Positions 1 through 64,000 of a stretch of 64,000 bases of DNA are shown here, one piece after another. Under the pieces are notes generated by a model, which saw only the letters and a program-made list of their open reading frames with translations, was not told where the DNA came from and did no database searches. The stretch is from an uncultured Litoreibacter sp. (GTDB lineage: Bacteria > Pseudomonadota > Alphaproteobacteria > Rhodobacterales > Rhodobacteraceae), in assembly GCA_947504205.1 (NCBI GenBank), contig CANNGL010000005.1:54751-118750 (forward strand). Reading direction: 5' to 3'. A program made the position numbers and the translations under genes. Positions within the stretch are counted from its first letter, which is position 1. Each line of letters begins with the position of its first letter.

Positions 1-1
1 G

Positions 2-1690
2 GCCGCTGGCGAAACTGCCGAGCATGAACATGAAGACCCATGGCATCCATGCGAAGATCATCTGTTGTGTCGGATCGGTGGGCGCTGGGTTGAGCTTTTG
101 CTGCAGCCACATCGATATACCAAGGATCAATGGCAATATGCCGATAAAGATCAGCGCGACGATGGAGCCGGGTTCGGGTGCGGCGAACGGCAAGAGCCCC
201 CAAAGATTCAGAATGGAAGTCGGATCTGGTGCGCTGAGGTCCTGAAAAGGCCCAAACCATGGTGCGTGCCGCAACTCGATCGTGACGAAAATCACCTTGT
301 AAAGAGAGAAGAAAATCGGAATTTGCAGCAGGATGGGCAAACAGCCTGCGGCCGGATTGACCTTCTCTTTCTTGTAGAGCGCCATCATTTCAACCTGCAA
401 CTTCTGGCGGTCGTCGCCCGTGCGCTCTTTGATCTTTTCCATCTCTGGCTGAAGCTCTTTCATCTTCGCCATGGAGACGTAGGATTTATAGGCCAGCGGA
501 AACAGGATGGCCTTGATCAGCAAGGTGAGGGTGATGATCGCCCAGCCCATGTTTCCGATGATGCCGTTCAGCCAGTGCAGGACTGCGAAGATCGGCTTTG
601 TCAGGAAGAAGAACCAACCCCAATCGATAGAATCGATGAAGCGGTAGATCGTATTTGCGCTTTCATATTCCCGAATGGCTTCCCATTCCTTGGCCCCTGC
701 AAAGAACTGGGTTGTGACCTCTGTCGTGGCGCCATCGGCCAACTCAACCGTCGCCAGACGCGCAGTCGAGCGATAGATATCCGCGCCGGCATCATATTGC
801 AGCACGGAGGTGAACGGCAGATCGCCCGCAGGTACGAGCGTTGTCATCCAGTAGTGGTCGGTGAAGCCGAGCCAGCCATTGGCCTCGATCTCTGCAACGC
901 TCGAATTCGGTCCCCAACGCGGGTCTGCTTCGAAGTCCCGCAGATCGCCGTAGTCAAGTTCTTCCAGTTCCTCGCCGGTTTGGCGCATGGCACCTTCGTG
1001 AATGATGAAGAAGCCCTTCTGATCGGTGGGCTCCCCATATCTTTCGATGGATGAGAATGGTGCGAGGCGCTGGATTTCGCCGCTTGCGTTGGTGACAGAT
1101 TGCCGGACCGTGAACATGAATTTGTCATCTACGGAGATTTCGCGACTGAACGTCAGGCCAGCTCCGTTGTCCCATGTCAGGGTGACCGGGGAGGTTTCCG
1201 TCAGCGTTGGCGTGCCTTCAACTGTCCAAGGGGTGTTGGAACCGGGTACGTCTTCGAACCCGAGCGATCCGCCAGGCGCCCAACCGAAGACTGCAAGATA
1301 GGCACCGGGTGTGCCGACAGGCGAGAGCAGTGTCACCTGATCGCTGTCAGCGTCGAGGCTTTCTTTGTAGCGGCTTAGCTTGAGGTCATCCAGGCGGCCG
1401 CCCGTCAGAGAGATCGACCCTTCAAAGTTCTCTGTCTCGACAGGTATTCGAACGCTCTGGGAAAGAGTTGCTGCGCGGGTTTCACCGGTGGTGGAAGCAA
1501 TGGCTGGTGTGCCGCTTTGAACAGGCCCATCGGCGGCAGGCACTGCGCCGCCCTCGACAGTCGATTGCGTTACCGCGGTGGCGTTTGGATCGATCACTTG
1601 TTCTTCTGGCGGGAACAGGATGAACCACACCATAATGACCAAAAAACTCAGCGCAGTTGCCAGAATGAGGTTTTTATTCTGATCGTCCAT
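2..1690 (-). CDS. yidC: Membrane protein insertase YidC. The C-terminal end is cut by the window start.
   Basis: Absent from the ORF track because it is open at the window edge. My minus-strand translation from the ATG (complement of 1688-1690) gives MDDQNKNLILATALSFLVIMVWF. Further on it reads NMGWAIITLTLLIKAILFPLAYKSYVSMAKMKELQPEMEKIKERTGDDRQKLQVEMMALYKKEKVNPAAGCLPILLQIPIFFSLYKV, the conserved YidC/Oxa1 core. The frame stays open to position 2. Confidence 0.92.
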   Translation of the reverse strand, partial: MDDQNKNLILATALSFLVIMVWFILFPPEEQVIDPNATAVTQSTVEGGAVPAADGPVQSGTPAIASTTGETRAATLSQSVRIPVETENFEGSISLTGGRLDDLKLSRYKESLDADSDQVTLLSPVGTPGAYLAVFGWAPGGSLGFEDVPGSNTPWTVEGTPTLTETSPVTLTWDNGAGLTFSREISVDDKFMFTVRQSVTNASGEIQRLAPFSSIERYGEPTDQKGFFIIHEGAMRQTGEELEELDYGDLRDFEADPRWGPNSSVAEIEANGWLGFTDHYWMTTLVPAGDLPFTSVLQYDAGADIYRSTARLATVELADGATTEVTTQFFAGAKEWEAIREYESANTIYRFIDSIDWGWFFFLTKPIFAVLHWLNGIIGNMGWAIITLTLLIKAILFPLAYKSYVSMAKMKELQPEMEKIKERTGDDRQKLQVEMMALYKKEKVNPAAGCLPILLQIPIFFSLYKVIFVTIELRHAPWFGPFQDLSAPDPTSILNLWGLLPFAAPEPGSIVALIFIGILPLILGISMWLQQKLNPAPTDPTQQMIFAWMPWVFMFMLGSFASG

Positions 1691-1815
1691 CGCGGCCCGT
1701 TCCCACAGCTTCAGGTTAGGCTGTGGTTCAATAGACTGAGGCCCGAAAGGTCAAGCTGAATCGCGGTATTTTTTGGGCATTTCGAGGGGTCGTGCGCTTG
1801 TGATCTTGTTCAGGT

Positions 1816-3342
1816 TCATCCGGACTTGCGGTGGAACAATATAGGGCTCGCAAGCTTTTCCTGATGCTCTTGCATCCACTCGATCGATTCATCAAGCGGC
1901 ATCGGGCGGGCAATGCCAAAACCCTGCAGGTGCGTACAGCCCAACTGGGACAGAATACTCTGCTCTCCAATTGTCTCAACGCCCTCGGCAAGAGTGTCAA
2001 TTTCGAGCCGCTCTGCCATGCCAACGATAGCTGAGACCATGCGCTGCTGCTCGGGATCCTCGTCGGCCCGCGCGACAAAGGAGCGATCTATCTTGATGCG
2101 GTCGACCTTGAAGCGGCGAACGTTGGACAAGGTGGCATGACCCGTTCCAAAGTCATCAAGATCGATGTTGAACCCCTGATTGCCCAGCTCACGTATATTT
2201 CTGGTGATTACGTCGTCTTCATGATCGGAAATTACCGTTTCCAGCACTTCGACGGTCAAGCGTCTGGGCTCCAGATCGAAACGGTCGACATCCCACTTGA
2301 TCCGCTCCACCAAGCTGGGGTTACGCAGTTCCTGAGTGGCAAAATTAACCGATACAGTGGGCACATCGAGGCCAGCCTTGTCCCACGCGACAAGCGCCCG
2401 CAGCGACTGATCCAAAATGACTTCGCTCAGATCTTCCATCTTGCCAGCCTTTTCCAGCAGCGGGATGAATTCCGAAGGCGGAATTAGCCCGTGATCGGGA
2501 TGATGCCAGCGGGCTAAGGCTTCAAAGCCGGTGATCTGCCCGGTATCGGTCGAAATCTGAGGCTGGAAATAGGGGATGACCTGGCCGCATGTCAGGGCTT
2601 CAAGGACTTCGGCCTCCAGCGCTGTCGGGTTATATTCGGCGCGAGGTGTAAGCGAGGAATAAGCGCGAACGCTGCCATGACCCGCAAGTTTGGCCTCTAC
2701 CAAAGCGCGTTCTGTTGCTTCCATCATCGGCACTGCTGCGCGTTGTGGCGATTGCAGATCGAGGCAAAACCCGACGGAAACTGTGATCTGGAGGGTCGCG
2801 CCATCAAGTGCGAAGGGCTGGTGCAGCCCTTCTTGAAGGCGTTTGATCATTGAAATAAGTGCGTTCAGTTCGGGCGTGCGAACATCAGACAAAACAACGC
2901 CGATCTTTCCAGTCCCCAAGATGAAAACGTTGTCTGACCTGCGCATGAATGACGTAAGCCGGAGAACCAGTTCCCGGTGGATCATCTCGACCGCTTCACT
3001 TCCCCATTCCCGCTGAATGTTCCGCGCATCGTCCAGCTCCAACATCAGGCTGGCCATCCGTTCGGAGGTTTGTGCCGCTTCAAGTTGAGAGGCAATTTCC
3101 GTGACCATCCCACCTTTTCCGGCAGCAGGCGCCTTGCGGCGGGTTTCTCTGGATATGAACGCGTCGCCAAGCATCAAACCCAATGGCAGTACAACCGATG
3201 ACCAGAACATCGCTTCGATATTGTTATAAAACAAGGATATGCCAGCCAAAGCCGGGAGCGCCGCAATCGTGGCCTTGTGAACTGTTTGTTTTTTCCAGAC
3301 CGACGCGAATTTAGACCGACTACCCATTGTGACCCCGCACAC
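1816..3342 (-). CDS. Membrane-anchored signalling protein with a degenerate GGDEF domain and an intact EAL domain. Likely a c-di-GMP phosphodiesterase.
   Basis: 508-aa ORF with N-terminal hydrophobic segments. The EAL signature GFEALARWHHP and DDFGTGHATLSNV are present. At the position where GGDEF is expected the sequence reads ILGTGKIGVVL. An alternative start is Met6. Confidence 0.85.
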   Translation of the reverse strand: MCGVTMGSRSKFASVWKKQTVHKATIAALPALAGISLFYNNIEAMFWSSVVLPLGLMLGDAFISRETRRKAPAAGKGGMVTEIASQLEAAQTSERMASLMLELDDARNIQREWGSEAVEMIHRELVLRLTSFMRRSDNVFILGTGKIGVVLSDVRTPELNALISMIKRLQEGLHQPFALDGATLQITVSVGFCLDLQSPQRAAVPMMEATERALVEAKLAGHGSVRAYSSLTPRAEYNPTALEAEVLEALTCGQVIPYFQPQISTDTGQITGFEALARWHHPDHGLIPPSEFIPLLEKAGKMEDLSEVILDQSLRALVAWDKAGLDVPTVSVNFATQELRNPSLVERIKWDVDRFDLEPRRLTVEVLETVISDHEDDVITRNIRELGNQGFNIDLDDFGTGHATLSNVRRFKVDRIKIDRSFVARADEDPEQQRMVSAIVGMAERLEIDTLAEGVETIGEQSILSQLGCTHLQGFGIARPMPLDESIEWMQEHQEKLASPILFHRKSG

Positions 3343-3435
3343 TCCTACTTGTGTTGGGGATGTGCATAGGCTGAAGCCCTGCGCAGAATATTAATCCAGA
3401 GGATCAAATTGCAGCGGATTTTGCGAAAATCGCAT

Positions 3436-4329
3436 TTAATCCAGCTTGAGGCCTTGGAAATCAAAGAGCTTTGGATCGAGCAGATGGGACGGGCGCGTGT
3501 TCATCAGCGCGCGAAACATCTTTTGTCGACGACCGGGTGATTTTGCCTCCCAGTCATTCAACAAGTTCTTGATGTTTTGCCGTTGCAACCCGTCCTGCGA
3601 GCCGCAGAGATCACAGGGAATGATCGGATAATTCAGATCGCGGGCAAATTTCTCGCAATCGGCTTCGGCAACGTAGGCCAATGGGCGATAGACGAACAAA
3701 TCTCCCTCTTCATTGACCAGTTTCGGCGGCATGGTCGCCAATCGTGATCCGTGAAAGAGGTTCAAAAAGAAGGTTTCAAGAATATCGTCGCGATGGTGGC
3801 CCAAGACAACAGCGGTGCAGCCTTCTTCCCGTGCGATACGATAGAGATTGCCGCGTCGTAATCGTGAGCACAAAGCACAATATGTGCGCCCAGCGGGCAC
3901 TTTATCGACAACGATGGAATAGGTGTCCTGATATTCGATCCGATGGGGCACGCCCATCGCGTCGAGAAACTCCGGCAAAACGGTTGCCGGGAAACCGGGC
4001 TGACCCTGATCAAGGTTGCAGGCCAAAATTTCAACTGGCAGCAACCCACGCCACTGCAACTCGGTCAGGGCAGCCAGCAAAGTATAGCTGTCTTTCCCGC
4101 CGGACAGGCAAACAAGCCATTTGGCGTCACGCTCTACCATGCCAAAATCGTCGATGGCCTGTCGTGTCTCGCGCACAATGCGTTTGCGGAGTTTCTTGAA
4201 CTCCGTTGTTCCGGGCGCGTCCTTGAATAGAGCGTGAATGTCTTTTGGCTGGTCAAGCATGGGCGCGCTTATATGCGGCTTGGTCCCGGGTGGGAAGATG
4301 CCTCGAAGTCGAGGTGTCTCAGTATGCAA
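3436..4329 (-). CDS. ttcA: tRNA 2-thiocytidine(32) synthetase TtcA
   Basis: 297-aa ORF with the PP-loop motif SGGKDS. Cys motifs [10 protein letters not shown] and CDLCGS are present, as is the characteristic [10 protein letters not shown] stretch. Confidence 0.9.
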
Positions 4330-4475
4330 CCGAGCTTTAGGGCGTGTCCGTCGGTGGTGTCTTGATCAGCCTTTGGAGGGCTCACTTTTGAGGTATCAGC
4401 GCGCCGATTTTGGAATTTGGAAGATTTGGGTCATAGTGCGGCTTGTATTTTTTAAAGTATTTTATCGAGGGTGAC

Positions 4476-5408
4476 ATGACACTGTTTTTTTCGCGCCGCG
4501 CACTGGACACCAAAAACAACAGATTCAGTAAGAATATTTCCAAACTCACACGATATGTCTCGATCACTGGGAAGACCCCGGGCGGGAAATGGTCGGCACA
4601 GCTTCTGGACAAAGATGAATGGGTCGCTGCGGTTCGAGCAGAGGCAACTTCCGATGATGTTCTGATCTATATTCACGGGTTCAATACCAAGCAAAAGGAT
4701 ATGCTTGATCGTCATGAGCTCATCGAGACGGGTTTGCGCGATCATGGCTTCAGGGGCTCTGTTGTCGCCTATGATTGGCCAAGCGAGGGGCGTGCAGGAT
4801 TGGGGCCTTACCGGCGCGATCTGCGGAAAGCGGAGAAGGTCGGGCGCTTCTTGGTCGCTGATGGCATTCTGGCGCTTCTGGAGTCGTCTTGGCGGCCGCG
4901 CGTACATCTGATCGGGCACTCCATGGGGGCCTTTATGACGCTTGATGGATTTTCGAAGTTTGGAGATACCAACGGGCCCGGCAGTGGCCCTTGGAAGGTT
5001 GATCAGATCTTATTTGCATCAGGGGACGCGCATCGGCGTGACTTCGAGAAAGGAACGGCTGGGTCTTTGGTCTTGAAGCATCATAGCAAGCGACTGACCA
5101 ATTATTACAGCAATGACGATGCCATTTTGACATTGGCTGTGACCTATCACGGTAAAGCACGGGTCGGGCAGCAAGGGATGCCGGATTTAGTGTTTTCCGA
5201 GCATTTGGATTTGTACTCAACCGAGCAGTATCGACGCCACAAGCCACCATTCAACGACAATGGCGAGGAGGCCCTGTTTTCACACCGCTGGTGGTTTGAG
5301 AATGATGGCTTCTTTCAGGATGCGGCACTGACGCTTCGTGGCGACGACGCCAATTCGATGCCAACGCGGCGCACCACGAATACGGGCGGCTTGGCTTTAT
5401 GGACCTAG
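4476..5408 (+). CDS. Alpha/beta hydrolase, DUF900-like esterase family
   Basis: Carries the nucleophile elbow GHSMG within [10 protein letters not shown], plus IYIHGFNT. The start is ambiguous (ATG 4443 or 4476). The ORF sits on the opposite strand to its neighbours. Its TAG stop overlaps the yidD stop in a shared CTAG at 5405-5408. Confidence 0.6.
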
Positions 5409-5626
5409 TCGGGAACGTTGTCGACGCCTGAACCGCCCCAAGGGTGGCACTTGGCTATGCGTTTGGTTGTCAGCAACACTCCTTTGAGCGCGCCATGCTT
5501 TTCTAGAGCTTCCAGCGCGTAGGCAGAACAGGTCGGGTGATAGCGGCAATTGAAGCCCACCCACGGGCTGAAGATCAGCCGGTAGGCCCGGACTGGCAGC
5601 GCGGCGATATGGGCCAAGGGACTCAT
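5405..5626 (-). CDS. yidD: Membrane protein insertion efficiency factor YidD
   Basis: 73-aa [36 protein letters not shown] and CHPWGGSG are typical YidD sequence. Its start overlaps the rnpA stop (ATGA). Confidence 0.9.
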
Positions 5627-6024
5627 GCGTGTATCTTTGCCAAGGCGCGGCGCAGGTCGTTTGTCAGATTGGCAAAGTCACGAGAGACTGTGCTGTCAGG
5701 GCGCCCGATCAGAACGTAATCCCAACCCGGTCGGCCGAGATCGGGTAAAACGGCCCGCGCGACTTCTCGAAGGCGTCTCTTTGCGCGATTGCGGATAACG
5801 GCGTTTCCAATCTTCTTTGAGCACGTGAACCCAACGCGAATGGAGGGGTCTGCGTCGGAGCGCTCAAAGGCTTGCAGCAAGAGACCCGGCTGACCGGATC
5901 GTTTGGCCCGCGCTGCGCGTAGAAAATCAGAGCGTTTGCGCAAGATCTGCAAACACAAAGACGCCGCCGGTAGCTCTCCGCTCACCGGGGTCTCTCCGGG
6001 TGCGGGTGCCACTGGCGGCGTCAT
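5623..6024 (-). CDS. rnpA: Ribonuclease P protein component
   Basis: 133-aa basic protein containing [18 protein letters not shown], the RNR motif region. It lies between rpmH and yidD as in the canonical cluster. Confidence 0.85.
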
Positions 6025-6049
6025 TGAAGTTTGCGAAAATCCCGGGCGC

Positions 6050-6187
6050 TTAAGCGCTCAGCGATTTCCGGCCCTTCGCGCGACGCGCGTTGAGAATTTT
6101 GCGGCCCGCTTTGGTTGCCATGCGGGCGCGAAAACCGTGACGGCGCTTGCGCACCAGATTCGACGGCTGAAATGTACGTTTGCTCAT
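6050..6187 (-). CDS. rpmH: 50S ribosomal protein L34
   Basis: Too short for the ORF track. My translation is [45 protein letters not shown] (45 aa), a textbook L34 sequence. Confidence 0.95.
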
Positions 6188-6482
6188 GAGCTTGGCTCCA
6201 GACGGTTCAGGGCGGCTAAACGACAGACTCGCCCCGTGTGTTCATTCAAGACCCGCGTATTAGAGCCGCGACCTGTACACGTCAACGGGGTTTCCGACTG
6301 CAACCTGCAACATTTTGACCCAATGAAGCGAGTTTCTCGGCTTTTTGTCGGATCCACGCGCCTGAGACGTTACATAACGGGGCAAAACTGTCACGCCTGA
6401 TCAACCACGCGTGAGGTCGGTATCTTTAAGCGGGTCTTCCGGGCAAACACAGGTCAAATTCGATTTAACCGGATCAGACAGT

Positions 6483-7223
6483 ATGACCGATATGACTCAA
6501 TCCACCGAGGCGGATGTCTCAGTCTGGCGCAAGCGCCTGCCCATCGTAATCATCGCCGCCGCGGCGATGCTGGGCGCAGTATTCCTGAGAGATTATCTGT
6601 CGTTTCAGACTTTGGCCGACAATCGAGAGGCACTGATTGCCTTCCGCGACGAGAATTACGTAAGCGCTGTCTTGGTGTTTATGGCTATCTATGTCGTGAT
6701 CGTGGCCTTCTCTCTGCCGGGCGCGGCGATTGCGACCCTGACGGGCGGCTTTCTCTTTGCGACATTCCCAGGAGCGCTGATCAACATGACCGCAGCCACG
6801 ATTGGGGCAACGGCCATATTTCTGGCCGCGCGAAGCGGTTTCGGAGACAGATTGGCCGAGAAGATGGAAAGTTCAGAGGGGTTGGTAAAGAAAATCAAAG
6901 ACGGGATAGATGAAAATCAATGGTCCGTCCTATTTCTTATCAGGCTGGTGCCTGCGGTTCCATTTTTTGTGGCGAATCTTGTGCCGGCCCTGGTGGATGT
7001 CCCGCTACGCCGCTTTGTGATCTCTACATTCTTCGGCATAATTCCGGGTTCTGTTGTCTACACGTCTGTTGGCGCAGGATTAGGGGAGGTATTTGCGCGT
7101 GACGAAACGCCGGATCTCGGCGTAATTTTTGAACCACACATCCTGTTTCCGATATTGGGCTTGTGCGCCTTGGCTGCGCTGCCGATCATCCTGAAAACTC
7201 TGCGCGGCAAAGAAGGGCTATAA
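6483..7223 (+). CDS. TVP38/TMEM64 (DedA-related) family membrane protein
   Basis: Multi-TM ORF with RLVPAVPFFVANLVPAL, typical of the SNARE-associated/TVP38 family. The start is uncertain: GTG 6411 in the track, ATG 6483 more plausible. Confidence 0.7.
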   Translation: MTDMTQSTEADVSVWRKRLPIVIIAAAAMLGAVFLRDYLSFQTLADNREALIAFRDENYVSAVLVFMAIYVVIVAFSLPGAAIATLTGGFLFATFPGALINMTAATIGATAIFLAARSGFGDRLAEKMESSEGLVKKIKDGIDENQWSVLFLIRLVPAVPFFVANLVPALVDVPLRRFVISTFFGIIPGSVVYTSVGAGLGEVFARDETPDLGVIFEPHILFPILGLCALAALPIILKTLRGKEGL

Positions 7224-7228
7224 ACCTG

Positions 7229-8647
7229 ATGGCAAAACTTAAAACAGATCTGCTTGTGATCGGAGCCGGGTCTGGCGGCTTGTCAGTTGCGGCGGGCGCG
7301 GTGCAGATGGGCGCAAAGGTTGTTCTGCTCGAAGATCACAAGATGGGTGGAGATTGCCTGAACTACGGTTGTGTGCCCTCAAAGGCGTTGATTGCGGCAG
7401 GCAAGCAAGCCTATGCGCTGCAACACGGTGCGAAGTTTGGCGTAGCGGATGTTAAGCCCAAGATCGATTATGCCGCGGCAAAGGATCACGTGGCGTCAGT
7501 TATTGAAACGATTGCACCCGTCGATAGCGAAGAACGTTTTGAAGGCTTGGGTGTCAACGTCATCCGCGAGCGAGGGCGGTTTATTAACTCTAACACCGTC
7601 AAGGCTGGCGATACTGAAATAACAGCCCGCCGGATTGTGGTTGCTACAGGTTCGTCACCGTTTGTGCCACCGATCCCGGGCTTAGATAAGGTTCCCTACC
7701 TGACGAATGAAAGCCTCTGGGATTTGCGCGACTTGCCGAAGCATCTGCTGATTGTCGGAGGAGGGCCAATCGGTATTGAGATGGCGCAAGCTCATCGCAG
7801 GCTTGGCTCAAAAGTAACTGTGATCGAGGGCGACAAGGCGATGGGCAAAGATGATCCTGAACTCGCCGCGATCGTACTTGACCAGATGCGCACCGAAGGT
7901 ATCGCCATTGAAGAAGATGCGATGGCTCAGGAAATCACCGGCAAAGCCGGGGCGGTAACGGTGAAGGCCGAGGACGGACGTGTGTTCAAAGGCTCCCATC
8001 TTCTGATGGCTGTTGGGCGTTCGGCAAATGTCAACGATCTCGGGCTTGAAGAGGCCGGGATAGAGTTCGACAGACGTGGCATCAAAGTTGATGCCTCTTT
8101 GCGAACCAGCAATAAAAAGGTCTACGCCATAGGTGATGTAGCCGGACAGCTTCAATTTACCCATGTTGCGGGGTATCATGCGGGTGTTGTCATTCGCTCG
8201 ATCTTGTTTGGGTTGCCGTCAAAGGCCAAGCAGAACCACATCCCTTGGGCCACCTATACTGATCCTGAATTGGCACAGGTGGGGCTGACAGAAGCTCAGT
8301 CCAAGAAAGAGCACGGCATCTATTCAGAAGTATATCGTTTTCCGTATCATGAGAATGACCGCGCCATTGCAGAGGGCAAAACAACGGGCTTGATCAAGGT
8401 CATGGTCGTCAAAGGCCGCCCGGTCGGGGCTTCGATTGTTGGCGCATCTGCAGGCGATTTGATTGGTTTTTGGGCACTTGCTATTGCCAATAACCTCAAG
8501 ATGAGTGGAATTGCGGGTATGGTCGCGCCTTATCCGACACTCGGAGAGGTTAACAAACGCGCCGCCGGTGCCTATTTCTCGCCAAGGCTTTTTGAAAGCG
8601 ATAAAGTCAAAAAGGTGGTTGGTTTCGTTCAGAGATACCTGCCGTAA
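7229..8647 (+). CDS. FAD-dependent pyridine nucleotide-disulfide oxidoreductase (dihydrolipoamide dehydrogenase / mercuric reductase-like)
   Basis: Dinucleotide fold DLLVIGAGSGGLSVA. Redox-active disulfide GGDCLNYGCVPSK. Second Rossmann fold LLIVGGGPIGIEMA. ATG 7229 (MAKLKTD) is preferred over the track start at 7163, which overlaps the upstream gene. Confidence 0.85.
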   Translation: MAKLKTDLLVIGAGSGGLSVAAGAVQMGAKVVLLEDHKMGGDCLNYGCVPSKALIAAGKQAYALQHGAKFGVADVKPKIDYAAAKDHVASVIETIAPVDSEERFEGLGVNVIRERGRFINSNTVKAGDTEITARRIVVATGSSPFVPPIPGLDKVPYLTNESLWDLRDLPKHLLIVGGGPIGIEMAQAHRRLGSKVTVIEGDKAMGKDDPELAAIVLDQMRTEGIAIEEDAMAQEITGKAGAVTVKAEDGRVFKGSHLLMAVGRSANVNDLGLEEAGIEFDRRGIKVDASLRTSNKKVYAIGDVAGQLQFTHVAGYHAGVVIRSILFGLPSKAKQNHIPWATYTDPELAQVGLTEAQSKKEHGIYSEVYRFPYHENDRAIAEGKTTGLIKVMVVKGRPVGASIVGASAGDLIGFWALAIANNLKMSGIAGMVAPYPTLGEVNKRAAGAYFSPRLFESDKVKKVVGFVQRYLP

Positions 8648-8666
8648 CGATGTAAAGAGAGGCGCC

Positions 8667-10070
8667 TTGATCAATTCTCTGTCCGGTCGATTTTTGATCT
8701 TGTCAGTTATCTTCGTGATGCTGGCCGAGGTCTTGATTTTCGTGCCATCCGTGGCGCGCTTTCGGCAGGACTACCTTTTGGCGCGGGTCGAGAAGGCGCA
8801 GATTGCGTCTCTCTCTGTACTCGCCTCCGAGCAGCAGTCTATCTCGGCCGAGTTGGCGCAGGAATTGTTGGATAACGCCGGTGTTTACAACGTGGTGCTG
8901 CGCCGAAACTCCACCAGCCAGTTGGTGCTGTCTTCGCCCGTTCCGGGACCTGTGACCACATCCGTGGATCTGCGCGACCCTTCGGCCTTCTACCTGATCC
9001 AAGGCGCTTTGATGCAGCTTGTTTCTCCCGGACCGGGAACGATCCGCGTTATCGGATCACCGACGCAGGCGGCAGGCACGATGATTGACGTCGCCATGCC
9101 GCAGGAACCGTTGCGCAACGCGATGATTGATTATGGTCTGCGCATTCTGGTGCTGTCATTGGTGATTTCGGTGATCTCCGCCGCATTTCTGTTTCTCGCG
9201 GTGCGGCGGTTCATGGTCAAACCCATCAAACGTGTGATCCGTTCCATGATGGATTATGCTGATGCACCGGAAGACGCGCGCCGGGTCATCAAACCTCAGG
9301 CGAGCATAACAGAGTTGCGGAATGCCGAGGATGCGCTTGCAGGTTTGCAAACCCAGCTGACGGGCTCCCTCAAGCAAAAGGAACGCTTGGCGCAATTGGG
9401 CGGTGCGGTCGCGAAGATCAGCCACGACCTGCGCAACATTCTGACAACTGCGACTCTGTTGGCTGACAGGATGGAGCAATCAGAGGACCCGGCTGTGAAG
9501 CGAACGACGCCCAAATTGGTGAATTCGCTCAGTCGCGCCGTCAATCTATGTGAAACGACGCTAGCATTTGGTAAGGCGGAAGAGGCTCCCCCGTCTTTAA
9601 ATGTCGTGCGTTTGTCGAACCTTGTCGACGATGTGCTCGACGGGGAACGGCTGGCGGGCGGTGGTTCGGTTGAGCTGGTCGATGAGGTCCCTGTGGGGAT
9701 GACCGTTCGCGCCGATAGCGAGCAACTCTTTCGTGTCCTCTCCAACCTTGTGCGCAATGCCCGTCAAGCGATCGAAGCGACCGGTGAGGCGGGGCGTGTG
9801 ACCGTCGAAGCCGATGAGGATGAGATGGCGTGGTCGATACGTGTTTCAGACACCGGGCCGGGCTTGCCGCCGAAAGCTCAGGAAAATCTGTTCACACCCT
9901 TCGAAGGTGGTGTGCGAAAGGGTGGCACCGGGCTTGGTCTTGTTATTGCCGCTGACCTCGTGCGGGGTCATGGGGGCACACTTTCGCTCCTAAGAACTGA
10001 CGATACGGGTACTGAGTTCTTGCTGAGTTTGCCTAAAGATGCTGCAGAACTTGATCGCGCGGCAGAGTAA
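8667..10070 (+). CDS. Sensor histidine kinase (HisKA + HATPase_c). No cognate response regulator is adjacent.
   Basis: H-box ISHDLRNIL, N-box NLVRNARQA, and G-boxes DTGPGL and GGTGLGL. There are two TM segments. A TTG at 8667 preceded by AAAGAGAGG is the likely start; the track start at 8505 overlaps the upstream gene. Confidence 0.8.
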   Translation: MINSLSGRFLILSVIFVMLAEVLIFVPSVARFRQDYLLARVEKAQIASLSVLASEQQSISAELAQELLDNAGVYNVVLRRNSTSQLVLSSPVPGPVTTSVDLRDPSAFYLIQGALMQLVSPGPGTIRVIGSPTQAAGTMIDVAMPQEPLRNAMIDYGLRILVLSLVISVISAAFLFLAVRRFMVKPIKRVIRSMMDYADAPEDARRVIKPQASITELRNAEDALAGLQTQLTGSLKQKERLAQLGGAVAKISHDLRNILTTATLLADRMEQSEDPAVKRTTPKLVNSLSRAVNLCETTLAFGKAEEAPPSLNVVRLSNLVDDVLDGERLAGGGSVELVDEVPVGMTVRADSEQLFRVLSNLVRNARQAIEATGEAGRVTVEADEDEMAWSIRVSDTGPGLPPKAQENLFTPFEGGVRKGGTGLGLVIAADLVRGHGGTLSLLRTDDTGTEFLLSLPKDAAELDRAAE

Positions 10071-10157
10071 GCCCTTCAATTTATTTCCTAATCTTGGTCA
10101 AAATCACGCCTGATTTCTTTGGCCTTTTCTGGCGGTGTTTAGTTGGGAGGCTGAGAT

Positions 10158-10514
10158 ATGGAAAAACTTGCACCTCGTATCGTCATGTTCGCTGGGGCAT
10201 TGTTTATGCTGATCATCTGCGCGGGTTTTGCGTTAACATCACCTGGTGAGGATCTCAGCGGATACTACGGAAAAGTTATATCAGGTGGTGCCAAAGTCAC
10301 CGAGATCGGCAGCCGAACGCACTCGTTCCGTGAAACCGCCGAAGCGCCGAAAGATTCATTTCTCAATCGCGTGCGTGAATGGGCGGGCATAGATACCAAG
10401 GAACGGGCCGTCGCAAAGACGCGCGCCTCACAGTTGCGCGACATCAAACGTCGCCAAAACGGTGTCACGGTATACAAAACCAACACTAAGGGTGTTCTCT
10501 ACAACGGATCGTGA
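10158..10514 (+). CDS. Hypothetical single-pass membrane protein (paralog 1)
   Basis: 118-aa ORF with GGGAGG 6 nt upstream of the ATG. It has one N-terminal TM helix. The motif GGAKVTEIGSRTHSFR is shared with the next ORF. Confidence 0.5.
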   Translation: MEKLAPRIVMFAGALFMLIICAGFALTSPGEDLSGYYGKVISGGAKVTEIGSRTHSFRETAEAPKDSFLNRVREWAGIDTKERAVAKTRASQLRDIKRRQNGVTVYKTNTKGVLYNGS

Positions 10515-10521
10515 ATCTGAC

Positions 10522-10863
10522 ATGCTTTCAAAAGTACTTTGGAAATCCGCACTTATGTGCTTTGGGCTGTTCATGCTCGCTTTGACACTTGGTTTCGGCC
10601 CCGCGATGTTTCCGGCTTATCAGGAAGATCTTAAGTATTATTTCACCAATGGCGGGGCCAAGCGTGCCGAAGTGGGCAGTCGCACCAGTCAGTTTCGACA
10701 GGTTAACCCGCAGCAACCTGAGCTAACATGGCGACAATGGGCCAGCCGTATCCTTATGCTGGAACCTGTGAACATGATGTCGACGGGCTCTCGTGACAAA
10801 TCCGAACTACAACGTCTGAAAACCCGCAGTAGTCGTGAAAAGATGAGCGTTCTCAGTTACTAG
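10522..10863 (+). CDS. Hypothetical single-pass membrane protein (paralog 2)
   Basis: The internal ATG (MLSKVLWKSALMCFGLFMLAL) gives one TM helix and GGAKRAEVGSRTSQFR, matching the upstream ORF. Confidence 0.5.
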   Translation: MLSKVLWKSALMCFGLFMLALTLGFGPAMFPAYQEDLKYYFTNGGAKRAEVGSRTSQFRQVNPQQPELTWRQWASRILMLEPVNMMSTGSRDKSELQRLKTRSSREKMSVLSY

Positions 10864-10938
10864 CGGGCGAACGGCGCCGATCCGGCATTTTGTCCCTTGC
10901 AATGCGCTATCCCGGGCGTTACATCCGCCTCACTCTGC

Positions 10939-11015
10939 GCGCTGGTAGCTCAGTTGGATAGAGTACTTGACTACGAATCAAGGGGTCGGGGGTTCGAATC
11001 CTCCCCAGCGCGCCA
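10939..11015 (+). tRNA. tRNA-Arg (anticodon ACG)
   Basis: Hand-folded cloverleaf: acceptor GCGCTGG/CCAGCGC, D-arm GCTC..GAGT, anticodon stem CTTGA/TCAAG with loop CTACGAA, T-arm GGGGG-TTCGAAT-CCTCC, and an encoded CCA. Length 77 nt. Confidence 0.93.
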
Positions 11016-11230
11016 CCATCACTCCCGAATAATGCAGTCGGATTGGCTCAAGCCATCTATCAATGGTTATGCCAGTTTGCTTGTGCTGCTGACATGTGCC
11101 CGCCTATTTCATGGCGATGTTGCAAATACGAATTCGTCTGGACAGTTCGAGCGTGTAGGATCACATGAAAATCTCTGGCCCATCTGACATATTAGGCCGT
11201 ATCGCGTGATTTGCGGAAAGGATCAAAGCC

Positions 11231-12346
11231 ATGCCTCAGACCAAAAAAGAGACCCCGGATCTGAAATTTGCCGATGATCAGGGTGCGTCGCGGTCGACAT
11301 GGATCGCCGCAGCACTACTAGTGCTTGTTGTCGTCTGGATGGGCAGCGGTTTCATTTTTCCAGGGACAAAAGCGGATGCTGTCGTAAAACGTGAAGACCC
11401 CAAACCTGTGGCGGTGGCGGTCAAATCTTCGGTCGCTGAGACGGTAGCCCAGTTTTATCAGGCTGAGGGCCAAGCTCTTCCGGACCGTGATACGATGCTG
11501 CGGGCGGAGGTTTCCGGTGATGTTGCGGAAGTGCTTGTCTCAAAAGGTCAGAATGTCAGTGCAGGCGATGTTATCGCGCGGTTGGATGCGACCACGAATG
11601 AAGCTGATGTCAGAAGAGCCACTGAGGAGTTGGCGCGCGCGCAGCGGGAATTCGATAACGCGGAAGCCTTGTTGGAGCGCGGTGTTGCGACGGCTGATCG
11701 CGTAGCGCAGGCCCGCGCGACGCTGGCAACAGCACAGGCTCAAGTCACGAGCGCTCGGGAAACTTCGGAGAACCTGGTCATCACCGCGCCTTTCGATGGG
11801 CGTATCGAAACGCTTGATCTGGACGCGGGAGAGTTCGTCTCTGCCGGGTCGGAGGTGGGGCGGATCGTGGACAACACGCCTCTGACGGTCACAATACAGG
11901 TGCCGCAGCAATCGTTGACGCGTATCAAAAACGGTCAAACGGCGACCGTCAACTTCATCACAGGTGAAGAACGCGCGGGCACTGTTTCATTTGTGGGCAC
12001 ATCAGCCTCGTCCGAGACCCGCACCTTTTTGGCTGAAATAGATGTGCCGAATAAGGACGGTGCAATACCCGCCGGTATCTCGGCCGAGATCAGCATTCCA
12101 ACCGGTGAGGTCACGGCCCACTTCCTGTCGCCATCAATCGTTTCTCTGAATGAAAATGGCGAGTTGGGCGTTAAAACAGTGACCGCTGACAAGACCGTCG
12201 AATTTCACGCAATTCAAGTTGCAAGGGCTCAGATTGACGGCATTTGGGTCACGGGGCTGCCGGAGAGGGCTGACGTGATCACCGTAGGTCAAGGGTTTGT
12301 CAGTGCAGGAGAGGTCGTCAACCCGAGCCCTGAGGAGCCGAGCTGA
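11231..12346 (+). CDS. RND efflux periplasmic adaptor (HlyD/MFP family)
   Basis: 371-aa ORF with an N-terminal TM anchor and a coiled-coil hairpin region (EADVRRATEELARAQREFDNAEALLERG). Its stop overlaps the start of the RND permease (ATGA-type junction at 12346). Confidence 0.85.
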   Translation: MPQTKKETPDLKFADDQGASRSTWIAAALLVLVVVWMGSGFIFPGTKADAVVKREDPKPVAVAVKSSVAETVAQFYQAEGQALPDRDTMLRAEVSGDVAEVLVSKGQNVSAGDVIARLDATTNEADVRRATEELARAQREFDNAEALLERGVATADRVAQARATLATAQAQVTSARETSENLVITAPFDGRIETLDLDAGEFVSAGSEVGRIVDNTPLTVTIQVPQQSLTRIKNGQTATVNFITGEERAGTVSFVGTSASSETRTFLAEIDVPNKDGAIPAGISAEISIPTGEVTAHFLSPSIVSLNENGELGVKTVTADKTVEFHAIQVARAQIDGIWVTGLPERADVITVGQGFVSAGEVVNPSPEEPS

Positions 12347-15300
12347 TGGGCGGGATTATCGACGCCGCATTCTCCCGCTCGCGGGTCGTGGTTATGGCGT
12401 TGGTCATGGTGCTGACGCTGGGCGCATATGCTTATGTCTCCATACCAAAGGAGGCCAATCCCGAGGTGCCACTGCCGCTGTTTTATGTCTCGACCGGTTT
12501 GGACGGGATCAGCCCCGGCGATGCAGAGCGCTTGTTGCTGGAGCCGCTGGAAACCGAGTTCATCTCCATTAACGGGCTTGAAAGCCTGAAGTCTGATGCA
12601 GCTGAAGGGTTTGCAAGTCTACAGCTCGAATTCAGTCCGGGTTTTGATAGCCAAGAGGCGCTTGACAGGGTGCGAGAGGCCGCGGATCGAGCCGAGGGTG
12701 ATTTGCCCGACGATGCCTATGACATTTCAATCACCGAGATTAACACAGCGCTGTTCCCAATCATTACGGCCATTCTTTCCGGCCCTGTGCCCGAGCGTAC
12801 CTTGAATGATCTTGCAGAAACGCTGCAGGAAGAGATTGAAGGCCTGAGTGGTGTTCTGGAAGTGGACATCGGTGGTCAGCGGTTTGAATTTCTTGAGGTA
12901 CTGATCGATCCGACGGTGTTCCAGACCTACAATCTGTCTTTTGACGAGTTGATCGGGCAGATCGAGCGCAACAACCGACTTATTGCTGCTGGCGCTATTG
13001 AAACGGGCGCCGGGCGGATTGTGCTGAAAGTCCCCGGCCTGATCGAAAATCTTGAGGACGTCATGTCGATGCCGGTCAAGGTGCGCGGCAATGCCGTGGT
13101 CACGTTTGGTGATGTCGCCACCATACGGCGTACCTTCGAAGATCCGGATTCCTTTGCGCGGATCAATGGCCAGCCGGCCCTTGCGCTGGAGGTCAAGAAA
13201 CGGTCAGGCGCAAATATTATTGATACGGTTGCCGAAGTGCAGGCGCTCGTGGAGGAGCTTCGCGTCGACTGGCCCGACAGTGTAGAGGTCACGTATCTGC
13301 AGGATCAGAGTAAGCAGGTGAAAGATCTGTTGAGCGATCTGGAGGCCAACGTGATTGCTGCCGTGATCTTGGTCATGATCGTGATCGTCTTTGCGCTGGG
13401 TTTGCGGTCTGCCATTCTTGTAGGTCTGGCAATACCCGGTGCGTTCCTTGCTGGTGTGATTGCGCTCTGGAGCATGGGGTTCACGATGAATATCGTGGTT
13501 CTGTTCTCGCTGATCCTTGTGGTCGGTATGTTGGTCGATGGGGCTATCGTAACCACTGAGCTTGCTGATCGCCGCCTTCAGGAGGGGGCATCGGCCAAAG
13601 ATGCTTACGCATTTGCGGCGAAACGCATGTCCTGGCCGATCATTGCGTCTACGGCAACGACCCTCAGCGTGTTTTTTCCGCTTCTGTTCTGGACCGGCAT
13701 GGTTGGTGAATTCATGAAATTCCTGCCGATCACAGTTATTCTGACGCTGTTTGCTTCACTTTTTATGGCTTTGATCTTTATCCCAGTTGTGGGTGGTCTG
13801 ATCGGCAAGCGTCAACCTCAGACTGCCGCTGCGAAAACCGCACTACACGCAGCAGAAAAAGGTGATCCCCGAGATATTCGCGGCTTTACCGGTGGGTATG
13901 TCCGCATATTGGAGCAGGCAATCTTGCGCCCAGGAACGACCCTTCTGCTGGCGCTGGTGTTGCTGTTGGGCGGCTTCAGTCTTTATGGACAATTTGGCAA
14001 AGGCATCACGTTCTTTCCCTCGGTCGAGCCGGATTTCATGCAGGTTCAGGTTCGTGCGCGCGACAACTTTTCAATTTTTGAGAGGGACGCATTGGTTCGG
14101 GCTGTTGAGGATCGGATTCTGGGATATGATGAGATCGCCAGCATCTATGCACGATCGACCATGAGCGCGGGGCAAGGTGACGAGGAAACCATAGGCACGT
14201 TGCAACTGGAGCTTGCTCCTTGGGACACGCGTCGTACTGCAGCCGAGATCGGCGTTGATATTCGAGACAGTGTATCTGACATAGCGGGCATTGATGTTCA
14301 GGTTCAGACCGAAAGTGGTGGTCCGTCGTCGGGTAAACCGATCAACTTGGAAATCACCGCGCGCGATCCCGACATTCAAGCCCAAGCGGTGGAACAGATC
14401 CGCGCACTGATGGACGAACAAGGTGGCTTTACGGATGTGACAGATACCCGGCCCTTGCCCGGGGTTGAGGTTTCCATTCTGGTGAACAGGGTTGAGGCGG
14501 CACGTTTCGGTGCGGATGTCAGCCTTCTGGGGCAGGCGGTTCAATTGCTGACCCAAGGGATAACGATCGCGGACTATCGGCCCGATGATGTCGATGGATC
14601 GCTGGATATTCGCGTGCGATTTCCCCGGGAAGAACGGTCTCTGGCGCAGCTTGGGAACCTCAGAGTGCCGACTTCGGCAGGTTTGGTTCCTATTTCCAAC
14701 TTTGTCACCTTCGCGCCATCTGAGCGTACGGGGGTGATCAGGCGGATTGATGAGAAGCGCGTGACCACAATAGAGGCGAATGTTGCGCCGGGCGTGCTTG
14801 TGAACAATCAGGTGCTGGCGCTTACTGCGGCTTTGGAAGCGGCGGATTTGCCCGACGGCGTGAATTACAGCTTTGCCGGAGAGGCAGAAGACCAAGAGGA
14901 GAGCATGGCTTTCCTGATTGGCGCTTTCATCGCGGCGATACTGTTGATGTTCGTGATCCTTGTGCTTCAGTTCAACAGCTTCTTTCAGGCATTCATCGTA
15001 ATGAGTGCCATCGTGTTTTCAATCGCGGGTGTTTTGCTGGGGCTTTTGGTAACAGGCCGACCATTTGGCGTTGTCATGGGCGGCATCGGAGTGATCGCGC
15101 TTGCAGGCATCGTGGTGAACAATAACATCGTGTTGATTGATACCTACAACGATCTCAAAGCCTCAGGACAGTCGCCATTGGAAGCTGCTCTTCGCACAGG
15201 GGCGCAACGTCTGCGTCCGGTGATCCTTACATCTGTGACGACGGCTCTTGGCCTTATGCCGATGGTGATTGGTGTGAACCTCAACTTCTTCACGCGTGAG

Positions 15301-15468
15301 ATCGTTTATGGCGCTCCATCGACACAATGGTGGACAGAGCTTTCTTCCGCCATTGCGGGTGGTTTGGTTATAGCCACGGTGCTGACGCTGGTTGTGACGC
15401 CCGCAATGCTGATGCTGGGCGAGCGAAACAGGCGCGGCCACACAGCGCAGCTGGAACCTGCTGAGTAA
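12346..15468 (+). CDS. RND efflux permease (AcrB/AcrD/AcrF family)
   Basis: 1040-aa ORF with 12-TM architecture and two large periplasmic loops. Typical sequence is present: FSRSRVVVMALVMVLTLGAYAY and VVLFSLILVVGMLVDGAIV. No outer-membrane factor gene is adjacent. Confidence 0.9.
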   Translation: MGGIIDAAFSRSRVVVMALVMVLTLGAYAYVSIPKEANPEVPLPLFYVSTGLDGISPGDAERLLLEPLETEFISINGLESLKSDAAEGFASLQLEFSPGFDSQEALDRVREAADRAEGDLPDDAYDISITEINTALFPIITAILSGPVPERTLNDLAETLQEEIEGLSGVLEVDIGGQRFEFLEVLIDPTVFQTYNLSFDELIGQIERNNRLIAAGAIETGAGRIVLKVPGLIENLEDVMSMPVKVRGNAVVTFGDVATIRRTFEDPDSFARINGQPALALEVKKRSGANIIDTVAEVQALVEELRVDWPDSVEVTYLQDQSKQVKDLLSDLEANVIAAVILVMIVIVFALGLRSAILVGLAIPGAFLAGVIALWSMGFTMNIVVLFSLILVVGMLVDGAIVTTELADRRLQEGASAKDAYAFAAKRMSWPIIASTATTLSVFFPLLFWTGMVGEFMKFLPITVILTLFASLFMALIFIPVVGGLIGKRQPQTAAAKTALHAAEKGDPRDIRGFTGGYVRILEQAILRPGTTLLLALVLLLGGFSLYGQFGKGITFFPSVEPDFMQVQVRARDNFSIFERDALVRAVEDRILGYDEIASIYARSTMSAGQGDEETIGTLQLELAPWDTRRTAAEIGVDIRDSVSDIAGIDVQVQTESGGPSSGKPINLEITARDPDIQAQAVEQIRALMDEQGGFTDVTDTRPLPGVEVSILVNRVEAARFGADVSLLGQAVQLLTQGITIADYRPDDVDGSLDIRVRFPREERSLAQLGNLRVPTSAGLVPISNFVTFAPSERTGVIRRIDEKRVTTIEANVAPGVLVNNQVLALTAALEAADLPDGVNYSFAGEAEDQEESMAFLIGAFIAAILLMFVILVLQFNSFFQAFIVMSAIVFSIAGVLLGLLVTGRPFGVVMGGIGVIALAGIVVNNNIVLIDTYNDLKASGQSPLEAALRTGAQRLRPVILTSVTTALGLMPMVIGVNLNFFTREIVYGAPSTQWWTELSSAIAGGLVIATVLTLVVTPAMLMLGERNRRGHTAQLEPAE

Positions 15469-15491
15469 CATTCACAGCGCCTGATCGGAGC

Positions 15492-16307
15492 ATGGCCATG
15501 TGGGCACTTCAACATGAATACCGGACTGCCGCCGGGAATGTTGCAGCTGGTCGCGCGGGAGATGGTCCTCCATTGGTGCTTGCTCACGGGTGGCCCTGGT
15601 CATCCTATGCTTGGCACCGTGTGATCCCGCAGCTTGCTGAGAAACATAACTTATATTGGTATGATATGCCGGGATATGGACAGTCGGAGAAGAGGGCCGA
15701 TCAGGCAACGTCGCTTGATGTTCAGGGTGAGGTTTTTGTGGAGATGCTTTCGCATTGGGAACTGAACTGCCCTCGCGTGCTTGCCCACGACTTTGGTGGT
15801 GCCATTACCTTGCGCGCACATTTACTTCATGGTTCCGACTATGAGCGATATATTCTGATGAATGTGGTTGCGATGCGGCCATGGGGATCGGATTTTTTCG
15901 ACCATGTCGGTCGCCACGTTGCGGCTTTCTCGGGTTTGCCACCGCATATCCATCAAGCAGTTGTTGAAGCTTACATCAAAGGAGCTTTGGTATCCGACCT
16001 ACCTGAAGAGGACTTCCGAGCCCTTGTTGCGCCCTGGTTGAGCGAAGATGGCGTGTCCAGTTTCTACCGGCAGTTTGCTCAAGCGGATGAGAAGTTTACA
16101 GAGCAGATTGAACCCATGTTTGGCGATATCCGTTGCGCGGTCAAAGTTATCTGGGGCGAAGACGATCCTTGGATACCGCTAGCGCGTGGCAAGGCGTTGC
16201 ATGAGGCCATCGGTCAAGATTGTTTTGAGCCTATCGAGCGCGCGGGACATCTTCCGCAGCTCGAAGCACCTGAAAAGGTATTGAAGTCGGTTTTGGATTT
16301 CTTGTGA
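15492..16307 (+). CDS. Alpha/beta hydrolase fold protein
   Basis: 271 aa with VLAHGWPWSSYAWH (HGxP oxyanion region), a nucleophile region AHDFGGA, and a C-terminal AGHLPQLE catalytic His region. Confidence 0.8.
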   Translation: MAMWALQHEYRTAAGNVAAGRAGDGPPLVLAHGWPWSSYAWHRVIPQLAEKHNLYWYDMPGYGQSEKRADQATSLDVQGEVFVEMLSHWELNCPRVLAHDFGGAITLRAHLLHGSDYERYILMNVVAMRPWGSDFFDHVGRHVAAFSGLPPHIHQAVVEAYIKGALVSDLPEEDFRALVAPWLSEDGVSSFYRQFAQADEKFTEQIEPMFGDIRCAVKVIWGEDDPWIPLARGKALHEAIGQDCFEPIERAGHLPQLEAPEKVLKSVLDFL

Positions 16308-16443
16308 TCAGAGCATCAAGCTCATTTGCGGAACCGCTTTACTAAATTCCGAATGTGTTGGGCGTCGGGCAATGGGTCGTTTTCAGGCAGTCAAGCAAGG
16401 TCAGTGTGGGTAAGTTGTTTCCGAGTTAGCTCTGGAAAACCTG

Positions 16444-17592
16444 ATGAACACAACCGATCTTATCGCCCTGCGCCATGACTTTCATCGCTTTCCAGAACTT
16501 GGCTTCAAGGAAGAACGGACGAAAGCGCGAGTGGCATCTATCCTGCGCGACCTTGGCCTGGAGGTGCACGAGGGCGTCGGCGTTGTCGGCGTACTGAAGC
16601 GTGGTACCGGCAACCGCGCGATTGGATTGCGCGCTGACATGGACGCGCTGCCAATTACCGAAACGAGCAGCCACGACTACGTTTCGGGCGCTCAGGGTGT
16701 GATGCACGCTTGCGGGCACGATGGTCATATGACGATGCTGCTGGGAGCGGCGGCGCTGCTTGCAGATGATCCCGGTTTCGATGGGACTGTCGTCTTTGTG
16801 TTTCAACCTAACGAGGAACATGGGCTGGGTGCGCAGGCCATGCTTGAAGAGGGATTGCTCAAGCGTTTTCCGGTGGAAGAGATTTATGCCATTCACAACC
16901 TTCCGGGTGCGCCGGTAGGTCAGATCTCTACTCGACAGGGTCAGATCTGTTCCAGCGAAAGCCTTTTTGAGATCACCATCACGGGACAAGGGGGGCATGC
17001 GTCGATGCCCCAAGTTGGGCGTGATGCCATCACAATAGGCGCAGAAATCGTCCAAGCTCTGCAGACCATCGTTTCCAGAAAGCTGGCACCGGGATCGGGC
17101 GCAGTCGTTTCGGTCACAGAATTTCTGACGGATGGGCAGCGCAATGTCCTGCCCGGTAAGGCGATCCTCAAAGGGGATGTACGATCACGGCATCCTGAAG
17201 ATCGCAAGCAGATTGCAGATTTCATGGAGAAGATCGCCAAAGGTATTGCAGCCGCGCATGGTGTGTCGGTCTCGCTTTCGTTTGAGACAGAGTTTATTGA
17301 AACCATTAACGCGGCCGAACCGACACAGGCCGTCATTGATGCTGCACATGCGCAAGGTCTCGAAGTGGTTGGCAATCGGGAACCGATGAGCTTTTCCGAG
17401 GATTTTGCGCACTTCTCAGAAGCGGTGCCCGGCTGCTTTTTCATGCTGGGAAATGGAGGCGAAGGCCCCTGTGGCCAACCCCTGCATTCATCAGATTATG
17501 ACTTCAACGATGACTTATTGCCTATCGGCGCTGCCTTCTGGGCGCGGCTTGTTCGCGACCGACTGCCAGCCGAAGCGCCGGTGAAGGAGTGA
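16444..17592 (+). CDS. M20 family amidohydrolase (hippurate hydrolase / aminoacylase-like)
   Basis: 382 aa with HRFPELGFKEERT, ALRADMDALP, HACGHDGH and FQPNEE, the classic M20D motifs. Confidence 0.85.
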   Translation: MNTTDLIALRHDFHRFPELGFKEERTKARVASILRDLGLEVHEGVGVVGVLKRGTGNRAIGLRADMDALPITETSSHDYVSGAQGVMHACGHDGHMTMLLGAAALLADDPGFDGTVVFVFQPNEEHGLGAQAMLEEGLLKRFPVEEIYAIHNLPGAPVGQISTRQGQICSSESLFEITITGQGGHASMPQVGRDAITIGAEIVQALQTIVSRKLAPGSGAVVSVTEFLTDGQRNVLPGKAILKGDVRSRHPEDRKQIADFMEKIAKGIAAAHGVSVSLSFETEFIETINAAEPTQAVIDAAHAQGLEVVGNREPMSFSEDFAHFSEAVPGCFFMLGNGGEGPCGQPLHSSDYDFNDDLLPIGAAFWARLVRDRLPAEAPVKE

Positions 17593-17594
17593 GC

Positions 17595-18740
17595 ATGTTT
17601 ATTGAGCGTATGAACGAGTTTCGCGCACGCCTGACTGAGGCTGGCATAGATGTTGCGCTGATCACCGATGAGGATAACGTCTATTACCTGACCGGGTATT
17701 ATGACTATCTGCACATGGAGTTTGGCCGTCCGACAATATTGGTCGTGCCGTCCGAAGGCGACAGTTTGCTGATTACCCCGACAATTGATGTCAACACAGC
17801 TGAAGCCTCTGCACGGGTCGACCGGATCGCACCATGGAACGATGGCATGGGCGCGGAATGGCGATCGGAGCTGCCCGCAGCACTCGGTGGGGCCAAGTTT
17901 ATTGGGATTGAGTCTGACCATATGCCCCCGGTCGTTCGGGCTTATCTTGATGAAGTGGTCGCTTCGGATGCCTTCTCCAGTGCGACACCGCTCTTGTCCA
18001 AGATGCGCATGATAAAGTCCGATGATGAATTACAACTCGCGCGGCATGCGGGGCAGGTGGCAAATGCCATGATGGCTGCGGGTCGCGATGCTATTGGGGA
18101 TGGCGTGCCGGAATATGAGGTGGCGCTTGCAACGTCCCAAGCAGGTACGCGCACCGCTGCAGCCCTTCTTTCAGCGCACTATGACGACCAAGATATGTCG
18201 CCAAACACGCATTTTTTGCAGATCATGGCTTCAGGAGAGACAATCACCAAGACGCATCACCGAGCGACCACCCGGATCATGCAGTACGGCGAGCCGGTTT
18301 TTCTTTGCTTTTGCGGCATGACCAATTTTCACCGTTTCAAGCTGGGTTTTGATCGGACGTTCTGGATCGGTAAGATTGCGGATCGCGCTCAGGCTGAAGT
18401 CTATGAAGTTGCTCTGGCCAGCCAACAAGCGGCTCTTACCGCGCTACGACCGGGGGTTACCGCAGAAAGTGTCCATGCTGCCTATGCCGAAGTGATCCAA
18501 GAGGCTGGATATGACTACCCATTCCGATGTGGGCGCGCGACGGGCTTTAGTTTTTTGGAGGCTCCTCAGCTCGTGACAGGCGATACCACCGTCCTTCAGC
18601 CCGGTATGGTTTTGGCGGTCGACGGATCCGTCAGCGGCGAGACGTTCCGAGCACAAGTCGGAGACAGCTTCATCATCACCCAGGATGGCTATGAGCCGCT
18701 GACCGAGCATCCAAAGGCTTTGGAGAACGTAATCCTCTGA
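17595..18740 (+). CDS. M24 family metallopeptidase (Xaa-Pro dipeptidase / creatinase-like)
   Basis: About 381 aa. It has a creatinase-like N-domain and a pita-bread C-domain (KSDDELQLARHAG). The start is GTG 17589 or ATG 17595, after GAAGGAG. It overlaps or abuts the M20 gene stop. Confidence 0.78.
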   Translation: MFIERMNEFRARLTEAGIDVALITDEDNVYYLTGYYDYLHMEFGRPTILVVPSEGDSLLITPTIDVNTAEASARVDRIAPWNDGMGAEWRSELPAALGGAKFIGIESDHMPPVVRAYLDEVVASDAFSSATPLLSKMRMIKSDDELQLARHAGQVANAMMAAGRDAIGDGVPEYEVALATSQAGTRTAAALLSAHYDDQDMSPNTHFLQIMASGETITKTHHRATTRIMQYGEPVFLCFCGMTNFHRFKLGFDRTFWIGKIADRAQAEVYEVALASQQAALTALRPGVTAESVHAAYAEVIQEAGYDYPFRCGRATGFSFLEAPQLVTGDTTVLQPGMVLAVDGSVSGETFRAQVGDSFIITQDGYEPLTEHPKALENVIL

Positions 18741-18783
18741 CGCCTCGGCTGGAGTATCCTTGTACTTCTAAAGCTCAAGAGCT

Positions 18784-19602
18784 TCAGTCGCCGAGTTTTG
18801 CGTGAACCTCCGCCAGATCAATTTCTCCGATGGGCATTTTGTTGCCCGGGTTTTCGAAGTCGTACTTAAAGAGGTCGAAGTCCCGTTTATAGATTTCGTA
18901 AACCAGATGCATTGACAGGTCGTCAAAGTAGTCTTCGATCGGGTGCGCACGTTTAGGCCCATGACCTTCACTTTCGTTAAAGCGAGGTACCTCTTCAATC
19001 TTTACTTTTACGGGCGTCTCCACGGCGTCCAGCACTGATTTCATGCCGTCATTAAAGTGTTCAGTGAAGAAAATGTTGTCGTAGCGCCCACCATTCACAA
19101 TAAAGGTGGAGATGTGGCCTGACATGGCCGACCAGTGAATGTCCGGGTCCATGGGTCTGCGCCAGCGGATGGAGTCTCTGGCGAATAGCAGGAAACGGCG
19201 GAAGCTCTTGATCTGATCAAATTCGAAGCCGTTATCTGGATCTCCAACCTCAATCCCGTATTTCTGGATCAAAAGCGGGACGAGATTGCCGCGGTAGCGC
19301 TTCCCGTTGCGTTGAATTCCACAGATTTTGTCAAAGAAGCTCGACAAGATGCGGCCATAGGGATTGCGAACGCAGGTGAAGGCATAGCTTTCATGCCCCT
19401 TCACATTTCTTTCGATTTTGGGCTGGCTGGCCTCGATGGCCCATTTGTGCATTTTACCGGTCGCATCGTGGATGTCGCCGTCAAAGAACTTGCCATGATC
19501 AGAATAATACATGATCTGACCGATGGACGAGCAGGCGCATTTGGGTACCACGCGGTACACCATGCTTTCGCTCTCCGTCATCCAGGTGCCAGGGAAACCC
19601 AT
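18784..19602 (-). CDS. Sulfotransferase, carbohydrate-sulfotransferase-like (Sulfotransfer_2-type)
   Basis: 272 aa. YRVVPKCACSSIGQ resembles the PAPS 5-prime-phosphosulfate binding loop (PKxGxT/S) of family-2 sulfotransferases. It is divergent from the GT14 gene. Confidence 0.65.
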   Translation of the reverse strand: MGFPGTWMTESESMVYRVVPKCACSSIGQIMYYSDHGKFFDGDIHDATGKMHKWAIEASQPKIERNVKGHESYAFTCVRNPYGRILSSFFDKICGIQRNGKRYRGNLVPLLIQKYGIEVGDPDNGFEFDQIKSFRRFLLFARDSIRWRRPMDPDIHWSAMSGHISTFIVNGGRYDNIFFTEHFNDGMKSVLDAVETPVKVKIEEVPRFNESEGHGPKRAHPIEDYFDDLSMHLVYEIYKRDFDLFKYDFENPGNKMPIGEIDLAEVHAKLGD

Positions 19603-19751
19603 CGTCTACTCACTCCTCACGCCGTGACCATTATTTACCGTTAGGCCACAATTATGGATGCATACCTAAACAAAGACTGTTTATTCAACAAATCATAAGG
19701 TTATGTAGTCCAACACAAATACAGTAAAGCAAGGCTGCAGCGAATATCCAG

Positions 19752-21329
19752 ATGGCAAAAATTGCCTTCATCCTTCTGTGTCACAAAGACCCCGATGCGA
19801 TCATCCTTCAGGCCGAGCGTTTGACGGCTGTTGGCGATTGCATGGCCATTCATTTCGACGCCAGCGCTGACCCGAAAGCTTATACCCAAATCCGCAAAGC
19901 GCTGGATGACAATCCAAATGTTGCCTTCGCGAAAAAGCGGATCAAGTGCGGCTGGGGCGAGTGGTCTTTGGTCGAGGCAACTTTGCAGGCCATGCGGGCA
20001 GCCGTTGATGAATTCCCAAGGGCCACGCATTTTTACATGTTGTCGGGTGACTGCATGGCGATCAAATCGTCAAGCTATGCGCATGAAGTGCTGGATGTGC
20101 AGGACGTTGACTACATAGAGAGTTTCGATTTCTTCGGATCAGATTGGATCAAGACCGGGATGAAGAAGGATCGGTTGATCTATCGTCATTGGTTCAACGA
20201 GCGGCAGAACAAACGCCTGTTCTACTTTTCATACGAGATGCAAAAGAAGTTTGGGTGGAAGCGAGATATTCCCGCTGATTTGCAAATGATGATTGGTTCT
20301 CAATGGTGGTGCCTGCGCCGACGCACCGTCGAATGGGTGCTCGATTTCGCCAAAGCCCGTCCAGACGTCATGCGCTTTTTCAGAACGACCTGGATTCCGG
20401 ACGAAACTTTCTTTCAGACGCTTGTGCGGCATCTGGTTCCATCGGACGAAATAAGAACCCGTACGCTGACATTTCTTATGTTCACCGACTACGGGATGCC
20501 GGTGACGTTTTACAACGATCACTATGACTTGTTGCTAAGTCAGGACTTTTTGTTTGTGCGCAAAGTCTCCCCCTTTGCGAAAGAGCTGAAAGAGCGGTTG
20601 GGCGATCTGTATGCGTCTGAGCGTATGGATTTTCAGACATCGAATGAGGGGCGTACACTCTTTAAATTCCTCACGGGGCGGGGCCGGATCGGACGACGTT
20701 TTGCCCCCCGGTTCTGGGAACGTCAGGCGTCGTTGGGCCGAGAGCGTGAGCTTATGGTGATCGCTTGTAAGAAATGGCATGTGGCCAAACGTTTGCTGAG
20801 CCGCATCACCGAGAAAACCGATATTCGGGGGGTGGAATATCTGTTCGACGAAGATGGCATGAAGCTGCCCGATCTGGGAGGGATTCAGTCAACGCTTGAT
20901 AAGCGAACTCGTCACCGACGCGCCCTGATGCGTCTGCTTTATGATCATTATGGCTCGAACCGGATGGTGATTTGCCTCGATCCGTCAAACTTGGATTTGC
21001 TCGAAGATTTCTTCAATGACAGCTCCACCACACGTCTGCTCGAAATCGAATGTGAGTTTGGGGATGACTATTTGCTTGGACATGCCATGCGGGTTGGCCT
21101 GGCGGGTGACATGACGCCTCAGGACACCATCAACCGCCTGTTGCCAACTGTCAGGCAGAACTTTCTTTTTGAAACCGATCAGATACGCGATGCGGAATTT
21201 CCAGGTCATTTCCGGATCAGCGAGCGACAGACTCAGGAGGAGAATGTACCACAGCTTGCACAGTTTTTGGATGTGGTAGACGATAAAGCGCGTGATATCC
21301 TCTCCATCGACTATCTGTTTAAGGATTAA
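19752..21329 (+). CDS. Glycosyltransferase family 14 (core-2/I-branching, Branch domain) with a large C-terminal extension
   Basis: 525 aa. The N-terminal sequence KIAFILLCHKDPDAIILQAERL ... CGWGEWSLVEATLQAM ... FYMLSGDCMAIKS matches my recollection of bacterial Branch-domain proteins. The C-terminal ~250 aa have no recognisable motif. Confidence 0.65.
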   Translation: MAKIAFILLCHKDPDAIILQAERLTAVGDCMAIHFDASADPKAYTQIRKALDDNPNVAFAKKRIKCGWGEWSLVEATLQAMRAAVDEFPRATHFYMLSGDCMAIKSSSYAHEVLDVQDVDYIESFDFFGSDWIKTGMKKDRLIYRHWFNERQNKRLFYFSYEMQKKFGWKRDIPADLQMMIGSQWWCLRRRTVEWVLDFAKARPDVMRFFRTTWIPDETFFQTLVRHLVPSDEIRTRTLTFLMFTDYGMPVTFYNDHYDLLLSQDFLFVRKVSPFAKELKERLGDLYASERMDFQTSNEGRTLFKFLTGRGRIGRRFAPRFWERQASLGRERELMVIACKKWHVAKRLLSRITEKTDIRGVEYLFDEDGMKLPDLGGIQSTLDKRTRHRRALMRLLYDHYGSNRMVICLDPSNLDLLEDFFNDSSTTRLLEIECEFGDDYLLGHAMRVGLAGDMTPQDTINRLLPTVRQNFLFETDQIRDAEFPGHFRISERQTQEENVPQLAQFLDVVDDKARDILSIDYLFKD

Positions 21330-21334
21330 GCCCT

Positions 21335-21718
21335 ATGGCCTATGATTATGATGATCAGAACATTTTCGCCAAAATCCTGCGGGGTGAGATCCCAAATGAT
21401 ACGGTGAAGGAAACCGAGCATTGCCTTGCGTTTCGTGACATCACACCGCAAGCGCCCATCCATATTCTGGTGATCCCGAAGGGGCCGTATGTTTGCTTCG
21501 ATCATTTCGCACTTGAAGCAACAGATGCGGAGATTGTTGATTTTACCCGCACCGTTGGATGGATTTGCAAGGAGTTGGGCGTACAGCCCGGCGAAGATGG
21601 CGACGGGTACCGTCTGATTTCGAATGCTGGCCAAGATGGTGTTCAAGAAGTGCCTCATCTGCATGTCCACATTCTGGCAGGTAGATCGATCGGACGAATG
21701 GTGCAGCCCGTACAATGA
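21335..21718 (+). CDS. HIT (histidine triad) family protein
   Basis: 127 aa with the histidine triad HLHVHIL, plus IFAKILRGEIP at the N-terminus. Confidence 0.9.
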   Translation: MAYDYDDQNIFAKILRGEIPNDTVKETEHCLAFRDITPQAPIHILVIPKGPYVCFDHFALEATDAEIVDFTRTVGWICKELGVQPGEDGDGYRLISNAGQDGVQEVPHLHVHILAGRSIGRMVQPVQ

Positions 21719-21847
21719 TGTGACATCGGTGTTGCAGGGGCCGCCTTCAGAGCTGGTTCAGCGATTTCGGGCGGACCAAAGCCGAGTTGCGCCTTGCGGG
21801 TGGCGTAAGGTGGTTTATCATGTGCAGAGATGAAAATTCTCTGACAG

Positions 21848-22036
21848 GTGAGATCGATGACAACCGCTGCTCCGGAAACCGAAATTGTGGATCAATGGCG
21901 AGTAGCCTGCGATGGCGGCGAAGGGGCTCTTGGACATCCTCGGGTCTGGTACGAGATCGCCCGCGACAAGGGTTTTGTTGAATGCGGCTATTGCGACAAG
22001 AAAATCATTCATCGCGATTTCGAGGGTAAGGTCTGA
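21848..22036 (+). CDS. Small zinc-finger (zf-CHCC-like) protein
   Basis: 62 aa with [16 protein letters not shown] ... CGYCDKK. An alternative ATG is at 21857. It ends 2 nt before polA. Confidence 0.6.
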
Positions 22037-22038
22037 GA

Positions 22039-24828
22039 ATGGCCTTCGGCAAAGGCCATCACCTTCATCTCATTGACGGCTCTGCTTTTATTTTCCGCGC
22101 GTATCACGCCCTGCCACCATTGACGCGCAAATCAGATGGTTTGCCCATCGGTGCAGTGTCAGGTTTCTGTAATATGCTGCAGCGCTATATCGAGGGCGGT
22201 ATTGGTGGTGATGCACCGACACATTTGGCGGTGATTTTCGATAAAGGCAGTCATACGTTTCGAAACGAGATTTACGACCAGTACAAAGCCAATCGTGAAG
22301 CGATGCCTGAGGACTTGCGTCCGCAGATACCACTCACACGACAGGCGACCGAAGCATTCAACATTGCCTGCAAGGAGATTGAGGGCTTCGAAGCCGATGA
22401 TATCATCGCGACTTTGGCGGTTCAGGCCAGAGCAGCTGGGGGGCGCTGCACTATCATCTCGTCCGATAAAGACCTGATGCAGTTGGTCGGTGGCGGGGTC
22501 GAGATGTTCGACGCCATGAAAAACGTCTCTATCGATAGCGAAGGTGTTGAGGCAAAATTTGGCGTGGGACCCGACCGGGTGGTTGACGTTCAGGCGCTTG
22601 CGGGTGACTCGGTTGATAACGTCCCAGGTGCACCTGGCATCGGTATCAAGACTGCGGCCTTGCTGATCAATGAATATGGATCACTGGAGGCTCTGCTGGA
22701 TCGTGCTGAGGAGATCAAGCAGCCTAAGCGCCGCGAGACCCTAGTGAATTTTCGCGATCAGATCGAGTTGTCCAAGCGGCTGGTTCAACTCGACGAAAGC
22801 ACCCCCCTGGATTTTGCGATTGAAGAACTGGAAGTTCGCGATCCTGAACCAGAAAAGCTTTTGGAATTTCTGGCGGAGATGGAATTCCGTACGTTGACCA
22901 AGCGCATAGCTGAGAAGCTGTACGTTGAAGCCCCGGTTATCGAAGAGGTGAGCCCGCCATCGTCGGTTGATGCTCCGGAGATGCCTCCGATTGATGCGTC
23001 AAACTATGTGGCTGTTGGCGATGCTGAGACGTTGCAGCGCTGGATCGATCAGATCTACGAGCGCGGATACGTGGCAATCGATACCGAGACAACCGGCCTG
23101 AATGAAATGACGGCTGATCTGGTTGGTATTTGCCTCTGTGTTGAGCCAGGCGAGGCCTGTTACGTGCCATTGATTCACAAGCAGGGTGGGGAAGATCTGT
23201 TCGGCTCGGACGAACTTGCGGAGGGGCAAATGGCCGTAGATCAGGCCATCGCGATGCTCAAGCCGGTTCTTGAGGATGAGAGCATTCTCAAGATCGGGCA
23301 AAATATGAAATACGATGCGAAGATATTTGCGCGCCATGATGTGAATGTCGCTCCGATTGATGACACGATGTTGCTGAGCTATGCGCTTCACGCGGGGCTG
23401 CACAATCACTCCATGGACGCGTTGTCAGAGCGCTATCTGGGCCATACGCCAATTCCCATCAAATCTCTGTTAGGCACCGGTAAGTCGCAGATTACATTTG
23501 ACCGTGTTCCGCTTGAAGATGCGATCAAATATGCGGCTGAAGACGCTGACATCACGTTGCGTTTGTGGAAAACGTTCAAACCGCTTCTGCACGCCAAGGG
23601 CGTGACGACTGTTTATGAAACTTTGGAGCGACCATTGGTGCCAGTTCTGGCGCAGATGGAGCGAAACGGGATCAAGGTTGATCGCGATACGTTGAGCCGG
23701 ATGTCCAATGCTTTTGCGCAGAAGATGGCGCAGCTGGAAGATGAAATTCACGAGTTGGCGGGACAGAGCTTCAACGTCGGTTCGCCCAAGCAGTTGGGTG
23801 AAATTCTGTTTGACAAGCTGGAACTTCCTGGCGGCAAGAAAGGAAAAACCGGCGCCTATGGGACCGGTGTTGATGTGCTTGAGGATTTAGCAACGGAACA
23901 TGACTTGCCGAGACGCGTTCTGGATTGGCGGCAAGTATCAAAGCTGAAATCAACCTATACCGACGCTTTGCAGACCCATATCAACGAAGATACCGGACGC
24001 GTGCATACATCCTATTCGATTGCGGGTGCGAACACGGGTCGCTTGGCGTCAACAGACCCCAACCTACAGAATATTCCTGTGCGGACAGAAGAGGGTCGCC
24101 GTATCCGCGAAGCCTTTGTTGCTGAGAGTGGGAATGTTCTGGTGTCCCTCGACTATTCGCAAATCGAGTTGCGTATTCTGGCCCATATCGCCGGGATTGA
24201 TGCGTTGAAGCAGGCCTTTCAGGAAGGGCAGGACATTCACGCAGCGACGGCCTCTGAGATGTTCAATGTTCCATTGGACGAAATGACCCCTGATGTACGC
24301 AGGCAAGCCAAGGCTATTAATTTTGGTGTCATCTATGGCATCTCAGGTTTCGGGCTGGCGCGGAACCTCAGGATACCACGAGCCGAGGCTCAGAGATTCA
24401 TTGACAGGTACTTTGAGCGGTTCCCGGGTATTCGTGCCTATATGGACGAAACAATTGATTTTGCGAAGAAAAACGAGTTCGTTCAAACGTTGTTTGGACG
24501 GAAGATCAATACTCCGGAGATCAATGCAAAAGGCCCCCACGCAGGGTTCGCGCGACGGGCTGCGATTAATGCGCCGATCCAAGGCACAGCGGCAGACATC
24601 ATTCGGCGAGCAATGATCCGTATGCCGTCGGCCATTGAGGGCATGTCATGCAAGATGCTGTTGCAGGTGCATGACGAATTGATCTTCGAGGTGCCGGAAG
24701 AAGATGTCGATCAAACCATTTCGGTGGTGCGCGACGTAATGGAACGCGCGGCTGATCCTGCCGTTAGTCTTGATGTGCCGCTGGTGGTCGATGCGGGGCA
24801 AGGTAACAATTGGGCCGAGGCCCATTGA
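22039..24828 (+). CDS. polA: DNA polymerase I
   Basis: 929 aa. It has a 5-prime nuclease domain (LIDGSAFIFRAYHA), a 3-5 exonuclease domain (VAIDTETTGL), and polymerase motifs DYSQIELR, RRQAKAINFGVIYG and QVHDEL. Confidence 0.97.
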   Translation: MAFGKGHHLHLIDGSAFIFRAYHALPPLTRKSDGLPIGAVSGFCNMLQRYIEGGIGGDAPTHLAVIFDKGSHTFRNEIYDQYKANREAMPEDLRPQIPLTRQATEAFNIACKEIEGFEADDIIATLAVQARAAGGRCTIISSDKDLMQLVGGGVEMFDAMKNVSIDSEGVEAKFGVGPDRVVDVQALAGDSVDNVPGAPGIGIKTAALLINEYGSLEALLDRAEEIKQPKRRETLVNFRDQIELSKRLVQLDESTPLDFAIEELEVRDPEPEKLLEFLAEMEFRTLTKRIAEKLYVEAPVIEEVSPPSSVDAPEMPPIDASNYVAVGDAETLQRWIDQIYERGYVAIDTETTGLNEMTADLVGICLCVEPGEACYVPLIHKQGGEDLFGSDELAEGQMAVDQAIAMLKPVLEDESILKIGQNMKYDAKIFARHDVNVAPIDDTMLLSYALHAGLHNHSMDALSERYLGHTPIPIKSLLGTGKSQITFDRVPLEDAIKYAAEDADITLRLWKTFKPLLHAKGVTTVYETLERPLVPVLAQMERNGIKVDRDTLSRMSNAFAQKMAQLEDEIHELAGQSFNVGSPKQLGEILFDKLELPGGKKGKTGAYGTGVDVLEDLATEHDLPRRVLDWRQVSKLKSTYTDALQTHINEDTGRVHTSYSIAGANTGRLASTDPNLQNIPVRTEEGRRIREAFVAESGNVLVSLDYSQIELRILAHIAGIDALKQAFQEGQDIHAATASEMFNVPLDEMTPDVRRQAKAINFGVIYGISGFGLARNLRIPRAEAQRFIDRYFERFPGIRAYMDETIDFAKKNEFVQTLFGRKINTPEINAKGPHAGFARRAAINAPIQGTAADIIRRAMIRMPSAIEGMSCKMLLQVHDELIFEVPEEDVDQTISVVRDVMERAADPAVSLDVPLVVDAGQGNNWAEAH

Positions 24829-24834
24829 GCCGGA

Positions 24835-26001
24835 TTAATTGAAACCGTTCGAGATTTGTCGAAACAGATCGATGTTAGCCTCATAGACGCCAGCATCGCG
24901 AAAGTTCCGGTTCGCTGAGGTGGCGACAATAACCACGTTGTTTGGTCGATCGATATAAAGATACTGGCTATAGATGCCGTGACCGAAGAATTCGCCCTCG
25001 CGTGCGTCCTTTGGCTGCCACCATTGATAGCCATATTGTCGTTTGCCGGGCTCGGTGAGCGCCTGCGCACGAGTCGATTCCCGTAGCCAGTCTTTCGGCA
25101 CGATCTCAGTGCCTTGCCACATTCCATCCTGCGCTACCATTTGGCCAAATCGCGCATAATCCCGCGTTCTCATGTTCAGCCCGCCAAGAACGAAGGCGAC
25201 GCCCACCCCGTCTGTTAGGTAGTAGGGTTCTGCCTCCATCCCCAGAGGCTCTATGAGCTTTTCCGAAAGCAGATCTGCGATGCTTGATCCGGTTGCGCCT
25301 CGGATCACCATCCCAATGACATGTGTATCAATGGAAACGTATTTCCAACGTTCGCCGGGCGGAGCTTCGGTTTCTGTGAGTCCTGCGGCGAAATCGTCCA
25401 TTGTCTTGCCCAAAGCAAGTACTCGTCCCATTCGGTTGATGTCAGAGCTCTTGTCCAGATAATCCTCGTCGAAAACGACGCCGGTCTGCATTGTCAGAAC
25501 GTCACGAATGCTGACCTCGTCATAGGCAGAGCCGATTAGCGCTGGTGCATATTTGACAACCGGATCGTCAATCGATGCGATGTGACCTTCCTCCAGCACA
25601 ATTCCAAAAAGCACCGAAAGGAAGCTCTTTGCAATCGACCACGAGATGCGAAGATCGGCTGCCTCTGTTCCCAAATGATAACTTTCGTGACGGATTTCCC
25701 CGTTTTTGAGGACCAAAAAAGACGTAACGTTTTGGTCCTTGATCCACTGTTCTGCTGGGGCCGGCAGAATGATCTGATTTCCTCGGGGCAGGGCGCTGAC
25801 CGGCGCGGTGCCACGGGAGACAGGACTGCTGAGAAATGCTCCTCCCATATTTGAAAAGTTCGCGACAATTTTTTCTTCAGTAAACAGGGAGTTGACAGCA
25901 AGAAGACGGGCGATTTCCTCACGCTTCCACAGCCCACCCAATGCGGCCACGATGATTATTGCCAATAGGGCTCGACCCAACCATTTTCCCAATCTGCGCA
26001 T
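24835..26001 (-). CDS. Serine hydrolase, beta-lactamase/transpeptidase-like family
   Basis: 388 aa with an N-terminal membrane anchor or signal and an SxxK motif (SIAK in ISWSIAKSF). It is convergent with polA, separated by only 6 nt. Confidence 0.78.
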   Translation of the reverse strand: MRRLGKWLGRALLAIIIVAALGGLWKREEIARLLAVNSLFTEEKIVANFSNMGGAFLSSPVSRGTAPVSALPRGNQIILPAPAEQWIKDQNVTSFLVLKNGEIRHESYHLGTEAADLRISWSIAKSFLSVLFGIVLEEGHIASIDDPVVKYAPALIGSAYDEVSIRDVLTMQTGVVFDEDYLDKSSDINRMGRVLALGKTMDDFAAGLTETEAPPGERWKYVSIDTHVIGMVIRGATGSSIADLLSEKLIEPLGMEAEPYYLTDGVGVAFVLGGLNMRTRDYARFGQMVAQDGMWQGTEIVPKDWLRESTRAQALTEPGKRQYGYQWWQPKDAREGEFFGHGIYSQYLYIDRPNNVVIVATSANRNFRDAGVYEANIDLFRQISNGFN

Positions 26002-26056
26002 ACATCGTCCTTTTAATGCCTAAAGAAACCTACTCATGTGGTCTCGGTTCTGTAAG

Positions 26057-27085
26057 TCACGATATCTTGCGGGGATTCCAGTCAATCCAACGTCCGTGAA
26101 AATCTATGCGTCCCAGTGAGAAATGATGATCGCCGGGCCAAAGGCGCAGCGTCATGGCGGCACCTTCGTCGCCATCCCACTCCATAGAGAGCCATGCTAG
26201 CGGGCAGTCGTCTTTCGCCTGCTCTCCGGCGGTCGAAATGAGCTGCGTCGCACGCTGTTGCGTGGCTTCCGGGAAGTACTGCCAAGCGACCGTATGGTAG
26301 ATGAGGTGCAAGGCACCCCGATATATCAAAGCTTTTTCAGAAAGCCATTCGGCCGCGTCGCTTTGATCAACCTCGCAATCCAGAATTTCAATTGCAGTAT
26401 TCGTGCGAGACAATCGTTCCGCCTGATCTGGCCAAAGGTAGGCCAACAGCCGAAGCCGATCCTCCGGATCTCGTGCCGACAAGGGGTTGATATCCACGCC
26501 TTGCCGTTTTGTAATTTTCAACTCTGCAAAATTTGGAACGAGTCCCTTCCAATCCGGCGTCAAGGTAAGGGCCGGACTTTCTGCTCCAAGCTTCGTTTCA
26601 CCTACCTCAAGGGCAAAGTGATCAAACATCAGGTTCAGCCCCGCGCTCGCGCCCAGTTCAGAAACCACCATTGGCAAGGCATGGTGCTGCTGTAGCCATG
26701 ACGCGGCGGCGATCATACAGGCGGCGCGACGCACCTCATTGGTTTGTGGTGCGTTTTGAATGAAGGCCTCAATGAAAGTGGCCTCACTCTTGAACGCGCG
26801 GCTGACCGCGGCGCAGAGTGCATCGTCGTCGGATTGGTTCGGAGGATAGACTGGGACCAACTCAGCCCGATTAAGAAGCTTCAGGGCATGTAATGCACCC
26901 GCTATGCGCAAAGGGACCGAACTCGCTTCCGGACCGAGCGCGCCGGGCAAATCAAATATTGCCCTTGTCAGACCGCTGTCCGGTTGCAGGCGTTCTGCCA
27001 TCAAGCGCATCAGTTGCGCCATGAAAGGCGATCCAAGGTTTGCGCAGGCCTCAGATTGGCGCAGGAAAGCCTCTTTGAGACTCAC
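26057..27085 (-). CDS. DUF2332-like protein of unknown function
   Basis: 342-aa ORF. The N-terminal FLRQSEACANLGSPFMAQLMRLMA resembles DUF2332 as I remember it. It overlaps the pth stop by 4 nt, so it is probably co-transcribed. Confidence 0.55.
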   Translation of the reverse strand: MSLKEAFLRQSEACANLGSPFMAQLMRLMAERLQPDSGLTRAIFDLPGALGPEASSVPLRIAGALHALKLLNRAELVPVYPPNQSDDDALCAAVSRAFKSEATFIEAFIQNAPQTNEVRRAACMIAAASWLQQHHALPMVVSELGASAGLNLMFDHFALEVGETKLGAESPALTLTPDWKGLVPNFAELKITKRQGVDINPLSARDPEDRLRLLAYLWPDQAERLSRTNTAIEILDCEVDQSDAAEWLSEKALIYRGALHLIYHTVAWQYFPEATQQRATQLISTAGEQAKDDCPLAWLSMEWDGDEGAAMTLRLWPGDHHFSLGRIDFHGRWIDWNPRKIS

Positions 27086-27768
27086 GTGAACTTATCCATC
27101 AGCTTTTGAAGCGCGGATCGCTCGTCCTTGGTTTCCGGTGTCGCTTCGGCCTTGGCTGTTTCTTTGTCGGCTGGCCGCGCTTTTCCGGTTGAAGGGCGTT
27201 GCGGCGAGGTGCGCAGGGCGACGGCGTTCAAAAAACGACCTGTATCGTCATCTGCCAGCATGGGTGCGCCGTCTGAAATTCCTCGAAGAACATCGTCCAG
27301 CCACGCATGATCGGCCTTGGTAAAGTCATGTAAAACGTAGCCGGGGACTTTGTCTTTATGACCCGGATGGCCCACGCCTATCCGAACACGATCATAATGT
27401 GGTCCGATGTGATCATGGATCGACCGCAGCCCGTTATGGCCAGCATGTCCGCCGCCCGCCTTGCAGCGCACCTTTGCGGGGGCCAAGTCAATTTCGTCGT
27501 GAAAAACGGTGATATCGGTGGACTCAAGCTTGAAAAAGCGCATCGCTTCGCCCACGGATTGTCCCGAGCGGTTCATGAATGTAGCAGGCTTGAGAAGCGT
27601 GATTTTCTCGCTACCCAACCGGCCCTCTGCCATCTGGCCCTGAAACTTACTGCGCCAACTAGAAAAACCATAGTCATCTGCAATCTGATCGAGGGCCATG
27701 AAGCCGACATTATGTCGGTGTGCGGCGTATTTAGCGCCGGGATTCCCAAGGCCAACATAGAGTTTCAT
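27082..27768 (-). CDS. pth: Peptidyl-tRNA hydrolase
   Basis: MKLYVGLGNPGAKYAAHRHNVGFMALD and GHAGHNGLRS are present. It has a charged, Lys/Ala/Glu-rich C-terminal extension. Confidence 0.95.
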   Translation of the reverse strand: MKLYVGLGNPGAKYAAHRHNVGFMALDQIADDYGFSSWRSKFQGQMAEGRLGSEKITLLKPATFMNRSGQSVGEAMRFFKLESTDITVFHDEIDLAPAKVRCKAGGGHAGHNGLRSIHDHIGPHYDRVRIGVGHPGHKDKVPGYVLHDFTKADHAWLDDVLRGISDGAPMLADDDTGRFLNAVALRTSPQRPSTGKARPADKETAKAEATPETKDERSALQKLMDKFT

Positions 27769-27843
27769 TCACTCCACTTCCTGTGTTTTCGTCTAGGCAG
27801 CCTGTCTGCTAGGTTAGCTCATATAATACAAGGGGTTCGCCTG

Positions 27844-28527
27844 ATGGCACAATTCAAATTGAACGAGGTTGTTCTTGAAGTCCCCGACCACCTGTTGACG
27901 CCCAAGATCCGGCGGAAGCTCAACAACGGGATGTATGAGGCGGCAGAGGCCCGCTCCGTTCTTCTGGCAGTCGAGGAGGATGACAGGGTGCTCGAGCTGG
28001 GCGCAGGGATTGGCTATATCGGCTGCCTCGCCGCGATGATCGTGGGGGCCGACAACGTGCTCTCGGTTGAGGCGAACCCAGACATGATCAATGTGATCAG
28101 AATGAATTTTGAGCGTAATGGGTGTGCTGACATTGATCTTAGGCATGGCGCTGTTGTTGGCGCAGAGTTTGCTGAGACCGAAGTCGAGTTCACGCAATCT
28201 GCTGCATTTTGGGCGTCTTCGATTGGGGGCGGCGGAGGGGCCAAGGCACGTAAAGTCATAGTGCCGGTCCAGCGGTTCGATGACTTGCTGACCGAACATG
28301 AACCGAATGTCGTGATCATGGACATTGAGGGCGCCGAGGCTGCGTTTTTCGAGGCGGATTGGCCCGCATATGTTCGGGTGCTGCTTATGGAGATTCATCC
28401 GAAACGCTATTCCGACAAAGTCGTTCAGAAAATATTCGACCGATTGTCGTCGTCCGGATTGGTCTATAGCGCCGATTTGTCGAAGGGAAAAACGCTGGGT
28501 TTCTTGCGGCTGGGTACGGAGATTTAG
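27844..28527 (+). CDS. FkbM-family SAM-dependent methyltransferase
   Basis: The internal ATG gives MAQFKLNEVVLEVPD. The SAM motif is VLELGAGIGYIG. IMDIEGAEAAFF is the typical FkbM DIEGxE motif. The 5-prime part of the track ORF (27358-27843) is antisense to pth and is discarded. Confidence 0.72.
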   Translation: MAQFKLNEVVLEVPDHLLTPKIRRKLNNGMYEAAEARSVLLAVEEDDRVLELGAGIGYIGCLAAMIVGADNVLSVEANPDMINVIRMNFERNGCADIDLRHGAVVGAEFAETEVEFTQSAAFWASSIGGGGGAKARKVIVPVQRFDDLLTEHEPNVVIMDIEGAEAAFFEADWPAYVRVLLMEIHPKRYSDKVVQKIFDRLSSSGLVYSADLSKGKTLGFLRLGTEI

Positions 28528-28554
28528 TCGCAGCAACGCTTGGTATTGAAAATG

Positions 28555-28585
28555 AAAAAGGGCGCCCCAGAAGGACGCCCTTTCC
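28555..28585. terminator. Putative bidirectional rho-independent terminator between the FkbM gene and ctc
   Basis: The stem AAAGGGCG (28557-28564) pairs with CGCCCTTT (28576-28583). It is flanked by an A-run on the left and a T-run on the right, and sits between convergent stops at 28527 and 28605. Confidence 0.55.
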
Positions 28586-28604
28586 AAAATCGTGTGAAGC
28601 CAAC

Positions 28605-29270
28605 TTATTCTTCGCTGGTTTCCTCTGAATCCGTGGTCGGAACTTCATCTGCTGCCACTTCTTCATCACCTTCTTCCTCGTCATCACCTTGTGATTTGAG
28701 GCCGGATGGTGCCGAGACTGATGCAATCACGAAGTCACGGTCGATGGTTGGCTTTGCACCTTCTGGCAGCTTGACCGACGAGATCGTCAAGTTGTCGCCA
28801 ATTTCCATCTCGGAAACATCAATGGTGATGCTTTCTGGAATATCACCCGCAGTCACAACCAGTTCAACTTCTGGACGGATCAGCGTCAGAACGCCGCCCA
28901 TCTTGAGACCGGGTGAAAGGTCTTCGCCTTCCACGTCAACACCGATGAAGAGGTTAATCTTCGTTGTGCGACGCAGGCGCATGAAATCAACATGGCGAGG
29001 CAGATCTTTGACAACGTCGCGCTGCACATTGCGGCAGATTACGCGGACATCGTCCTGACCCTCGACTTTCATATTGTACAGCGTTGAAAGAAAACGACCT
29101 TCTTTCAGTTTCTTGAACAACACGTTGTAGGGGACATTGATCGGTAGGGGATCTTCACCACCACCATAAACGATACCGGGCACCATGCCTTCGCGGCGTG
29201 CTTGACGGGCGGCCCCCTTGCCTGTCCCCGTCCGTGCCTCGGCTACGAGATCTGGGACCTCTTTAGCCAT
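28605..29270 (-). CDS. rplY: 50S ribosomal protein L25 / general stress protein Ctc
   Basis: [37 protein letters not shown] is followed by an acidic C-terminal tail ([14 protein letters not shown]). ATG 29270 is preferred over 29291. Confidence 0.9.
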
Positions 29271-29370
29271 GAGCTTTCTCCAATTTTTCAAGTGTCGCGG
29301 CTGCCTCCAAGGGTGTCGGGCCGCATGAAGGGGGCGTATCGGCTGTCAGGCGAGAGTCGTCAAGCAAAAA

Positions 29371-30558
29371 ATGGGTCTCTTTTCCGTCTTGACCATGCAC
29401 GCGAAAAGCGTAGCAGGGCTTATGTCTGTTTTGTCCGCCATTCGTGTGAGCCATGTGACCATCGCCGCTTTTGCGACGGTTGGTTGGTTCTGGGGGTCTT
29501 TCGCGGCCCTTGCGCCTCAGCTTAAGGCGCAAATCGGTGCGGATGACGCAACTTTTGGGCTGCTGTTGCTGGGCACTTCGGTCGGCTTAATGACTACGCT
29601 GATCCTTGCGCCTATTTTTGACAAAGCATTCCGGTCTTGGGCGATGCCGCTTGCGGCTATTGGATTATCGGCCGCGTTTTTGGGGCCTGGTCTGGCCACT
29701 GGTCCGAAGGTGTTTCTGGTGGCGATGGTTGTGACCGGATTGGCCTCTGGTCTTTTGGACGTGGTGATGAATGCGCGCGTGTCAGAAATTGAAGCCCGAT
29801 TGAACCGACCGCTCATGAATGCAAATCACGGCGTTTTCTCGGTGTCTTATGCTTTTGGTGCGCTCGTTACCGGTTTTTCGCGAGAAGCAGGAATTCCCCC
29901 TCATTTCATCTTTGCAGGATTTGGAGTTTTAACGCTGCTCGCAAGCACGCGGATGTTCATGGACGTTGACGTAACCGATGACACTGAAGAGCAAGTGTCA
30001 AAGTTCCCTTGGTCCATTGTCTTGCTTTGCGGAGGTGTGGTTCTGATTGCTTTCATGACCGAAGCCGCTGTCGAAAGCTGGTCAGCGCTTCATGTTGAGC
30101 GGACTTTGGGCGGTCGTGCTGCAGAAGGAGCGCTGGGACCTGCCACCTTGGGCCTCACGATGGCGATCGGACGGTTTGGTGGACAAGCGGTAGCCGAAAG
30201 GTTTTCGGAGTTGAGCGTGACGGCTGTAGGGGCGGTTCTGGCTGGGGCAGGTGCTACGGTCGCTGCGCTCGCTCCGTCGCCTGTCATTGCGTATCTCGGT
30301 TTCGGAACGCTTGGTCTTGGCGTGTCGGTGATTGGGCCACTGGGTCTCGCGCTTGTGGGCCGTCTGGTTCCACCAAGAATGCGTACATTGGCGATTTCCC
30401 GCACCGCAGCTCTTGGGTTCTCTGGCTTCTTTATTGCACCGGCACTTATGGGGCTTACCAGCCAAGCTTTCGGGTTGCGCGTGGCTTTCGGTGGGGTTGC
30501 GGCTTTGACATGCGTTTTGTTTGTTCTGATCCCGATCCTGAGACGCCGGGGCGCATAA
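29371..30558 (+). CDS. MFS transporter
   Basis: 395-aa, roughly 12-TM hydrophobic ORF. The start is uncertain; an alternative ATG is at 29422. Confidence 0.72.
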   Translation: MGLFSVLTMHAKSVAGLMSVLSAIRVSHVTIAAFATVGWFWGSFAALAPQLKAQIGADDATFGLLLLGTSVGLMTTLILAPIFDKAFRSWAMPLAAIGLSAAFLGPGLATGPKVFLVAMVVTGLASGLLDVVMNARVSEIEARLNRPLMNANHGVFSVSYAFGALVTGFSREAGIPPHFIFAGFGVLTLLASTRMFMDVDVTDDTEEQVSKFPWSIVLLCGGVVLIAFMTEAAVESWSALHVERTLGGRAAEGALGPATLGLTMAIGRFGGQAVAERFSELSVTAVGAVLAGAGATVAALAPSPVIAYLGFGTLGLGVSVIGPLGLALVGRLVPPRMRTLAISRTAALGFSGFFIAPALMGLTSQAFGLRVAFGGVAALTCVLFVLIPILRRRGA

Positions 30559-30710
30559 CTGATTTGAGCGGAACTTGGCGCGTGTATGACCTTAGAGGTC
30601 GCGGCAGCTAAGATTGCCGTTGGACACTCGCTTGGCCTTGCGTTAACAATTGTGGTCTCAGAATACCGCGATCACGGCGCAAATCGTGAGAAAAAATTCT
30701 CGAGTTATCC

Positions 30711-31376
30711 ATGTCCAATGACCAAGAAACTCCGGATCGAAAGGCAGTCGTTCTCTCGCAGCGACAACGCTCCCGTCTGCGCAATCAAGACAAATTACTC
30801 AGCGCAGCCCGCAAGATGCTGCAGGATGGCGAAAAGCTATCGATAGCCGGGGCTGCGAAGTTGGCGGGGTTGTCTGTCGCAACTGCTTACCGCCATTACT
30901 CCGATCCCGAGAAGCTCAGGTTTGATGCGGCTTTGGAGCAGACGCTTGGCCCGGATGAAGCTGCTCATGTCAGTATGTTTCGCTCTGCGATTGACGGGAT
31001 CGAGGATCCGGTGCGCCGCTTACAGATTGCCCAATCTCAAATGTTGAAGATCGTTATGGGAGCTGAGGCGGACTACCGTCTGTTTGTGGCAACAGGCCAT
31101 GAACAAACTGCGCGATCCGGCTTCAAACGGAGCCGCATACCAGGGCGCGGACGGCGTATCATCCTGATAGAAATTGCGTTGGAGCCGGTCAGATCACAGC
31201 TTGGCCAGACGGAGTATTGTGACCTTGTTCACAGGCTCATGCTTCTAACCGCTGCGGAGCCGTTCTTTGTTCTCAGGGATATTCTGGATATGGACAGTGA
31301 TCAGATTGAGCTTACGAGCTTGGCGGCCTTGAGTGACCTATATTCCGGATTTATGGCTGCGCGCGCTCAATCGTGA
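30711..31376 (+). CDS. TetR-family transcriptional regulator
   Basis: 221 aa with an N-terminal HTH: LLSAARKMLQDGEKLSIAGAAKLAGLSVATAYRHYSD. Confidence 0.8.
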   Translation: MSNDQETPDRKAVVLSQRQRSRLRNQDKLLSAARKMLQDGEKLSIAGAAKLAGLSVATAYRHYSDPEKLRFDAALEQTLGPDEAAHVSMFRSAIDGIEDPVRRLQIAQSQMLKIVMGAEADYRLFVATGHEQTARSGFKRSRIPGRGRRIILIEIALEPVRSQLGQTEYCDLVHRLMLLTAAEPFFVLRDILDMDSDQIELTSLAALSDLYSGFMAARAQS

Positions 31377-31379
31377 CTG

Positions 31380-32546
31380 TCAGCTTTGCCAACGACCGCC
31401 AAAGTCTTCCGGAATTAGAAGATTATGCCGACCTAGATTTTTGACGTCTTTTTCGCCGCACAATGCCATCGTTGTGTCCAGTTCGGTGTGAATAACGCGC
31501 AACGCTTCTGACACCCCCTTTTCGCCCATGGCTCCGAGTCCGTAGACGAAAGCTCTCCCGATATAGGTTCCTGTTGCGCCTAGTGCCAATGCTTTGAGAA
31601 CGTCTTGGCCGGATCGGATACCACTGTCGAGATGTACTTCAATTTTGTCGCCCGCCGCATCCATGATCTGCGGCAGTACTGCGATTGAGCTCAGCGCGCC
31701 GTCTAACTGACGCCCCCCATGGTTGGAGACGATTATGGCGTCCGCACCGATTTCCAGTGCCTTGATCGCGTCATCAGCATCCAGAATACCCTTTAGGATG
31801 AACTTTCCATCCCATTTCTTCCGGTACTCTTTAACCGTTTCCCAGTTCAGACGCGGATCAAATTGCTGAGCGGTCCAAGAATGCAGTGAGGAGATGTCGT
31901 CGACGTCGCTTGCGTGCCCTACGATGTTGCGAAACGAGCGGCGGTGGGTCTGGAGCATTTGCAGCCCCCAGCGCCATTTGGTCATCAGGTCAAGAATGGT
32001 GTGCGGCGCAAGTTTGATCGGCACTGACAGCCCATTCTTAATATCCTTGTGCCGTTGCCCAAGAATTTGCAGGTCAAGCGTCAGGACGAGGGCATCGCAG
32101 GCCGCATCCTTTGCGCGCTGGATCAGGTTGTCGATGAATTTCGTGTCGCGCATGACGTAGAGTTGGAACCAAAAGGGTGCCTCAGTGTTTTCGGCAACAT
32201 CCTCGATCGAACAAACCGACATCGTCGATAGCGTAAAGGGCACCCCGAATTTCTCTGCAGCGCGGGCGGCCAATATCTCGCCATCGGCATGTTGCATCCC
32301 GGTAGACCCTACGGGCGCCAATGCAACCGGCATTGCCACGTCGCGTCCAATCATCTTCGATTTGGTGGAACGGCCTTCCATGTCCACGGCCACTTTTTGC
32401 CTTAACCGTAGCAAATCGAAGTCGGAGGAATTGTCCCGGAAAGTCTGCTCGGTCCAACTGCCGCTTTCACAATAGTCGTAGAACATCTTTGGAGTGCGGC
32501 GCTTGTAGATGCGCTTAAGGTCCTCGATTTCGGTGATTGCAGGCAT
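31380..32546 (-). CDS. FMN-dependent alpha-hydroxy acid dehydrogenase/oxidase (L-lactate dehydrogenase-like)
   Basis: 388 aa with PFWFQLYV, SNHGGRQLD and DSGIRSGQDVLKALALGA, the canonical FMN_dh motifs. Confidence 0.87.
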   Translation of the reverse strand: MPAITEIEDLKRIYKRRTPKMFYDYCESGSWTEQTFRDNSSDFDLLRLRQKVAVDMEGRSTKSKMIGRDVAMPVALAPVGSTGMQHADGEILAARAAEKFGVPFTLSTMSVCSIEDVAENTEAPFWFQLYVMRDTKFIDNLIQRAKDAACDALVLTLDLQILGQRHKDIKNGLSVPIKLAPHTILDLMTKWRWGLQMLQTHRRSFRNIVGHASDVDDISSLHSWTAQQFDPRLNWETVKEYRKKWDGKFILKGILDADDAIKALEIGADAIIVSNHGGRQLDGALSSIAVLPQIMDAAGDKIEVHLDSGIRSGQDVLKALALGATGTYIGRAFVYGLGAMGEKGVSEALRVIHTELDTTMALCGEKDVKNLGRHNLLIPEDFGGRWQS

Positions 32547-32681
32547 TTCGGCGACCTTTCAGGCAGTATTGGTAAATTTCTATTACCAATACGGGCAAAG
32601 CTAGGCAATGCGGCATTCATCCTTGATAAATGTTCGATATCGCACTAAATAGTACGAAATCGTATTAATGGAGATTCGAAC

Positions 32682-33821
32682 ATGACCCTATCACGCAGGA
32701 AAACACTTAGAATTCTTGGGGGCGGTCTCGTTTTGGCAGCAGGTGCGGTTGCGGCAGACTTGAGCACGGGGCCTGCGAAAGCTTTGGCGCCTTGGAGGCA
32801 AGCTGGATCGTATAAAGATCCCAGACTTGACGCACTGAGCTATGCGATTTTGTCTCCCAATCCGCACAACCGGCAATCCTGGCTCATCGACTTGTCGGCG
32901 GCCGACGAAGTGACTCTATATGTCGACCTCGAAAAGCTGTTGCCCCATACCGATCCATTTTCGCGACAAATCACCATTGGTCTCGGTTGCTTTTTGGAAA
33001 CGCTCCGAATGGCCGCGGCACAACGCGGCCTTATGACAGAATTTGACCTATTTCCCGATGGGGAAGACGCCAAAGAGCTGGATCAACGTCGCGTTGCAGT
33101 GGTCAAATTTGCGCCCGGAGCCCAGCCTGATCCACTTTTTGCGCATGTCATGAAGAGGCGCACGCAAAAAGATCCGTACGATCTGTCACGTGATGTGTCC
33201 GATGGAGTCTTAGCTGAATTGGAGGCAGCTTGCCTTAACGGCACGCGACCGGGAACTACCAATCAAGGCCAGCGGGTAGCCGAGTTGCGCCAATTGTCAC
33301 GCGATGCGCTTATCGTTGAGGTGGAAACACCGCATACTTTCAAGGAGAGCGTCGACCTGTTTCGGATCGGACGTAAAGAGGTCAATGAAAACCCAGACGG
33401 TATTGATTTCTCCGGCCCGCTTTTTCAGGGCCTGCATCGTGCTGGGCTTATGACACGCGAAGGCACACTTAATCCTCAGAGCACAATGTTTGAGCAAGGC
33501 TTGGCAGCAGTTCTTGAGAACGCCGACACCGCAATGGCCCATATTTGGTTAGTAACAGAGGTCAACGACCGATCTGCGCAAATCAACGCCGGGCGCGACT
33601 GGATGCGTGTAAACTTGGCGGCCACTGGACTGGGTGTGGCTATGCAACCTTTGTCACAGGCATTGCAGGAGTATCCGGAGATGGCGGTCCACTATTCAAA
33701 GGTCCATAAAATGCTGGCTCAGGACGGTGGAACCGTGCAAATGATGGCGCGACTAGGGTATTGTGATGCAGTACCGGAAAGCCCACGATGGCCAATTGAG
33801 AAAAAGCTGCTGAATGGATGA
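32682..33821 (+). CDS. Tat-signal protein with a nitroreductase-like (Acg-type) fold. Tentative.
   Basis: The N-terminal twin-arginine motif SRRKTLRILGGGLVLAAGAV is clear. The nitroreductase-fold assignment is from memory of similar Rhodobacterales proteins and is not motif-proven. Confidence 0.5.
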   Translation: MTLSRRKTLRILGGGLVLAAGAVAADLSTGPAKALAPWRQAGSYKDPRLDALSYAILSPNPHNRQSWLIDLSAADEVTLYVDLEKLLPHTDPFSRQITIGLGCFLETLRMAAAQRGLMTEFDLFPDGEDAKELDQRRVAVVKFAPGAQPDPLFAHVMKRRTQKDPYDLSRDVSDGVLAELEAACLNGTRPGTTNQGQRVAELRQLSRDALIVEVETPHTFKESVDLFRIGRKEVNENPDGIDFSGPLFQGLHRAGLMTREGTLNPQSTMFEQGLAAVLENADTAMAHIWLVTEVNDRSAQINAGRDWMRVNLAATGLGVAMQPLSQALQEYPEMAVHYSKVHKMLAQDGGTVQMMARLGYCDAVPESPRWPIEKKLLNG

Positions 33822-34263
33822 AGCAACCGCAAGTATCTATTTCCGCTTCTTCAATGAAATAGGAATTTTGGAACAGCTTGGTCGCGCCCGCCTTGAGGCG
33901 CGGCTTCCCAAAGGAATGATCGCGCCCCATTTTTCTGTCCTGAACCACTTGATAAGAGTTAAGGACGGGCAGACGCCTTTGGTTTTGGCGCGCGCTTTCC
34001 AAGTTCCAAAGACGTCCATGACGCACACTTTGGCAACGCTTCAGCAACGCGGCTACATCGACCTGCGACCAAATCCCAAAGATGCTCGTTCCAAACAGGT
34101 TTGGCTGACACCAGCAGGACGCGCGGTTCGGAATCAGGCCATTCTGGATATGACGCCCGATTTCGTTGAGCTGGCAAAAACATTTCCCCGGGAAAAAATC
34201 GAAGAGGTGCTGCCGCTGCTCGAAAATGTTCGCAGTTTTCTCGATAAGGCGCGCGATCCCTAG
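33814..34263 (+). CDS. MarR-family transcriptional regulator
   Basis: 149 aa with a winged-HTH region: FSVLNHLIRVKDGQTPLVLARAFQVPKTSMTHTLATLQQRGYIDLRPNPKDARSKQVWLT. It overlaps the upstream gene by 8 nt. Confidence 0.85.
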   Translation: MDEATASIYFRFFNEIGILEQLGRARLEARLPKGMIAPHFSVLNHLIRVKDGQTPLVLARAFQVPKTSMTHTLATLQQRGYIDLRPNPKDARSKQVWLTPAGRAVRNQAILDMTPDFVELAKTFPREKIEEVLPLLENVRSFLDKARDP

Positions 34264-34267
34264 GTGG

Positions 34268-35293
34268 TTAGAGGGACTTCTGGCGCTCGCGCCGTTTCTT
34301 GATCCGTCTCGTATTCATATCACGAAGATTTCCAAAACGTTCGCGACCGATAAGCGTTCGCGCTATGGACCAAATGCCAAAACGACTTTGGCGGAACCCA
34401 CCGTGTCCTATACCTGCTTGCACGTCTCGCAGCAGCTGAGCGCGTCGTTCGTAGAACGCGGACACATCTATGTTGCGTTCAGGGGCTTTCCTCAAATGAA
34501 CGAAAAACTCGTGGCCAATTGTTTCACTGACCTCGATCAGTTCCAGATCAATTACACCTAAGAAGTAGAGGTCACGCAATATCAACTCCAAGGAAGGCCC
34601 GAAGAACGTAGATACATGCGCATCTTGGTAGGGGCCTAAATCTTCTTTATTTTGCAAATAGTTGTCGAAACAAGCCGTCAGGTTTTCTGCCGGGAGAAAA
34701 TCCTCGGCTCCGGCATGTCTGATGCCCACAGATGTGACGCTTTCTCCATCTTTGATAATGTTGGCGAAGACCTGCGAATTTTCAAATACGGTTTCGGCGT
34801 TTGGCTGGTTTCGATCTTCCACAAACGCTTGCAGCCATTCGCTCAATCGGGTCGGGTAACGAAAGTGGTCAAAGCAGCATCGGCAATCGGGAACGACCAT
34901 GCTTAGGACGCCTCCGGGTCTCAGTATCTCCCCACAGCCAACGAGAAATTTGATGGGGTTTGGCAGGTGTTCAAAGTTGTGCGACGAGACAACAAACTGA
35001 ACCTCTTGGAAGTCTGTTTTCGATTTTGCCAATTGAGCAATTGAGCTTGCATCGCCGACCAGATCGACAGGTTCGATTTTGGCCGCGCCTTCATCTGAAA
35101 TATAGACATCTTTTGCTGCATTTTCGCGAAGGCGCTCAGTGTCGAATACGTCTAATATCATTACGGGGTGGCCATCGCGTTTTGGCACGATGGGGTTGAA
35201 ATAGGGGGCCACCTCTATCCCGGGTTGATCTAGTTCGAGATATTTTCTGAGTTCTTGGACCCGGTCTGTTTTAGCCATATTCACTGCCCCCAA
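34268..35293 (-). CDS. Class I SAM-dependent methyltransferase-like protein with a long C-terminal extension
   Basis: 341 aa. It has a methyltransferase post-I/II-like region VVSSHNFEHLPNPIKFLVGCGEILRPGGVLSMVVP. No clear GxGxG motif was seen. The tail is basic (RRIKKRRERQKSL). An alternative start is 35278. Confidence 0.6.
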   Translation of the reverse strand: MGAVNMAKTDRVQELRKYLELDQPGIEVAPYFNPIVPKRDGHPVMILDVFDTERLRENAAKDVYISDEGAAKIEPVDLVGDASSIAQLAKSKTDFQEVQFVVSSHNFEHLPNPIKFLVGCGEILRPGGVLSMVVPDCRCCFDHFRYPTRLSEWLQAFVEDRNQPNAETVFENSQVFANIIKDGESVTSVGIRHAGAEDFLPAENLTACFDNYLQNKEDLGPYQDAHVSTFFGPSLELILRDLYFLGVIDLELIEVSETIGHEFFVHLRKAPERNIDVSAFYERRAQLLRDVQAGIGHGGFRQSRFGIWSIARTLIGRERFGNLRDMNTRRIKKRRERQKSL

Positions 35294-35322
35294 TCAGAAG
35301 TGATCGCTTAGTCGTATCGTCA

Positions 35323-36132
35323 TCAGTCTGCGCGATGTGCCCCGTCTGCCAGCGTCTTGATAAAGGCGAGGACGTCTGATGGGCTTTCGCCCGCGCCAAT
35401 TTTTTCCACGATGGCGGAGCCGACAACAGTACCGTCAGCAACCGAGGCGATGCTCTCGGCTGCATCAGGTGTTTTCACTCCAAAACCTACGATGATTGGC
35501 AGGTCAGTTGAAGCCTTGATCCTGGCGACCTCAGGGGCGACGTCGTTTGCCTGCGCTGCCGCGGCGCCGGTAATGCCAGTGATTGAGACGTAGTAAACAA
35601 AGCCTGATGTGTTCTGAAGAACCTTGGGAAGGCGTTTGTTGTCGGTCGTGGGTGTGGCAAGGCGGATGAAATTCAGACCAGCATTTTGCGCCGGAATGCA
35701 GAGCTCACTATCCTCTTCTGGTGGCAGGTCCACAACAATCAGGCCATCAATGCCTGCGGCCTTTGCATCGTTCAAAAAGGCGTCGACCCCGTGCGAGTAG
35801 ATCGGATTATAGTATCCCATGAGCACGATCGGCGTTGAGTTGTCCTCCGCGCGGAAGTCGCGAACCATTTGCAATGTTTTTTCCAGAGTCATTCCAGCTT
35901 CGAGCGCCCTTTGACCGGCGAGCTGAATAGTGGGGCCATCGGCCATCGGATCGGTGAACGGAAGACCTAGTTCGATAATGTCGACACCAGCAGCGGGCAG
36001 GCCCCGCACAACTTCAAGTGCCGTGTCATAATTTGGATCGCCTGCCATGACGTATGTCACGAAGGCTTTTTTGCCCTCAGTTTTCAGCCGCGCGAATGTG
36101 TCATCGATCCGTGTCATAACCTTCGTCCTCAA
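35323..36132 (-). CDS. trpA: Tryptophan synthase alpha chain
   Basis: [39 protein letters not shown] and [11 protein letters not shown] are diagnostic TrpA motifs. Confidence 0.93.
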
Positions 36133-36246
36133 GTCTTTGTGCGGTGGTTTTCACCGAAAGGTTGGCGACATGCAATGGTCAGCTTGACGCCGTACCCTGT
36201 GGCCCCCTACATGCGGCCTGATTTATTCTGCAAAAAGGGGACCGCC

Positions 36247-37344
36247 ATGGGCTTCAAGATGGGAATTGTGGGACTGCCAAATGTTGGTAAATCCACCTTG
36301 TTCAATGCACTGACCAAAACAGCTGCAGCCCAAGCCGCGAATTTTCCCTTCTGTACGATCGAGCCGAATGTTGGCGAAGTTGCCGTGCCTGATGACCGTT
36401 TGGATAAGTTGGCTGAAATTGCTGGTTCGGCCAACAAGATACCGACACGCATGACATTTGTGGATATCGCTGGATTGGTGAAAGGTGCGTCGAAAGGCGA
36501 AGGTTTGGGCAACCAGTTTCTCGCGAATATTCGCGAAACGGACGCCATCGCTCATGTTCTGCGCTGTTTTGAGGATGGCGACGTAACCCATGTCGAAGGA
36601 CGGGTCGATCCTGTTGCCGATGCGGAAGTCATCGAAACGGAACTGATGCTGGCTGACCTCGAGAGTATCGAAAAAAGACTGCAAAATATTGTCCGCAAGG
36701 TGCGTGGTGGCGACAAAGAAGCTGTCGCGCAGGAGCGGCTTCTGAAAGAAGCTCAAGCCGCTTTGGAGGATGGGCGCCCTGCGCGGACCGTTCAGGTTGA
36801 TGCGGACGACCAAAAAGCTTGGAACATGCTCCAGCTTTTGACGACCAAGCCTATTTTGTACGTCTGCAACGTGGATGAAGGGTCTGCGGCTTCGGGCAAC
36901 TCGTTTTCCGACAAGGTTGGTCAAATGGCGGCGGAGCAGGGCGCAGCCCATGTCGTAATCTCAGCAGCGATTGAGGAAGAGATCAGTCAACTTGAAGCAG
37001 ATGAGGCTGATATGTTCCTTGAGGAGATGGGCTTGTCGGAGGCTGGTTTAGATCGGTTAATTCGTGCAGGTTATGAATTGTTACATCTGGAGACCTATTT
37101 CACGGCTGGTCCTAAGGAGGCGCGCGCTTGGACGATTAAGCAAGGCACTTCAGCTCCGAAAGCTGCTGGTGCCATCCATGGGGATTTCGAGAAAGGCTTT
37201 ATCCGCGCTGAAACCATCGCCTACGATGATTATGTGGCCCTGAACGGTGAGCAAGGGGCAAAAGAAGCCGGAAAAATGCGTGCGGAAGGTAAGGCTTACA
37301 TCGTCAAAGATGGCGATGTTTTGCATTTTCTGCACAGCGCCTAG
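36247..37344 (+). CDS. ychF: Redox-regulated ATPase YchF
   Basis: MGFKMGIVGLPNVGKSTLFNALT (G1 motif), FVDIAGLVKGAS and a C-terminal TGS-like region. ATG 36247 gives the canonical 365 aa. The upstream part of the track ORF is discarded. Confidence 0.95.
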   Translation: MGFKMGIVGLPNVGKSTLFNALTKTAAAQAANFPFCTIEPNVGEVAVPDDRLDKLAEIAGSANKIPTRMTFVDIAGLVKGASKGEGLGNQFLANIRETDAIAHVLRCFEDGDVTHVEGRVDPVADAEVIETELMLADLESIEKRLQNIVRKVRGGDKEAVAQERLLKEAQAALEDGRPARTVQVDADDQKAWNMLQLLTTKPILYVCNVDEGSAASGNSFSDKVGQMAAEQGAAHVVISAAIEEEISQLEADEADMFLEEMGLSEAGLDRLIRAGYELLHLETYFTAGPKEARAWTIKQGTSAPKAAGAIHGDFEKGFIRAETIAYDDYVALNGEQGAKEAGKMRAEGKAYIVKDGDVLHFLHSA

Positions 37345-37425
37345 CGGAGAACGGGGAATAAGCAGGGTCGTTTCCCGTATGGATGAGCAAACTCCGCCCT
37401 TATTTCAGGGACAGGAGACAAGCTC

Positions 37426-37764
37426 ATGAAAACCGCCACAAACACGCTTACCATCAACGGTGCCCGGCCTGGCCCTCGTCTGGCAGTTGAAGGACCCGAA
37501 CCACTGACAAGCTCGGTTATTTCGGCGTTGTCGCGTTTGCCGTCTCTGGTTTATCTGCGTGGGACCCTTGATATTTCTTCGTCAAACGTGTCGGGCGAGG
37601 CTGACTATCAACTTAGCCTCAAGAGAACACAAACGACACTGGCGTCGGTTCAAACTGTCTTGGCGCATGCGACCGTTTTGGGCATGATCCAGGGTCGCGG
37701 CGTCTCCCGGACCGCTATCGAGGCTGCAATGCAAGATCAGGTGCCAAGCCAAAGAGCAGCCTGA
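37426..37764 (+). CDS. Hypothetical protein
   Basis: 112-aa ORF with AGGAGA 7 nt upstream of the ATG. No recognisable motif. Confidence 0.4.
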   Translation: MKTATNTLTINGARPGPRLAVEGPEPLTSSVISALSRLPSLVYLRGTLDISSSNVSGEADYQLSLKRTQTTLASVQTVLAHATVLGMIQGRGVSRTAIEAAMQDQVPSQRAA

Positions 37765-37828
37765 GGCTTCTTGACAGACACCCTCGGACGCGGCCCTAAT
37801 AACGATCCATAGCAGCGGGATCGATAGT

Positions 37829-39682
37829 TTGAGATATTTGGTTTTTGGCCTTTTTTGCGGCCTGGTCGTCACGAATACAGTGCTTGCCGATGAAGTGAAG
37901 CTGTCAGAGCAGGGCGTGTCGGTCACCGCCGATAAAGACATCAACTGCAATGTACTGCCAACGCTCAAAGTTGAAGGTCCGCTGAGTGAAGTATTTTCTC
38001 CCGACCGTGCCGCGCTAAACAAATTGCTGCCGCTCATGGCGACGGGTTTGAGTCAGTCCTGTCCAGATATCGACACCCTGCAGGTTGAGGGCAGTGACGC
38101 CGGAATAGGCTATAGCTTTACAATCGCTCGAATTGGTCAGTGGAAACTGCCCGAAGACGCCGTGATCCGGTCGGGTGCAGCCGCAGGGCCTGCTGCACCG
38201 CAGGTGAGACGCGGCCAGACATTGCCCGGATCTCGATCCTTGACCGATGTCGTGCCAAGCGAGAACGCGGGGCCACCAATGCCGCCTGCTGAGAACTTTG
38301 CTCAGCTTTGGATGGACAATAGATTTGGGGGAAATAGCCAGGATGATCTGCTTCGGATGATCCTCGCCGCCAAGCCGGAGCTGCTGGCTGATCGGGATCG
38401 CCTCCGACAACTCTATGCGCATAGCGGTGGTACGTTTGTGTCCACCTATTCGGAAGATGCGACGCTGGATGCGTTCTATCAGAACTACTCGGCTCTTCCG
38501 GTTGCTGGCGCAATCCGGGTTGCATTGCTCAACGAGGTCCGGATCCCTCGTGATCAGTACTCGTTTCGCGACAGCGCGGTGCCCCTAAGCATCAACACTG
38601 ATGTTCCGGGCCCCGTCGAGTATATCTCGGTCGATCCGTTTTCCGATCTGCAGATCGTCTTGCCGATCCCGACGCTGCCTAAACGGTATCTGATTCCAAT
38701 GACACCACCCCAAGCCACGGACTTCGAGGGACGCTATAGTGCATCGAGTAATCAGCGCAGCCCGGTTGTCTTGGTTACCTTTCTCGAGATTTCAAAAGTC
38801 GCGTACGTCCCCGAGCGCGACATATTTACGGCCGAGATTGTGCATTATGGAACCGAACTTCGTGAGCGCCTGAGCCAGAGCAACACGAATTTTGGCCGAG
38901 CGATCTATCGTTGGGGGCCTCAACCCGAAAGCCCACTTCTTGCGGCGCGCGAAGACGGCTACAGCCTTGCGGAGTTCGCGACGCTTTACGGCATGCAGCT
39001 TCCGGAGTTGGGATTTTCTCCTGACGGATTGCCGGAGCTATGGTCGCGCATCGCCGCCTCCCGCGTTTTGGAGTTGGGACCGGATCGTTGGGAAAACGAT
39101 GTGACAGTGTTTCAGATTGCGCAAGATCTGCTGACCGAGGATGAGCTTGAGCTTTTTCTGCAGGAGAAGAAGGACCGTGGCTTTGGCGAGCTCAACGCCT
39201 TCGAACGCAAGGATTTGGCGGCACGAATTCGTGACGAGTTTGCCAAAAAGCTGAAAAGTCGTCGTCTGAACGAACCGATTGTCTTTCGAAAGGTTTATCC
39301 CGTCACGCTAGGAGATTATAGTTTTGCACGCGAGACCTTCTCTCTGAATATTCAAGGAGTTGGGGCGGGTCGTTTTCCAGGTGACCGGCAGATCAGTGCC
39401 GCTCTTGAAGGGGCATTGCCGGACGACATTCTGCCAAATGAATTGAGCGCGACCGAAACGCAGGGTCGACAGATGCTCGCCTTCCTGACGGCAAGGCGGG
39501 ATTATACGCTCTATCTGTCTGTTGAGGGTGTTCTTGAAGAAAATACGCCGTTGGAGATGGAGCTGGGTGAGCGGGGGGCATCGTTGCCGGCACGCGCTGA
39601 AATCAAGCGGGTTGCGTTGTTTGCAGACGAAAAACTGAAAGAGATTGTCGTCGATTACACCGCACTTTCAGATGCGAGATGA
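37829..39682 (+). CDS. Hypothetical secreted protein
   Basis: 617-aa ORF with a TTG start. A Sec-type signal peptide (RYLVFGLFCGLVVTNTVLA) precedes DE. There is an Ala/Pro-rich linker near aa 115-150. I cannot assign a family. Confidence 0.55.
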   Translation: MRYLVFGLFCGLVVTNTVLADEVKLSEQGVSVTADKDINCNVLPTLKVEGPLSEVFSPDRAALNKLLPLMATGLSQSCPDIDTLQVEGSDAGIGYSFTIARIGQWKLPEDAVIRSGAAAGPAAPQVRRGQTLPGSRSLTDVVPSENAGPPMPPAENFAQLWMDNRFGGNSQDDLLRMILAAKPELLADRDRLRQLYAHSGGTFVSTYSEDATLDAFYQNYSALPVAGAIRVALLNEVRIPRDQYSFRDSAVPLSINTDVPGPVEYISVDPFSDLQIVLPIPTLPKRYLIPMTPPQATDFEGRYSASSNQRSPVVLVTFLEISKVAYVPERDIFTAEIVHYGTELRERLSQSNTNFGRAIYRWGPQPESPLLAAREDGYSLAEFATLYGMQLPELGFSPDGLPELWSRIAASRVLELGPDRWENDVTVFQIAQDLLTEDELELFLQEKKDRGFGELNAFERKDLAARIRDEFAKKLKSRRLNEPIVFRKVYPVTLGDYSFARETFSLNIQGVGAGRFPGDRQISAALEGALPDDILPNELSATETQGRQMLAFLTARRDYTLYLSVEGVLEENTPLEMELGERGASLPARAEIKRVALFADEKLKEIVVDYTALSDAR

Positions 39683-39951
39683 GCGCGCTCCTACCGGTGC
39701 CCCAACGATCATTTGTCTCATTGCCCATGCGGGTCTGATCCTGCGCACCAACAATGCCTAAACCAGCATCATTCGGTGGGAACACTGCTCTATTTGGTCT
39801 TTTGTTGAGCCAGATTTTAACTCAGCACAGGGCCTAAAAAGAAGCTGGCAAACTGGACGAGATGGCGCCCGGACCATGTGACTGCAGTTTTTCTGCCGAA
39901 TAGCCTCCATTTTGCTTTTCCCCGACGCAGAGCCCGGCTATACGAGTCGGC

Positions 39952-40041
39952 GGAGACGTGGCCGAGTGGTCGAAGGCGCTCCCCTGCTAAGGGAGTAGGC
40001 CCGGAAGGGTCTCGAGGGTTCGAATCCCTTCGTCTCCGCCA
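39952..40041 (+). tRNA. tRNA-Ser (anticodon GCU), class II with a long variable arm
   Basis: Acceptor GGAGACG/CGTCTCC, D-loop GCCGAGTGGTCGAAGGC, and anticodon loop CTGCTAA. The long variable arm is GGCCCGGAAGGGTCTC. The T-arm is GAGGG-TTCGAAT-CCCTT, and CCA is encoded. Length 90 nt. Confidence 0.93.
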
Positions 40042-40385
40042 TCTAGCCTTTGGCGAGCAAGACTAGGTTGCGCTAGACCGTTGGTATTTGCGAATTTCGC
40101 ACAGTCATCTTGTTCAAACCGGCTACATCACGTTGAATGCGCATGAGGGTATCCATGGTCGCTTGTTATGATCATGTGAACAGAGATGCCGTCTCGGTCC
40201 AAGCCGGAAAGCATCAGAAACATTGGTATGCTATTCAAACTTGCCGTCGCACGAGCCTTTTTCAACGATAAGGGGCGCTATATCTTCAGAAATACCCGGG
40301 CGTGATGCAAAGATATCTGGTGGGGTTGCGGACAGTGTGTTAGGTGCCGCGCGGGCTGGGGGCGTCAGAGTGAGTAGAGGGTTCC

Positions 40386-41651
40386 TTGACTAAAACATAC
40401 ACGATGGCTGTTCACGTCCCGATCTATATGGATGGTGACGAATGCTATGCGGCTGCCGAATGGCGCCGCGCCCTTTACCTTCTTCGTGACAGCTTTGCAG
40501 GGGCTTTTGACAGGTTCATCTGTGTTGCTCCAACATTGCAGGCTGCCGAAGACGGGCAGAATTTCAGCCTTTTGCCGGTTGGCGGTAGTCAGAAGGACGG
40601 ATGGGAGATCTCTCCTTCGATCTCATTGAAGATGGGCAAGCGCGAGTACTGGTTGATGGGTGGCCGTGCGCAATGGCGCCAAGATGTCGGGCGCGCTTTG
40701 GCCATCTCTGAGCTTGGACATATGGGGCTGGGTGATCTCTACCGTCCGATCAATTATGATGCGTTGCGCCTGTCACTGGACAGCGACGTTACAACCATTT
40801 TCGTTCGTGACACGGATGAGGTCACAAAGATGCGCAATCTGCTTGCCGCGAAGCAGATACGAAACGGGCCGGATCGCAAGCTTTACCTTTGGGCTTATGA
40901 GCGCGCGATGCGTAATGCGGTGGCGCGGGCGGATCTGTCTTTGCTGAAGGGGCGTGCTTTGATGACGCGCTATCAAGACTACGCCAAGAACCCCAAGTAT
41001 TTTCATAACACGTCCTACCATACGTCGGAAATTATCGCCTCTGAGGTAATTGAAACGCGCATTGCAACTTTGTCCGAAGGGCGGCCGTTGCGATTTGTCT
41101 ATTGCGGTCGGCTGGTACCGCGCAAAGGCTGTGATCATTCCATCCGGATGGTTTCCGCGGCGGTCAAGAACGGAGCGAATATTCGCTTTGATCTGATTGG
41201 CGACGGACCTCAGCGAGCGGAGCTTGAGGCGCTGGCCCATCAGGAAGGGGTTGCGGACCGGGTGAGTTTCTTGGGAGAGCGACCTTATGGATCTGATCTT
41301 CTGCTTGATCTGGCGCAGTATGATGGGCTGCTGTTCACCCCATTGTCGGAAGACACGCCCCGCATGATCTTTGATGGCTACGCCTCGGGTTTGCCATTGA
41401 TTGGATACGATATTCCTTATGTGCAGGAACGCGCGGCAGAAGAGCATGCAACGCACTTGCTGCCGGCGTTCGATATCGCCGGGGCTGCCACTGTTCTTCA
41501 GGATTTGGGCACACAGCGAAACAGGCTGTCAGATCTGGCAAAAGCGGCCCATCGGGCGGCTTTCGATAACGCTTCTGAAGTTTGGTACGAGCGTCGTGCC
41601 GACTGGACACTTGAGGCGCATGCGCGGCGGCAGGCAAGCCGCAGCGCATAG
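40386..41651 (+). CDS. Glycosyltransferase family 4 (GT-B, group 1)
   Basis: 421 aa. The C-terminal half has FVYCGRLVPRKG and EDTPRMIFDGYASGLPLIGYD, an EX7E-like GT4 region. TTG 40386 follows AGAGGG; an alternative ATG is at 40404. Confidence 0.72.
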   Translation: MTKTYTMAVHVPIYMDGDECYAAAEWRRALYLLRDSFAGAFDRFICVAPTLQAAEDGQNFSLLPVGGSQKDGWEISPSISLKMGKREYWLMGGRAQWRQDVGRALAISELGHMGLGDLYRPINYDALRLSLDSDVTTIFVRDTDEVTKMRNLLAAKQIRNGPDRKLYLWAYERAMRNAVARADLSLLKGRALMTRYQDYAKNPKYFHNTSYHTSEIIASEVIETRIATLSEGRPLRFVYCGRLVPRKGCDHSIRMVSAAVKNGANIRFDLIGDGPQRAELEALAHQEGVADRVSFLGERPYGSDLLLDLAQYDGLLFTPLSEDTPRMIFDGYASGLPLIGYDIPYVQERAAEEHATHLLPAFDIAGAATVLQDLGTQRNRLSDLAKAAHRAAFDNASEVWYERRADWTLEAHARRQASRSA

Positions 41652-41673
41652 CACTTACACGGATGCTCTACGT

Positions 41674-42513
41674 TTAGAACCCAAGACGCGACAAGGGGCC
41701 AACGATCCGTCGGTACACCATGGGCGGTAGAATATCCTGAACGAATGCGCGTCGTGCGACCCGACGATCCGTCTCATCAACAGAGCCCGGGCGCGGTTTG
41801 AACAGCGTCGTATGCGACTTGCGCGAAGCATCCCAAGTTGCAGTGTAATAATAGAGCGCGATGGACTGACGAGGCTCGCCATCGGGATGGTTCACCGGCT
41901 CGGGATTGCCGTGGAATGTGTCCGAACCAGTCGAAAAACAAACCATCCGGTTATAAGTTGGCACAAAGCTGGCCTCCTTCCGGGTCATCTGTTTGTCCCA
42001 GATTTCAAAAGACCCGCCCCAGTCTTCCTGCCAATTCTTGTTGAGGTAAATCAGCACATTCAGGCGGCGCTCAAGGTTCATCTTCTTGTGCAGGTTGAAA
42101 TCCGCATGAATGTCGAGATGCCCGCCATTCAATGTCTTGTGAATCCCTGCTCCCATAAAATAGGGATCGGGAATAAGACCCGTAATGCCGGTCATCTCTT
42201 CCAGAAATTGAAGGAACGGACGCGAGTTAAAGGCATAAAACAAGCTCTTGGTGAAAGCAGGCAAGCGTTCCGGCACATAAGAGGATTTCAGATTTTCTTG
42301 CGCCCGCTCGAACGATGAGACGGCCTCAGGAAGCTCTGTTAGATCTTCGCGCACACGCTCCACGATATCTTCAGGAAGAAAGTTATCGATGCATATATGA
42401 TTGTAAGGGCCTGCGCTTTGGTAGGATTCCGCATAGCCCGCCCCGATATCTCGGGCAGCTTCTGTCGAAATCAGCAGACTTTCTGGATCAAGCGGATAAG
42501 CAGTTTTCGTCAC
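41674..42513 (-). CDS. 2OG-Fe(II) oxygenase superfamily protein (prolyl-hydroxylase-like)
   Basis: 279 aa. It has an HxD facial-triad candidate GGHLDIHAD, a distal His in TFHGNPEPV, and the typical RRLNVLIYLN strand. Confidence 0.72.
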   Translation of the reverse strand: MTKTAYPLDPESLLISTEAARDIGAGYAESYQSAGPYNHICIDNFLPEDIVERVREDLTELPEAVSSFERAQENLKSSYVPERLPAFTKSLFYAFNSRPFLQFLEEMTGITGLIPDPYFMGAGIHKTLNGGHLDIHADFNLHKKMNLERRLNVLIYLNKNWQEDWGGSFEIWDKQMTRKEASFVPTYNRMVCFSTGSDTFHGNPEPVNHPDGEPRQSIALYYYTATWDASRKSHTTLFKPRPGSVDETDRRVARRAFVQDILPPMVYRRIVGPLSRLGF

Positions 42514-42826
42514 AATACATTTCTCCAGTCACACTATACTCTGGGTCCCGCAGGGTTTGTATCAGAGTCTCTACAGCAGTTTCTATACAAACCCATCCTC
42601 GTTGCGAGTTGTGGTTACGAAATCTGTCAAATTTAAGTAAGATACCGGGACTATTTTTAGGAAGACCTTTTTCCAAGCCAAACACACTCGTGCAAGGATC
42701 AAGTCTTGCGTTTGCATCACTTGGCCTGATCCGGCATATGATTGGCCATGGTTTCATAAAACCTCACTTATTGATTTATTAAGCGCCCCGCATTGATCAC
42801 GATCAATGCCAGAATGAGATAGTATA

Positions 42827-43684
42827 ATGTTGAGATTTGTTATTCCGATCCGCCACCCCAATCAGGTCACTGATATTGAAGAGCAAAGGGGGATACTGCG
42901 TCAGACAATTGACTGTTTGAAGTTACAAAAGGGTGATCAATGGCAAGCGATCATCGTTGCCAATCCCGGCACACCTATACCAGATCTGCCTCCACAAATT
43001 TCGGTAAAATGGGTCGATATTGCTCCGAATGAAGGCTTTGCCAAAGCAACAACACGTCAGGAGTTTTTCGAAGTTGTCCGCGATGATAAGGGCCAGCGGC
43101 TGCTTGAAGGCGTCCGGGACATTGGACCTGACGACTACGTTATGGTTGTCGACGATGATGATTTGATCGACCCGTCCTTGGCAAGTTTCGTGCTTGATCA
43201 ACCCCTGAGAAATGGTTGGTTTGTCGAAAATGGGTATCGTTGGAACACCACTACGGGGGAGGTTCTGGATATGAGTGGGTTTCATATGTCGTGCGGAACT
43301 TGCCTGATTGTTCGGGCAGGCTACTACCAGTTTTTTGACCAGCTCAAGACCGGCGTGTCACAAGAGGCGATTCAAGAATTGGGGTCACATCGACAAGTCT
43401 TCGATAGAGCGACCCTTGAAGGCACCCCGTTTGCGGAAATTCCATTTCGAGCTGCAGTTTATCGCACCGCACATCAAACGTCGGTCATTAGTGACATCAG
43501 CAGTCGAAAGCTTGCGATATGGAATCGGGGGCTCAGAGGAACCGTTCATATGTTGCGCTACAACTTAGGGAAGTTGAAACGTCGCTTGGCTGGCGATCAA
43601 GGCCCAGAGCCTGAAGCGAAAGCAGAGCCCACTGTAAGAACAGAGGACTTTCTGATTGAAAAATACGGAATTACAATCGACTAG
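42827..43684 (+). CDS. Putative GT-A fold glycosyltransferase
   Basis: 285 aa. It has N-terminal FVIPIRH and an acidic DxD-type stretch (YVMVVDDDDLIDP). The family is not resolved. Confidence 0.5.
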   Translation: MLRFVIPIRHPNQVTDIEEQRGILRQTIDCLKLQKGDQWQAIIVANPGTPIPDLPPQISVKWVDIAPNEGFAKATTRQEFFEVVRDDKGQRLLEGVRDIGPDDYVMVVDDDDLIDPSLASFVLDQPLRNGWFVENGYRWNTTTGEVLDMSGFHMSCGTCLIVRAGYYQFFDQLKTGVSQEAIQELGSHRQVFDRATLEGTPFAEIPFRAAVYRTAHQTSVISDISSRKLAIWNRGLRGTVHMLRYNLGKLKRRLAGDQGPEPEAKAEPTVRTEDFLIEKYGITID

Positions 43685-43807
43685 GACATAATCACAAACT
43701 AGGCTTCCAACAGAAATTCCGGCCCGTGAGGACAAAGTACGTTATAGCCATGATGAAAAAGACCTGATATTCAACCTCCCGTGCTGGGTGGGATTTAGGG
43801 GTTTGAG

Positions 43808-44740
43808 ATGAAAAAGTTTTTTGCACCTTCTGCAGATACCGAGCTGAACAGCTGGCTCAGTGACAATATGGATGCGGTCCAGCAAGGCTTGTCAGACGAA
43901 GGTTTGGTGTTGTTCCGTGGGTTTGACACCGAAGACGCGGCGACGCTGAAAGGCACCTTGTCGCTCTTTGGGGCTGAGCCGATGACCGATGCGCGTTGGT
44001 CTACGCCACGCTCTTCTGTTGGGGAGGGGGCCTTTACCTCGACAGAATATCCGGCAGAGCAATGGATCGTTTTGCATTCCGAGATGTCTTATGCCCGTGC
44101 CTGGCCGCGCCTGCTGTTGTTCCAATGCAAGATCGCTGCGGAAACCGGTGGCGCCACAACCATCGCCAACCTGAAAGATGTCAGCACCGCTTTGGGCGAT
44201 ATTGTAGACGAATTCCACGAGCGCGAAGTGATCTATCAGCGGAACTTCCGCAAAGGTCTCGATATTCCGTGGCAAAATGCCTTTGGCACAGAAGACCCTG
44301 ATGAAGTGCTTGAGATCGGTAAGCGCAACGGGTTGGAGGTCGAATGGCAGGCCGACGGCACCCTGAAGACTGCGCAACAGGCGCAGGGCGCCATCCACGG
44401 CCCTGATGGGGCGATCTGGTTCAACCAGGCGCATCTGTTCCACCCCTGCCAGCTGCCAGCGGCCACACGTCAGGCACTGGTTGCCGCTTTAGGTGCAGAT
44501 GGTCTGCCGCGAAATGCTGTCTTCGGTGATGGGGAACCCATCCCTGATGCGACGATCGAACGTATCCTTCAAGTTCTCAGTCAGCATACCGAGAATATCG
44601 ATTGGCAGGATGGTGATCTGTCGATCATTGATAATATGCGTTGGATGCATGGTCGCTCGCCGTTTACCGGAACCCGCAAAGTTCTCGCGGCGATGGGCGT
44701 TCATCATGATGAAGCTGCTCTCACGCCGCTCTTTCAATAA
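43808..44740 (+). CDS. TauD/TfdA-family Fe(II)/2-oxoglutarate dioxygenase (clavaminate-synthase-like)
   Basis: 310 aa. The metal-triad candidates are HSE in VLHSEMSY and a distal His in IDNMRWMHGRSPF, the typical DN.R..HGR ending of this family. It ends 11 nt before the adenylation-carrier-acyltransferase gene. Confidence 0.8.
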   Translation: MKKFFAPSADTELNSWLSDNMDAVQQGLSDEGLVLFRGFDTEDAATLKGTLSLFGAEPMTDARWSTPRSSVGEGAFTSTEYPAEQWIVLHSEMSYARAWPRLLLFQCKIAAETGGATTIANLKDVSTALGDIVDEFHEREVIYQRNFRKGLDIPWQNAFGTEDPDEVLEIGKRNGLEVEWQADGTLKTAQQAQGAIHGPDGAIWFNQAHLFHPCQLPAATRQALVAALGADGLPRNAVFGDGEPIPDATIERILQVLSQHTENIDWQDGDLSIIDNMRWMHGRSPFTGTRKVLAAMGVHHDEAALTPLFQ

Positions 44741-44751
44741 GGTAGATATCT

Positions 44752-47700
44752 TTGGCTGCTGACCCGCCCGGATTGATTGAGGTTCGTGCCTTTTCCGGTG
44801 CCAACTCGCGCGCATATTTGTCGGCAGTCTTCGCTGCCTACCGCGACGGCGTCGTCGTTTTGGCCCTGCCGCCGGGATCAGGATCAAAAACGGTGCCGGG
44901 CACTCGCGTGCAAGAACGCAAGACATTCGACGATGATCCAGGCTGGTTTGACGAAAGCCTGGAGCTGATTACCAGCGACGATCCTGCGCAGATTGCTTTT
45001 TCGTCTGGGACGACGGGACGGCCAAAGGCGCTGTTGCTGACGCATCGCGCTTTGTCGGATGTGGTGGTGCGGATCAATGATGCTATGGGCGTCGATGACA
45101 GTATCCGGGAATATATCGGTGTCCCTGTCACGTTTTCCTTTGGCTTTGGCCGCGCCCGCGCCGTGGCAGCCGCAGGGGGCAAATCCTATCTTCCAAAAAA
45201 CGGATTTGATCCGGCAGAAATCGCCCGCATGGCTAAAGCCGGTGAGATCAATGCAATCTCTGCAGTTCCCACGCTCTGGCGGGTGGTTCTGGCAAATCCC
45301 GACGTCATCGGGGAGGCGGGTGCTACCATCCGCTGGATCGAAATTGGCAGCCAGTATATGGCCGCCGATGAGAAAGAGGGGCTGAAAAACCTCTTTCCCA
45401 ATGCGAAAATCGTCCAGCATTACGGTCTTACGGAGGCCTCCCGCACGACCCTTCTCGATATCAGTTCCACCAAGGGGGGAGCTCTGGAAAGCGTGGGGCA
45501 GACCACTGGAGAGGTCGAAATAGCACTGAATGAGGAGGGTGTAATCCGGACCCGTGGCCCTCATCTGGCATTGGGTCTGGTCTCAGGGGCAGGCATCAAG
45601 CCCTTTACTGATGCCGATGGCTGGCTGACCACGTCGGATCGAGGCCGGATCGAGGATGGATATCTTTATTATGAAGGGCGCACGGATGAACTGATCAATT
45701 CCGGTGGCCTAAAAATTGATCCCACCCAGTTTGAACAAAAGCTCAGTGCGGCCCTTGGCGTGTCCGACGCCGTGGCTGTTGGGCGTTTACCCGATGATCT
45801 GCGTGGAGAGAAGGTGCTGATCGTCACGCAGCAGGCTGCAGGATTGAAGCGGACGGATATAGAAGCTGCCGCGCAGAAGATTGCAACAGATCTTGGCCTG
45901 ACAGGATCAGGCTCTTTCGCTCTACGTGACGTGGCTGAAATCCCGCGAACCGCTACAGGAAAAGTGCAACGCGCGAAGCTCGCCGATTTGCCGGACATTG
46001 GCGCGTTGGAGGCCGCGGCGGAGCAGAGCACAGCCCGTCCGACGGAACAGGGAATGGGCAAGGCCGAGGAATTGCAGGCTCTTTGGGCCGAGGTTCTTGG
46101 TATTGATCATGTAGCCCTGAATCAAAGCTTCTATGATCTAGGCGGCGATAGTCTGTCGGCCCTGACTGTCATCATGCGCATGGAAGCGCTCGGACTGGAG
46201 CCTGAGATTGCCCGCGGTATCTTCGACGGCAAGACAATCGCAGAAATTACCGGCGTATCAGCGGAGCCGATATCAGAAGCTTCGCATCCAGATGTCTCGA
46301 CGCAGTCCGTTTCTGCTTCCGCTGATCCGCGTGCGGCGGAATTGCAGGCGATGTGGGCGGAGGTTTTGGGCGTCGAGGATGTTGCTCTGGACCAGAGCTT
46401 TTATGATCTGGGCGGTGACAGTTTGTCTGCCCTTACGGTCATCATGCGTATGGAGGCCCTGGGACTCGACCCCGAGACCGCCCGCGGCATCTTCGATGGC
46501 AAGACAATTGCAGAAATTACCGGAACATCATCCGCCCCGGCAGATAGGGCACCATCACAGGATACTCCAACACCATCCGCTTCTACCACAAACAACCCCA
46601 GGGCTGTGCAGTTACAAACTCTTTGGGCCGAGGTTTTGGGTGTTGAAAATGTTGCGTTGGACCAGAGTTTTTATGATTTGGGCGGTGATAGCCTGTCTGC
46701 TTTGACTGTAATCATGCGTATGGAAGCCCTCGGTCTAGAGCCTGAGATTGCCCGCGGTATCTTCGATGGCAAGACAATCGCAGATCTCGCTGGGGTAGAT
46801 ACTGATCCTGCGCCGGTTGCACAGCCTGCTCCAGAGACATCACCTGAAACTTCCGCCGCGCCCGTGACGCCGACAGATACTGCGAAGGATGGGATCACAC
46901 TTAATCTGGCAGAGGCCATGAATTCTGTGCATGCCACGCGGGGTGTTCTGGTTCTCTGGGTGGTTATGGTGCACTGGCTGCCCGGTGTCTTGGCACGGCT
47001 TACCGACAATGCCGTCAGCATATATGAGAGCCTAATCCCGGCGCTTCGCTTCGGCACGCCTGGTTTTGCGATGGTTTTCGGCATGGGGTTGGGCGCACTT
47101 GGTATTGCTCAATATACTCGCAGCAAGGCGCAATTTCTCAAAGGTTCTCGGTTCAATACCCGACTGATCGTTGCAGGTGTGCTGATCTACGCCGCCGTGA
47201 AATTTGCAATGTTGTGGAGTGCGGGACGTCTTGGCGAGCCATTGTTGCCATCGGTGCTGTTTTACTCAGCCATCACCTACTATGCCTTAGCCATGTTGAG
47301 TCTGCCGGTGATCTTGTGGGTCTTGACCCGTGGATCGAACCGCATGTTGACCATCCTGGCGACAGCTGTGGCCTGTATGATCATCCATGAGGTTCTGTTC
47401 GCCGCAATCGCCCATACCAAACCGGGTGGCATTCTGGAACTCTTCAAGGTGCTTCTGACCGCAAAATACGGGTTCTTCCGCATGTCGGGCTTTGTCATGA
47501 TCGGGGTCGCGATCGGTTATATGTACCGCGCGCATCACAAGACCCCCGGCATTGCACAGCATTTAGCGTTGGCTGGCGTGACCTCCATTAGCTTCGGGTT
47601 CTTCACGTTGTACAAGGTACAACCAGAGGTCTTCATGGATGGTTTTGGACGCGTTCTACCATGGCATCTGATGATCTATGCCGGAGCGGCATTGCTGATC

Positions 47701-47958
47701 CTGTCTGGGTTTTCTGTGCTCAACAGGGCGGGAGGTGCGGCTGTATCCCGGCCTTTGCAGACACTTAATGCTTTCGCGATTGCCAGCGGTATCCTGGCGC
47801 TGCCCATCTTTGTCGGCCATGAAATCGTGATCCCGGCCAAAGACCTGTTGACCAACCTTGGTTTGCCCGAAGGACTTGCGCTGATTGCGATGCTCGGTCT
47901 GTTTTTAGGAGCCCTCGGCTGGGGCTATATAAGGCTTTTCCGGTTTCTGCTTCGCTAG
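44752..47958 (+). CDS. Fusion protein: adenylate-forming (AMP-binding) domain + 3 tandem carrier (PP-binding) domains + C-terminal 10-TM acyltransferase-3-like membrane domain
   Basis: 1068 aa with a TTG start. The A-domain motifs are SSGTTGRPK (45001-45027), QHYGLTEA, GWLTTSDRG, GRTDELINSGGLKIDP and PRTATGKVQR. FYDLGGDSLSALTVIMRMEALGL occurs three times, with serine attachment sites at about aa 467, 557 and 647. From about aa 715 there are ten hydrophobic helices, starting HATRGVLVLWVVMVHW, an RG..(x)..H entry like Acyl_transf_3/OpgC. Confidence 0.85.
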   Translation: MAADPPGLIEVRAFSGANSRAYLSAVFAAYRDGVVVLALPPGSGSKTVPGTRVQERKTFDDDPGWFDESLELITSDDPAQIAFSSGTTGRPKALLLTHRALSDVVVRINDAMGVDDSIREYIGVPVTFSFGFGRARAVAAAGGKSYLPKNGFDPAEIARMAKAGEINAISAVPTLWRVVLANPDVIGEAGATIRWIEIGSQYMAADEKEGLKNLFPNAKIVQHYGLTEASRTTLLDISSTKGGALESVGQTTGEVEIALNEEGVIRTRGPHLALGLVSGAGIKPFTDADGWLTTSDRGRIEDGYLYYEGRTDELINSGGLKIDPTQFEQKLSAALGVSDAVAVGRLPDDLRGEKVLIVTQQAAGLKRTDIEAAAQKIATDLGLTGSGSFALRDVAEIPRTATGKVQRAKLADLPDIGALEAAAEQSTARPTEQGMGKAEELQALWAEVLGIDHVALNQSFYDLGGDSLSALTVIMRMEALGLEPEIARGIFDGKTIAEITGVSAEPISEASHPDVSTQSVSASADPRAAELQAMWAEVLGVEDVALDQSFYDLGGDSLSALTVIMRMEALGLDPETARGIFDGKTIAEITGTSSAPADRAPSQDTPTPSASTTNNPRAVQLQTLWAEVLGVENVALDQSFYDLGGDSLSALTVIMRMEALGLEPEIARGIFDGKTIADLAGVDTDPAPVAQPAPETSPETSAAPVTPTDTAKDGITLNLAEAMNSVHATRGVLVLWVVMVHWLPGVLARLTDNAVSIYESLIPALRFGTPGFAMVFGMGLGALGIAQYTRSKAQFLKGSRFNTRLIVAGVLIYAAVKFAMLWSAGRLGEPLLPSVLFYSAITYYALAMLSLPVILWVLTRGSNRMLTILATAVACMIIHEVLFAAIAHTKPGGILELFKVLLTAKYGFFRMSGFVMIGVAIGYMYRAHHKTPGIAQHLALAGVTSISFGFFTLYKVQPEVFMDGFGRVLPWHLMIYAGAALLILSGFSVLNRAGGAAVSRPLQTLNAFAIASGILALPIFVGHEIVIPAKDLLTNLGLPEGLALIAMLGLFLGALGWGYIRLFRFLLR
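46069..46794 (+). repeat. Three in-frame tandem repeats, period 270 bp (90 aa), encoding the carrier domains
   Basis: The 62-aa cores begin at 46069, 46339 and 46609 (ELQALWAEVLG / ELQAMWAEVLG / QLQTLWAEVLG). The cores are nearly identical at the protein level. Many synonymous differences separate them at the DNA level. The linkers between them are divergent and Ser/Pro/Ala/Thr-rich. Confidence 0.92.
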
Positions 47959-47967
47959 GGGCAAGCC

Positions 47968-49581
47968 CTAGGTCTTGGGTGCATGCGCTTTGGCGACGAT
48001 ATCTGCGACCCGCAAAGCATTTGCCGCAATGGTCAGGCTCGGGTTCGTGCCACCACTCGTCGGCATGAAGGAACTGTCTACCACGTATAAATTGTCCAAC
48101 ATGTGTGCTTTGCAATTGGCATCCAGCACGCTGGTTTCGGGATCATCCCCAGCTTTGCATGTACCACAGGGATGGCCATAGTTCAGGGTCGCACGGTGGC
48201 TGAGAGGTAAAGAGTAAAGAGGTTTGAACCTTGCACGTAACAGTGTTTTCAGTTTGTGCGCTCGCTCAAGAAGCTCTGGGCGTATCGTGTAGTGAAATCG
48301 TATCCCCGATGCGCCATCAGGGTCCAACACGACACGGTTATCACGATAAGCATAGTCTTCGACGATGGTCGTGAAGACGGTCGCTTCTCCCAGAACACGG
48401 GACGCCAACCAAGCAGGGATCCGCAATAGTTGTCGGATCAAGGGTAGTTTACGAAGCGGGCTTTGATCGAAAGACAGACGCAGACTGTAAAGCACGTTCC
48501 CAAAATTAGCCGTTTGACCTGCAGACTGCAATTCACCGTACTTTTTCCCGTCGTAGCTGTAGAAATCCCGGATCGAGAGAGTTTTTGTTGGCCCTTTCTT
48601 CGAGTGTTGACCCCTCGGCCAAACGGCAATGGGGTCGCTCGCGTGAAACATAAGATTACGACCAACAAGATCGTTTTGATTTGCCAATCCGTCAGGCCAG
48701 CTTTCGTTGGTTGAACGCAAAAGAAGAGCGGGCGAAAAGTATGCCCCAGCCGCTAGAATTATAAGGGGTGCCGAAATTTGGCACTCTGTTTCCTCGTGTT
48801 GAATAATGACAGTGTGCGCAGCATTGGCGTTTGCCTCAATTCGAAGAACTTCGGCTTCGGCACAAAGCTTCACTTGGCCCGATTCAAGCGCAGGATCTAG
48901 CAGCGTGTTACGCGCATCTCGTTTACAGCCGCTCGGACAATAAGAGCCTAAACACTCCTTACATCCCGGTTCGTAGCCAATTCCGCTGTGCAAGCGGTAG
49001 GGGTGTAACCCTCCTTCCGTGAAGGATTTCAGAAAATACGCGTCACGCGCGCACATTTCAGGGGGTTCCGGCAAATGTGCTCCGGGGTCCGGACGAAGCG
49101 GGTCTTGCGTCCCGTGTACGCCAAAAAGCTGCTCTGCTTGGGTATAATAGGGCGCAATATCCTCGTAGGAAAAAGGCCACGAGATCTCTTTGCCATCAGG
49201 TGTCTTCTGTGGTGCAAAATCTTCTGGGCGCAGCCGATGAAGGGCTGCAGCATAAAGCGTGGTCGAGCCACCCGCACCAGAACCCAAGGGCGCCCAGATG
49301 TTCATATCGGCCCCGTCCAACCGTCCTGAGATTTGTGTAGGCCAGCGTCCATTCTCAAGACGTGTTGCCGGATCAGACATTTCCCGTGCGACAGAGCTAG
49401 CGGCTTGAAAGGCGCTGCGACCTTTCTCAATGACCAGAACTCGATAACCTTGCCGACTAAGTGACCAGGCTGCCGCGGAACCTCCCATCCCCGCACCGAT
49501 AATGAGGCAATCCCAATCTTGGTTTGCAGCTGCGGAAGCTGAGATCTTTTTGCTGGGCGTGTCGCTTCGTGTCATGGGCAT
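47968..49581 (-). CDS. GMC-family FAD oxidoreductase
   Basis: 537 aa with the N-terminal FAD fold DCLIIGAGMGGSAAAWSL. The C-terminal GMC region is YGHPCGTCKAG ... LYVVDSSFMPTSGGTNPSLTIAANALR. Confidence 0.85.
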   Translation of the reverse strand: MPMTRSDTPSKKISASAAANQDWDCLIIGAGMGGSAAAWSLSRQGYRVLVIEKGRSAFQAASSVAREMSDPATRLENGRWPTQISGRLDGADMNIWAPLGSGAGGSTTLYAAALHRLRPEDFAPQKTPDGKEISWPFSYEDIAPYYTQAEQLFGVHGTQDPLRPDPGAHLPEPPEMCARDAYFLKSFTEGGLHPYRLHSGIGYEPGCKECLGSYCPSGCKRDARNTLLDPALESGQVKLCAEAEVLRIEANANAAHTVIIQHEETECQISAPLIILAAGAYFSPALLLRSTNESWPDGLANQNDLVGRNLMFHASDPIAVWPRGQHSKKGPTKTLSIRDFYSYDGKKYGELQSAGQTANFGNVLYSLRLSFDQSPLRKLPLIRQLLRIPAWLASRVLGEATVFTTIVEDYAYRDNRVVLDPDGASGIRFHYTIRPELLERAHKLKTLLRARFKPLYSLPLSHRATLNYGHPCGTCKAGDDPETSVLDANCKAHMLDNLYVVDSSFMPTSGGTNPSLTIAANALRVADIVAKAHAPKT

Positions 49582-49632
49582 GAGCCAAAATCTCAGGACT
49601 GGAAAATCACAACGTGTCGCTAGGCCTATAAA

Positions 49633-52600
49633 TTATGTCACCGCAATATCAACCTGAACCGTAACGTAGCCTCCCCGCCCATCGTGAAGATACTGCCAAA
49701 AGACATCTGGTCCGGTGTATCTGTCATGTGGCGTATAGGTGAGTTGACCCGTATCGAGATTTCGATCCAGATATCCGTTTTGGGGTGCCAGAAAATCACG
49801 GTCCAGTTTTAACGTCGTGCCTGGTTCGCTCGTGGCGCCGATCAACGGCTCGATGATCACCGAGGAGCCTGCAGCCACAGTCTCGATCAGTGTCGCCCGG
49901 GTGGGCGCCACAGCGGACGGCACCCATGTTCCGTTCAAAGTATAGGCCGACATGTTGCCCGTGCATTTGATTGCGACCATATGCTTGACCGTCAGAGCAC
50001 TCACCTGATCCGATGCATGGACGGGGATTACAACAATGTTGATGGTCTCGCCATTATCATCGTATTCCCAATAGCCCTCGGCGGCTGCGTAATTTTGATA
50101 TTGTGGGGATGCAAACCAATCGCTCCCCAAATCAATTCCGATATCATCCCAGCTTTTAGGGAAGGGGGACGTGCCAAGACTGGTTGTTTTTGTTCCAGAT
50201 CCCGTGACGTTGACTGCCGAGCCAGTCCATTCACCCATGATGAACGGCGTATTGATGGTTGGATATGAAGTCAGAGACCCTGGCAGAGCGGTGGACGCGC
50301 CGACAAAGGTTACGTCCGCTGGGGCGCTCGTGACCTGAGCGTTCGTCAGGTCCTCAAAAGAGACCCCAGGCACCACGCTATTTGCATCAGTGCAATCAAT
50401 CACCATAAACATCGGGTTGTTGGTGTTGTTAAACGTATCGGGATCGGCCTGACCACTGTCCAACTTGATGTAGTAAGGCCGCGCAAAGCCTTCACAATGG
50501 GCATTCACGATCGCGACCTGCACCGCATTTCGACCAATGATGATGCCACGTTCCCGGCCGCCTAAATCATTGTTCTGAGTGTCGATCGAGTAGCATTTCC
50601 AGTTGGTCAGAGCGTAGTTGCCAACATATTGCACCTCGCCCCCGTATTCGACGGCAACAGCCGTCAGGTTTTGGATATTGATGTTAATGTCATGATACTG
50701 AGCGGCACCGTTCTTGGCGACAAAAATTGCCTCATTGCAACCCATTGCGAAGTTATCGCTGTGGTGAATGATCGGGTAATCTTCAACGTCAATCACAGAT
50801 CCGGAAGAAGAATAAATCTTGGTCAGATCACCGAGATCAACATGGTCCCGCAGTAAGCGTTGGGTTGGCGCGATCCCGTTATTATTGGAGCGGTGATAGA
50901 AAACATAGGCAAAGCTCGCGCCATAGACCGCGTTGCGATTGCTGACCAGAGCACGACCGCGGAAAAACATGCCATAGCCGGTGCGTGCGAAATCGCCCCA
51001 AAGTCCTTGCGCAAATTCAGCATTCTTTGGATGTGTGTTAGAGATACCGCCCGGATTGATGCAGCCGATAACGACATTGTCGTTCCAAGAACCGATCTCA
51101 TTGCCGCTTTCTGAGACAATGCCCGCACCGGTAAAGCCATAGACTACGTTGCGATCGATTTCGACCTCGCAATCATGATGCACCACGTTCCAGCCCGGTG
51201 CATTCCGGATCACACAATCGACCAGCTTTGCCTTCTTGGCATTAAGGAAGCCAACCCTATGAAAATGTACCTCGTAACGCGATTGCAGATTGGCATCTGC
51301 GGTCATCGGGACGGTGGTCAAAGTACCGCTCTGGCCAGGCTCGACATAGGTGAAATCAACACCGTTACGCACCCCGGCAGGGCGGGTTTTGTCGGTCCTG
51401 CCAAGATCACGGAACTCAACACCCCAGATATCCGGCTCCGCCATCATATGCATGAACATGGTGTGCCCGCGACGATGCACGAGATCAGTGGATGTCTCGG
51501 AGCGAATGATGATGTTACGGGTCAGATGCGCTATGTGCGGCTGCTTGTCTGACGTGTCGGTCTGTTCTGAATTATGATGGTCGTGGTCATACAGAAGCGG
51601 GTCGGTCCAAGAAATCGTTTTGCCATTGATCGCGGCAATCACTCGCTCCTCGTCTTCACGGATCGAGGTTCCATTGTTGAGCCTGAATCTGGTGCCGGGA
51701 ATGACAACGGTATCACCGACCTGCCAATTGGTCGGTTGCTCAGCCAGAACAAGCGACATCGCACCTGCCATAGGGGCGCCATCAACCTCAGTACGCAGCG
51801 CATGCGTTCGTTGCGCCCCAAACATGATCACTTGTCCAAGTGAGACCAGTCCACGTCCCAGTAAGCTCGGATCTCGGGCGATATCTATATCTGTGGCAGA
51901 GAGCGGATCGATCCGGTAAGCCCGGTTCGAAAAACGGATTTCAGCAATATGCGCGGCTGGTAATCGCTCTGCGATGGACTGACCTACGATCAGGGCACTG
52001 CCCTGCGTGCCAACAAGGGTTTCGACCAACAGATCCGTGGTGTGATCCATTGCCCAGCTTAAGGTGCCGTCCACCCTGATCCGGTCTAATCGTGGACTGC
52101 TCGCAACATCATATGTCACCACTTGGCCGATGGGGATCAGCACAACAGCCCCGGCCCCCGGTACTTCGCCGACATCCCAGGTTTCCGGGTCAGACCACGT
52201 GCCATCTGCAATCGCGCTATGGGTGACGTCTGTATGCGGGATCAACTCGAGAACAGCATCATCCATCTGTGTATGCGCAGCGTCGGCGTGAGCCATATGA
52301 ATGCGTAGCGGCGGGGTTTCCAAATCCCCTTCTGCGCAGGTCACGATACACGAAATGTTCTGTCCGGCTGCGGGCGCTGAATAGCTAGGCCCAGTCTCGC
52401 CAATGATTTGCATCCCATCGGCCATCCACTGATAGCCCGACACATTTGTCAGCATCGACGTATCAACTGACAGCGAGCTGCCCATGCGCGCGGATCCAAT
52501 AATTTTGGGCCGCTGAACAGCACTTGCGATAACGCCCCATCGAGCAACAGACCCTGTGCGGGTGGTTCCGGCTTGTGTCACTGACATCGTCACCGCGGAT

Positions 52601-52635
52601 GCCTGAGCAAACCCCTTAAATCTGATATTTGCCAA
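49633..52635 (-). CDS. Large G8-domain / right-handed beta-helix protein with an N-terminal Ig-like module. Putative polysaccharide-modifying or depolymerising enzyme.
   Basis: 1000 aa. The G8-like start is WSDPETWDVGEVPGAGAVVLIPIGQVVTYDV, about aa 147 (near nt 52197 downward). The central region has beta-helix-like periodicity (NAPGWNVVHHDCEVEIDRNVVYGFTGAGIVSESGNEIGSWNDNVVIGC). The N-terminal module carries YQWMADGMQIIGETGPSY. There is no obvious signal peptide. Confidence 0.62.
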   Translation of the reverse strand: MANIRFKGFAQASAVTMSVTQAGTTRTGSVARWGVIASAVQRPKIIGSARMGSSLSVDTSMLTNVSGYQWMADGMQIIGETGPSYSAPAAGQNISCIVTCAEGDLETPPLRIHMAHADAAHTQMDDAVLELIPHTDVTHSAIADGTWSDPETWDVGEVPGAGAVVLIPIGQVVTYDVASSPRLDRIRVDGTLSWAMDHTTDLLVETLVGTQGSALIVGQSIAERLPAAHIAEIRFSNRAYRIDPLSATDIDIARDPSLLGRGLVSLGQVIMFGAQRTHALRTEVDGAPMAGAMSLVLAEQPTNWQVGDTVVIPGTRFRLNNGTSIREDEERVIAAINGKTISWTDPLLYDHDHHNSEQTDTSDKQPHIAHLTRNIIIRSETSTDLVHRRGHTMFMHMMAEPDIWGVEFRDLGRTDKTRPAGVRNGVDFTYVEPGQSGTLTTVPMTADANLQSRYEVHFHRVGFLNAKKAKLVDCVIRNAPGWNVVHHDCEVEIDRNVVYGFTGAGIVSESGNEIGSWNDNVVIGCINPGGISNTHPKNAEFAQGLWGDFARTGYGMFFRGRALVSNRNAVYGASFAYVFYHRSNNNGIAPTQRLLRDHVDLGDLTKIYSSSGSVIDVEDYPIIHHSDNFAMGCNEAIFVAKNGAAQYHDININIQNLTAVAVEYGGEVQYVGNYALTNWKCYSIDTQNNDLGGRERGIIIGRNAVQVAIVNAHCEGFARPYYIKLDSGQADPDTFNNTNNPMFMVIDCTDANSVVPGVSFEDLTNAQVTSAPADVTFVGASTALPGSLTSYPTINTPFIMGEWTGSAVNVTGSGTKTTSLGTSPFPKSWDDIGIDLGSDWFASPQYQNYAAAEGYWEYDDNGETINIVVIPVHASDQVSALTVKHMVAIKCTGNMSAYTLNGTWVPSAVAPTRATLIETVAAGSSVIIEPLIGATSEPGTTLKLDRDFLAPQNGYLDRNLDTGQLTYTPHDRYTGPDVFWQYLHDGRGGYVTVQVDIAVT

Positions 52636-52640
52636 AATAT

Positions 52641-53540
52641 TTACCCTATGGTGATGGCGCCACTTTCGACGCTGCGTGTTCCGGAAAGACCCGTGGTCTG
52701 TTCAATAATGCTGATTTGAGTGCCGGTATCTGTCGGCGATATGGTCAAGGTCGAAGCTGTCGCGCCTGCAATGGCGGTTCCATCCCGGAGCCATTGGATA
52801 TTTGCTTGGAATGTGTTGTCAGCGCTCTCACATATCCAAAGACCTGGACGAGCGGTTAAAATTTGCCCGGGGAATGGTGTTCCAGAGATACTCGGGCGCG
52901 CAACATTTATCGCACCTTCCAATAGGTTGGTGGTATTCAGCGGCGCGCCGTCTGTGTCCTGAGTATACTGACCATCGAAAGCCGTTGCGCCCGAAATATC
53001 GAGGGCAAAATCGGCCTGACCTAAATCATCAATCTGCAGGCGCCCTGTATCTGTTTCGTAGATCGAGAAAAGCGGTGCCACCATCTGCTGCTGGCTTTCA
53101 ACAAACCGCGTGCCCAAGGCATCCTGCGCAGTTTCGATGACGCTGATTTGGGCATCCGCCTCATTTGCCGTCAACAGTAGGTTGTCAGAGGTCGCGCCAG
53201 AAAGCGGAACACCATCTTTCATCCATTGGTAAGATATCAAAGGCTCTCCGCCTGCGGTTTGATATCCCCAAAGGCCCGGCATCACCGAAAGGGTCGCGCC
53301 CGGTTCGGCAATCCCGATCAGGCGTGCAGGAACAAGATTGACCGGGCCACCAGATAAGTCAGCCGAGACGAGCGTATAAGTCCCCGCCATGGTCTGCGGC
53401 GTCATGATATCAATTGATAACACCTCACCCTGCGCCTCGATGGTGAAGGTGTTATCAGGGTTTGTGTTCAGATTCAGTGTCTGCATAACCGCAGAATGCG
53501 GAGAACTGGCGCCCAACCGGAGCCCTAAATTTATATCCAT
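52641..53540 (-). CDS. Ig-like repeat protein (two YQW..DG..I.GAT modules)
   Basis: 299 aa. It contains two copies of a ~70-aa module (ISYQWMKDGVPLSGATSDNLLLT and ANIQWLRDGTAIAGATASTLTIS) also found at the N-terminus of the downstream 1000-aa protein. It ends 5 nt before that gene. Confidence 0.5.
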   Translation of the reverse strand: MDINLGLRLGASSPHSAVMQTLNLNTNPDNTFTIEAQGEVLSIDIMTPQTMAGTYTLVSADLSGGPVNLVPARLIGIAEPGATLSVMPGLWGYQTAGGEPLISYQWMKDGVPLSGATSDNLLLTANEADAQISVIETAQDALGTRFVESQQQMVAPLFSIYETDTGRLQIDDLGQADFALDISGATAFDGQYTQDTDGAPLNTTNLLEGAINVARPSISGTPFPGQILTARPGLWICESADNTFQANIQWLRDGTAIAGATASTLTISPTDTGTQISIIEQTTGLSGTRSVESGAITIG

Positions 53541-53778
53541 TTACGAATGGCTCTCGAAAAAGAAAAAGTTGCTAAAATGCGTTTCTAAAGTCGGAACCGG
53601 TGATACTGACGAATGTCCTAAGATTTCGTGATTGCACCGTTCGGTGCGTACTGCGGCTGGTGTGAGCGGCGAAGTACTATATCCAGGCCAATGTCATAGC
53701 TGCCCGAGTCACGGTCTGCGTAGGACATGATTATGACAAATCCGTTTGAAAAATTGCATCCTAATTCACCTAGGTGAT

Positions 53779-55356
53779 ATGAGCGCAGATATGATTGCAT
53801 TTGCAAATTTCGTCCTGTTCACATGGCCTTTGGTCGTGTTGACCTTGCTCAAGCGCAAGCCTGTGGATGTGGCAATCATATTGACGATCCTGGTGGGTAT
53901 CTTGATTTTGCCCTCGGATCTTGGGTTTGATCTGCCGCTACTGCCTGAAATCGACAAAGAGATACTGCCCAGTCTGTCCGCAGTGATCATCTTGCTGATC
54001 ATGGGGAAATCCATCCTGCGCACCGATGCCGTCGTCCTGCCGGGCTGGTTGCCCCGGTCCAAAGTTGCCCTGAGTTTGATTGTTTTGCTGATTGTCAGTT
54101 CGTTTCTGACCGTCATGACCAACGATGATGTTTTGGTCTATGGCCCGCGGGTTTTGCCTGCTTTACGACTTTACGATGCATTTTCGTTTACCGTCGATTT
54201 GCTGGTTTTTATTTTACCCTTGCTTCTGGCTCGGAAATTTTTGGCACATCCCGAAAGTCACAAAACGCTTTTGATCATTTTGAGCATTGCCATGCTGTGG
54301 TATTCGCTTCCGACGCTTTACGAAGTGCGTATGTCCCCACAGATCAACCGGATGTTTTACGGGTTCTTCCCGCAGGACTGGCGACAGCATATCCGTGCCG
54401 GCGGTTTCAGACCGATCGTCTTTATGGATCATGGGCTGGTTTTGGGTCTGTTTCTGTGCATGGCGATCTTGTCGAGCATCATGCTGTTTCGGATGGAAAA
54501 GGATAACAAGAAGGCCCTTTATCTGGCTGGTACCGTCTGGCTGATCTTCACGCTGGTCTTGGCAAAAACCCTGGGTGCCCTCATGATTGCTCTCGTGCTG
54601 ATCCCGGCAGCCTTCTTGTTCGGCATTCGGCTGCAGATGATTACTGCCGCCATTATTGCAGGTATTGTTCTAACCTATCCGGCCGTGCGTGGGGCAGGGT
54701 ATGTGCCAACAGAAAACATCGTCGCCTTTTCCGCCGATATCAGTCAGGAACGTGCGGATTCATTGGCTTTCCGCTTCAGGCATGAAGACGCACTTTTGGA
54801 CAAAGCCAATGAACGACCTCTGTTTGGCTGGGGTGGTTGGGGGCGCAGCCGCGTTTTTGATGATCGAGGACGCAACACCAGCGTGACGGATGGCGCATGG
54901 ATCATCAGTGTCGGACACGGTGGCTGGATCCGATACGTAGGTGAATACGGACTTTTATGTATCAGCGTTATTCTTCTGGCCATACGGCAGCGCAAATACG
55001 AGATTGGTATGGCCACCTCGGGCCTGTGTCTGGTGCTGGTTGCCAACCTGATCGATCTTTTGCCAAATGCAGGGATCACCCCTCTGACATGGATAATGGC
55101 CGGCGCTTTGATGGGGCGTTTGGAATTGCAGACTATCCAAAAGACATCCGCCGCAGCTGCTGATCCGGAAGAGGAGCGCAGGTTGCGCTATAGCCGAGCC
55201 ACCGACACGACCATTCCGGCTGCACCTCCCAAAGGAGCAGTTTATACGCGTAAAGCTCGTTCTGAAGACCTCGATGCAGCTCAGGCTGCTCCGTCGTCTG
55301 CTGATACAACTCCGATATACCGGCGCAACACGCCCATACGCCAAAGAAAAACATAG
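53779..55356 (+). CDS. O-antigen ligase / Wzy-like polysaccharide polymerase family membrane protein
   Basis: About 525 aa with at least 10 TM segments. A large loop region, DGAWIISVGHGGWIRYVGEYGLLCI, resembles the Wzy_C/O-antigen-ligase signature. The C-terminal tail is low-complexity. The start is uncertain: TTG 53746 or ATG 53779/53791. Confidence 0.62.
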   Translation: MSADMIAFANFVLFTWPLVVLTLLKRKPVDVAIILTILVGILILPSDLGFDLPLLPEIDKEILPSLSAVIILLIMGKSILRTDAVVLPGWLPRSKVALSLIVLLIVSSFLTVMTNDDVLVYGPRVLPALRLYDAFSFTVDLLVFILPLLLARKFLAHPESHKTLLIILSIAMLWYSLPTLYEVRMSPQINRMFYGFFPQDWRQHIRAGGFRPIVFMDHGLVLGLFLCMAILSSIMLFRMEKDNKKALYLAGTVWLIFTLVLAKTLGALMIALVLIPAAFLFGIRLQMITAAIIAGIVLTYPAVRGAGYVPTENIVAFSADISQERADSLAFRFRHEDALLDKANERPLFGWGGWGRSRVFDDRGRNTSVTDGAWIISVGHGGWIRYVGEYGLLCISVILLAIRQRKYEIGMATSGLCLVLVANLIDLLPNAGITPLTWIMAGALMGRLELQTIQKTSAAAADPEEERRLRYSRATDTTIPAAPPKGAVYTRKARSEDLDAAQAAPSSADTTPIYRRNTPIRQRKT

Positions 55357-55357
55357 T

Positions 55358-56323
55358 ATGTCTCACAAAATCGCGGTCTCAATCATCAATTTCCGTACTG
55401 CCGATTTGACCATCCAAGCTGTACAATCTGTGCGTGATGATCTGACTGGAATCGATGCAGAAATCATTGTGGTCGACAACCTGTCGGGGGACGGGTCTGC
55501 CGAGAGAATTGAAGACTGGATCACACAACAGAACGATCCGCGCCTTTCTTTGGTGCTATCTGATAAGAATACCGGCTTTTCGGGGGGGCACAATCAGGGG
55601 TTTGCCGCCAGCGATGCTGAATTTCTGTTGGTGTTGAATTCTGATGCAATTGTTCGACCCGGCTTCTTCAAGGCTCTGCTGGAGACGGCTGAGACCAATC
55701 CAAAGGCAGGATTAATCGCCCCTCGTCTGGAAGGTGAAGACGGTGTCGCACAAACCAGCTGCTTTCGGTTCCACACACCACAATCCGAGCTGATAAGAAG
55801 TGCCAAGACAGGTTTCATCTCCAGACTTCTGCGCAGGTACGACGTCCCTCTAGCTCCAGAACCCGATCCCTCTCAGATCGAATGGGCGAGCTTTGCCTGC
55901 ATCTTGCTTCGTACTGAAATGATCCGCGATATAGGTCCCATGGATGAAGGCTATTTTCTCTATTTTGAGGACAGTGAGTATTGCCTGCGCGCGCGTAGGG
56001 CCGGATGGCATATAGCCTATGCTCCAAATGCGGTTGCCGTCCATTTTCGTGGCGGGAGTGGACCGGTCAAGGCCTTGGCCAAAGCCGGGAAGCGCCTGCC
56101 GCGGTATTTTTACAGCTCACGCAGCCGCTTTTTCTATCAGGCTCATGGCAAAATCGGCCTTTGGTCTGCCAATTTATGTTGGTATGTCGGCCGCGCATTA
56201 GCCGGATTGCGTGCTCTGGTTGGCAAACCAACACCCCCGATGGTCGAGCAGGAATATCGTGATATCTGGATCAATGCTTTCAACCCACTTGGGCCCCGAC
56301 GCGCACCAGGAGATTCAGAGTGA
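55358..56323 (+). CDS. Glycosyltransferase family 2
   Basis: MSHKIAVSIINFRTADLT ... IIVVDNLSGDGS ... DKNTGFSGGHNQG ... FLYFEDSEYCLRA, the typical GT2 (rhamnosyltransferase-like) pattern. The ATG is 2 nt after the upstream stop. Confidence 0.85.
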   Translation: MSHKIAVSIINFRTADLTIQAVQSVRDDLTGIDAEIIVVDNLSGDGSAERIEDWITQQNDPRLSLVLSDKNTGFSGGHNQGFAASDAEFLLVLNSDAIVRPGFFKALLETAETNPKAGLIAPRLEGEDGVAQTSCFRFHTPQSELIRSAKTGFISRLLRRYDVPLAPEPDPSQIEWASFACILLRTEMIRDIGPMDEGYFLYFEDSEYCLRARRAGWHIAYAPNAVAVHFRGGSGPVKALAKAGKRLPRYFYSSRSRFFYQAHGKIGLWSANLCWYVGRALAGLRALVGKPTPPMVEQEYRDIWINAFNPLGPRRAPGDSE

Positions 56324-57165
56324 GTTTGCCAGATTTCATGATTATCGGCGCAATGAAATGCGGAACCTCAACCCTGCAGGCACAACTCGCAGCCCAACAG
56401 GGCGTGTTCATGACAACGCCCAAGGAACCCAATTTCTTCTCCGATGATGCGGAATATGCAAAGGGCTTGGATTGGTATCGCGGTCTCTACGATGCAGCGG
56501 ACGCGCATGCATTGAGGGGCGAGGCCAGTACACATTATACTAAACTACCCACCTATCCGCATACGCTGCCCCGAATGACCCAGGTCCTCGAAAGCCAAAA
56601 GCTGATCTACATGATCCGTAACCCAATCACCCGGGCGATCTCTCATTACATCCATGAATGGACCGAAGCGCGCATGGGCCATGATCCGATTGCGGCATTC
56701 CAAACCGCGCCTGAGTTGATCGACTATGGGCGTTATGCCTATCAAATCACTCCATACATCGAAGCTTTTGGCTCAGAGCATATTCACCTCACCAGTCTGG
56801 AACAACTGAAGGCTGACCCCCAAGGAGAGCTCAGCCGCATCGGCGCCTTCCTCGATTTGCCACACCAAGCCATTTGGAATGATGAGATCGGGGCACAAAA
56901 TGTCTCTGCGGCGCGGGTGCGCAAGTTTCCCCTGCAAGGCCTGCTCATCGACAATCCTGTGGCTCAGACTTTGCGGCGAGTGCTGGTTCCTAAAGCCCTA
57001 AGGACGCGTATTCGAGAGGCCCGTACGTATGGGGAACGTCCCGAGCTGCCCGACACGCTTCTTCGGGATATGGAAAACCGCTTTGCCGCGGATCATGACG
57101 AGCTTGCAGCACTCTTCCCTGACCACCCAGCACTGACCCTTTGCTATCCGTTTCTACAAAAATGA
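56320..57165 (+). CDS. PAPS-dependent sulfotransferase
   Basis: 281 aa. FMIIGAMKCGTSTLQAQL is a 5-prime-PSB loop, and IYMIRNPITRAISHY is a 3-prime-PB region. The GTG start overlaps the upstream TGA (GTGA). Confidence 0.85.
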   Translation: MSLPDFMIIGAMKCGTSTLQAQLAAQQGVFMTTPKEPNFFSDDAEYAKGLDWYRGLYDAADAHALRGEASTHYTKLPTYPHTLPRMTQVLESQKLIYMIRNPITRAISHYIHEWTEARMGHDPIAAFQTAPELIDYGRYAYQITPYIEAFGSEHIHLTSLEQLKADPQGELSRIGAFLDLPHQAIWNDEIGAQNVSAARVRKFPLQGLLIDNPVAQTLRRVLVPKALRTRIREARTYGERPELPDTLLRDMENRFAADHDELAALFPDHPALTLCYPFLQK

Positions 57166-58127
57166 GCCGGAGCAACACAATCGGCGCCGTCATCATCGGG
57201 CGCAATGAAGGTGACAGGCTTGTGCGTTGTCTCGCCTCAATGGGTGACCAGATAGAGGCCGTTGTCTATGTCGATAGCGGTTCTACAGATGGCAGCGTTG
57301 AACAAGCGCAGCGGGTAGGTGCTGATGTTGTTTTGCTCGATATTGATCGTCCCTTTACTGCGGCTCGGGCACGTAATGCTGGTCTTGCTCATTTGCAAAA
57401 CTGCAAGACACCGCCTGATCTGATCCAATTCATCGATGGGGACTGCGAATTGAGGGCCGATTGGCTGCAAACAGCGACGGCTTTTCTTGAAACTCGTGAC
57501 GATGTTGCTGTTGTCTGCGGGCGCCGGCGCGAACGTTTCCCAGACAGTACGATCTACAACCGCCTTATTGATGCGGAGTGGGATACCCCCATTGGCGAGA
57601 CCAAAGCCTGTGGTGGCGATGCCTTGATGCGACTAAGTGCGCTGCAGGAGGTTGGTGGATATAACCCGAGCCTGATCGCTGGCGAAGAGCCAGAGCTCTG
57701 CGTGCGTCTGCGTCAAGCAGGTTGGAAAATATGGCGATTGGACGCCGAAATGACCTGGCATGACGCTGCAATTACACGTTTGGAGCAATGGTGGAAGCGT
57801 GCCAAACGCGCAGGCCACGCATTCGCAGAAGGAGCCGCTTTGCATGGTGATCCTCCTGAACGTCACTATGTTGCGCCGACACGCCGCGCGTTGGTCTGGG
57901 GAGCCGGCATACCTGTTCTGGCACTCCTCGGTCTGTTTTGGAGCCCCTTGTCCTTGCTGATCTTGGGTCTGTGGCCACTCCAAATCATACGCTTGGCGCT
58001 GCGTGATGGAGACTGGGCTCAAAGTCTGTTTCTTACTTTAAGTAAAGTACCGGAGGCTTTCGGCGCACTCAGCTACTATAAAAAGCGCCTGACGCACCAA
58101 CGTTCCGAGCTTATCGAGTACAAATAG
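57162..58127 (+). CDS. Glycosyltransferase family 2 with C-terminal TM segments
   Basis: MSRSNTIGAVIIGRNEGDRLVRCL ... VYVDSGSTDGS ... FIDGDCEL (DxD). Its ATG overlaps the sulfotransferase TGA (ATGA at 57162-57165). Confidence 0.8.
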   Translation: MSRSNTIGAVIIGRNEGDRLVRCLASMGDQIEAVVYVDSGSTDGSVEQAQRVGADVVLLDIDRPFTAARARNAGLAHLQNCKTPPDLIQFIDGDCELRADWLQTATAFLETRDDVAVVCGRRRERFPDSTIYNRLIDAEWDTPIGETKACGGDALMRLSALQEVGGYNPSLIAGEEPELCVRLRQAGWKIWRLDAEMTWHDAAITRLEQWWKRAKRAGHAFAEGAALHGDPPERHYVAPTRRALVWGAGIPVLALLGLFWSPLSLLILGLWPLQIIRLALRDGDWAQSLFLTLSKVPEAFGALSYYKKRLTHQRSELIEYK

Positions 58128-58141
58128 CCTTAGGTGCTCCC

Positions 58142-59041
58142 CTATGTCGGTTGGGGGTCGCCGAAGATGTGAAGTGGAAACGAATTGCGGATTTCGGCTT
58201 TTTTACGGGGAAGGTTTTTGAAATAGGCAAATTCCGCTTTTGCGACCTTCCCCTTAAGCGCAGGGCTATCCCTCAATTCAATAGCTTCCGGCAGGTTGCG
58301 TCCAATCGAAAGACCGTAATCGAAAAACTTGAACGGATGCGTTACAGCATCCATGTCCACGCCCTGAAACCAATAGTTTGGGATTTCCAGTGAATCCGCC
58401 ACGACAAGACCATGGAGGCTTGATGAGAAGATGATTTCGCAAGATGCCATCTCCTCCATGCAAGCCTGACAATCCTCGGTCCGGTAATCAATCAACCGCA
58501 CGCCAGGAATGGACTTCAAATCTTTTATATATTCTTCTTTGGACCATTGGCTGCGATGGGGAACAATCCCCACACCCTTGGCATCAGTGGCTTGAGACAT
58601 CTCGAAAACCTCATCCACTAAAAGACCCGGATCACCGGTGGGCAGGTTTTTATCTTCCGCGGCCATGCAAGTTAGCGGCCCCCGAACAAGATGGTGGTGC
58701 AGCCCTTCCAAAGAACCTACCGCCTCAACCGGCTTCATGATCCCTGAACCCCAAACATGGACGTCACGCAGATACCGCCGGCTTCTTTGCCGCAACCAGC
58801 CATAAATGCTCCCGATCGAGCACATATTGCACTCATCCAAAGAGGCCCATTCTACCGGTCGGCCGGACAAATGCTCGACAATGATCGGACTTAATAGATC
58901 GCCAAAATTCGCTCTCTCGTTCCACCAATAGAGTTTGATGGGCAACGGAAGCGTATCTGCTTTTTGCGATCGGAATACTTTTTGGGCATGACCCAGAGAT
59001 TGGCCAACCTGATGTTTCAAAAGCGTCTTATAGTCAAACAT
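58142..59041 (-). CDS. Polysaccharide pyruvyl transferase family protein
   Basis: 299 aa. LYWWNERANFGDLLSPIIVEHLSGRP is the characteristic N-terminal motif of PS_pyruv_trans proteins (CsaB/WcaK-like). Confidence 0.78.
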   Translation of the reverse strand: MFDYKTLLKHQVGQSLGHAQKVFRSQKADTLPLPIKLYWWNERANFGDLLSPIIVEHLSGRPVEWASLDECNMCSIGSIYGWLRQRSRRYLRDVHVWGSGIMKPVEAVGSLEGLHHHLVRGPLTCMAAEDKNLPTGDPGLLVDEVFEMSQATDAKGVGIVPHRSQWSKEEYIKDLKSIPGVRLIDYRTEDCQACMEEMASCEIIFSSSLHGLVVADSLEIPNYWFQGVDMDAVTHPFKFFDYGLSIGRNLPEAIELRDSPALKGKVAKAEFAYFKNLPRKKAEIRNSFPLHIFGDPQPT

Positions 59042-59082
59042 ACACCACTCTTCATATAGGGGTTGGTTGGGCTGGTCGCGTT

Positions 59083-60159
59083 CTATGGACCAGTTTTGAT
59101 CTTTCGGATCGGACGAGCAGCCATTGAGAACGCCTGTTCCAGCGCACGAGGATCGACTTCGAACGGATCGAGAGAAAATTTGTCAAACGGCGGCTCTGTT
59201 TCGTAAATCATGGGTAAATATTCAGGTTTCATGCGTCCGCGAACACCTATCCAGTCACATCCCACTTGTTCTGACATAACCCGAAAAACATCCGTCATGT
59301 GTCCGCAAGGCATGATCTCGACCATCTGACAGGGCGGCAGCTCAGGATTTCGATAAAGCAAAGGTGCCATTCCAGCGCCGTGTATCGCCACGATCGCCTG
59401 AGCCTCCCGGAACAACCTGAATTGATCAATAACAGGCAGGTCTTCGGGATAAAGCGTAACAAATCCGAAATCAGCTAGAAGCGCTTCGACCTCTTCCATA
59501 TTCGAGATCGATCTGGTGTCCCGGCGAGCCAGAAAGACTCTGTCGGGCAAAGCCTCGCGTCCTTGGCTCTCCCGGGCCAATATGTCCATTACGGTGTCTG
59601 TTTGTACACAATCGACCCACACGGCGCGCAACACAGTTCCGGGGGTAAGGGTGAAATCTACATAATCAGCCTCGACCGGAGCTTCTGTCGTCAATACCGA
59701 AAGTTCGAACAACTCGGCTGCAGCCAGAATATAGGTCGGGATGTTTTCCGGCAAAAGGATCAGAGTTTGTTCTCGCTCAAGTGACAGGCTGGTCGTGATT
59801 TTGAAGAAAATTGCCAGATGGTAATTGAGGAAATGCGCCCAGTTCTGAGGTTGCGTGCGCCGAAAATCAAACACGATACTGTCGGACACAACCACTGTGT
59901 TGCGCTTGAGTTTGCGGAAATAATCAAGCCGTCCCGAAGACTGAGCCGGACGGGTGACCCCATGGACGATGCCAAACTCAAGCTTGCCACCACCGGCAAT
60001 TTTTGGAGGAGCCGCGATCACCTCACAGGCCGGCACAAAGCGGTCCATAAGATATGACGACGCCCCGATCACCGTTGACGGCTTTGATTTGTAGCTCGGA
60101 ATATCAAGGACGGTAAAACCGGTCGACATGCTGCTGCTCGTTTTCGTGCTCTTCAACAC
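59083..60159 (-). CDS. Glycosyltransferase family 61 (DUF563) protein
   Basis: 358 aa. FREAQAIVAIHGAGMAPLLY matches the conserved HGAG..N/P region of DUF563/GT61 capsular biosynthesis proteins. Confidence 0.68.
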   Translation of the reverse strand: MLKSTKTSSSMSTGFTVLDIPSYKSKPSTVIGASSYLMDRFVPACEVIAAPPKIAGGGKLEFGIVHGVTRPAQSSGRLDYFRKLKRNTVVVSDSIVFDFRRTQPQNWAHFLNYHLAIFFKITTSLSLEREQTLILLPENIPTYILAAAELFELSVLTTEAPVEADYVDFTLTPGTVLRAVWVDCVQTDTVMDILARESQGREALPDRVFLARRDTRSISNMEEVEALLADFGFVTLYPEDLPVIDQFRLFREAQAIVAIHGAGMAPLLYRNPELPPCQMVEIMPCGHMTDVFRVMSEQVGCDWIGVRGRMKPEYLPMIYETEPPFDKFSLDPFEVDPRALEQAFSMAARPIRKIKTGP

Positions 60160-60243
60160 GCTATCATCTTTTTACAGTTATGCACCCGCACTAACCACAG
60201 GGACGGTAACCAGACAAGAACCTAAAAAGATGGCAAAATGAGG

Positions 60244-60618
60244 TCAGGCATGATCACTAAGCTTAGATCGCCCGAGTATGCGTAGGACTGTGTTTCGCCC
60301 TGTGCGCAGCACAGGATATAAGAGGCGCGACGCTGTGCGGTTGCTGAAAATCATTGCATTGACCCGATTGAACAAACCAAAGGAGGTCGACATCAGGGCA
60401 AGCTGGTGAATGCATTCATCGCCATGGCTAACGCGATCTCCATCGACCAGCGCCATACCTTCATCAAGATCATAGCCCTCGGCCTGTAAACGTTCGACAA
60501 CAGGGTGGGGTACCCGGGCGTCCAGAAGCTCGACCGGGCCAATTGCGTCTTTCAATCGCAACATCGCCACATAGCGTGAACAGAAGGGGCATTCGCCATC
60601 ATATACAATATATTTCAT
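60244..60618 (-). CDS. DCC-family thiol-disulfide oxidoreductase (DUF393)
   Basis: 124 aa. The N-terminal IVYDGECPFCSRYV carries the D-x-x-C-x-x-C signature of the DCC family. It starts 2 nt after the upstream stop. Confidence 0.8.
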   Translation of the reverse strand: MKYIVYDGECPFCSRYVAMLRLKDAIGPVELLDARVPHPVVERLQAEGYDLDEGMALVDGDRVSHGDECIHQLALMSTSFGLFNRVNAMIFSNRTASRLLYPVLRTGRNTVLRILGRSKLSDHA

Positions 60619-60620
60619 CT

Positions 60621-62243
60621 TTACTTGACCTTGACCGGATAAGCATCTGCACGCAGATACCTCTCATCCACCCCTGTTTTTGATATAGACATGCACAGGG
60701 AAGTATCAAGATAACGATACTCCGCAATGTCCTTCAGATCGATCCCATTAAATCCTGCAAAAAGTAGCGGATTACTGGGGTGGTGGTGCGATCTCAAATA
60801 GAAAGAAGGATATCCCGCCTCTGAGCGAGCCAGCATTTTGGCATGATGCGCGCGGATAAATGCCTCAAACCGCGCCAAGTGTTCTGCTTCCGCCGCAGCA
60901 CCGGTGTTACGGGCCTTCTCCGAGATAGTTTGCGGTGGCTCAGGGCACGTCCCAGAGGTTTGATTGCGGTCGTAGTCCCGTGTTGAGGCCCAAACCGTTG
61001 GAACATAGTGGCCGGGCTTCTCCCCCAAACCAAAATACCCATGAGACATGGCGTAAGAATGGCTCATGAAGAAGGAGTTTGGCACTCTGTGCCAAATGTC
61101 ACTGCCCTCGGTGCGCGCCTCTATAATCGGAGCCCGGATATCGGTGATATCAAACCATGCCAGCCGTGCCGAAAAGGCGTAATTGTACCAGCCGCCAGAA
61201 ATGATCACGATCATGCAACACAGCTTCGGGGCCCATCCAAGTGAAGCGTCATTTTGTCCCCGCAACGCATAGAGCACAGACACATTGTTCCAGATCCATG
61301 GCCAGAAAAACAATCCGCCGAAGACGTAGATACCGATATGCAATGCATCATAGGCCAATGTCGCAATCCGCAACCAGTTGAGTCTCAGCACAGCAAGAAT
61401 TGCAGCCGCTTGGAAAAATAAGACCAACGCGTTGGATATCGGTGCACCAAATGAAAACAGCGTATAGGCAAAATTCATCAACCCGGGTGGGACCGCAATT
61501 GGCAACGCTCCTTTGTGTGCCGCGATCAGAAGTTGATTTTCCGTCGCATTCTCCAGGACCCAGCTCAGGGGGGTCGGACCAATGGCCATCTTGGCGTAGC
61601 CAGACCAGAAATAGTTGCCCAGATGCAGACCGACTGCCGCCATCGCAATGCAAAGCTCTGTCGCGCGGGATAATATTACTTGCCCGAGAGGTACTGGTAA
61701 GAGTTTCCGTAGCACCACAACCCCGACAACAGCCAGAGACAGGAATTGCGCCATTTCCATCATGTAACGAACGTCCAAAAAGGACAGACGATATCCGGAG
61801 ATGTCATCAACCATGAAGCGTGTCGCAATCACATAGATCGCTGATGCGTAGCCAAAAGAGGGGCGAAGTAAGCCCAGACCGGCCAGTCCAAGAGCAAACC
61901 AATAATGCAGGTTCACAAAACTTGCGAAATCAGAACGTCCACCCTCGACCAGCGTGAAAACGGGTGGCTCAACCAAAAGATAAACAAAGACCCCAGCAAT
62001 CGAGATGCGGGTCAGGCTGGCAAGCGCCCCCTCCACATCATTATAGCGAATCCAGAAAAACAGCACCCCAAAGGCATAACTGGCGAGTTGTAAGGCTAAT
62101 ATCGGCGATAGCTCTTGGCTTTCAAGAATATCAAAAACCATGTTTCGCAGTCTAAAGAAGGCAAAAATGGTAAGACATCCAAGTCCCAAAGAAAGAGCAG
62201 CGCGCCAGAGATCACGGGAGGGGCGAACCGCTTCAGCCAGCAT
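60621..62243 (-). CDS. Large polytopic membrane protein of unknown function with a C-terminal soluble domain
   Basis: About 540 aa from MLAEAVRPS (the track start at 62291 overlaps the GT2 gene by 59 nt). There are about 10-12 hydrophobic helices over the first ~390 aa. A ~150-aa His/Tyr-rich soluble tail follows. No motif recognised. Confidence 0.55.
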   Translation of the reverse strand: MLAEAVRPSRDLWRAALSLGLGCLTIFAFFRLRNMVFDILESQELSPILALQLASYAFGVLFFWIRYNDVEGALASLTRISIAGVFVYLLVEPPVFTLVEGGRSDFASFVNLHYWFALGLAGLGLLRPSFGYASAIYVIATRFMVDDISGYRLSFLDVRYMMEMAQFLSLAVVGVVVLRKLLPVPLGQVILSRATELCIAMAAVGLHLGNYFWSGYAKMAIGPTPLSWVLENATENQLLIAAHKGALPIAVPPGLMNFAYTLFSFGAPISNALVLFFQAAAILAVLRLNWLRIATLAYDALHIGIYVFGGLFFWPWIWNNVSVLYALRGQNDASLGWAPKLCCMIVIISGGWYNYAFSARLAWFDITDIRAPIIEARTEGSDIWHRVPNSFFMSHSYAMSHGYFGLGEKPGHYVPTVWASTRDYDRNQTSGTCPEPPQTISEKARNTGAAAEAEHLARFEAFIRAHHAKMLARSEAGYPSFYLRSHHHPSNPLLFAGFNGIDLKDIAEYRYLDTSLCMSISKTGVDERYLRADAYPVKVK

Positions 62244-63228
62244 TGTCCTGCTCCGACTTGGAAGATCTTTGTGCGCTTGAGAACAAACCACCGACAGACT
62301 TCATAGTAATCAAAAACAAGGCCCGCCATTTGCGTGCTCGTTTTGGCTGATAGGCCAGTGCCCAGAACGCTTTTTTAACAGCCAAACCATAGCGCTGCTG
62401 AGATAACTGCCACCAAGCCTCGGCTTCCATCAAGCCGGAAGCACGGGCATCGACGCTCATATGCGCCACGGCGTCACCCTCTACAGGCGCGAAAGGCAAG
62501 GCTTCCCCTTTATCAAGATCGTCCGTCTTGCCCGCGAGGCGTTGCTGTGCGAATTCCCGCGCTTTGCCGCTATAGTACCGCCGCCGCGCATCGCTGGCAC
62601 TGTGTGAAATTGACGAGCCTCGCAGCAGGTATTCATAAGCCAGACCGGGCAGGAACATAATGCGCCCAGCCTGCGCAAGACGATATTGTAAATCCAGATC
62701 CTGCGATGAAATGAAGAAATCCCGCAAGCCGCCGATCTCCAGCAAAGCATCTCTACGAATTAGAAACGTGCCAAGATGTGTGCGTTCTCTGCCTTCGAGC
62801 AGTGCCTCCGTCAGGTCTTCTTCCTGATCCGTCAGAGGCGATACTGAAACATCGAACCCGTTTTCCAGAAAAACTCTATAATGCCCAGCAACTGCTACAA
62901 AATCCGGATGGTTCTCTAGAAAGGCAATTTGTTTGGCAAACCGGCCTGTCACAAGTAAATCATCAGCATCACACCGAGCGATGTAAGGCAGTTGTGTGGT
63001 ACGCGTGCCTGTATTGAGGGCAGCCGATTGCCCAACACCTTCATTCGAGATCAACAAGACCCGACTATCGGTGAACCCTTGCACGATGTCTTGGCTTCCA
63101 TCGGTGGATCCATCATCAATGACGATCAATTGACCAACCTCTGGCAGAGCCAGAACGGAGTTGATGGAGGCGTCAATTGTATCTGCGGCGTTCTTACAGG
63201 CCATCAATATACAAACTGGACCAGGCAT
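62233..63228 (-). CDS. Glycosyltransferase family 2
   Basis: 331 aa with CILMACKNAADTI ... LIVIDDGSTDGS ... IARCDADDL (DxD). Confidence 0.85.
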   Translation of the reverse strand: MPGPVCILMACKNAADTIDASINSVLALPEVGQLIVIDDGSTDGSQDIVQGFTDSRVLLISNEGVGQSAALNTGTRTTQLPYIARCDADDLLVTGRFAKQIAFLENHPDFVAVAGHYRVFLENGFDVSVSPLTDQEEDLTEALLEGRERTHLGTFLIRRDALLEIGGLRDFFISSQDLDLQYRLAQAGRIMFLPGLAYEYLLRGSSISHSASDARRRYYSGKAREFAQQRLAGKTDDLDKGEALPFAPVEGDAVAHMSVDARASGLMEAEAWWQLSQQRYGLAVKKAFWALAYQPKRARKWRALFLITMKSVGGLFSSAQRSSKSEQDNAG

Positions 63229-63465
63229 TACGATTTCCCTTCCGCATCTGGCAATGCGTGAGCTGATGCCCCCAAGGAAGAACGGTTACGATATTTGCGC
63301 ATTACGGCAACCACATAAAACAAAAATCACGGACATTATTGTCTATCCGTTTCTCTCTCACTACACCCCAGCGTGTTAAACCGCGGCGGAAGGGCAGTGC
63401 AACAGGCCGACTTGGCCTTTTTAGATTGCGGGGCTCATTTGAGGCCCAGAAAGTATTAAGGCTCT

Positions 63466-64000
63466 ATGGCTGCTGAAAGTTTCAAAACCAAGATTTTCAA
63501 ATCTTTGCAGCTGTCGATGCTTCAGTTTTTGTCATCGATTGCCTTGCGGTTGGTTTCGACTGTCGTGCTGTCACGTCTTCTGGCTCCCGAGATTTATGGC
63601 ATCTTCGCCGTCGTTCTTTTGTATATATACGTTTTGGAAATGATCTCTGATGTGGGGTTCCGCGCTCTTATCGTAACGCGCGAGGGGGAGTTGGAGGACA
63701 ACTTCATCCGCACATGTTGGACAGCGCAAATACTGCGCGGGCTACTGATTGCCTCTTTGTCTTGGGGCATCGCTGCGCTGATTTGGTGGGGCCAAGCTGC
63801 GGAGTTCTTCAATCCTGAAAGCGCCTATGCGGCGGCAGTCTTGCCTTTGGCAATTGCGGGTACGAGCGTCATTTCATTCATCCGTGGATTTGAGTCCCCA
63901 GCCAAGATGATCTCGGAGCGCGGCATGCGCTTCAAAGCAGTTACCATCGCGAAGATTGCCGAAAATGTCATCACGCTGGTTGCGATGATCGCTCTGGCCG
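63466..64000 (+). CDS. Wzx-like oligosaccharide flippase (MOP/polysaccharide biosynthesis protein family). The C-terminal end is cut by the window end.
   Basis: Absent from the track because it is open-ended. My translation is MAAESFKTKIFKSLQLSMLQFLSSIALRLVSTVVLSRLLAPEIYGIFAVVLLYIYVLEMISDVGF, the typical Wzx N-terminus (SR.L.P..YG). The frame stays open to 64000. Confidence 0.75.
   Translation, partial: MAAESFKTKIFKSLQLSMLQFLSSIALRLVSTVVLSRLLAPEIYGIFAVVLLYIYVLEMISDVGFRALIVTREGELEDNFIRTCWTAQILRGLLIASLSWGIAALIWWGQAAEFFNPESAYAAAVLPLAIAGTSVISFIRGFESPAKMISERGMRFKAVTIAKIAENVITLVAMIALA

Follow-up and report, generated by a model that had tools for sequence, protein, structure and literature searches.

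A SyrP-like TauD-family dioxygenase encoded beside an adenylation–carrier–membrane acyltransferase fusion in an uncultured Litoreibacter

Results

Gene organization of the locus

The window (the whole 64,000-nucleotide stretch that was analysed) carries an oxygenase gene followed closely, on the same strand, by a gene for a large fusion protein. A second oxygenase gene lies on the opposite strand. The features are listed with their positions in the window.

41674–42513, minus strand: second 2OG-Fe(II) oxygenase, prolyl-4-hydroxylase-like (PF13640 2OG-FeII_Oxy_3, E = 1.7e-17; HLD and FHG present)
43808–44740, plus strand: gene of a TauD/TfdA-family Fe(II)/2-oxoglutarate dioxygenase of the SyrP-like, NRPS-associated branch (ORF and translation; 310 aa)
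44075–44083, plus strand: H90-S91-E92, iron ligands 1 and 2 of the 2-His-1-carboxylate triad (codons CAT TCC GAG)
44645–44677, plus strand: M280-H281-G282-R283...R290, third iron ligand H281 and invariant arginines (codons read)
44741–44751, plus strand: spacer from the oxygenase stop to the fusion start (11 nt; AAGG overlaps the stop codon)
44752–46050, plus strand: adenylation (ANL) domain of the fusion, N-terminally short (PF00501, residues 68–275 = profile positions 154–382)
46069–46794, plus strand: three tandem PCP-type carrier domains of the fusion (PF00550, three stretches, E = 5.2e-34)
46894–47955, plus strand: C-terminal polytopic membrane domain, AT3-like acyltransferase (hydrophobic last 350 aa; 43–59% orthologues in loci L004, L005 and L168)

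The oxygenase ORF starts with ATG and runs for 310 codons to a TAA stop at 44738–44740. A Shine-Dalgarno-like AAGG element overlaps this stop codon, and the 1068-aa ORF of the fusion begins with TTG at 44752. For this start, the gap of 11 nt given in the initial annotation is exact. A second TTG is found at 44773. Since the homologue alignments of the fusion begin at residue 7, the true start could be the latter codon, which places the gap between 11 and 32 nt. No terminator-like site was seen between the two genes in a promoter and terminator scan, which was itself uninformative. Each carrier domain of the fusion contains the phosphopantetheine-site motif LGGDSLSAL, so that the PCP-type LGGDSL occurs as three repeats in the translation. 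The AT3-like domain of the window's fusion gave no Pfam match; PF01757 is recorded on two of its relatives only.

The oxygenase and its predicted structure

The oxygenase matched the Pfam TauD profile (PF02668) with 107.5 bits (cut-off 27; E = 1.4e-30) over residues 12–293. The HSE and MHGR motifs that had been proposed as iron-triad candidates of the 310-aa ORF are both present, the latter as M280-H281-G282-R283 at nt 44645–44656. Residues H90, E92, H281, R283, R290 and T117 were invariant in the alignment of 102 homologues, and H90/E92/H281 aligned with the crystallographic metal triad of SqoD (His115/Glu117/His308). R283 and R290 are candidate 2OG binders and, with T117, may be the Arg/Thr residues that contact its C5 carboxylate. 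The AlphaFold2 model of the protein reached a mean pLDDT of 94.8 and a pTM of 0.91. A Foldseek search with this model indicated a TauD-type fold, with At3g21360 as the best match (TM 0.80). The next matches were PvcB, TauD, AtsK, ScoE and Rv0097, the first four with a probability of 1.00. The translation contains no signal peptide, and the enzyme is therefore expected in the cytoplasm, together with the adenylation and carrier parts of the fusion. Judged from the invariant triad and the confident model, the oxygenase looks like a working enzyme. A separate, stronger match to the TauD profile (153 bits) was observed on another contig of the same genome.

Placement within the TauD family

Apart from a small clade of close homologues, the relatives nearest to the oxygenase are 37–46% identical to it. 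We screened the DNA around these relatives with condensation domain, MbtH protein and carrier domain queries. A condensation domain or an MbtH gene was found in 67 of the 71 genome loci. Among the metagenome matches listed, all of them at most 45% identical and thus outside the close clade, 34 loci spanned at least 12 kb, and 33 of these had a condensation domain or an MbtH gene as well. Among the five exceptions, one adjoins an FAAL-ACP-KS hybrid synthase and another a radical-SAM gene.

Several of the contexts correspond to known siderophore loci. A 41% relative comes from an ornibactin-type locus that encodes an ECF sigma factor, an MbtH protein, a 'syringomycin biosynthesis enzyme' and iron transporters. 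A Pseudomonas SyrP homologue (43%), adjacent to pvdH, has a class-III aminotransferase/TonB receptor on one side and an A-T-C synthetase on the other; the same arrangement has been reported for PP_4222, the SyrP homologue of the pyoverdine cluster. On cyanobacterial plasmids, the homologous TauD domain is fused to a condensation domain. A search of Marinobacterium, Marinomonas and Pseudidiomarina genomes for a SqoD orthologue gave only a siderophore-type stand-alone copy, one embedded in a 3,070-aa synthetase, and remote TauD paralogues. Of the longer homologues, 38 of 39 combine PF02668 with NRPS C, A or T domains; no single polypeptide joining the oxygenase to A-T-AT3 was found among them.

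Two trees were calculated, with FastTree for 109 sequences and with IQ-TREE (LG+C20+F+G4) for 53 sequences. Their anchors were ornibactin- and pyoverdine-type homologues identified by context, in place of the SyrP and KtzO sequences themselves. In both trees, the oxygenase fell into a clade with 99% support that includes members from NRPS and PKS-NRPS contexts, and this clade was placed inside a wholly NRPS-linked radiation. The initial annotation had left the choice between SyrP-type and taurine/sulfonate enzymes to phylogeny, and both the trees and the gene contexts point to the SyrP-like side. By sequence, the oxygenase thus belongs to the carrier-protein/NRPS-linked (SyrP-like) TauD branch, not to taurine or sulfonate catabolism. 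The stem leading to the fusion-linked clade is long (about 1.0 substitutions per site), and the clade has residues of its own: R63 in the lid loop, V88 and M280 flanking the metal ligands, and L254. Such a stem and such residues would allow a shift in specificity, or even in the reaction itself.

The closest solved structures by sequence are At3g21360 (PDB 1Y0Z, 1e-28) and SqoD (PDB 9YUT, 7e-21), which were compared through PDB sequence and fold searches and stand outside the trees. Their triad positions are identical, but they share only about 26–30% identity with the oxygenase, and NRPS-type hydroxylases match them equally well or better. These two matches were rejected as a functional clue, because an ornibactin-type NRPS hydroxylase retrieves the same pair. 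Gln120 and Trp253, which hold the sulfosugar in SqoD, are not kept in the oxygenase and correspond to Tyr95 and Leu224, the alignment near residue 224 being of low confidence. No structure from the NRPS-linked branch is deposited in the PDB. E. coli TauD has the superfamily fold in common with the oxygenase (Foldseek 1e-10, TM about 0.5), but it is only 12–15% identical and gave no tblastn match. It sits in tauABCD, whereas the oxygenase has glycosyltransferases and the fusion as neighbours, with no tauABC-type transporter nearby. We therefore do not read the oxygenase as a sulfonate or taurine catabolic enzyme, TauD being remote and the substrate residues of SqoD being replaced.

Conservation of the gene pair

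Matches to the oxygenase were found in two of 200 other Rhodobacteraceae genera sampled, one of them close, and the scan of the genome collection yielded two close relatives. Wherever the context of a close relative was readable, the fusion gene lay directly downstream: in a Rhodobacter MAG (L004, 80% identity), in G328 (L168, 84%) and in a Parvularculaceae MAG (L005, 61%). The gaps across L004, L168 and L005 are about 9, 11 and 21 nt, and the range stays at 9–21 nt when L193 is included. Altogether, the oxygenase precedes an A-T(n)-AT3 gene by 9–21 nt in five lineages. The conservation of the pair in other genomes, named as a check in the initial annotation, was thus seen in every close relative that could be read.

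The surroundings of the pair vary. L168 is flanked by an AT3-SGNH acyltransferase, a flippase-like gene and a GT4 gene. The flanks in L005 encode a PHB depolymerase, a sodium:alanine symporter, an outer-membrane protein and a malate dehydrogenase, and polysaccharide and sulfur genes are absent nearby. The constant pair and the differing flanks suggest that the oxygenase and the fusion move as a unit. The exopolysaccharide setting originally assigned to the pair applies to most of the loci, but L005 shows that the pair also occurs outside such loci. Contigs of equal size in both homologue lists point to seven more co-located pairs, including those of Cognatiyoonia sediminum and Roseobacter sinensis. 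Seven members of the oxygenase clade, among them a sister trio of actinobacterial sequences, fell outside the context reading; no P0058-like gene turned up in 350 genomes sampled from the actinobacterial order.

The second oxygenase was also re-examined. Its Pfam match and its HLD and FHG motifs agree with the original description of an unrelated 2OG-Fe(II) enzyme on the opposite strand, and in the Atlas it matched only uncharacterised PF13640 clusters. Of the three loci queried (L004, L005 and L168; L193 was outside this query), only L004 has an orthologue near the pair (66%). The second oxygenase is a neighbour outside the conserved cassette. Both oxygenases said to make this exopolysaccharide locus unusual are therefore real, but only one of them is kept with the fusion beyond L004.

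More distant fusions were informative as well. Six were found among 300 Sphingomonadaceae sampled. In one of these genomes (G955), an oxygenase of 45% identity is encoded 9 nt upstream of a 943-aa fusion, whose membrane/AT3 domain is only 25% identical to that of the window; this oxygenase joins the clade of the window's oxygenase with 100% support. The G267 genome, which is 99% complete, has its fusion in an exosortase locus and contains no SyrP-like oxygenase. The distant fusions of G1058 and G1015 have no partner oxygenase, and G1215 has only weak TauD-like matches off the contig of the fusion, one of them broken by a stop codon. The oxygenase clade thus appears to go with the fusion, whereas members of the fusion family can do without the oxygenase, as one would expect of a tailoring enzyme that is optional. 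The fusion was found in three of 400 other Rhodobacteraceae searched; with the AT3 domain as the query, it was found in none of 400 other Alphaproteobacteria and in none of 150 other genomes of the order of the Parvularculaceae MAG.

Substrate of the adenylation domain

The Asp235 position of adenylation domains binds the alpha-amino group of the substrate, and amino-acid-activating domains have F-D-x-S there. In an alignment with NRPS domains from the fetched loci, all fusions have [F/Y]-S-F-G where an NRPS adenylation domain (L022) has F-D-A-A. With FSFG at the FDxS position, the window's domain does not carry the mark of a partner that selects an alpha-amino acid such as Asp or Glu. The best PDB relatives of the domain are an oxalate-CoA ligase and a malonyl-CoA synthetase (about 1e-20). 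The lack of an Asp235 equivalent and the resemblance to oxalate and malonate ligases make a carboxylic acid more likely than an amino acid as the substrate. Of the two decorations initially considered, a hydroxylated amino acid or a hydroxylated carboxylic acid, the latter is accordingly the one favored. Whether or not an oxygenase accompanies the fusion, the pocket motifs of the adenylation domain are the same. This suggests an identical acid in both cases, with oxidation as an optional step after loading.

Discussion

Comparison with known systems

SyrP-type stand-alone aspartyl beta-hydroxylases (SyrP of syringomycin, OrbG-type of ornibactin, PP_4222-type of pyoverdine, and PtcA of potashchelin) belong to the same Pfam family and have the HxE...H triad. 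Context-identified members are 41–43% identical to the oxygenase. They resemble it in being stand-alone proteins of about 310–340 aa, encoded by a gene that adjoins an A-T unit. The partner is what differs: instead of an NRPS, the oxygenase adjoins an A-T3-membrane acyltransferase that has no condensation domain, and the adenylation domain of this partner lacks the Asp that binds the alpha-amino group. The presumed product goes to a glycan rather than to a peptide, and the window's clade is set apart by its long stem and by R63, V88, L254 and M280.

The NRPS-fused TauD domains of the cupriachelin, taiwachelin, serobactin and potashchelin PtcB type are homologous as well (30–47% identity) and lie beside carriers, whereas the window's oxygenase is free-standing. 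Such domains are joined to condensation-like domains and are always next to Asp-selective A domains (PMC8949500).

A third comparison concerns the fusion. In D-alanylation by DltA, DltC and DltB, an adenylation enzyme, a carrier thioester and a membrane acyltransferase decorate a cell-surface polymer. The fusion has this overall logic in common with Dlt. The Dlt system differs in that it consists of separate proteins. Its substrate is an amino acid, its transferase is of the MBOAT family, and it lacks an enzyme for oxidative tailoring.

Proposed role of the oxygenase

Hydroxylation in the SyrP-type branch occurs on the T-domain-tethered residue (PMC8949500; PMC7100376), both papers citing Singh et al. 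2008 for SyrP. From this precedent and from the PCP-type carriers of the fusion, oxidation on the carriers before outward transfer seems most likely. We propose that the gene encodes an active, cytoplasmic, NRPS-associated (SyrP/OrbG-like) dioxygenase, which is co-transcribed and works with the A-T-T-T-membrane acyltransferase and hydroxylates its tethered acyl group. We put the probability of this reading at roughly 60%.

To our knowledge, all characterised SyrP-type enzymes act on aminoacyl-S-PCP. In the sequence of events that we envisage here, the adenylation domain would activate a carboxylic acid, probably one that has no alpha-amino group and possibly a small dicarboxylate, and would load it as a thioester onto the three PCP-type carrier domains. 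The dioxygenase, acting in trans, would then most likely hydroxylate a carbon near the thioester of the tethered acyl group. Finally, the membrane domain would hand the hydroxy-acyl group to an exported glycan. Action on a tethered substrate is suggested by analogy with the family; that the outcome is hydroxylation, which acid is used, and that a glycan receives it are likewise our inferences. Conversion of a dicarboxylate into a hydroxy-dicarboxylate is our guess, which would fit the Asp and Glu substrates of the characterised relatives. More tentatively, and with less confidence than we would need to favor it, the two genes may form a portable cassette, in which an enzyme of the SyrP lineage would have switched from aminoacyl-S-PCP to an acyl-S-PCP of the non-amino kind, e.g., a dicarboxylate that is turned into a malyl- or tartronyl-type group, for glycan decoration.

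Alternative explanations

The dioxygenase might instead act in the cytoplasm on the free acid, or on an amino acid, with the adenylation domain selecting the hydroxylated product afterwards. AsnO and VioC supply NRPS modules with pre-hydroxylated free substrate in this manner. The adjacency of the genes fits a free and a tethered substrate equally well, and the fusions that have no oxygenase show that the loading and transfer machinery is independent of it. We nevertheless regard this route as unlikely. The oxygenase is outside the clavaminate-synthase-like branch: its best NCBIfam match, ClavSyn_CS1, scored 37.7 bits against a cut-off of 450 and was confined to residues 248–287, the C-terminal 40. 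Relatives of the oxygenase are fused inside NRPS modules beside carrier domains, and tethered residues are the reported substrates of the family (PMC8949500). The like adenylation pockets of fusions with and without the oxygenase also argue that the same unhydroxylated acid is loaded.

If the substrate is tethered, as we prefer, the reaction could still be a different one of the 2OG-oxygenase repertoire, namely desaturation, epoxidation, or oxidative cleavage after hydroxylation. Outcomes in the TauD family vary, with C–S cleavage in SqoD as an example; the structural matches include the isonitrile-forming ScoE and Rv0097; and the long stem, together with V88, M280 and R63 next to the metal ligands, would allow a changed reaction. 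The nearest characterised relatives by context are beta-hydroxylases, however, and the full HxE...H triad excludes halogenation, so that we consider an outcome other than hydroxylation distinctly improbable.

A TauD-, AtsK- or SqoD-like dioxygenase for sulfonates, sulfate esters or sugars, linked to a sulfated polysaccharide and only incidentally adjacent to the fusion, is very hard to reconcile with the data. In its favor, SqoD is the second-best solved relative (E = 6.9e-21), a sulfotransferase gene lies at 56320–57165 in the same locus, 11 kb away, and the G955 pair is beside cysNC- and cysQ-like genes. Against it, the ornibactin-type NRPS hydroxylase retrieves both of these PDB structures as its top matches, with better scores; the SqoD substrate residues are replaced; tblastn did not detect E. 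coli TauD, whose branch in the tree measures 6.3 substitutions per site; the pair is kept in L005 away from any polysaccharide or sulfur genes; and no homologue of the sulfotransferase was found in L004, L005 or L168.

Significance

The kind of enzyme described here is known; its pairing with an adenylation–carrier–membrane acyltransferase fusion was not found described in the literature that we searched. We know of carrier-dependent TauD-family hydroxylases only from non-ribosomal peptide and siderophore assembly lines. The present oxygenase belongs to a distinct, well-supported sub-clade tied to a different machine, the adenylation–carrier–membrane acyltransferase fusion, which is mostly found in polysaccharide loci. 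If the proposed role is true, the substrate range of the SyrP lineage would extend to non-amino acyl thioesters, and there would be a route, open to testing, by which bacterial exopolysaccharides acquire hydroxy-acyl decorations. The pair would also offer a compact two-gene system for studying how a trans-acting oxygenase recognizes tandem carrier domains.

Because the cassette is rare and patchy in its distribution, its ecological weight is probably modest. If the cassette reading holds, some marine and soil alphaproteobacteria would carry hydroxy-acyl substituents on their surface polysaccharides by a route that has not been described, and on-carrier tailoring in the style of NRPS would have been brought to glycan decoration.

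Adenylation domain of the fusions

The adenylation domain was N-terminally short in all fusions examined, namely that of the window (44752-46050) and those of loci L168, L005, L193, L169, and L194 from other genomes. Its SSGTTGRPK P-loop occupies residues 84-94; in MatB or NRPS A domains, this motif lies approximately 80-90 residues further into the protein. The fusion adenylation domains also lack another segment, of approximately 55 residues.

Relatives of the oxygenase

The nearest outgroup to the fusion-linked clade of the oxygenase was a TauD-like protein of 399 aa that is extended at its N-terminus (locus L006:8471-10897). Its gene adjoins a radical-SAM gene and several proteins without a family match, and this context is non-NRPS. 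Among the homologues, the 680-aa Roseitalea protein P0171 (41% identity, E 1e-111) has PF02668 as its sole recorded domain, and may consist of two TauD domains in tandem. A TauD-like gene with 33% identity was found next to a single module in a Rhodobacteraceae genome (G175):

L174:6141-10258, TauD-like gene and gene of a 1063-aa A-T-thioesterase-TPR protein

These two genes overlap at the start of the latter, and the pair is bordered by an integrase and a transposase. This arrangement looks like another minimal pair of oxygenase and single module, carried by a mobile element.

Genomic setting and neighboring genes

Inspection of the window revealed the following features around the oxygenase–fusion pair:

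39952-40041, tRNA-Ser(GCT), immediately upstream of the polysaccharide genes
47968-53540 (-), GMC oxidoreductase, 1000-aa G8/beta-helix protein, and Ig-repeat protein, convergent toward the end of the fusion gene
56320-57165, sulfotransferase

The fusion is absent from G231, a genome of the same genus. Possibly, the locus is an island that integrated next to the tRNA gene. The G+C content falls to 0.45-0.50 over 41900-43700, as compared with approximately 0.55 on both sides. This stretch takes in the PF13640 oxygenase as well as a protein of 285 aa, which carries a DDDD (DxD-like) motif and gave no match in a Pfam search. On the 3' side of the fusion, the Ig-repeat protein has a weak homologue in L168, also close to the oxygenase–fusion pair.

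In addition to the sulfotransferase in the window's own locus, sulfur-related genes adjoin the pair of a Sphingomonadaceae genome (G955):

L193:12489-15133, opposite strand to the pair, CysNC-like (sulfate adenylyltransferase/APS kinase) and CysQ-like genes

A link between the oxygenase–fusion loci and sulfated polymers is possible.

Follow-up and report, generated by a model that had tools for sequence, protein, structure and literature searches.

An adenylation domain and three carriers fused to a divergent AT3/TmAT membrane domain in a polysaccharide locus

The AT3 enzymes (PF01757) of the TmAT superfamily, including OafA/OafB, OatA, Oac, ExoH/ExoZ and WecH, have a 10-TM core with a broken helix 9, lie in glycan biosynthesis loci, and are presumed to transfer acyl groups from the cytoplasm to extracytoplasmic glycans. 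All donors shown experimentally for AT3 enzymes are acyl-CoAs (PMC9558356), and acyl-CoA, not ACP, is accepted as the donor in reviews (PMC9558356, PMC12423673). The AT3 fusions named in these reviews carry a C-terminal SGNH domain (PMC9558356, PMC12423673) or a C-terminal alanine racemase domain. The DltABCD system runs from an ANL enzyme through a phosphopantetheinyl carrier to a polytopic membrane acyltransferase and an extracytoplasmic polymer. It consists of four separate proteins, of which DltA is a full-size D-Ala-specific adenylation domain and DltB has the MBOAT fold, which has been shown to differ structurally from TmAT (PMC12423673). DltC-Ppant hands D-alanine to the membrane acyltransferase DltB. 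In Vibrio cholerae, AlmEFG glycylates lipid A, with A-domain and carrier proteins supplying an aminoacyl group for envelope decoration. The Alm proteins are separate, AlmG belongs to the lysophospholipid acyltransferase superfamily and works at the cytoplasmic face, and the acceptor is lipid A. The exosortase-A-associated acyl-CoA ligase/ACP/PLP-decarboxylase set (TIGR03098) likewise places an ANL ligase and a carrier in EPS loci, as separate proteins without a fused membrane acyltransferase, and is itself uncharacterised.

We analyzed a gene from an uncultured Litoreibacter sp. that encodes an adenylation (A) domain, three carrier (T) domains and an AT3-like membrane (M) domain in one polypeptide (Table 1). 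The window referred to below is the whole stretch of DNA analyzed, 64,000 nucleotides. The earlier note, made from the sequence alone, had claimed an uninterrupted ORF of 1068 aa with this layout and a ten-helix membrane region; the ORF, the layout and the positions of the motifs it listed were all confirmed. The gene starts with TTG, preceded by a Shine-Dalgarno-like AAGG, 11 nt past the stop codon of a TauD gene. Whereas the Dlt proteins are separate, the fusion is a single polypeptide with a truncated, acid-ligase-like A domain, and its family joins one to four carriers to an AT3 fold. Membership of the Dlt system was rejected, as the membrane fold is TmAT and not MBOAT. Unlike described AT3 enzymes, the membrane domain has carrier and adenylation domains fused to its N-terminal end, and the donor is inferred to be a phosphopantetheine thioester on the protein in place of acyl-CoA. 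The full-text literature searched, including the AT3/TmAT reviews PMC9558356 and PMC12423673, contained no description of an A-T(n)-AT3 fusion. The family is widespread and, within that search, has no characterised member, and the statement in the earlier note that the architecture was not recognised as characterised held.

Table 1 Features of the fusion gene and its surroundings in the window.
Feature	Position	Strand	Evidence
GT4 glycosyltransferase	40386..41651	+	PF00534/PF13692
TauD/TfdA-family Fe(II)/2-oxoglutarate oxygenase	43808..44740	+	PF02668, E 1.4e-30
Whole fusion gene, 1068 aa, A-T-T-T-AT3-like membrane domain	44752..47958	+	ORF and Pfam
Compact ANL adenylation domain, about residues 1-425	44752..46026	+	PF00501, motifs and PDB relatives
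Carrier (thiolation) domain 1, Ser467 in GGDSLS (codon 46150-46152)	46063..46272	+	PF00550, unit comparison
Carrier domain 2, Ser557 (codon 46420-46422)	46333..46542	+	PF00550, unit comparison
Carrier domain 3, Ser647 (codon 46690-46692)	46603..46812	+	PF00550, unit comparison
Divergent AT3/TmAT membrane acyltransferase domain (activity inferred), residues 717-1068, 10 TM helices	46900..47955	+	Conservation, model, Foldseek, PF01757 in relatives
GMC-family FAD oxidoreductase, convergent	47968..49581	-	PF05199/PF00732
Rest of polysaccharide cluster: Wzy_C-like polymerase/ligase, three GT2, sulfotransferase, pyruvyl transferase, GT61	53746..63228		Pfam

The ORF could in principle be an artefact in which separate genes were merged by a frameshift or by mis-assembly over the repeated carrier region. 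In favor of this, related metagenomic contigs are broken in or near the carrier region; locus L001 has A and T-T-T-M in different frames, L002 is fragmented, and L077 is frameshifted between T and M. Against it, the window ORF is uninterrupted, and the same single ORF recurs in 61 of 68 independent genome loci, including many in isolate genomes. Moreover, the carrier cores share 80–83% protein identity and 74–78% DNA identity pairwise, each pair of units differs at 27–30 synonymous codons, the differences lie mainly at synonymous sites, and no exact DNA match between units exceeds 29 nt. These values indicate that the three carriers are real diverged copies rather than a product of assembly, and we regard an artefact as practically ruled out.

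The 61 loci with A-T(n)-M as a single ORF span several phyla, and the family comprises at least 300 clusters at 50% identity. A, T and M occur together in 101 of 155 family sequences, the remainder being mostly fragments, and of three apparent standalone forms two are frameshifted or edge-cut fusions. The architecture survey proposed in the earlier note thus returned a widespread family and not a one-off, in which one carrier is the usual form and three or four are a minority state. Because the same membrane domain also terminates full-size A-T and C-A-T modules (the latter about 1400 aa), it follows carriers whatever type of A domain precedes them. From the single-ORF conservation, the A-T-M counts, the broken standalone forms, the range of module types and the synonymous changes among carriers, we infer that the fusion is under selection.

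The A domain matched AMP-binding PF00501 at residues 68–275 (89 bits against a cut-off of 29.9), with the match limited to profile positions 154–382 of 384. The ANL core motifs A3, A5, A7, A8 and A10 were all located; the motif stretches are SSGTTGRPK at residues 84–92, QHYGLTEA at 222–229 (YGLTE at 224–228), TTSDRG at 293–298, GRTDELINSGGLKIDP at 309–324 and PRTATGKVQR at 398–407. Since SSGTTGRPK starts at residue 84, only 83 residues precede the P-loop motif, compared with about 150 in complete ANL enzymes, leaving the N-terminal subdomain incomplete; residue 62 of the domain aligns with residue 147 of the oxalate-CoA ligase chain. Within the family, this short version is more common than any other, and in most proteins of 850–900 aa the A domain begins within about 20 residues of the N-terminus. 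The top PDB relatives were oxalate-CoA ligase (5ie0, E 1e-20) and malonyl-CoA synthetase (4fuq), and the best NCBIfam matches of the fusion protein were acid-CoA ligases; TIGR03098 was matched at E 1e-32 with 113 bits, below its cut-off of 592 bits. By sequence, the A domain comes closest to an N-terminally truncated version of canonical oxalate-, malonyl- and fatty-acyl-CoA ligases. The earlier note had correctly called it short compared with canonical A domains, but its suggestion of a closer relation to PaaK/CapK-type ligases gained no support, as PaaK and CapK were absent from the best 60 of 143 PDB matches. The A4 region, VTFSFGFG, aligns with LFHVHG of acyl-CoA ligases and lacks the Asp that binds the alpha-amino group. 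Pfam detected no condensation (PF00668) or thioesterase domain in the fusion protein. A canonical NRPS module was rejected in the absence of a condensation domain, a TE/R release domain and the A4 Asp.

The three PF00550 stretches scored 116.8 bits in total. As the earlier note had stated, each carrier contains GGDSLS (starting at residues 464, 554 and 644). The three are diverged and of PCP type. From the conserved GGDSL motif we infer that the serines listed in Table 1 accept phosphopantetheine; phosphopantetheinylation itself is likewise inferred. Chlorobium loci have a phosphopantetheinyl transferase gene immediately before the fusion gene, which suggests that the carrier is probably functional. 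Carrier 3 is followed by a flexible Pro/Ala/Thr-rich linker of about 35 residues, which extends to TM1.

Assigning the membrane domain of the window protein to AT3 required family-level and structural evidence, because profile HMMs were silent on it: there was no match at E≤10 in Pfam or at E≤0.01 in NCBIfam. Most family members, like the window protein, score below the PF01757 gathering cut-off of 31 bits. Among fused relatives, however, PF01757 matched over the full profile length in P0054 (30.5 bits, E 2.6e-7) and P0026 (20.7 bits, E 2.4e-4), and another family member, P0051, passed the cut-off with 36.6 bits. In all, PF01757 was matched by 14 of 66 family members at E≤0.1, and it was the only membrane family to recur. 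Since relatives match the profile and the window domain does not, AT3 homology is supported transitively, as a divergent branch. A direct hhalign comparison with four bona fide AT3 proteins was weak (E 0.005, against 0.04–0.5 for negative controls).

Signature residues were then compared across 129 homologues. The fusion shares with AT3 enzymes R-x10-H in TM1, F-x4-G in TM2 and G...[FY]..H in TM9; R/K-x10-H and FxxxxG are described motifs of AT3/TmAT (PMC9558356, PMC12423673). The domain includes RGVLVLWVVMVHW (residues 730–742), in which R730 and H741 are each conserved in 128 of 129 homologues at a spacing of exactly x10, and F772 and G777 of F-x4-G are invariant (129/129). The first cytoplasmic loop contains the basic residues of K797-G-S-R800, tentatively equated with the RxxR of AT3/TmAT by sequence position and not by superposition, with K/R at the two RxxR columns in 72 and 82 of 129 homologues (56% and 64%). 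G918 (129/129) and G922 (126/129), both on long helix 6 in the model, are candidates for the conserved TM6 Gly of TmAT enzymes (G514 in HGSNAT). In the broken TM9, G1013..P1018..H1023 around F1020 resembles the AT3 block 'G..SY.iYL.H' in the hhalign alignment. Other positions have diverged from AT3. The TM1 Asp of DxxR, at -3 from R730, is not conserved (84 homologues have N, 21 have H and only 4 have D), although this Asp is reportedly dispensable in the AT3 protein OacB. The TM9 SxxxY motif is not met either: the window protein has A1016...F1020, and the family has mostly Ala and Phe (93 A against 27 S at the first position, 81 F against 45 Y at the second).

We utilized AlphaFold2 to model the membrane domain (pLDDT 91.1, pTM 0.90). 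The model contains 10 long TM helices with short connecting helices, and helix 9 is broken at domain residues 314/316. In a Foldseek search against the PDB, the top 7 matches were all chains of human HGSNAT (8jkv, 8vlv and others; prob 1.00, TMq 0.52–0.54), with the next match at prob≤0.28. HGSNAT, the only confident structural match, transfers an acyl group across the membrane via a pore. It differs from the fusion in its additional N-terminal helix and its luminal domain, in using acetyl-CoA, and in carrying Asn at the AT3 His position; sequence identity is 13–15%, without any sequence-level match. Foldseek gave no confident match to a transporter fold among solved structures. These results show that the membrane domain is a divergent AT3/TmAT acyltransferase by homology and fold; acyltransferase activity itself is inferred. 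The claim in the earlier note that the C-terminal region is AT3-like accordingly held, by way of the relatives' profile matches, the signature residues, the model and the HGSNAT fold. The PF01757 search it had proposed for the protein itself gave no match and succeeded only at family level. The computational checks it proposed were all favorable, and none of the computable outcomes it named as refuting, such as a frameshift or assembly artefact or a transporter in place of an AT3 fold, was met.

With the domain composition, the homology and fold, the conservation of the fusion and its genomic association shown, we propose that the protein is a self-contained, carrier-dependent membrane acyltransferase that applies Dlt-like logic on an AT3 fold and delivers an acyl group to an exported glycan. 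This model is an inference without experiment, and we favor it by a modest margin. In the model, the ANL domain would adenylate a carboxylic acid with ATP, probably not a standard alpha-amino acid and of unpredicted identity, which would then be loaded as a thioester onto the phosphopantetheine arms of the three fused carriers. In the clade of the window protein, the neighboring TauD-type oxygenase may hydroxylate the acyl group. The flexible linker would permit a loaded carrier to dock at the cytoplasmic mouth of the AT3/TmAT domain, where the phosphopantetheine arm, chemically identical to the pantetheine part of CoA, would enter the pore lined by R730 and H741. The acyl group would then be passed across the membrane and attached to either a hydroxyl or an amino group on the exported, probably sulfated and pyruvylated, polysaccharide that the neighboring genes specify. 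That the acyl group moves this way, that a carrier donates it, that a glycan accepts it and that TauD acts on it are all inferences; the architecture favors a carrier-bound donor over acyl-CoA. Several points count against the model, among them that the AT3 donors shown to date are all acyl-CoA, that the TmAT consensus positions of the TM1 Asp, TM9 SxxxY and RxxR are kept only partly or not at all, and that the profile and hhalign evidence on the window protein itself is absent or weak.

In one alternative, the membrane domain takes no acyl group from the carrier, being either an ordinary acyl-CoA-dependent AT3 enzyme or a part that serves the A-T unit as importer or anchor; the fusion would then represent co-localisation only. 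Besides the known acyl-CoA donors, this reading is favored by the VanT AT3 domain, whose role is unsettled and for which a transporter role was once suggested, and by the retained pore residues. These residues reportedly contact the pantetheine/CoA portion of the donor, which leaves CoA binding possible. Against it, the order A-T(n)-M is constant, with a carrier always immediately ahead of TM1, in at least 100 divergent proteins with three types of A module, and of three apparent standalone forms two are broken fusions. Furthermore, apart from the membrane domain nothing catalytic follows the A-T unit in the protein (C, TE and R domains are all missing), and the TM1 Asp of DxxR is lost. We consider this alternative unlikely. 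A bolder version of the carrier-donor model, that this is the first AT3/TmAT lineage to use a covalently fused phosphopantetheinyl carrier instead of acyl-CoA as donor, is slightly more likely right than wrong. If true, glycan acylation would be freed from the cellular acyl-CoA pool, and acids activated by ATP and tailored on the carrier, for example by TauD hydroxylation, could be attached to exported polysaccharides. Variants with the domain at the end of full-size A-T or C-A-T modules would give NRPS-type products the same way out.

The glycan as acceptor rests on genomic association. In the window and in L001, L003, L005 and L006, the fusion gene lies among genes for GT2, GT4, Wzy, WecG, flippase, exosortase and sulfotransferase, and an insensitive seed search found at least one polysaccharide-type neighbor in 39 of 68 loci. 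The earlier placement of the gene inside an EPS locus held for the window; across the family, neighbors are mostly, not always, polysaccharide genes. A second alternative, less likely than transfer to a glycan, is that the AT3-like domain performs terminal off-loading, releasing the acyl group from the carrier to water or to an acceptor such as a membrane lipid, a small molecule or an undecaprenyl-linked intermediate. With such a non-glycan acceptor, the product would be a lipid or secreted metabolite and not a decorated polysaccharide. In support, the C-A-T modules ended by the same membrane domain resemble NRPS termination modules, and 29 of 68 loci showed no polysaccharide gene in the seed search, 20 of which had mixed neighborhoods by Pfam. 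The TmAT relative TraX acetylates a protein, a non-polysaccharide acceptor (PMC12423673). PIG-W/GWT1, another TmAT relative, acts on lipid-linked inositol, which also favors off-loading. In contrast, the Pfam-annotated contexts of the window, L001, L003/4, L005 and L006/7 are all polysaccharide clusters, the window gene lies amid GT2, GT4, GT61, Wzy, sulfotransferase and pyruvyl transferase genes, and characterised bacterial AT3 enzymes overwhelmingly modify glycans (PMC9558356). The interpretation in the earlier note is supported overall; its functional claim, a carrier-to-AT3-to-polysaccharide route, remains an inference. Sugar-nucleotide, Bac_transf and sulfation genes occur among the loci missed by the seed search, and a considerable minority of loci have housekeeping genes within about 5 kb. 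The analysis identified neither an SGNH protein nor any other periplasmic partner.

The TauD protein has At3g21360 (1y0z, E 3e-28) as its best solved relative. Its gene is probably co-transcribed with the adjacent fusion gene, and it is a possible tailoring enzyme for the acyl group, a role that is inferred. L006/L007 and 5 genome loci likewise have a TauD gene immediately before the fusion gene, and in L001 one lies about 40 nt upstream of the A-domain-coding region. On the other side, the GMC oxidoreductase gene ends 9 nt from the fusion gene stop codon; a homologue was present in only 4 of 68 related loci, and whether it belongs to the fusion system is uncertain. The GT4 glycosyltransferase of the window resembled EpsE-type and PEP-CTERM-type GT4 models only weakly, below their thresholds. 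An exosortase is encoded in 11 of the 68 related loci, and in L005 a trio of ANL ligase, ACP and PLP-decarboxylase genes lies beside the A-T-M gene.

The fusion gene was confirmed as one uninterrupted ORF of 1068 codons, with a TTG start codon lying 11 nt past the stop codon of the upstream TauD/TfdA-family oxygenase gene (TauD) and an AAGG Shine-Dalgarno-like sequence between the two. The earlier note, which had described an adenylation (A) domain, three carriers (T) and an acyltransferase-3-like membrane domain (M) in this ORF, held in its observation, and every motif it quoted was found where it had been placed. The protein belongs to the ANL and PCP families and is, we conclude, a divergent member of the Acyl_transf_3 (AT3, PF01757) group within the TmAT superfamily. 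By Pfam, residues 68-275 form an AMP-binding domain (89 bits, cut-off 29.9), with the match spanning only profile positions 154-382 of 384 and only 83 residues lying N-terminal of the P-loop. The closest NCBIfam and PDB relatives of this domain were acid-CoA and acid-ACP ligases, including long-chain and FadD-type ligases, the exosortase-A-associated ligase TIGR03098, MenE, oxalate-CoA ligase 5ie0 (E 1e-20), malonyl-CoA synthetase 4fuq and beta-aminoacyl-ACP synthetases, with scores far under the equivalog cut-offs for all of them. The domain lacks about 85-110 N-terminal residues found in those ligases, and no other form of A domain is as common in the family as this compact one. PaaK-type enzymes were absent from the 60 best of 143 PDB matches, and this ranking does not support a PaaK/CapK-type ligase. 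The short A domain of the earlier note was therefore upheld, and its PaaK/CapK kinship was replaced by a truncated acid-CoA-ligase type.

The motif A4 region (VTFSFGFG) aligns with LFHVHG of acyl-CoA ligases and is without the alpha-amino-binding Asp of amino-acid A domains. On this alignment and on the NCBIfam and PDB relatives, an amino-acid-type NRPS A domain was judged unlikely. Because the relatives are of ligase type and the A4 Asp is missing, the substrate is probably a carboxylic acid and not a standard alpha-amino acid, an inference from sequence alone that goes no further than the class level, since a close characterised homologue is lacking. The nearest relative of the TauD protein was the clavaminate-synthase-like At3g21360 (E 3e-28); from adjacency only, TauD could be inferred to hydroxylate the acyl group, either free or carrier-bound.

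Positions of features in the window (nucleotides) and of motifs in the fusion protein (residues)
Feature	Position	Strand	Remarks
GGDEF/EAL protein and sensor histidine kinase	1816-3342; 8505-10070	-; +	c-di-GMP phosphodiesterase-type (GGDEF/EAL)
525-aa ORF	19752-21329
617-aa ORF	37829-39682
tRNA-Ser(GCT)	39952-40041		just upstream of GT4
GT4 glycosyltransferase	from 40386		first polysaccharide gene
2OG-Fe(II) oxygenase	41674-42513	-	PF13640; weak similarity to cyclophane-peptide oxygenase YhhC
155-aa ORF	42315-42782
285-aa ORF	42827-43684
TauD	43808-44740	+	directly upstream of fusion gene
Fusion gene	44752-47958	+	A, three T, M
GMC oxidoreductase			after fusion gene; convergent
1000-aa protein	49633-52635	-	G8, CEMIP-like beta-helix, Big_9/cadherin-like domains; convergent with fusion gene
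Ig-like protein, 299 aa	52641-53540	-	follows 1000-aa protein
Sulfotransferase	56320-57165
556-aa ORF	60621-62291
P-loop SSGTTGRPK	residues 84-92		A domain
YGLTE	residues 224-228		A domain
TTSDRG	residues 293-298		A domain
GRTDELINSGGLKIDP	residues 309-324		A domain
PRTATGKVQR	residues 398-407		A domain
RGVLVLWVVMVHW	residues 730-742		membrane region; quoted in the earlier note

The membrane domain taken alone escaped recognition: residues 701-1068 gave no Pfam match at E≤10 and no NCBIfam match at E≤0.01. On the window protein itself the AT3-like call thus fails the profile-HMM check that the earlier note had proposed, and homology was shown through its relatives. A word-indexed search with the single domain returned only 7 relatives (50-55% identity), and a 23-sequence profile returned the same 7; each one long enough to tell had carrier domains ahead of the membrane domain. 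The family came to light when 1.84 billion cluster representatives were searched exhaustively with a HMMER profile, which yielded 300 representatives at E≤1e-3 (127 at E≤1e-30) with the matching domain almost always C-terminal. PF01757 matched several of these relatives along its whole profile, among them the standalone protein P0051 (36.6 bits, cut-off 31) and the fused proteins P0054 (30.5 bits, E 2.6e-7, profile 3-321 of 326) and P0026 (E 2.4e-4). Of 66 members scanned, 14 had a PF01757 match at E≤0.1, and none of the other membrane families came up repeatedly.

We analyzed residue conservation in an alignment of 129 complete domains, taking AT3/TmAT motif definitions from PMC9558356 and PMC12423673. 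The TM1 motif R-x10-H (R730 and H741, each in 128/129) and the TM2 motif F-x4-G (F772 and G777, each in 129/129) were almost or fully invariant, G918 and G922 in the sixth helix were near-invariant, and in the first cytoplasmic loop the positions of K797 and R800 were K/R in 56% and 64% of the family. The TM1 and TM2 motifs are among those by which the literature defines the family. The TM9 block G1013-x2-[A/S]-[L/F]-P-x-[F/Y]-x2-H1023 aligns with the AT3 block 'G..SY.iYL.H'. As a negative result, the consensus TM1 Asp and TM9 Ser/Tyr are mostly replaced across the family.

AlphaFold2 predictions were made from 8 sequences (pLDDT 73.6) and from 23 diverse members (pLDDT 91.1, pTM 0.90). The latter model contains ten long helices, the ninth broken at the G1013..P1018 block; a broken ninth helix has been called characteristic of the TmAT fold (PMC12423673). 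In Foldseek searches against the PDB, the top seven matches were seven chains of the human TmAT enzyme HGSNAT (prob 1.00, TMq 0.52-0.54), followed by nothing above prob 0.28 or TMq 0.24, and the weaker model gave the same pattern. No solved structure with this fold other than HGSNAT came back with confidence, and the membrane domain had no confident match to any transporter fold. Other comparisons were less informative. The family-alignment profile gave no match to PDB chains at E≤10; local-mode hhalign against a thin profile of 4 bona fide AT3 proteins from related loci gave E 0.005, counted as weak support only given negative controls at E 0.04-0.5; and a BFVD fold search gave one confident match, an unnamed 637-aa viral protein that cannot be interpreted without a name. 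Overall, we conclude that the membrane domain is a divergent AT3 branch within the TmAT superfamily, at or under the Pfam threshold.

Pfam assigned three PP-binding domains to the fusion protein (116.8 bits in total), with GGDSLS motifs beginning at residues 464, 554 and 644. Tandem Repeats Finder reported nothing in the carrier region because the units are too diverged, and we compared them directly instead. Identity among the 90-residue units is 80-83% in the protein core but falls to 74-78% at the DNA level, with 27-30 synonymous codon differences between any two units and no exact DNA match longer than 29 nt. The units are old, selected duplicates and not a collapsed or mis-joined repeat.

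With a single genome taken per species, a scan for the motif GTPGFAx[VI]FG identified 68 loci. These came from Rhodobacterales (Cognatiyoonia sediminum, the closest at 58% identity, Roseobacter sinensis, Shimia, Paracoccus and Sedimentitalea) and from Sphingomonadales, Microbulbifer, Gynuella, Chlorobium, Planctomycetota, Phycisphaerales and Desulfosarcina. A-T(n)-M formed one ORF in 61 of the 68, with one carrier in 56, two in 1, three in 3 and four in 1, and the exceptions were contig-end cuts or frameshift splits. The alternative that separate genes were artificially joined into one ORF is all but excluded by these counts and by the divergence of the carrier DNA. Two of three apparent standalone forms were broken fusions, leaving P0051 alone as truly standalone; together with the single-ORF counts, this indicates that fusion is the conserved state. 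A reading in which the membrane domain is not fed by the carrier appears unlikely. Among 155 family sequences, 78 comprised a compact A domain, one carrier and the membrane domain (850-930 aa), 13 were longer at the N-terminus (with an A domain of full size, or with C-A) and 10 had two to four carriers, the remainder being nearly all fragments. The architecture, which the earlier note did not recognise as a characterised system, is therefore that of a widespread family whose usual form has one carrier; three carriers are a minority elaboration, found in Microbulbifer and in the Roseobacter-group clade to which the window belongs.

A 'Rosetta stone' test, seeking a standalone membrane domain beside separate A and T genes, gave no independent support, as P0051 had no A or T gene as neighbour, except in showing fusion to be nearly obligatory. 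In locus L076 (3413-7110), the P0051 gene overlaps at its start the stop of a gene for an 862-aa protein with a hydrophobic, signal-peptide-like N-terminus (by eye) and a faint Cellulase match, and L076 also holds exosortase and WecG. On the related metagenomic contigs L001 (8428-11833), L002 (8804-11266) and L077 (110-2928), changes of frame at or near the carrier repeats break up the fusion gene, so that gene callers give 'phosphopantetheine-binding' or unannotated fragments. These splits are likely assembly or sequencing errors at repeats, with real splits not excluded. In proteins of about 1400 aa (P0042, P0045, P0076 and others; P0043 has 1210 aa), the carrier and the same membrane domain follow a condensation domain and an A domain of full size, closing complete NRPS-type modules. 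This C-A-T-M architecture suggests that the membrane domain can act as the exit for N-acylated or peptidyl products.

The Pfam-annotated contexts of divergent relatives were polysaccharide loci. L001 contains GT4, GT2, AT3, TauD, WecG, Wzy and sulfotransferase genes; L003/L004 (Chlorobium) contain GT2, GT4, AT3, GT25 and WecG with an ACPS phosphopantetheinyl transferase directly upstream; L005 contains a flippase, AT3, GTs and a separate ligase, carrier and decarboxylase trio; and L006/L007 contain exosortase, GT2, sulfotransferase and AT3-SGNH with TauD directly upstream. In an insensitive single-seed search, 39 of the 68 loci had at least one polysaccharide-type neighbour. By neighbour family, the numbers of loci with a match were 27 for GT4, 18 for GT2, 13 for WecG, 11 for exosortase, 10 for Wzy, 7 for TauD (5 of them directly upstream) and 4 for ACPS. 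A Pfam batch of 124 neighbours from 20 loci without a seed match revealed sugar-nucleotide epimerases/dehydratases, Polysacc_synt_2, Bac_transf, PEP-CTERM, APS kinase, sulfate transport and TauD, with housekeeping genes mixed in. Association with polysaccharides, often sulfated, is predominant and is not shown to be universal; a non-glycan acceptor for the acyl group remains possible. Sulfation is a shared theme: besides the sulfotransferase of the window cluster, genes for APS kinase, for PAPS-related enzymes, for a CysQ-like phosphatase and for sulfate transport adjoin the fusion gene in other genomes (L015-L064), and the target polymers may often be sulfated. The L005 trio (2347-5417), an AMP-binding ligase, an 80-aa carrier protein and an Orn/DAP-type PLP decarboxylase in a row, adjoins the flippase, AT3 and A-T-M genes and resembles an uncharacterised exosortase-A-associated acylation gene set.

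The earlier proposal of a self-contained, carrier-dependent polymer acylation machine is supported, with everything past domain identification still inferred. We lean towards carrier-fed AT3 acylation of an exported glycan, in the absence of experimental evidence past that point. In this model, an acid would be adenylated at the expense of ATP, form a thioester on the fused holo-carriers and optionally be tailored while tethered; the acyl-phosphopantetheine arm would then enter the AT3 pore by its cytoplasmic mouth and pass the acyl group to the glycan. Conserved pore residues bind the pantetheine part of CoA (PMC12423673), and the pantetheine arm is the chemically distal part of CoA, so a switch from a CoA to a carrier donor would need little pore change. 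Speculatively, loss of the TM1 Asp might be tied to loss of the CoA nucleotide end. Having several carriers in tandem would increase throughput, as it does in other synthases with multiple carriers. The protein resembles Dlt and AlmEFG in working logic and is a member of neither, since DltB is an MBOAT with a different fold; by analogy, Dlt-like logic on an AT3 fold is the most economical reading, and finding that logic on two unrelated folds would be a clear instance of convergent design.

Bacteria acylate their surface glycans mainly through AT3/TmAT enzymes, and the modification influences serotype, phage susceptibility, and how well the cell resists lysozyme and host immunity. Every such enzyme is taken, in the working model of the field, to use acyl-CoA. 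A 2022 AT3 review (PMC9558356) names SGNH and alanine-racemase fusions and argues for acyl-CoA 'rather than' ACP as the physiological donor, and a 2025 TmAT paper (PMC12423673) describes the pore as an acyl-CoA site, its text being without the words carrier, adenylation, AMP-binding, phosphopantetheine or NRPS. We found no description of an A-T-AT3 fusion in the open-access literature and preprints searched. Neither the parts nor the overall logic is new; the novelty lies in how the parts are combined, in the donor that this implies for an AT3 enzyme and in how large the unannotated family is. Because Pfam and NCBIfam miss the membrane domain, members are filed under generic public names ('AMP-binding protein', 'phosphopantetheine-binding protein'), and the implied acyl decorations on marine and environmental exopolysaccharides have been overlooked. 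A carrier fused to the pore domain in a conserved family offers a natural, genetically compact test of another donor chemistry, and the tethered donor-enzyme complex could help structural studies to show how the pore takes in the pantetheine arm.

Within the window, housekeeping genes (RND efflux, PolA, trpA, ychF) extend to about 37 kb. The polysaccharide cluster then runs through GT4, the 2OG-Fe(II) oxygenase, two ORFs without family match, TauD, the fusion gene, the GMC oxidoreductase, and the 1000-aa and Ig-like proteins, and continues with a Wzy_C-like protein, three GT2 glycosyltransferases, the sulfotransferase, a pyruvyl transferase and GT61. The 1000-aa G8/beta-helix protein could be a secreted glycan-binding or glycan-cleaving protein. 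L002 and 3 of the 68 genome loci also have a homologue of the 2OG-Fe(II) oxygenase close to the fusion gene. The 617-, 155-, 285-, 556- and 525-aa ORFs had no family match in Pfam and/or NCBIfam, and phmmer found no homologue of the first three in the 68 loci. The 155- and 285-aa ORFs sit between the 2OG oxygenase and TauD. GC content falls to 0.484 at 42001-44000, versus about 0.53-0.56 elsewhere in the window; this dip and the tRNA-Ser gene may mark the edge of a horizontally acquired island. Further upstream, the GGDEF/EAL protein and the sensor histidine kinase, the latter similar, below threshold, to the PEP-CTERM system kinase PrsK, might regulate biofilm or EPS production.
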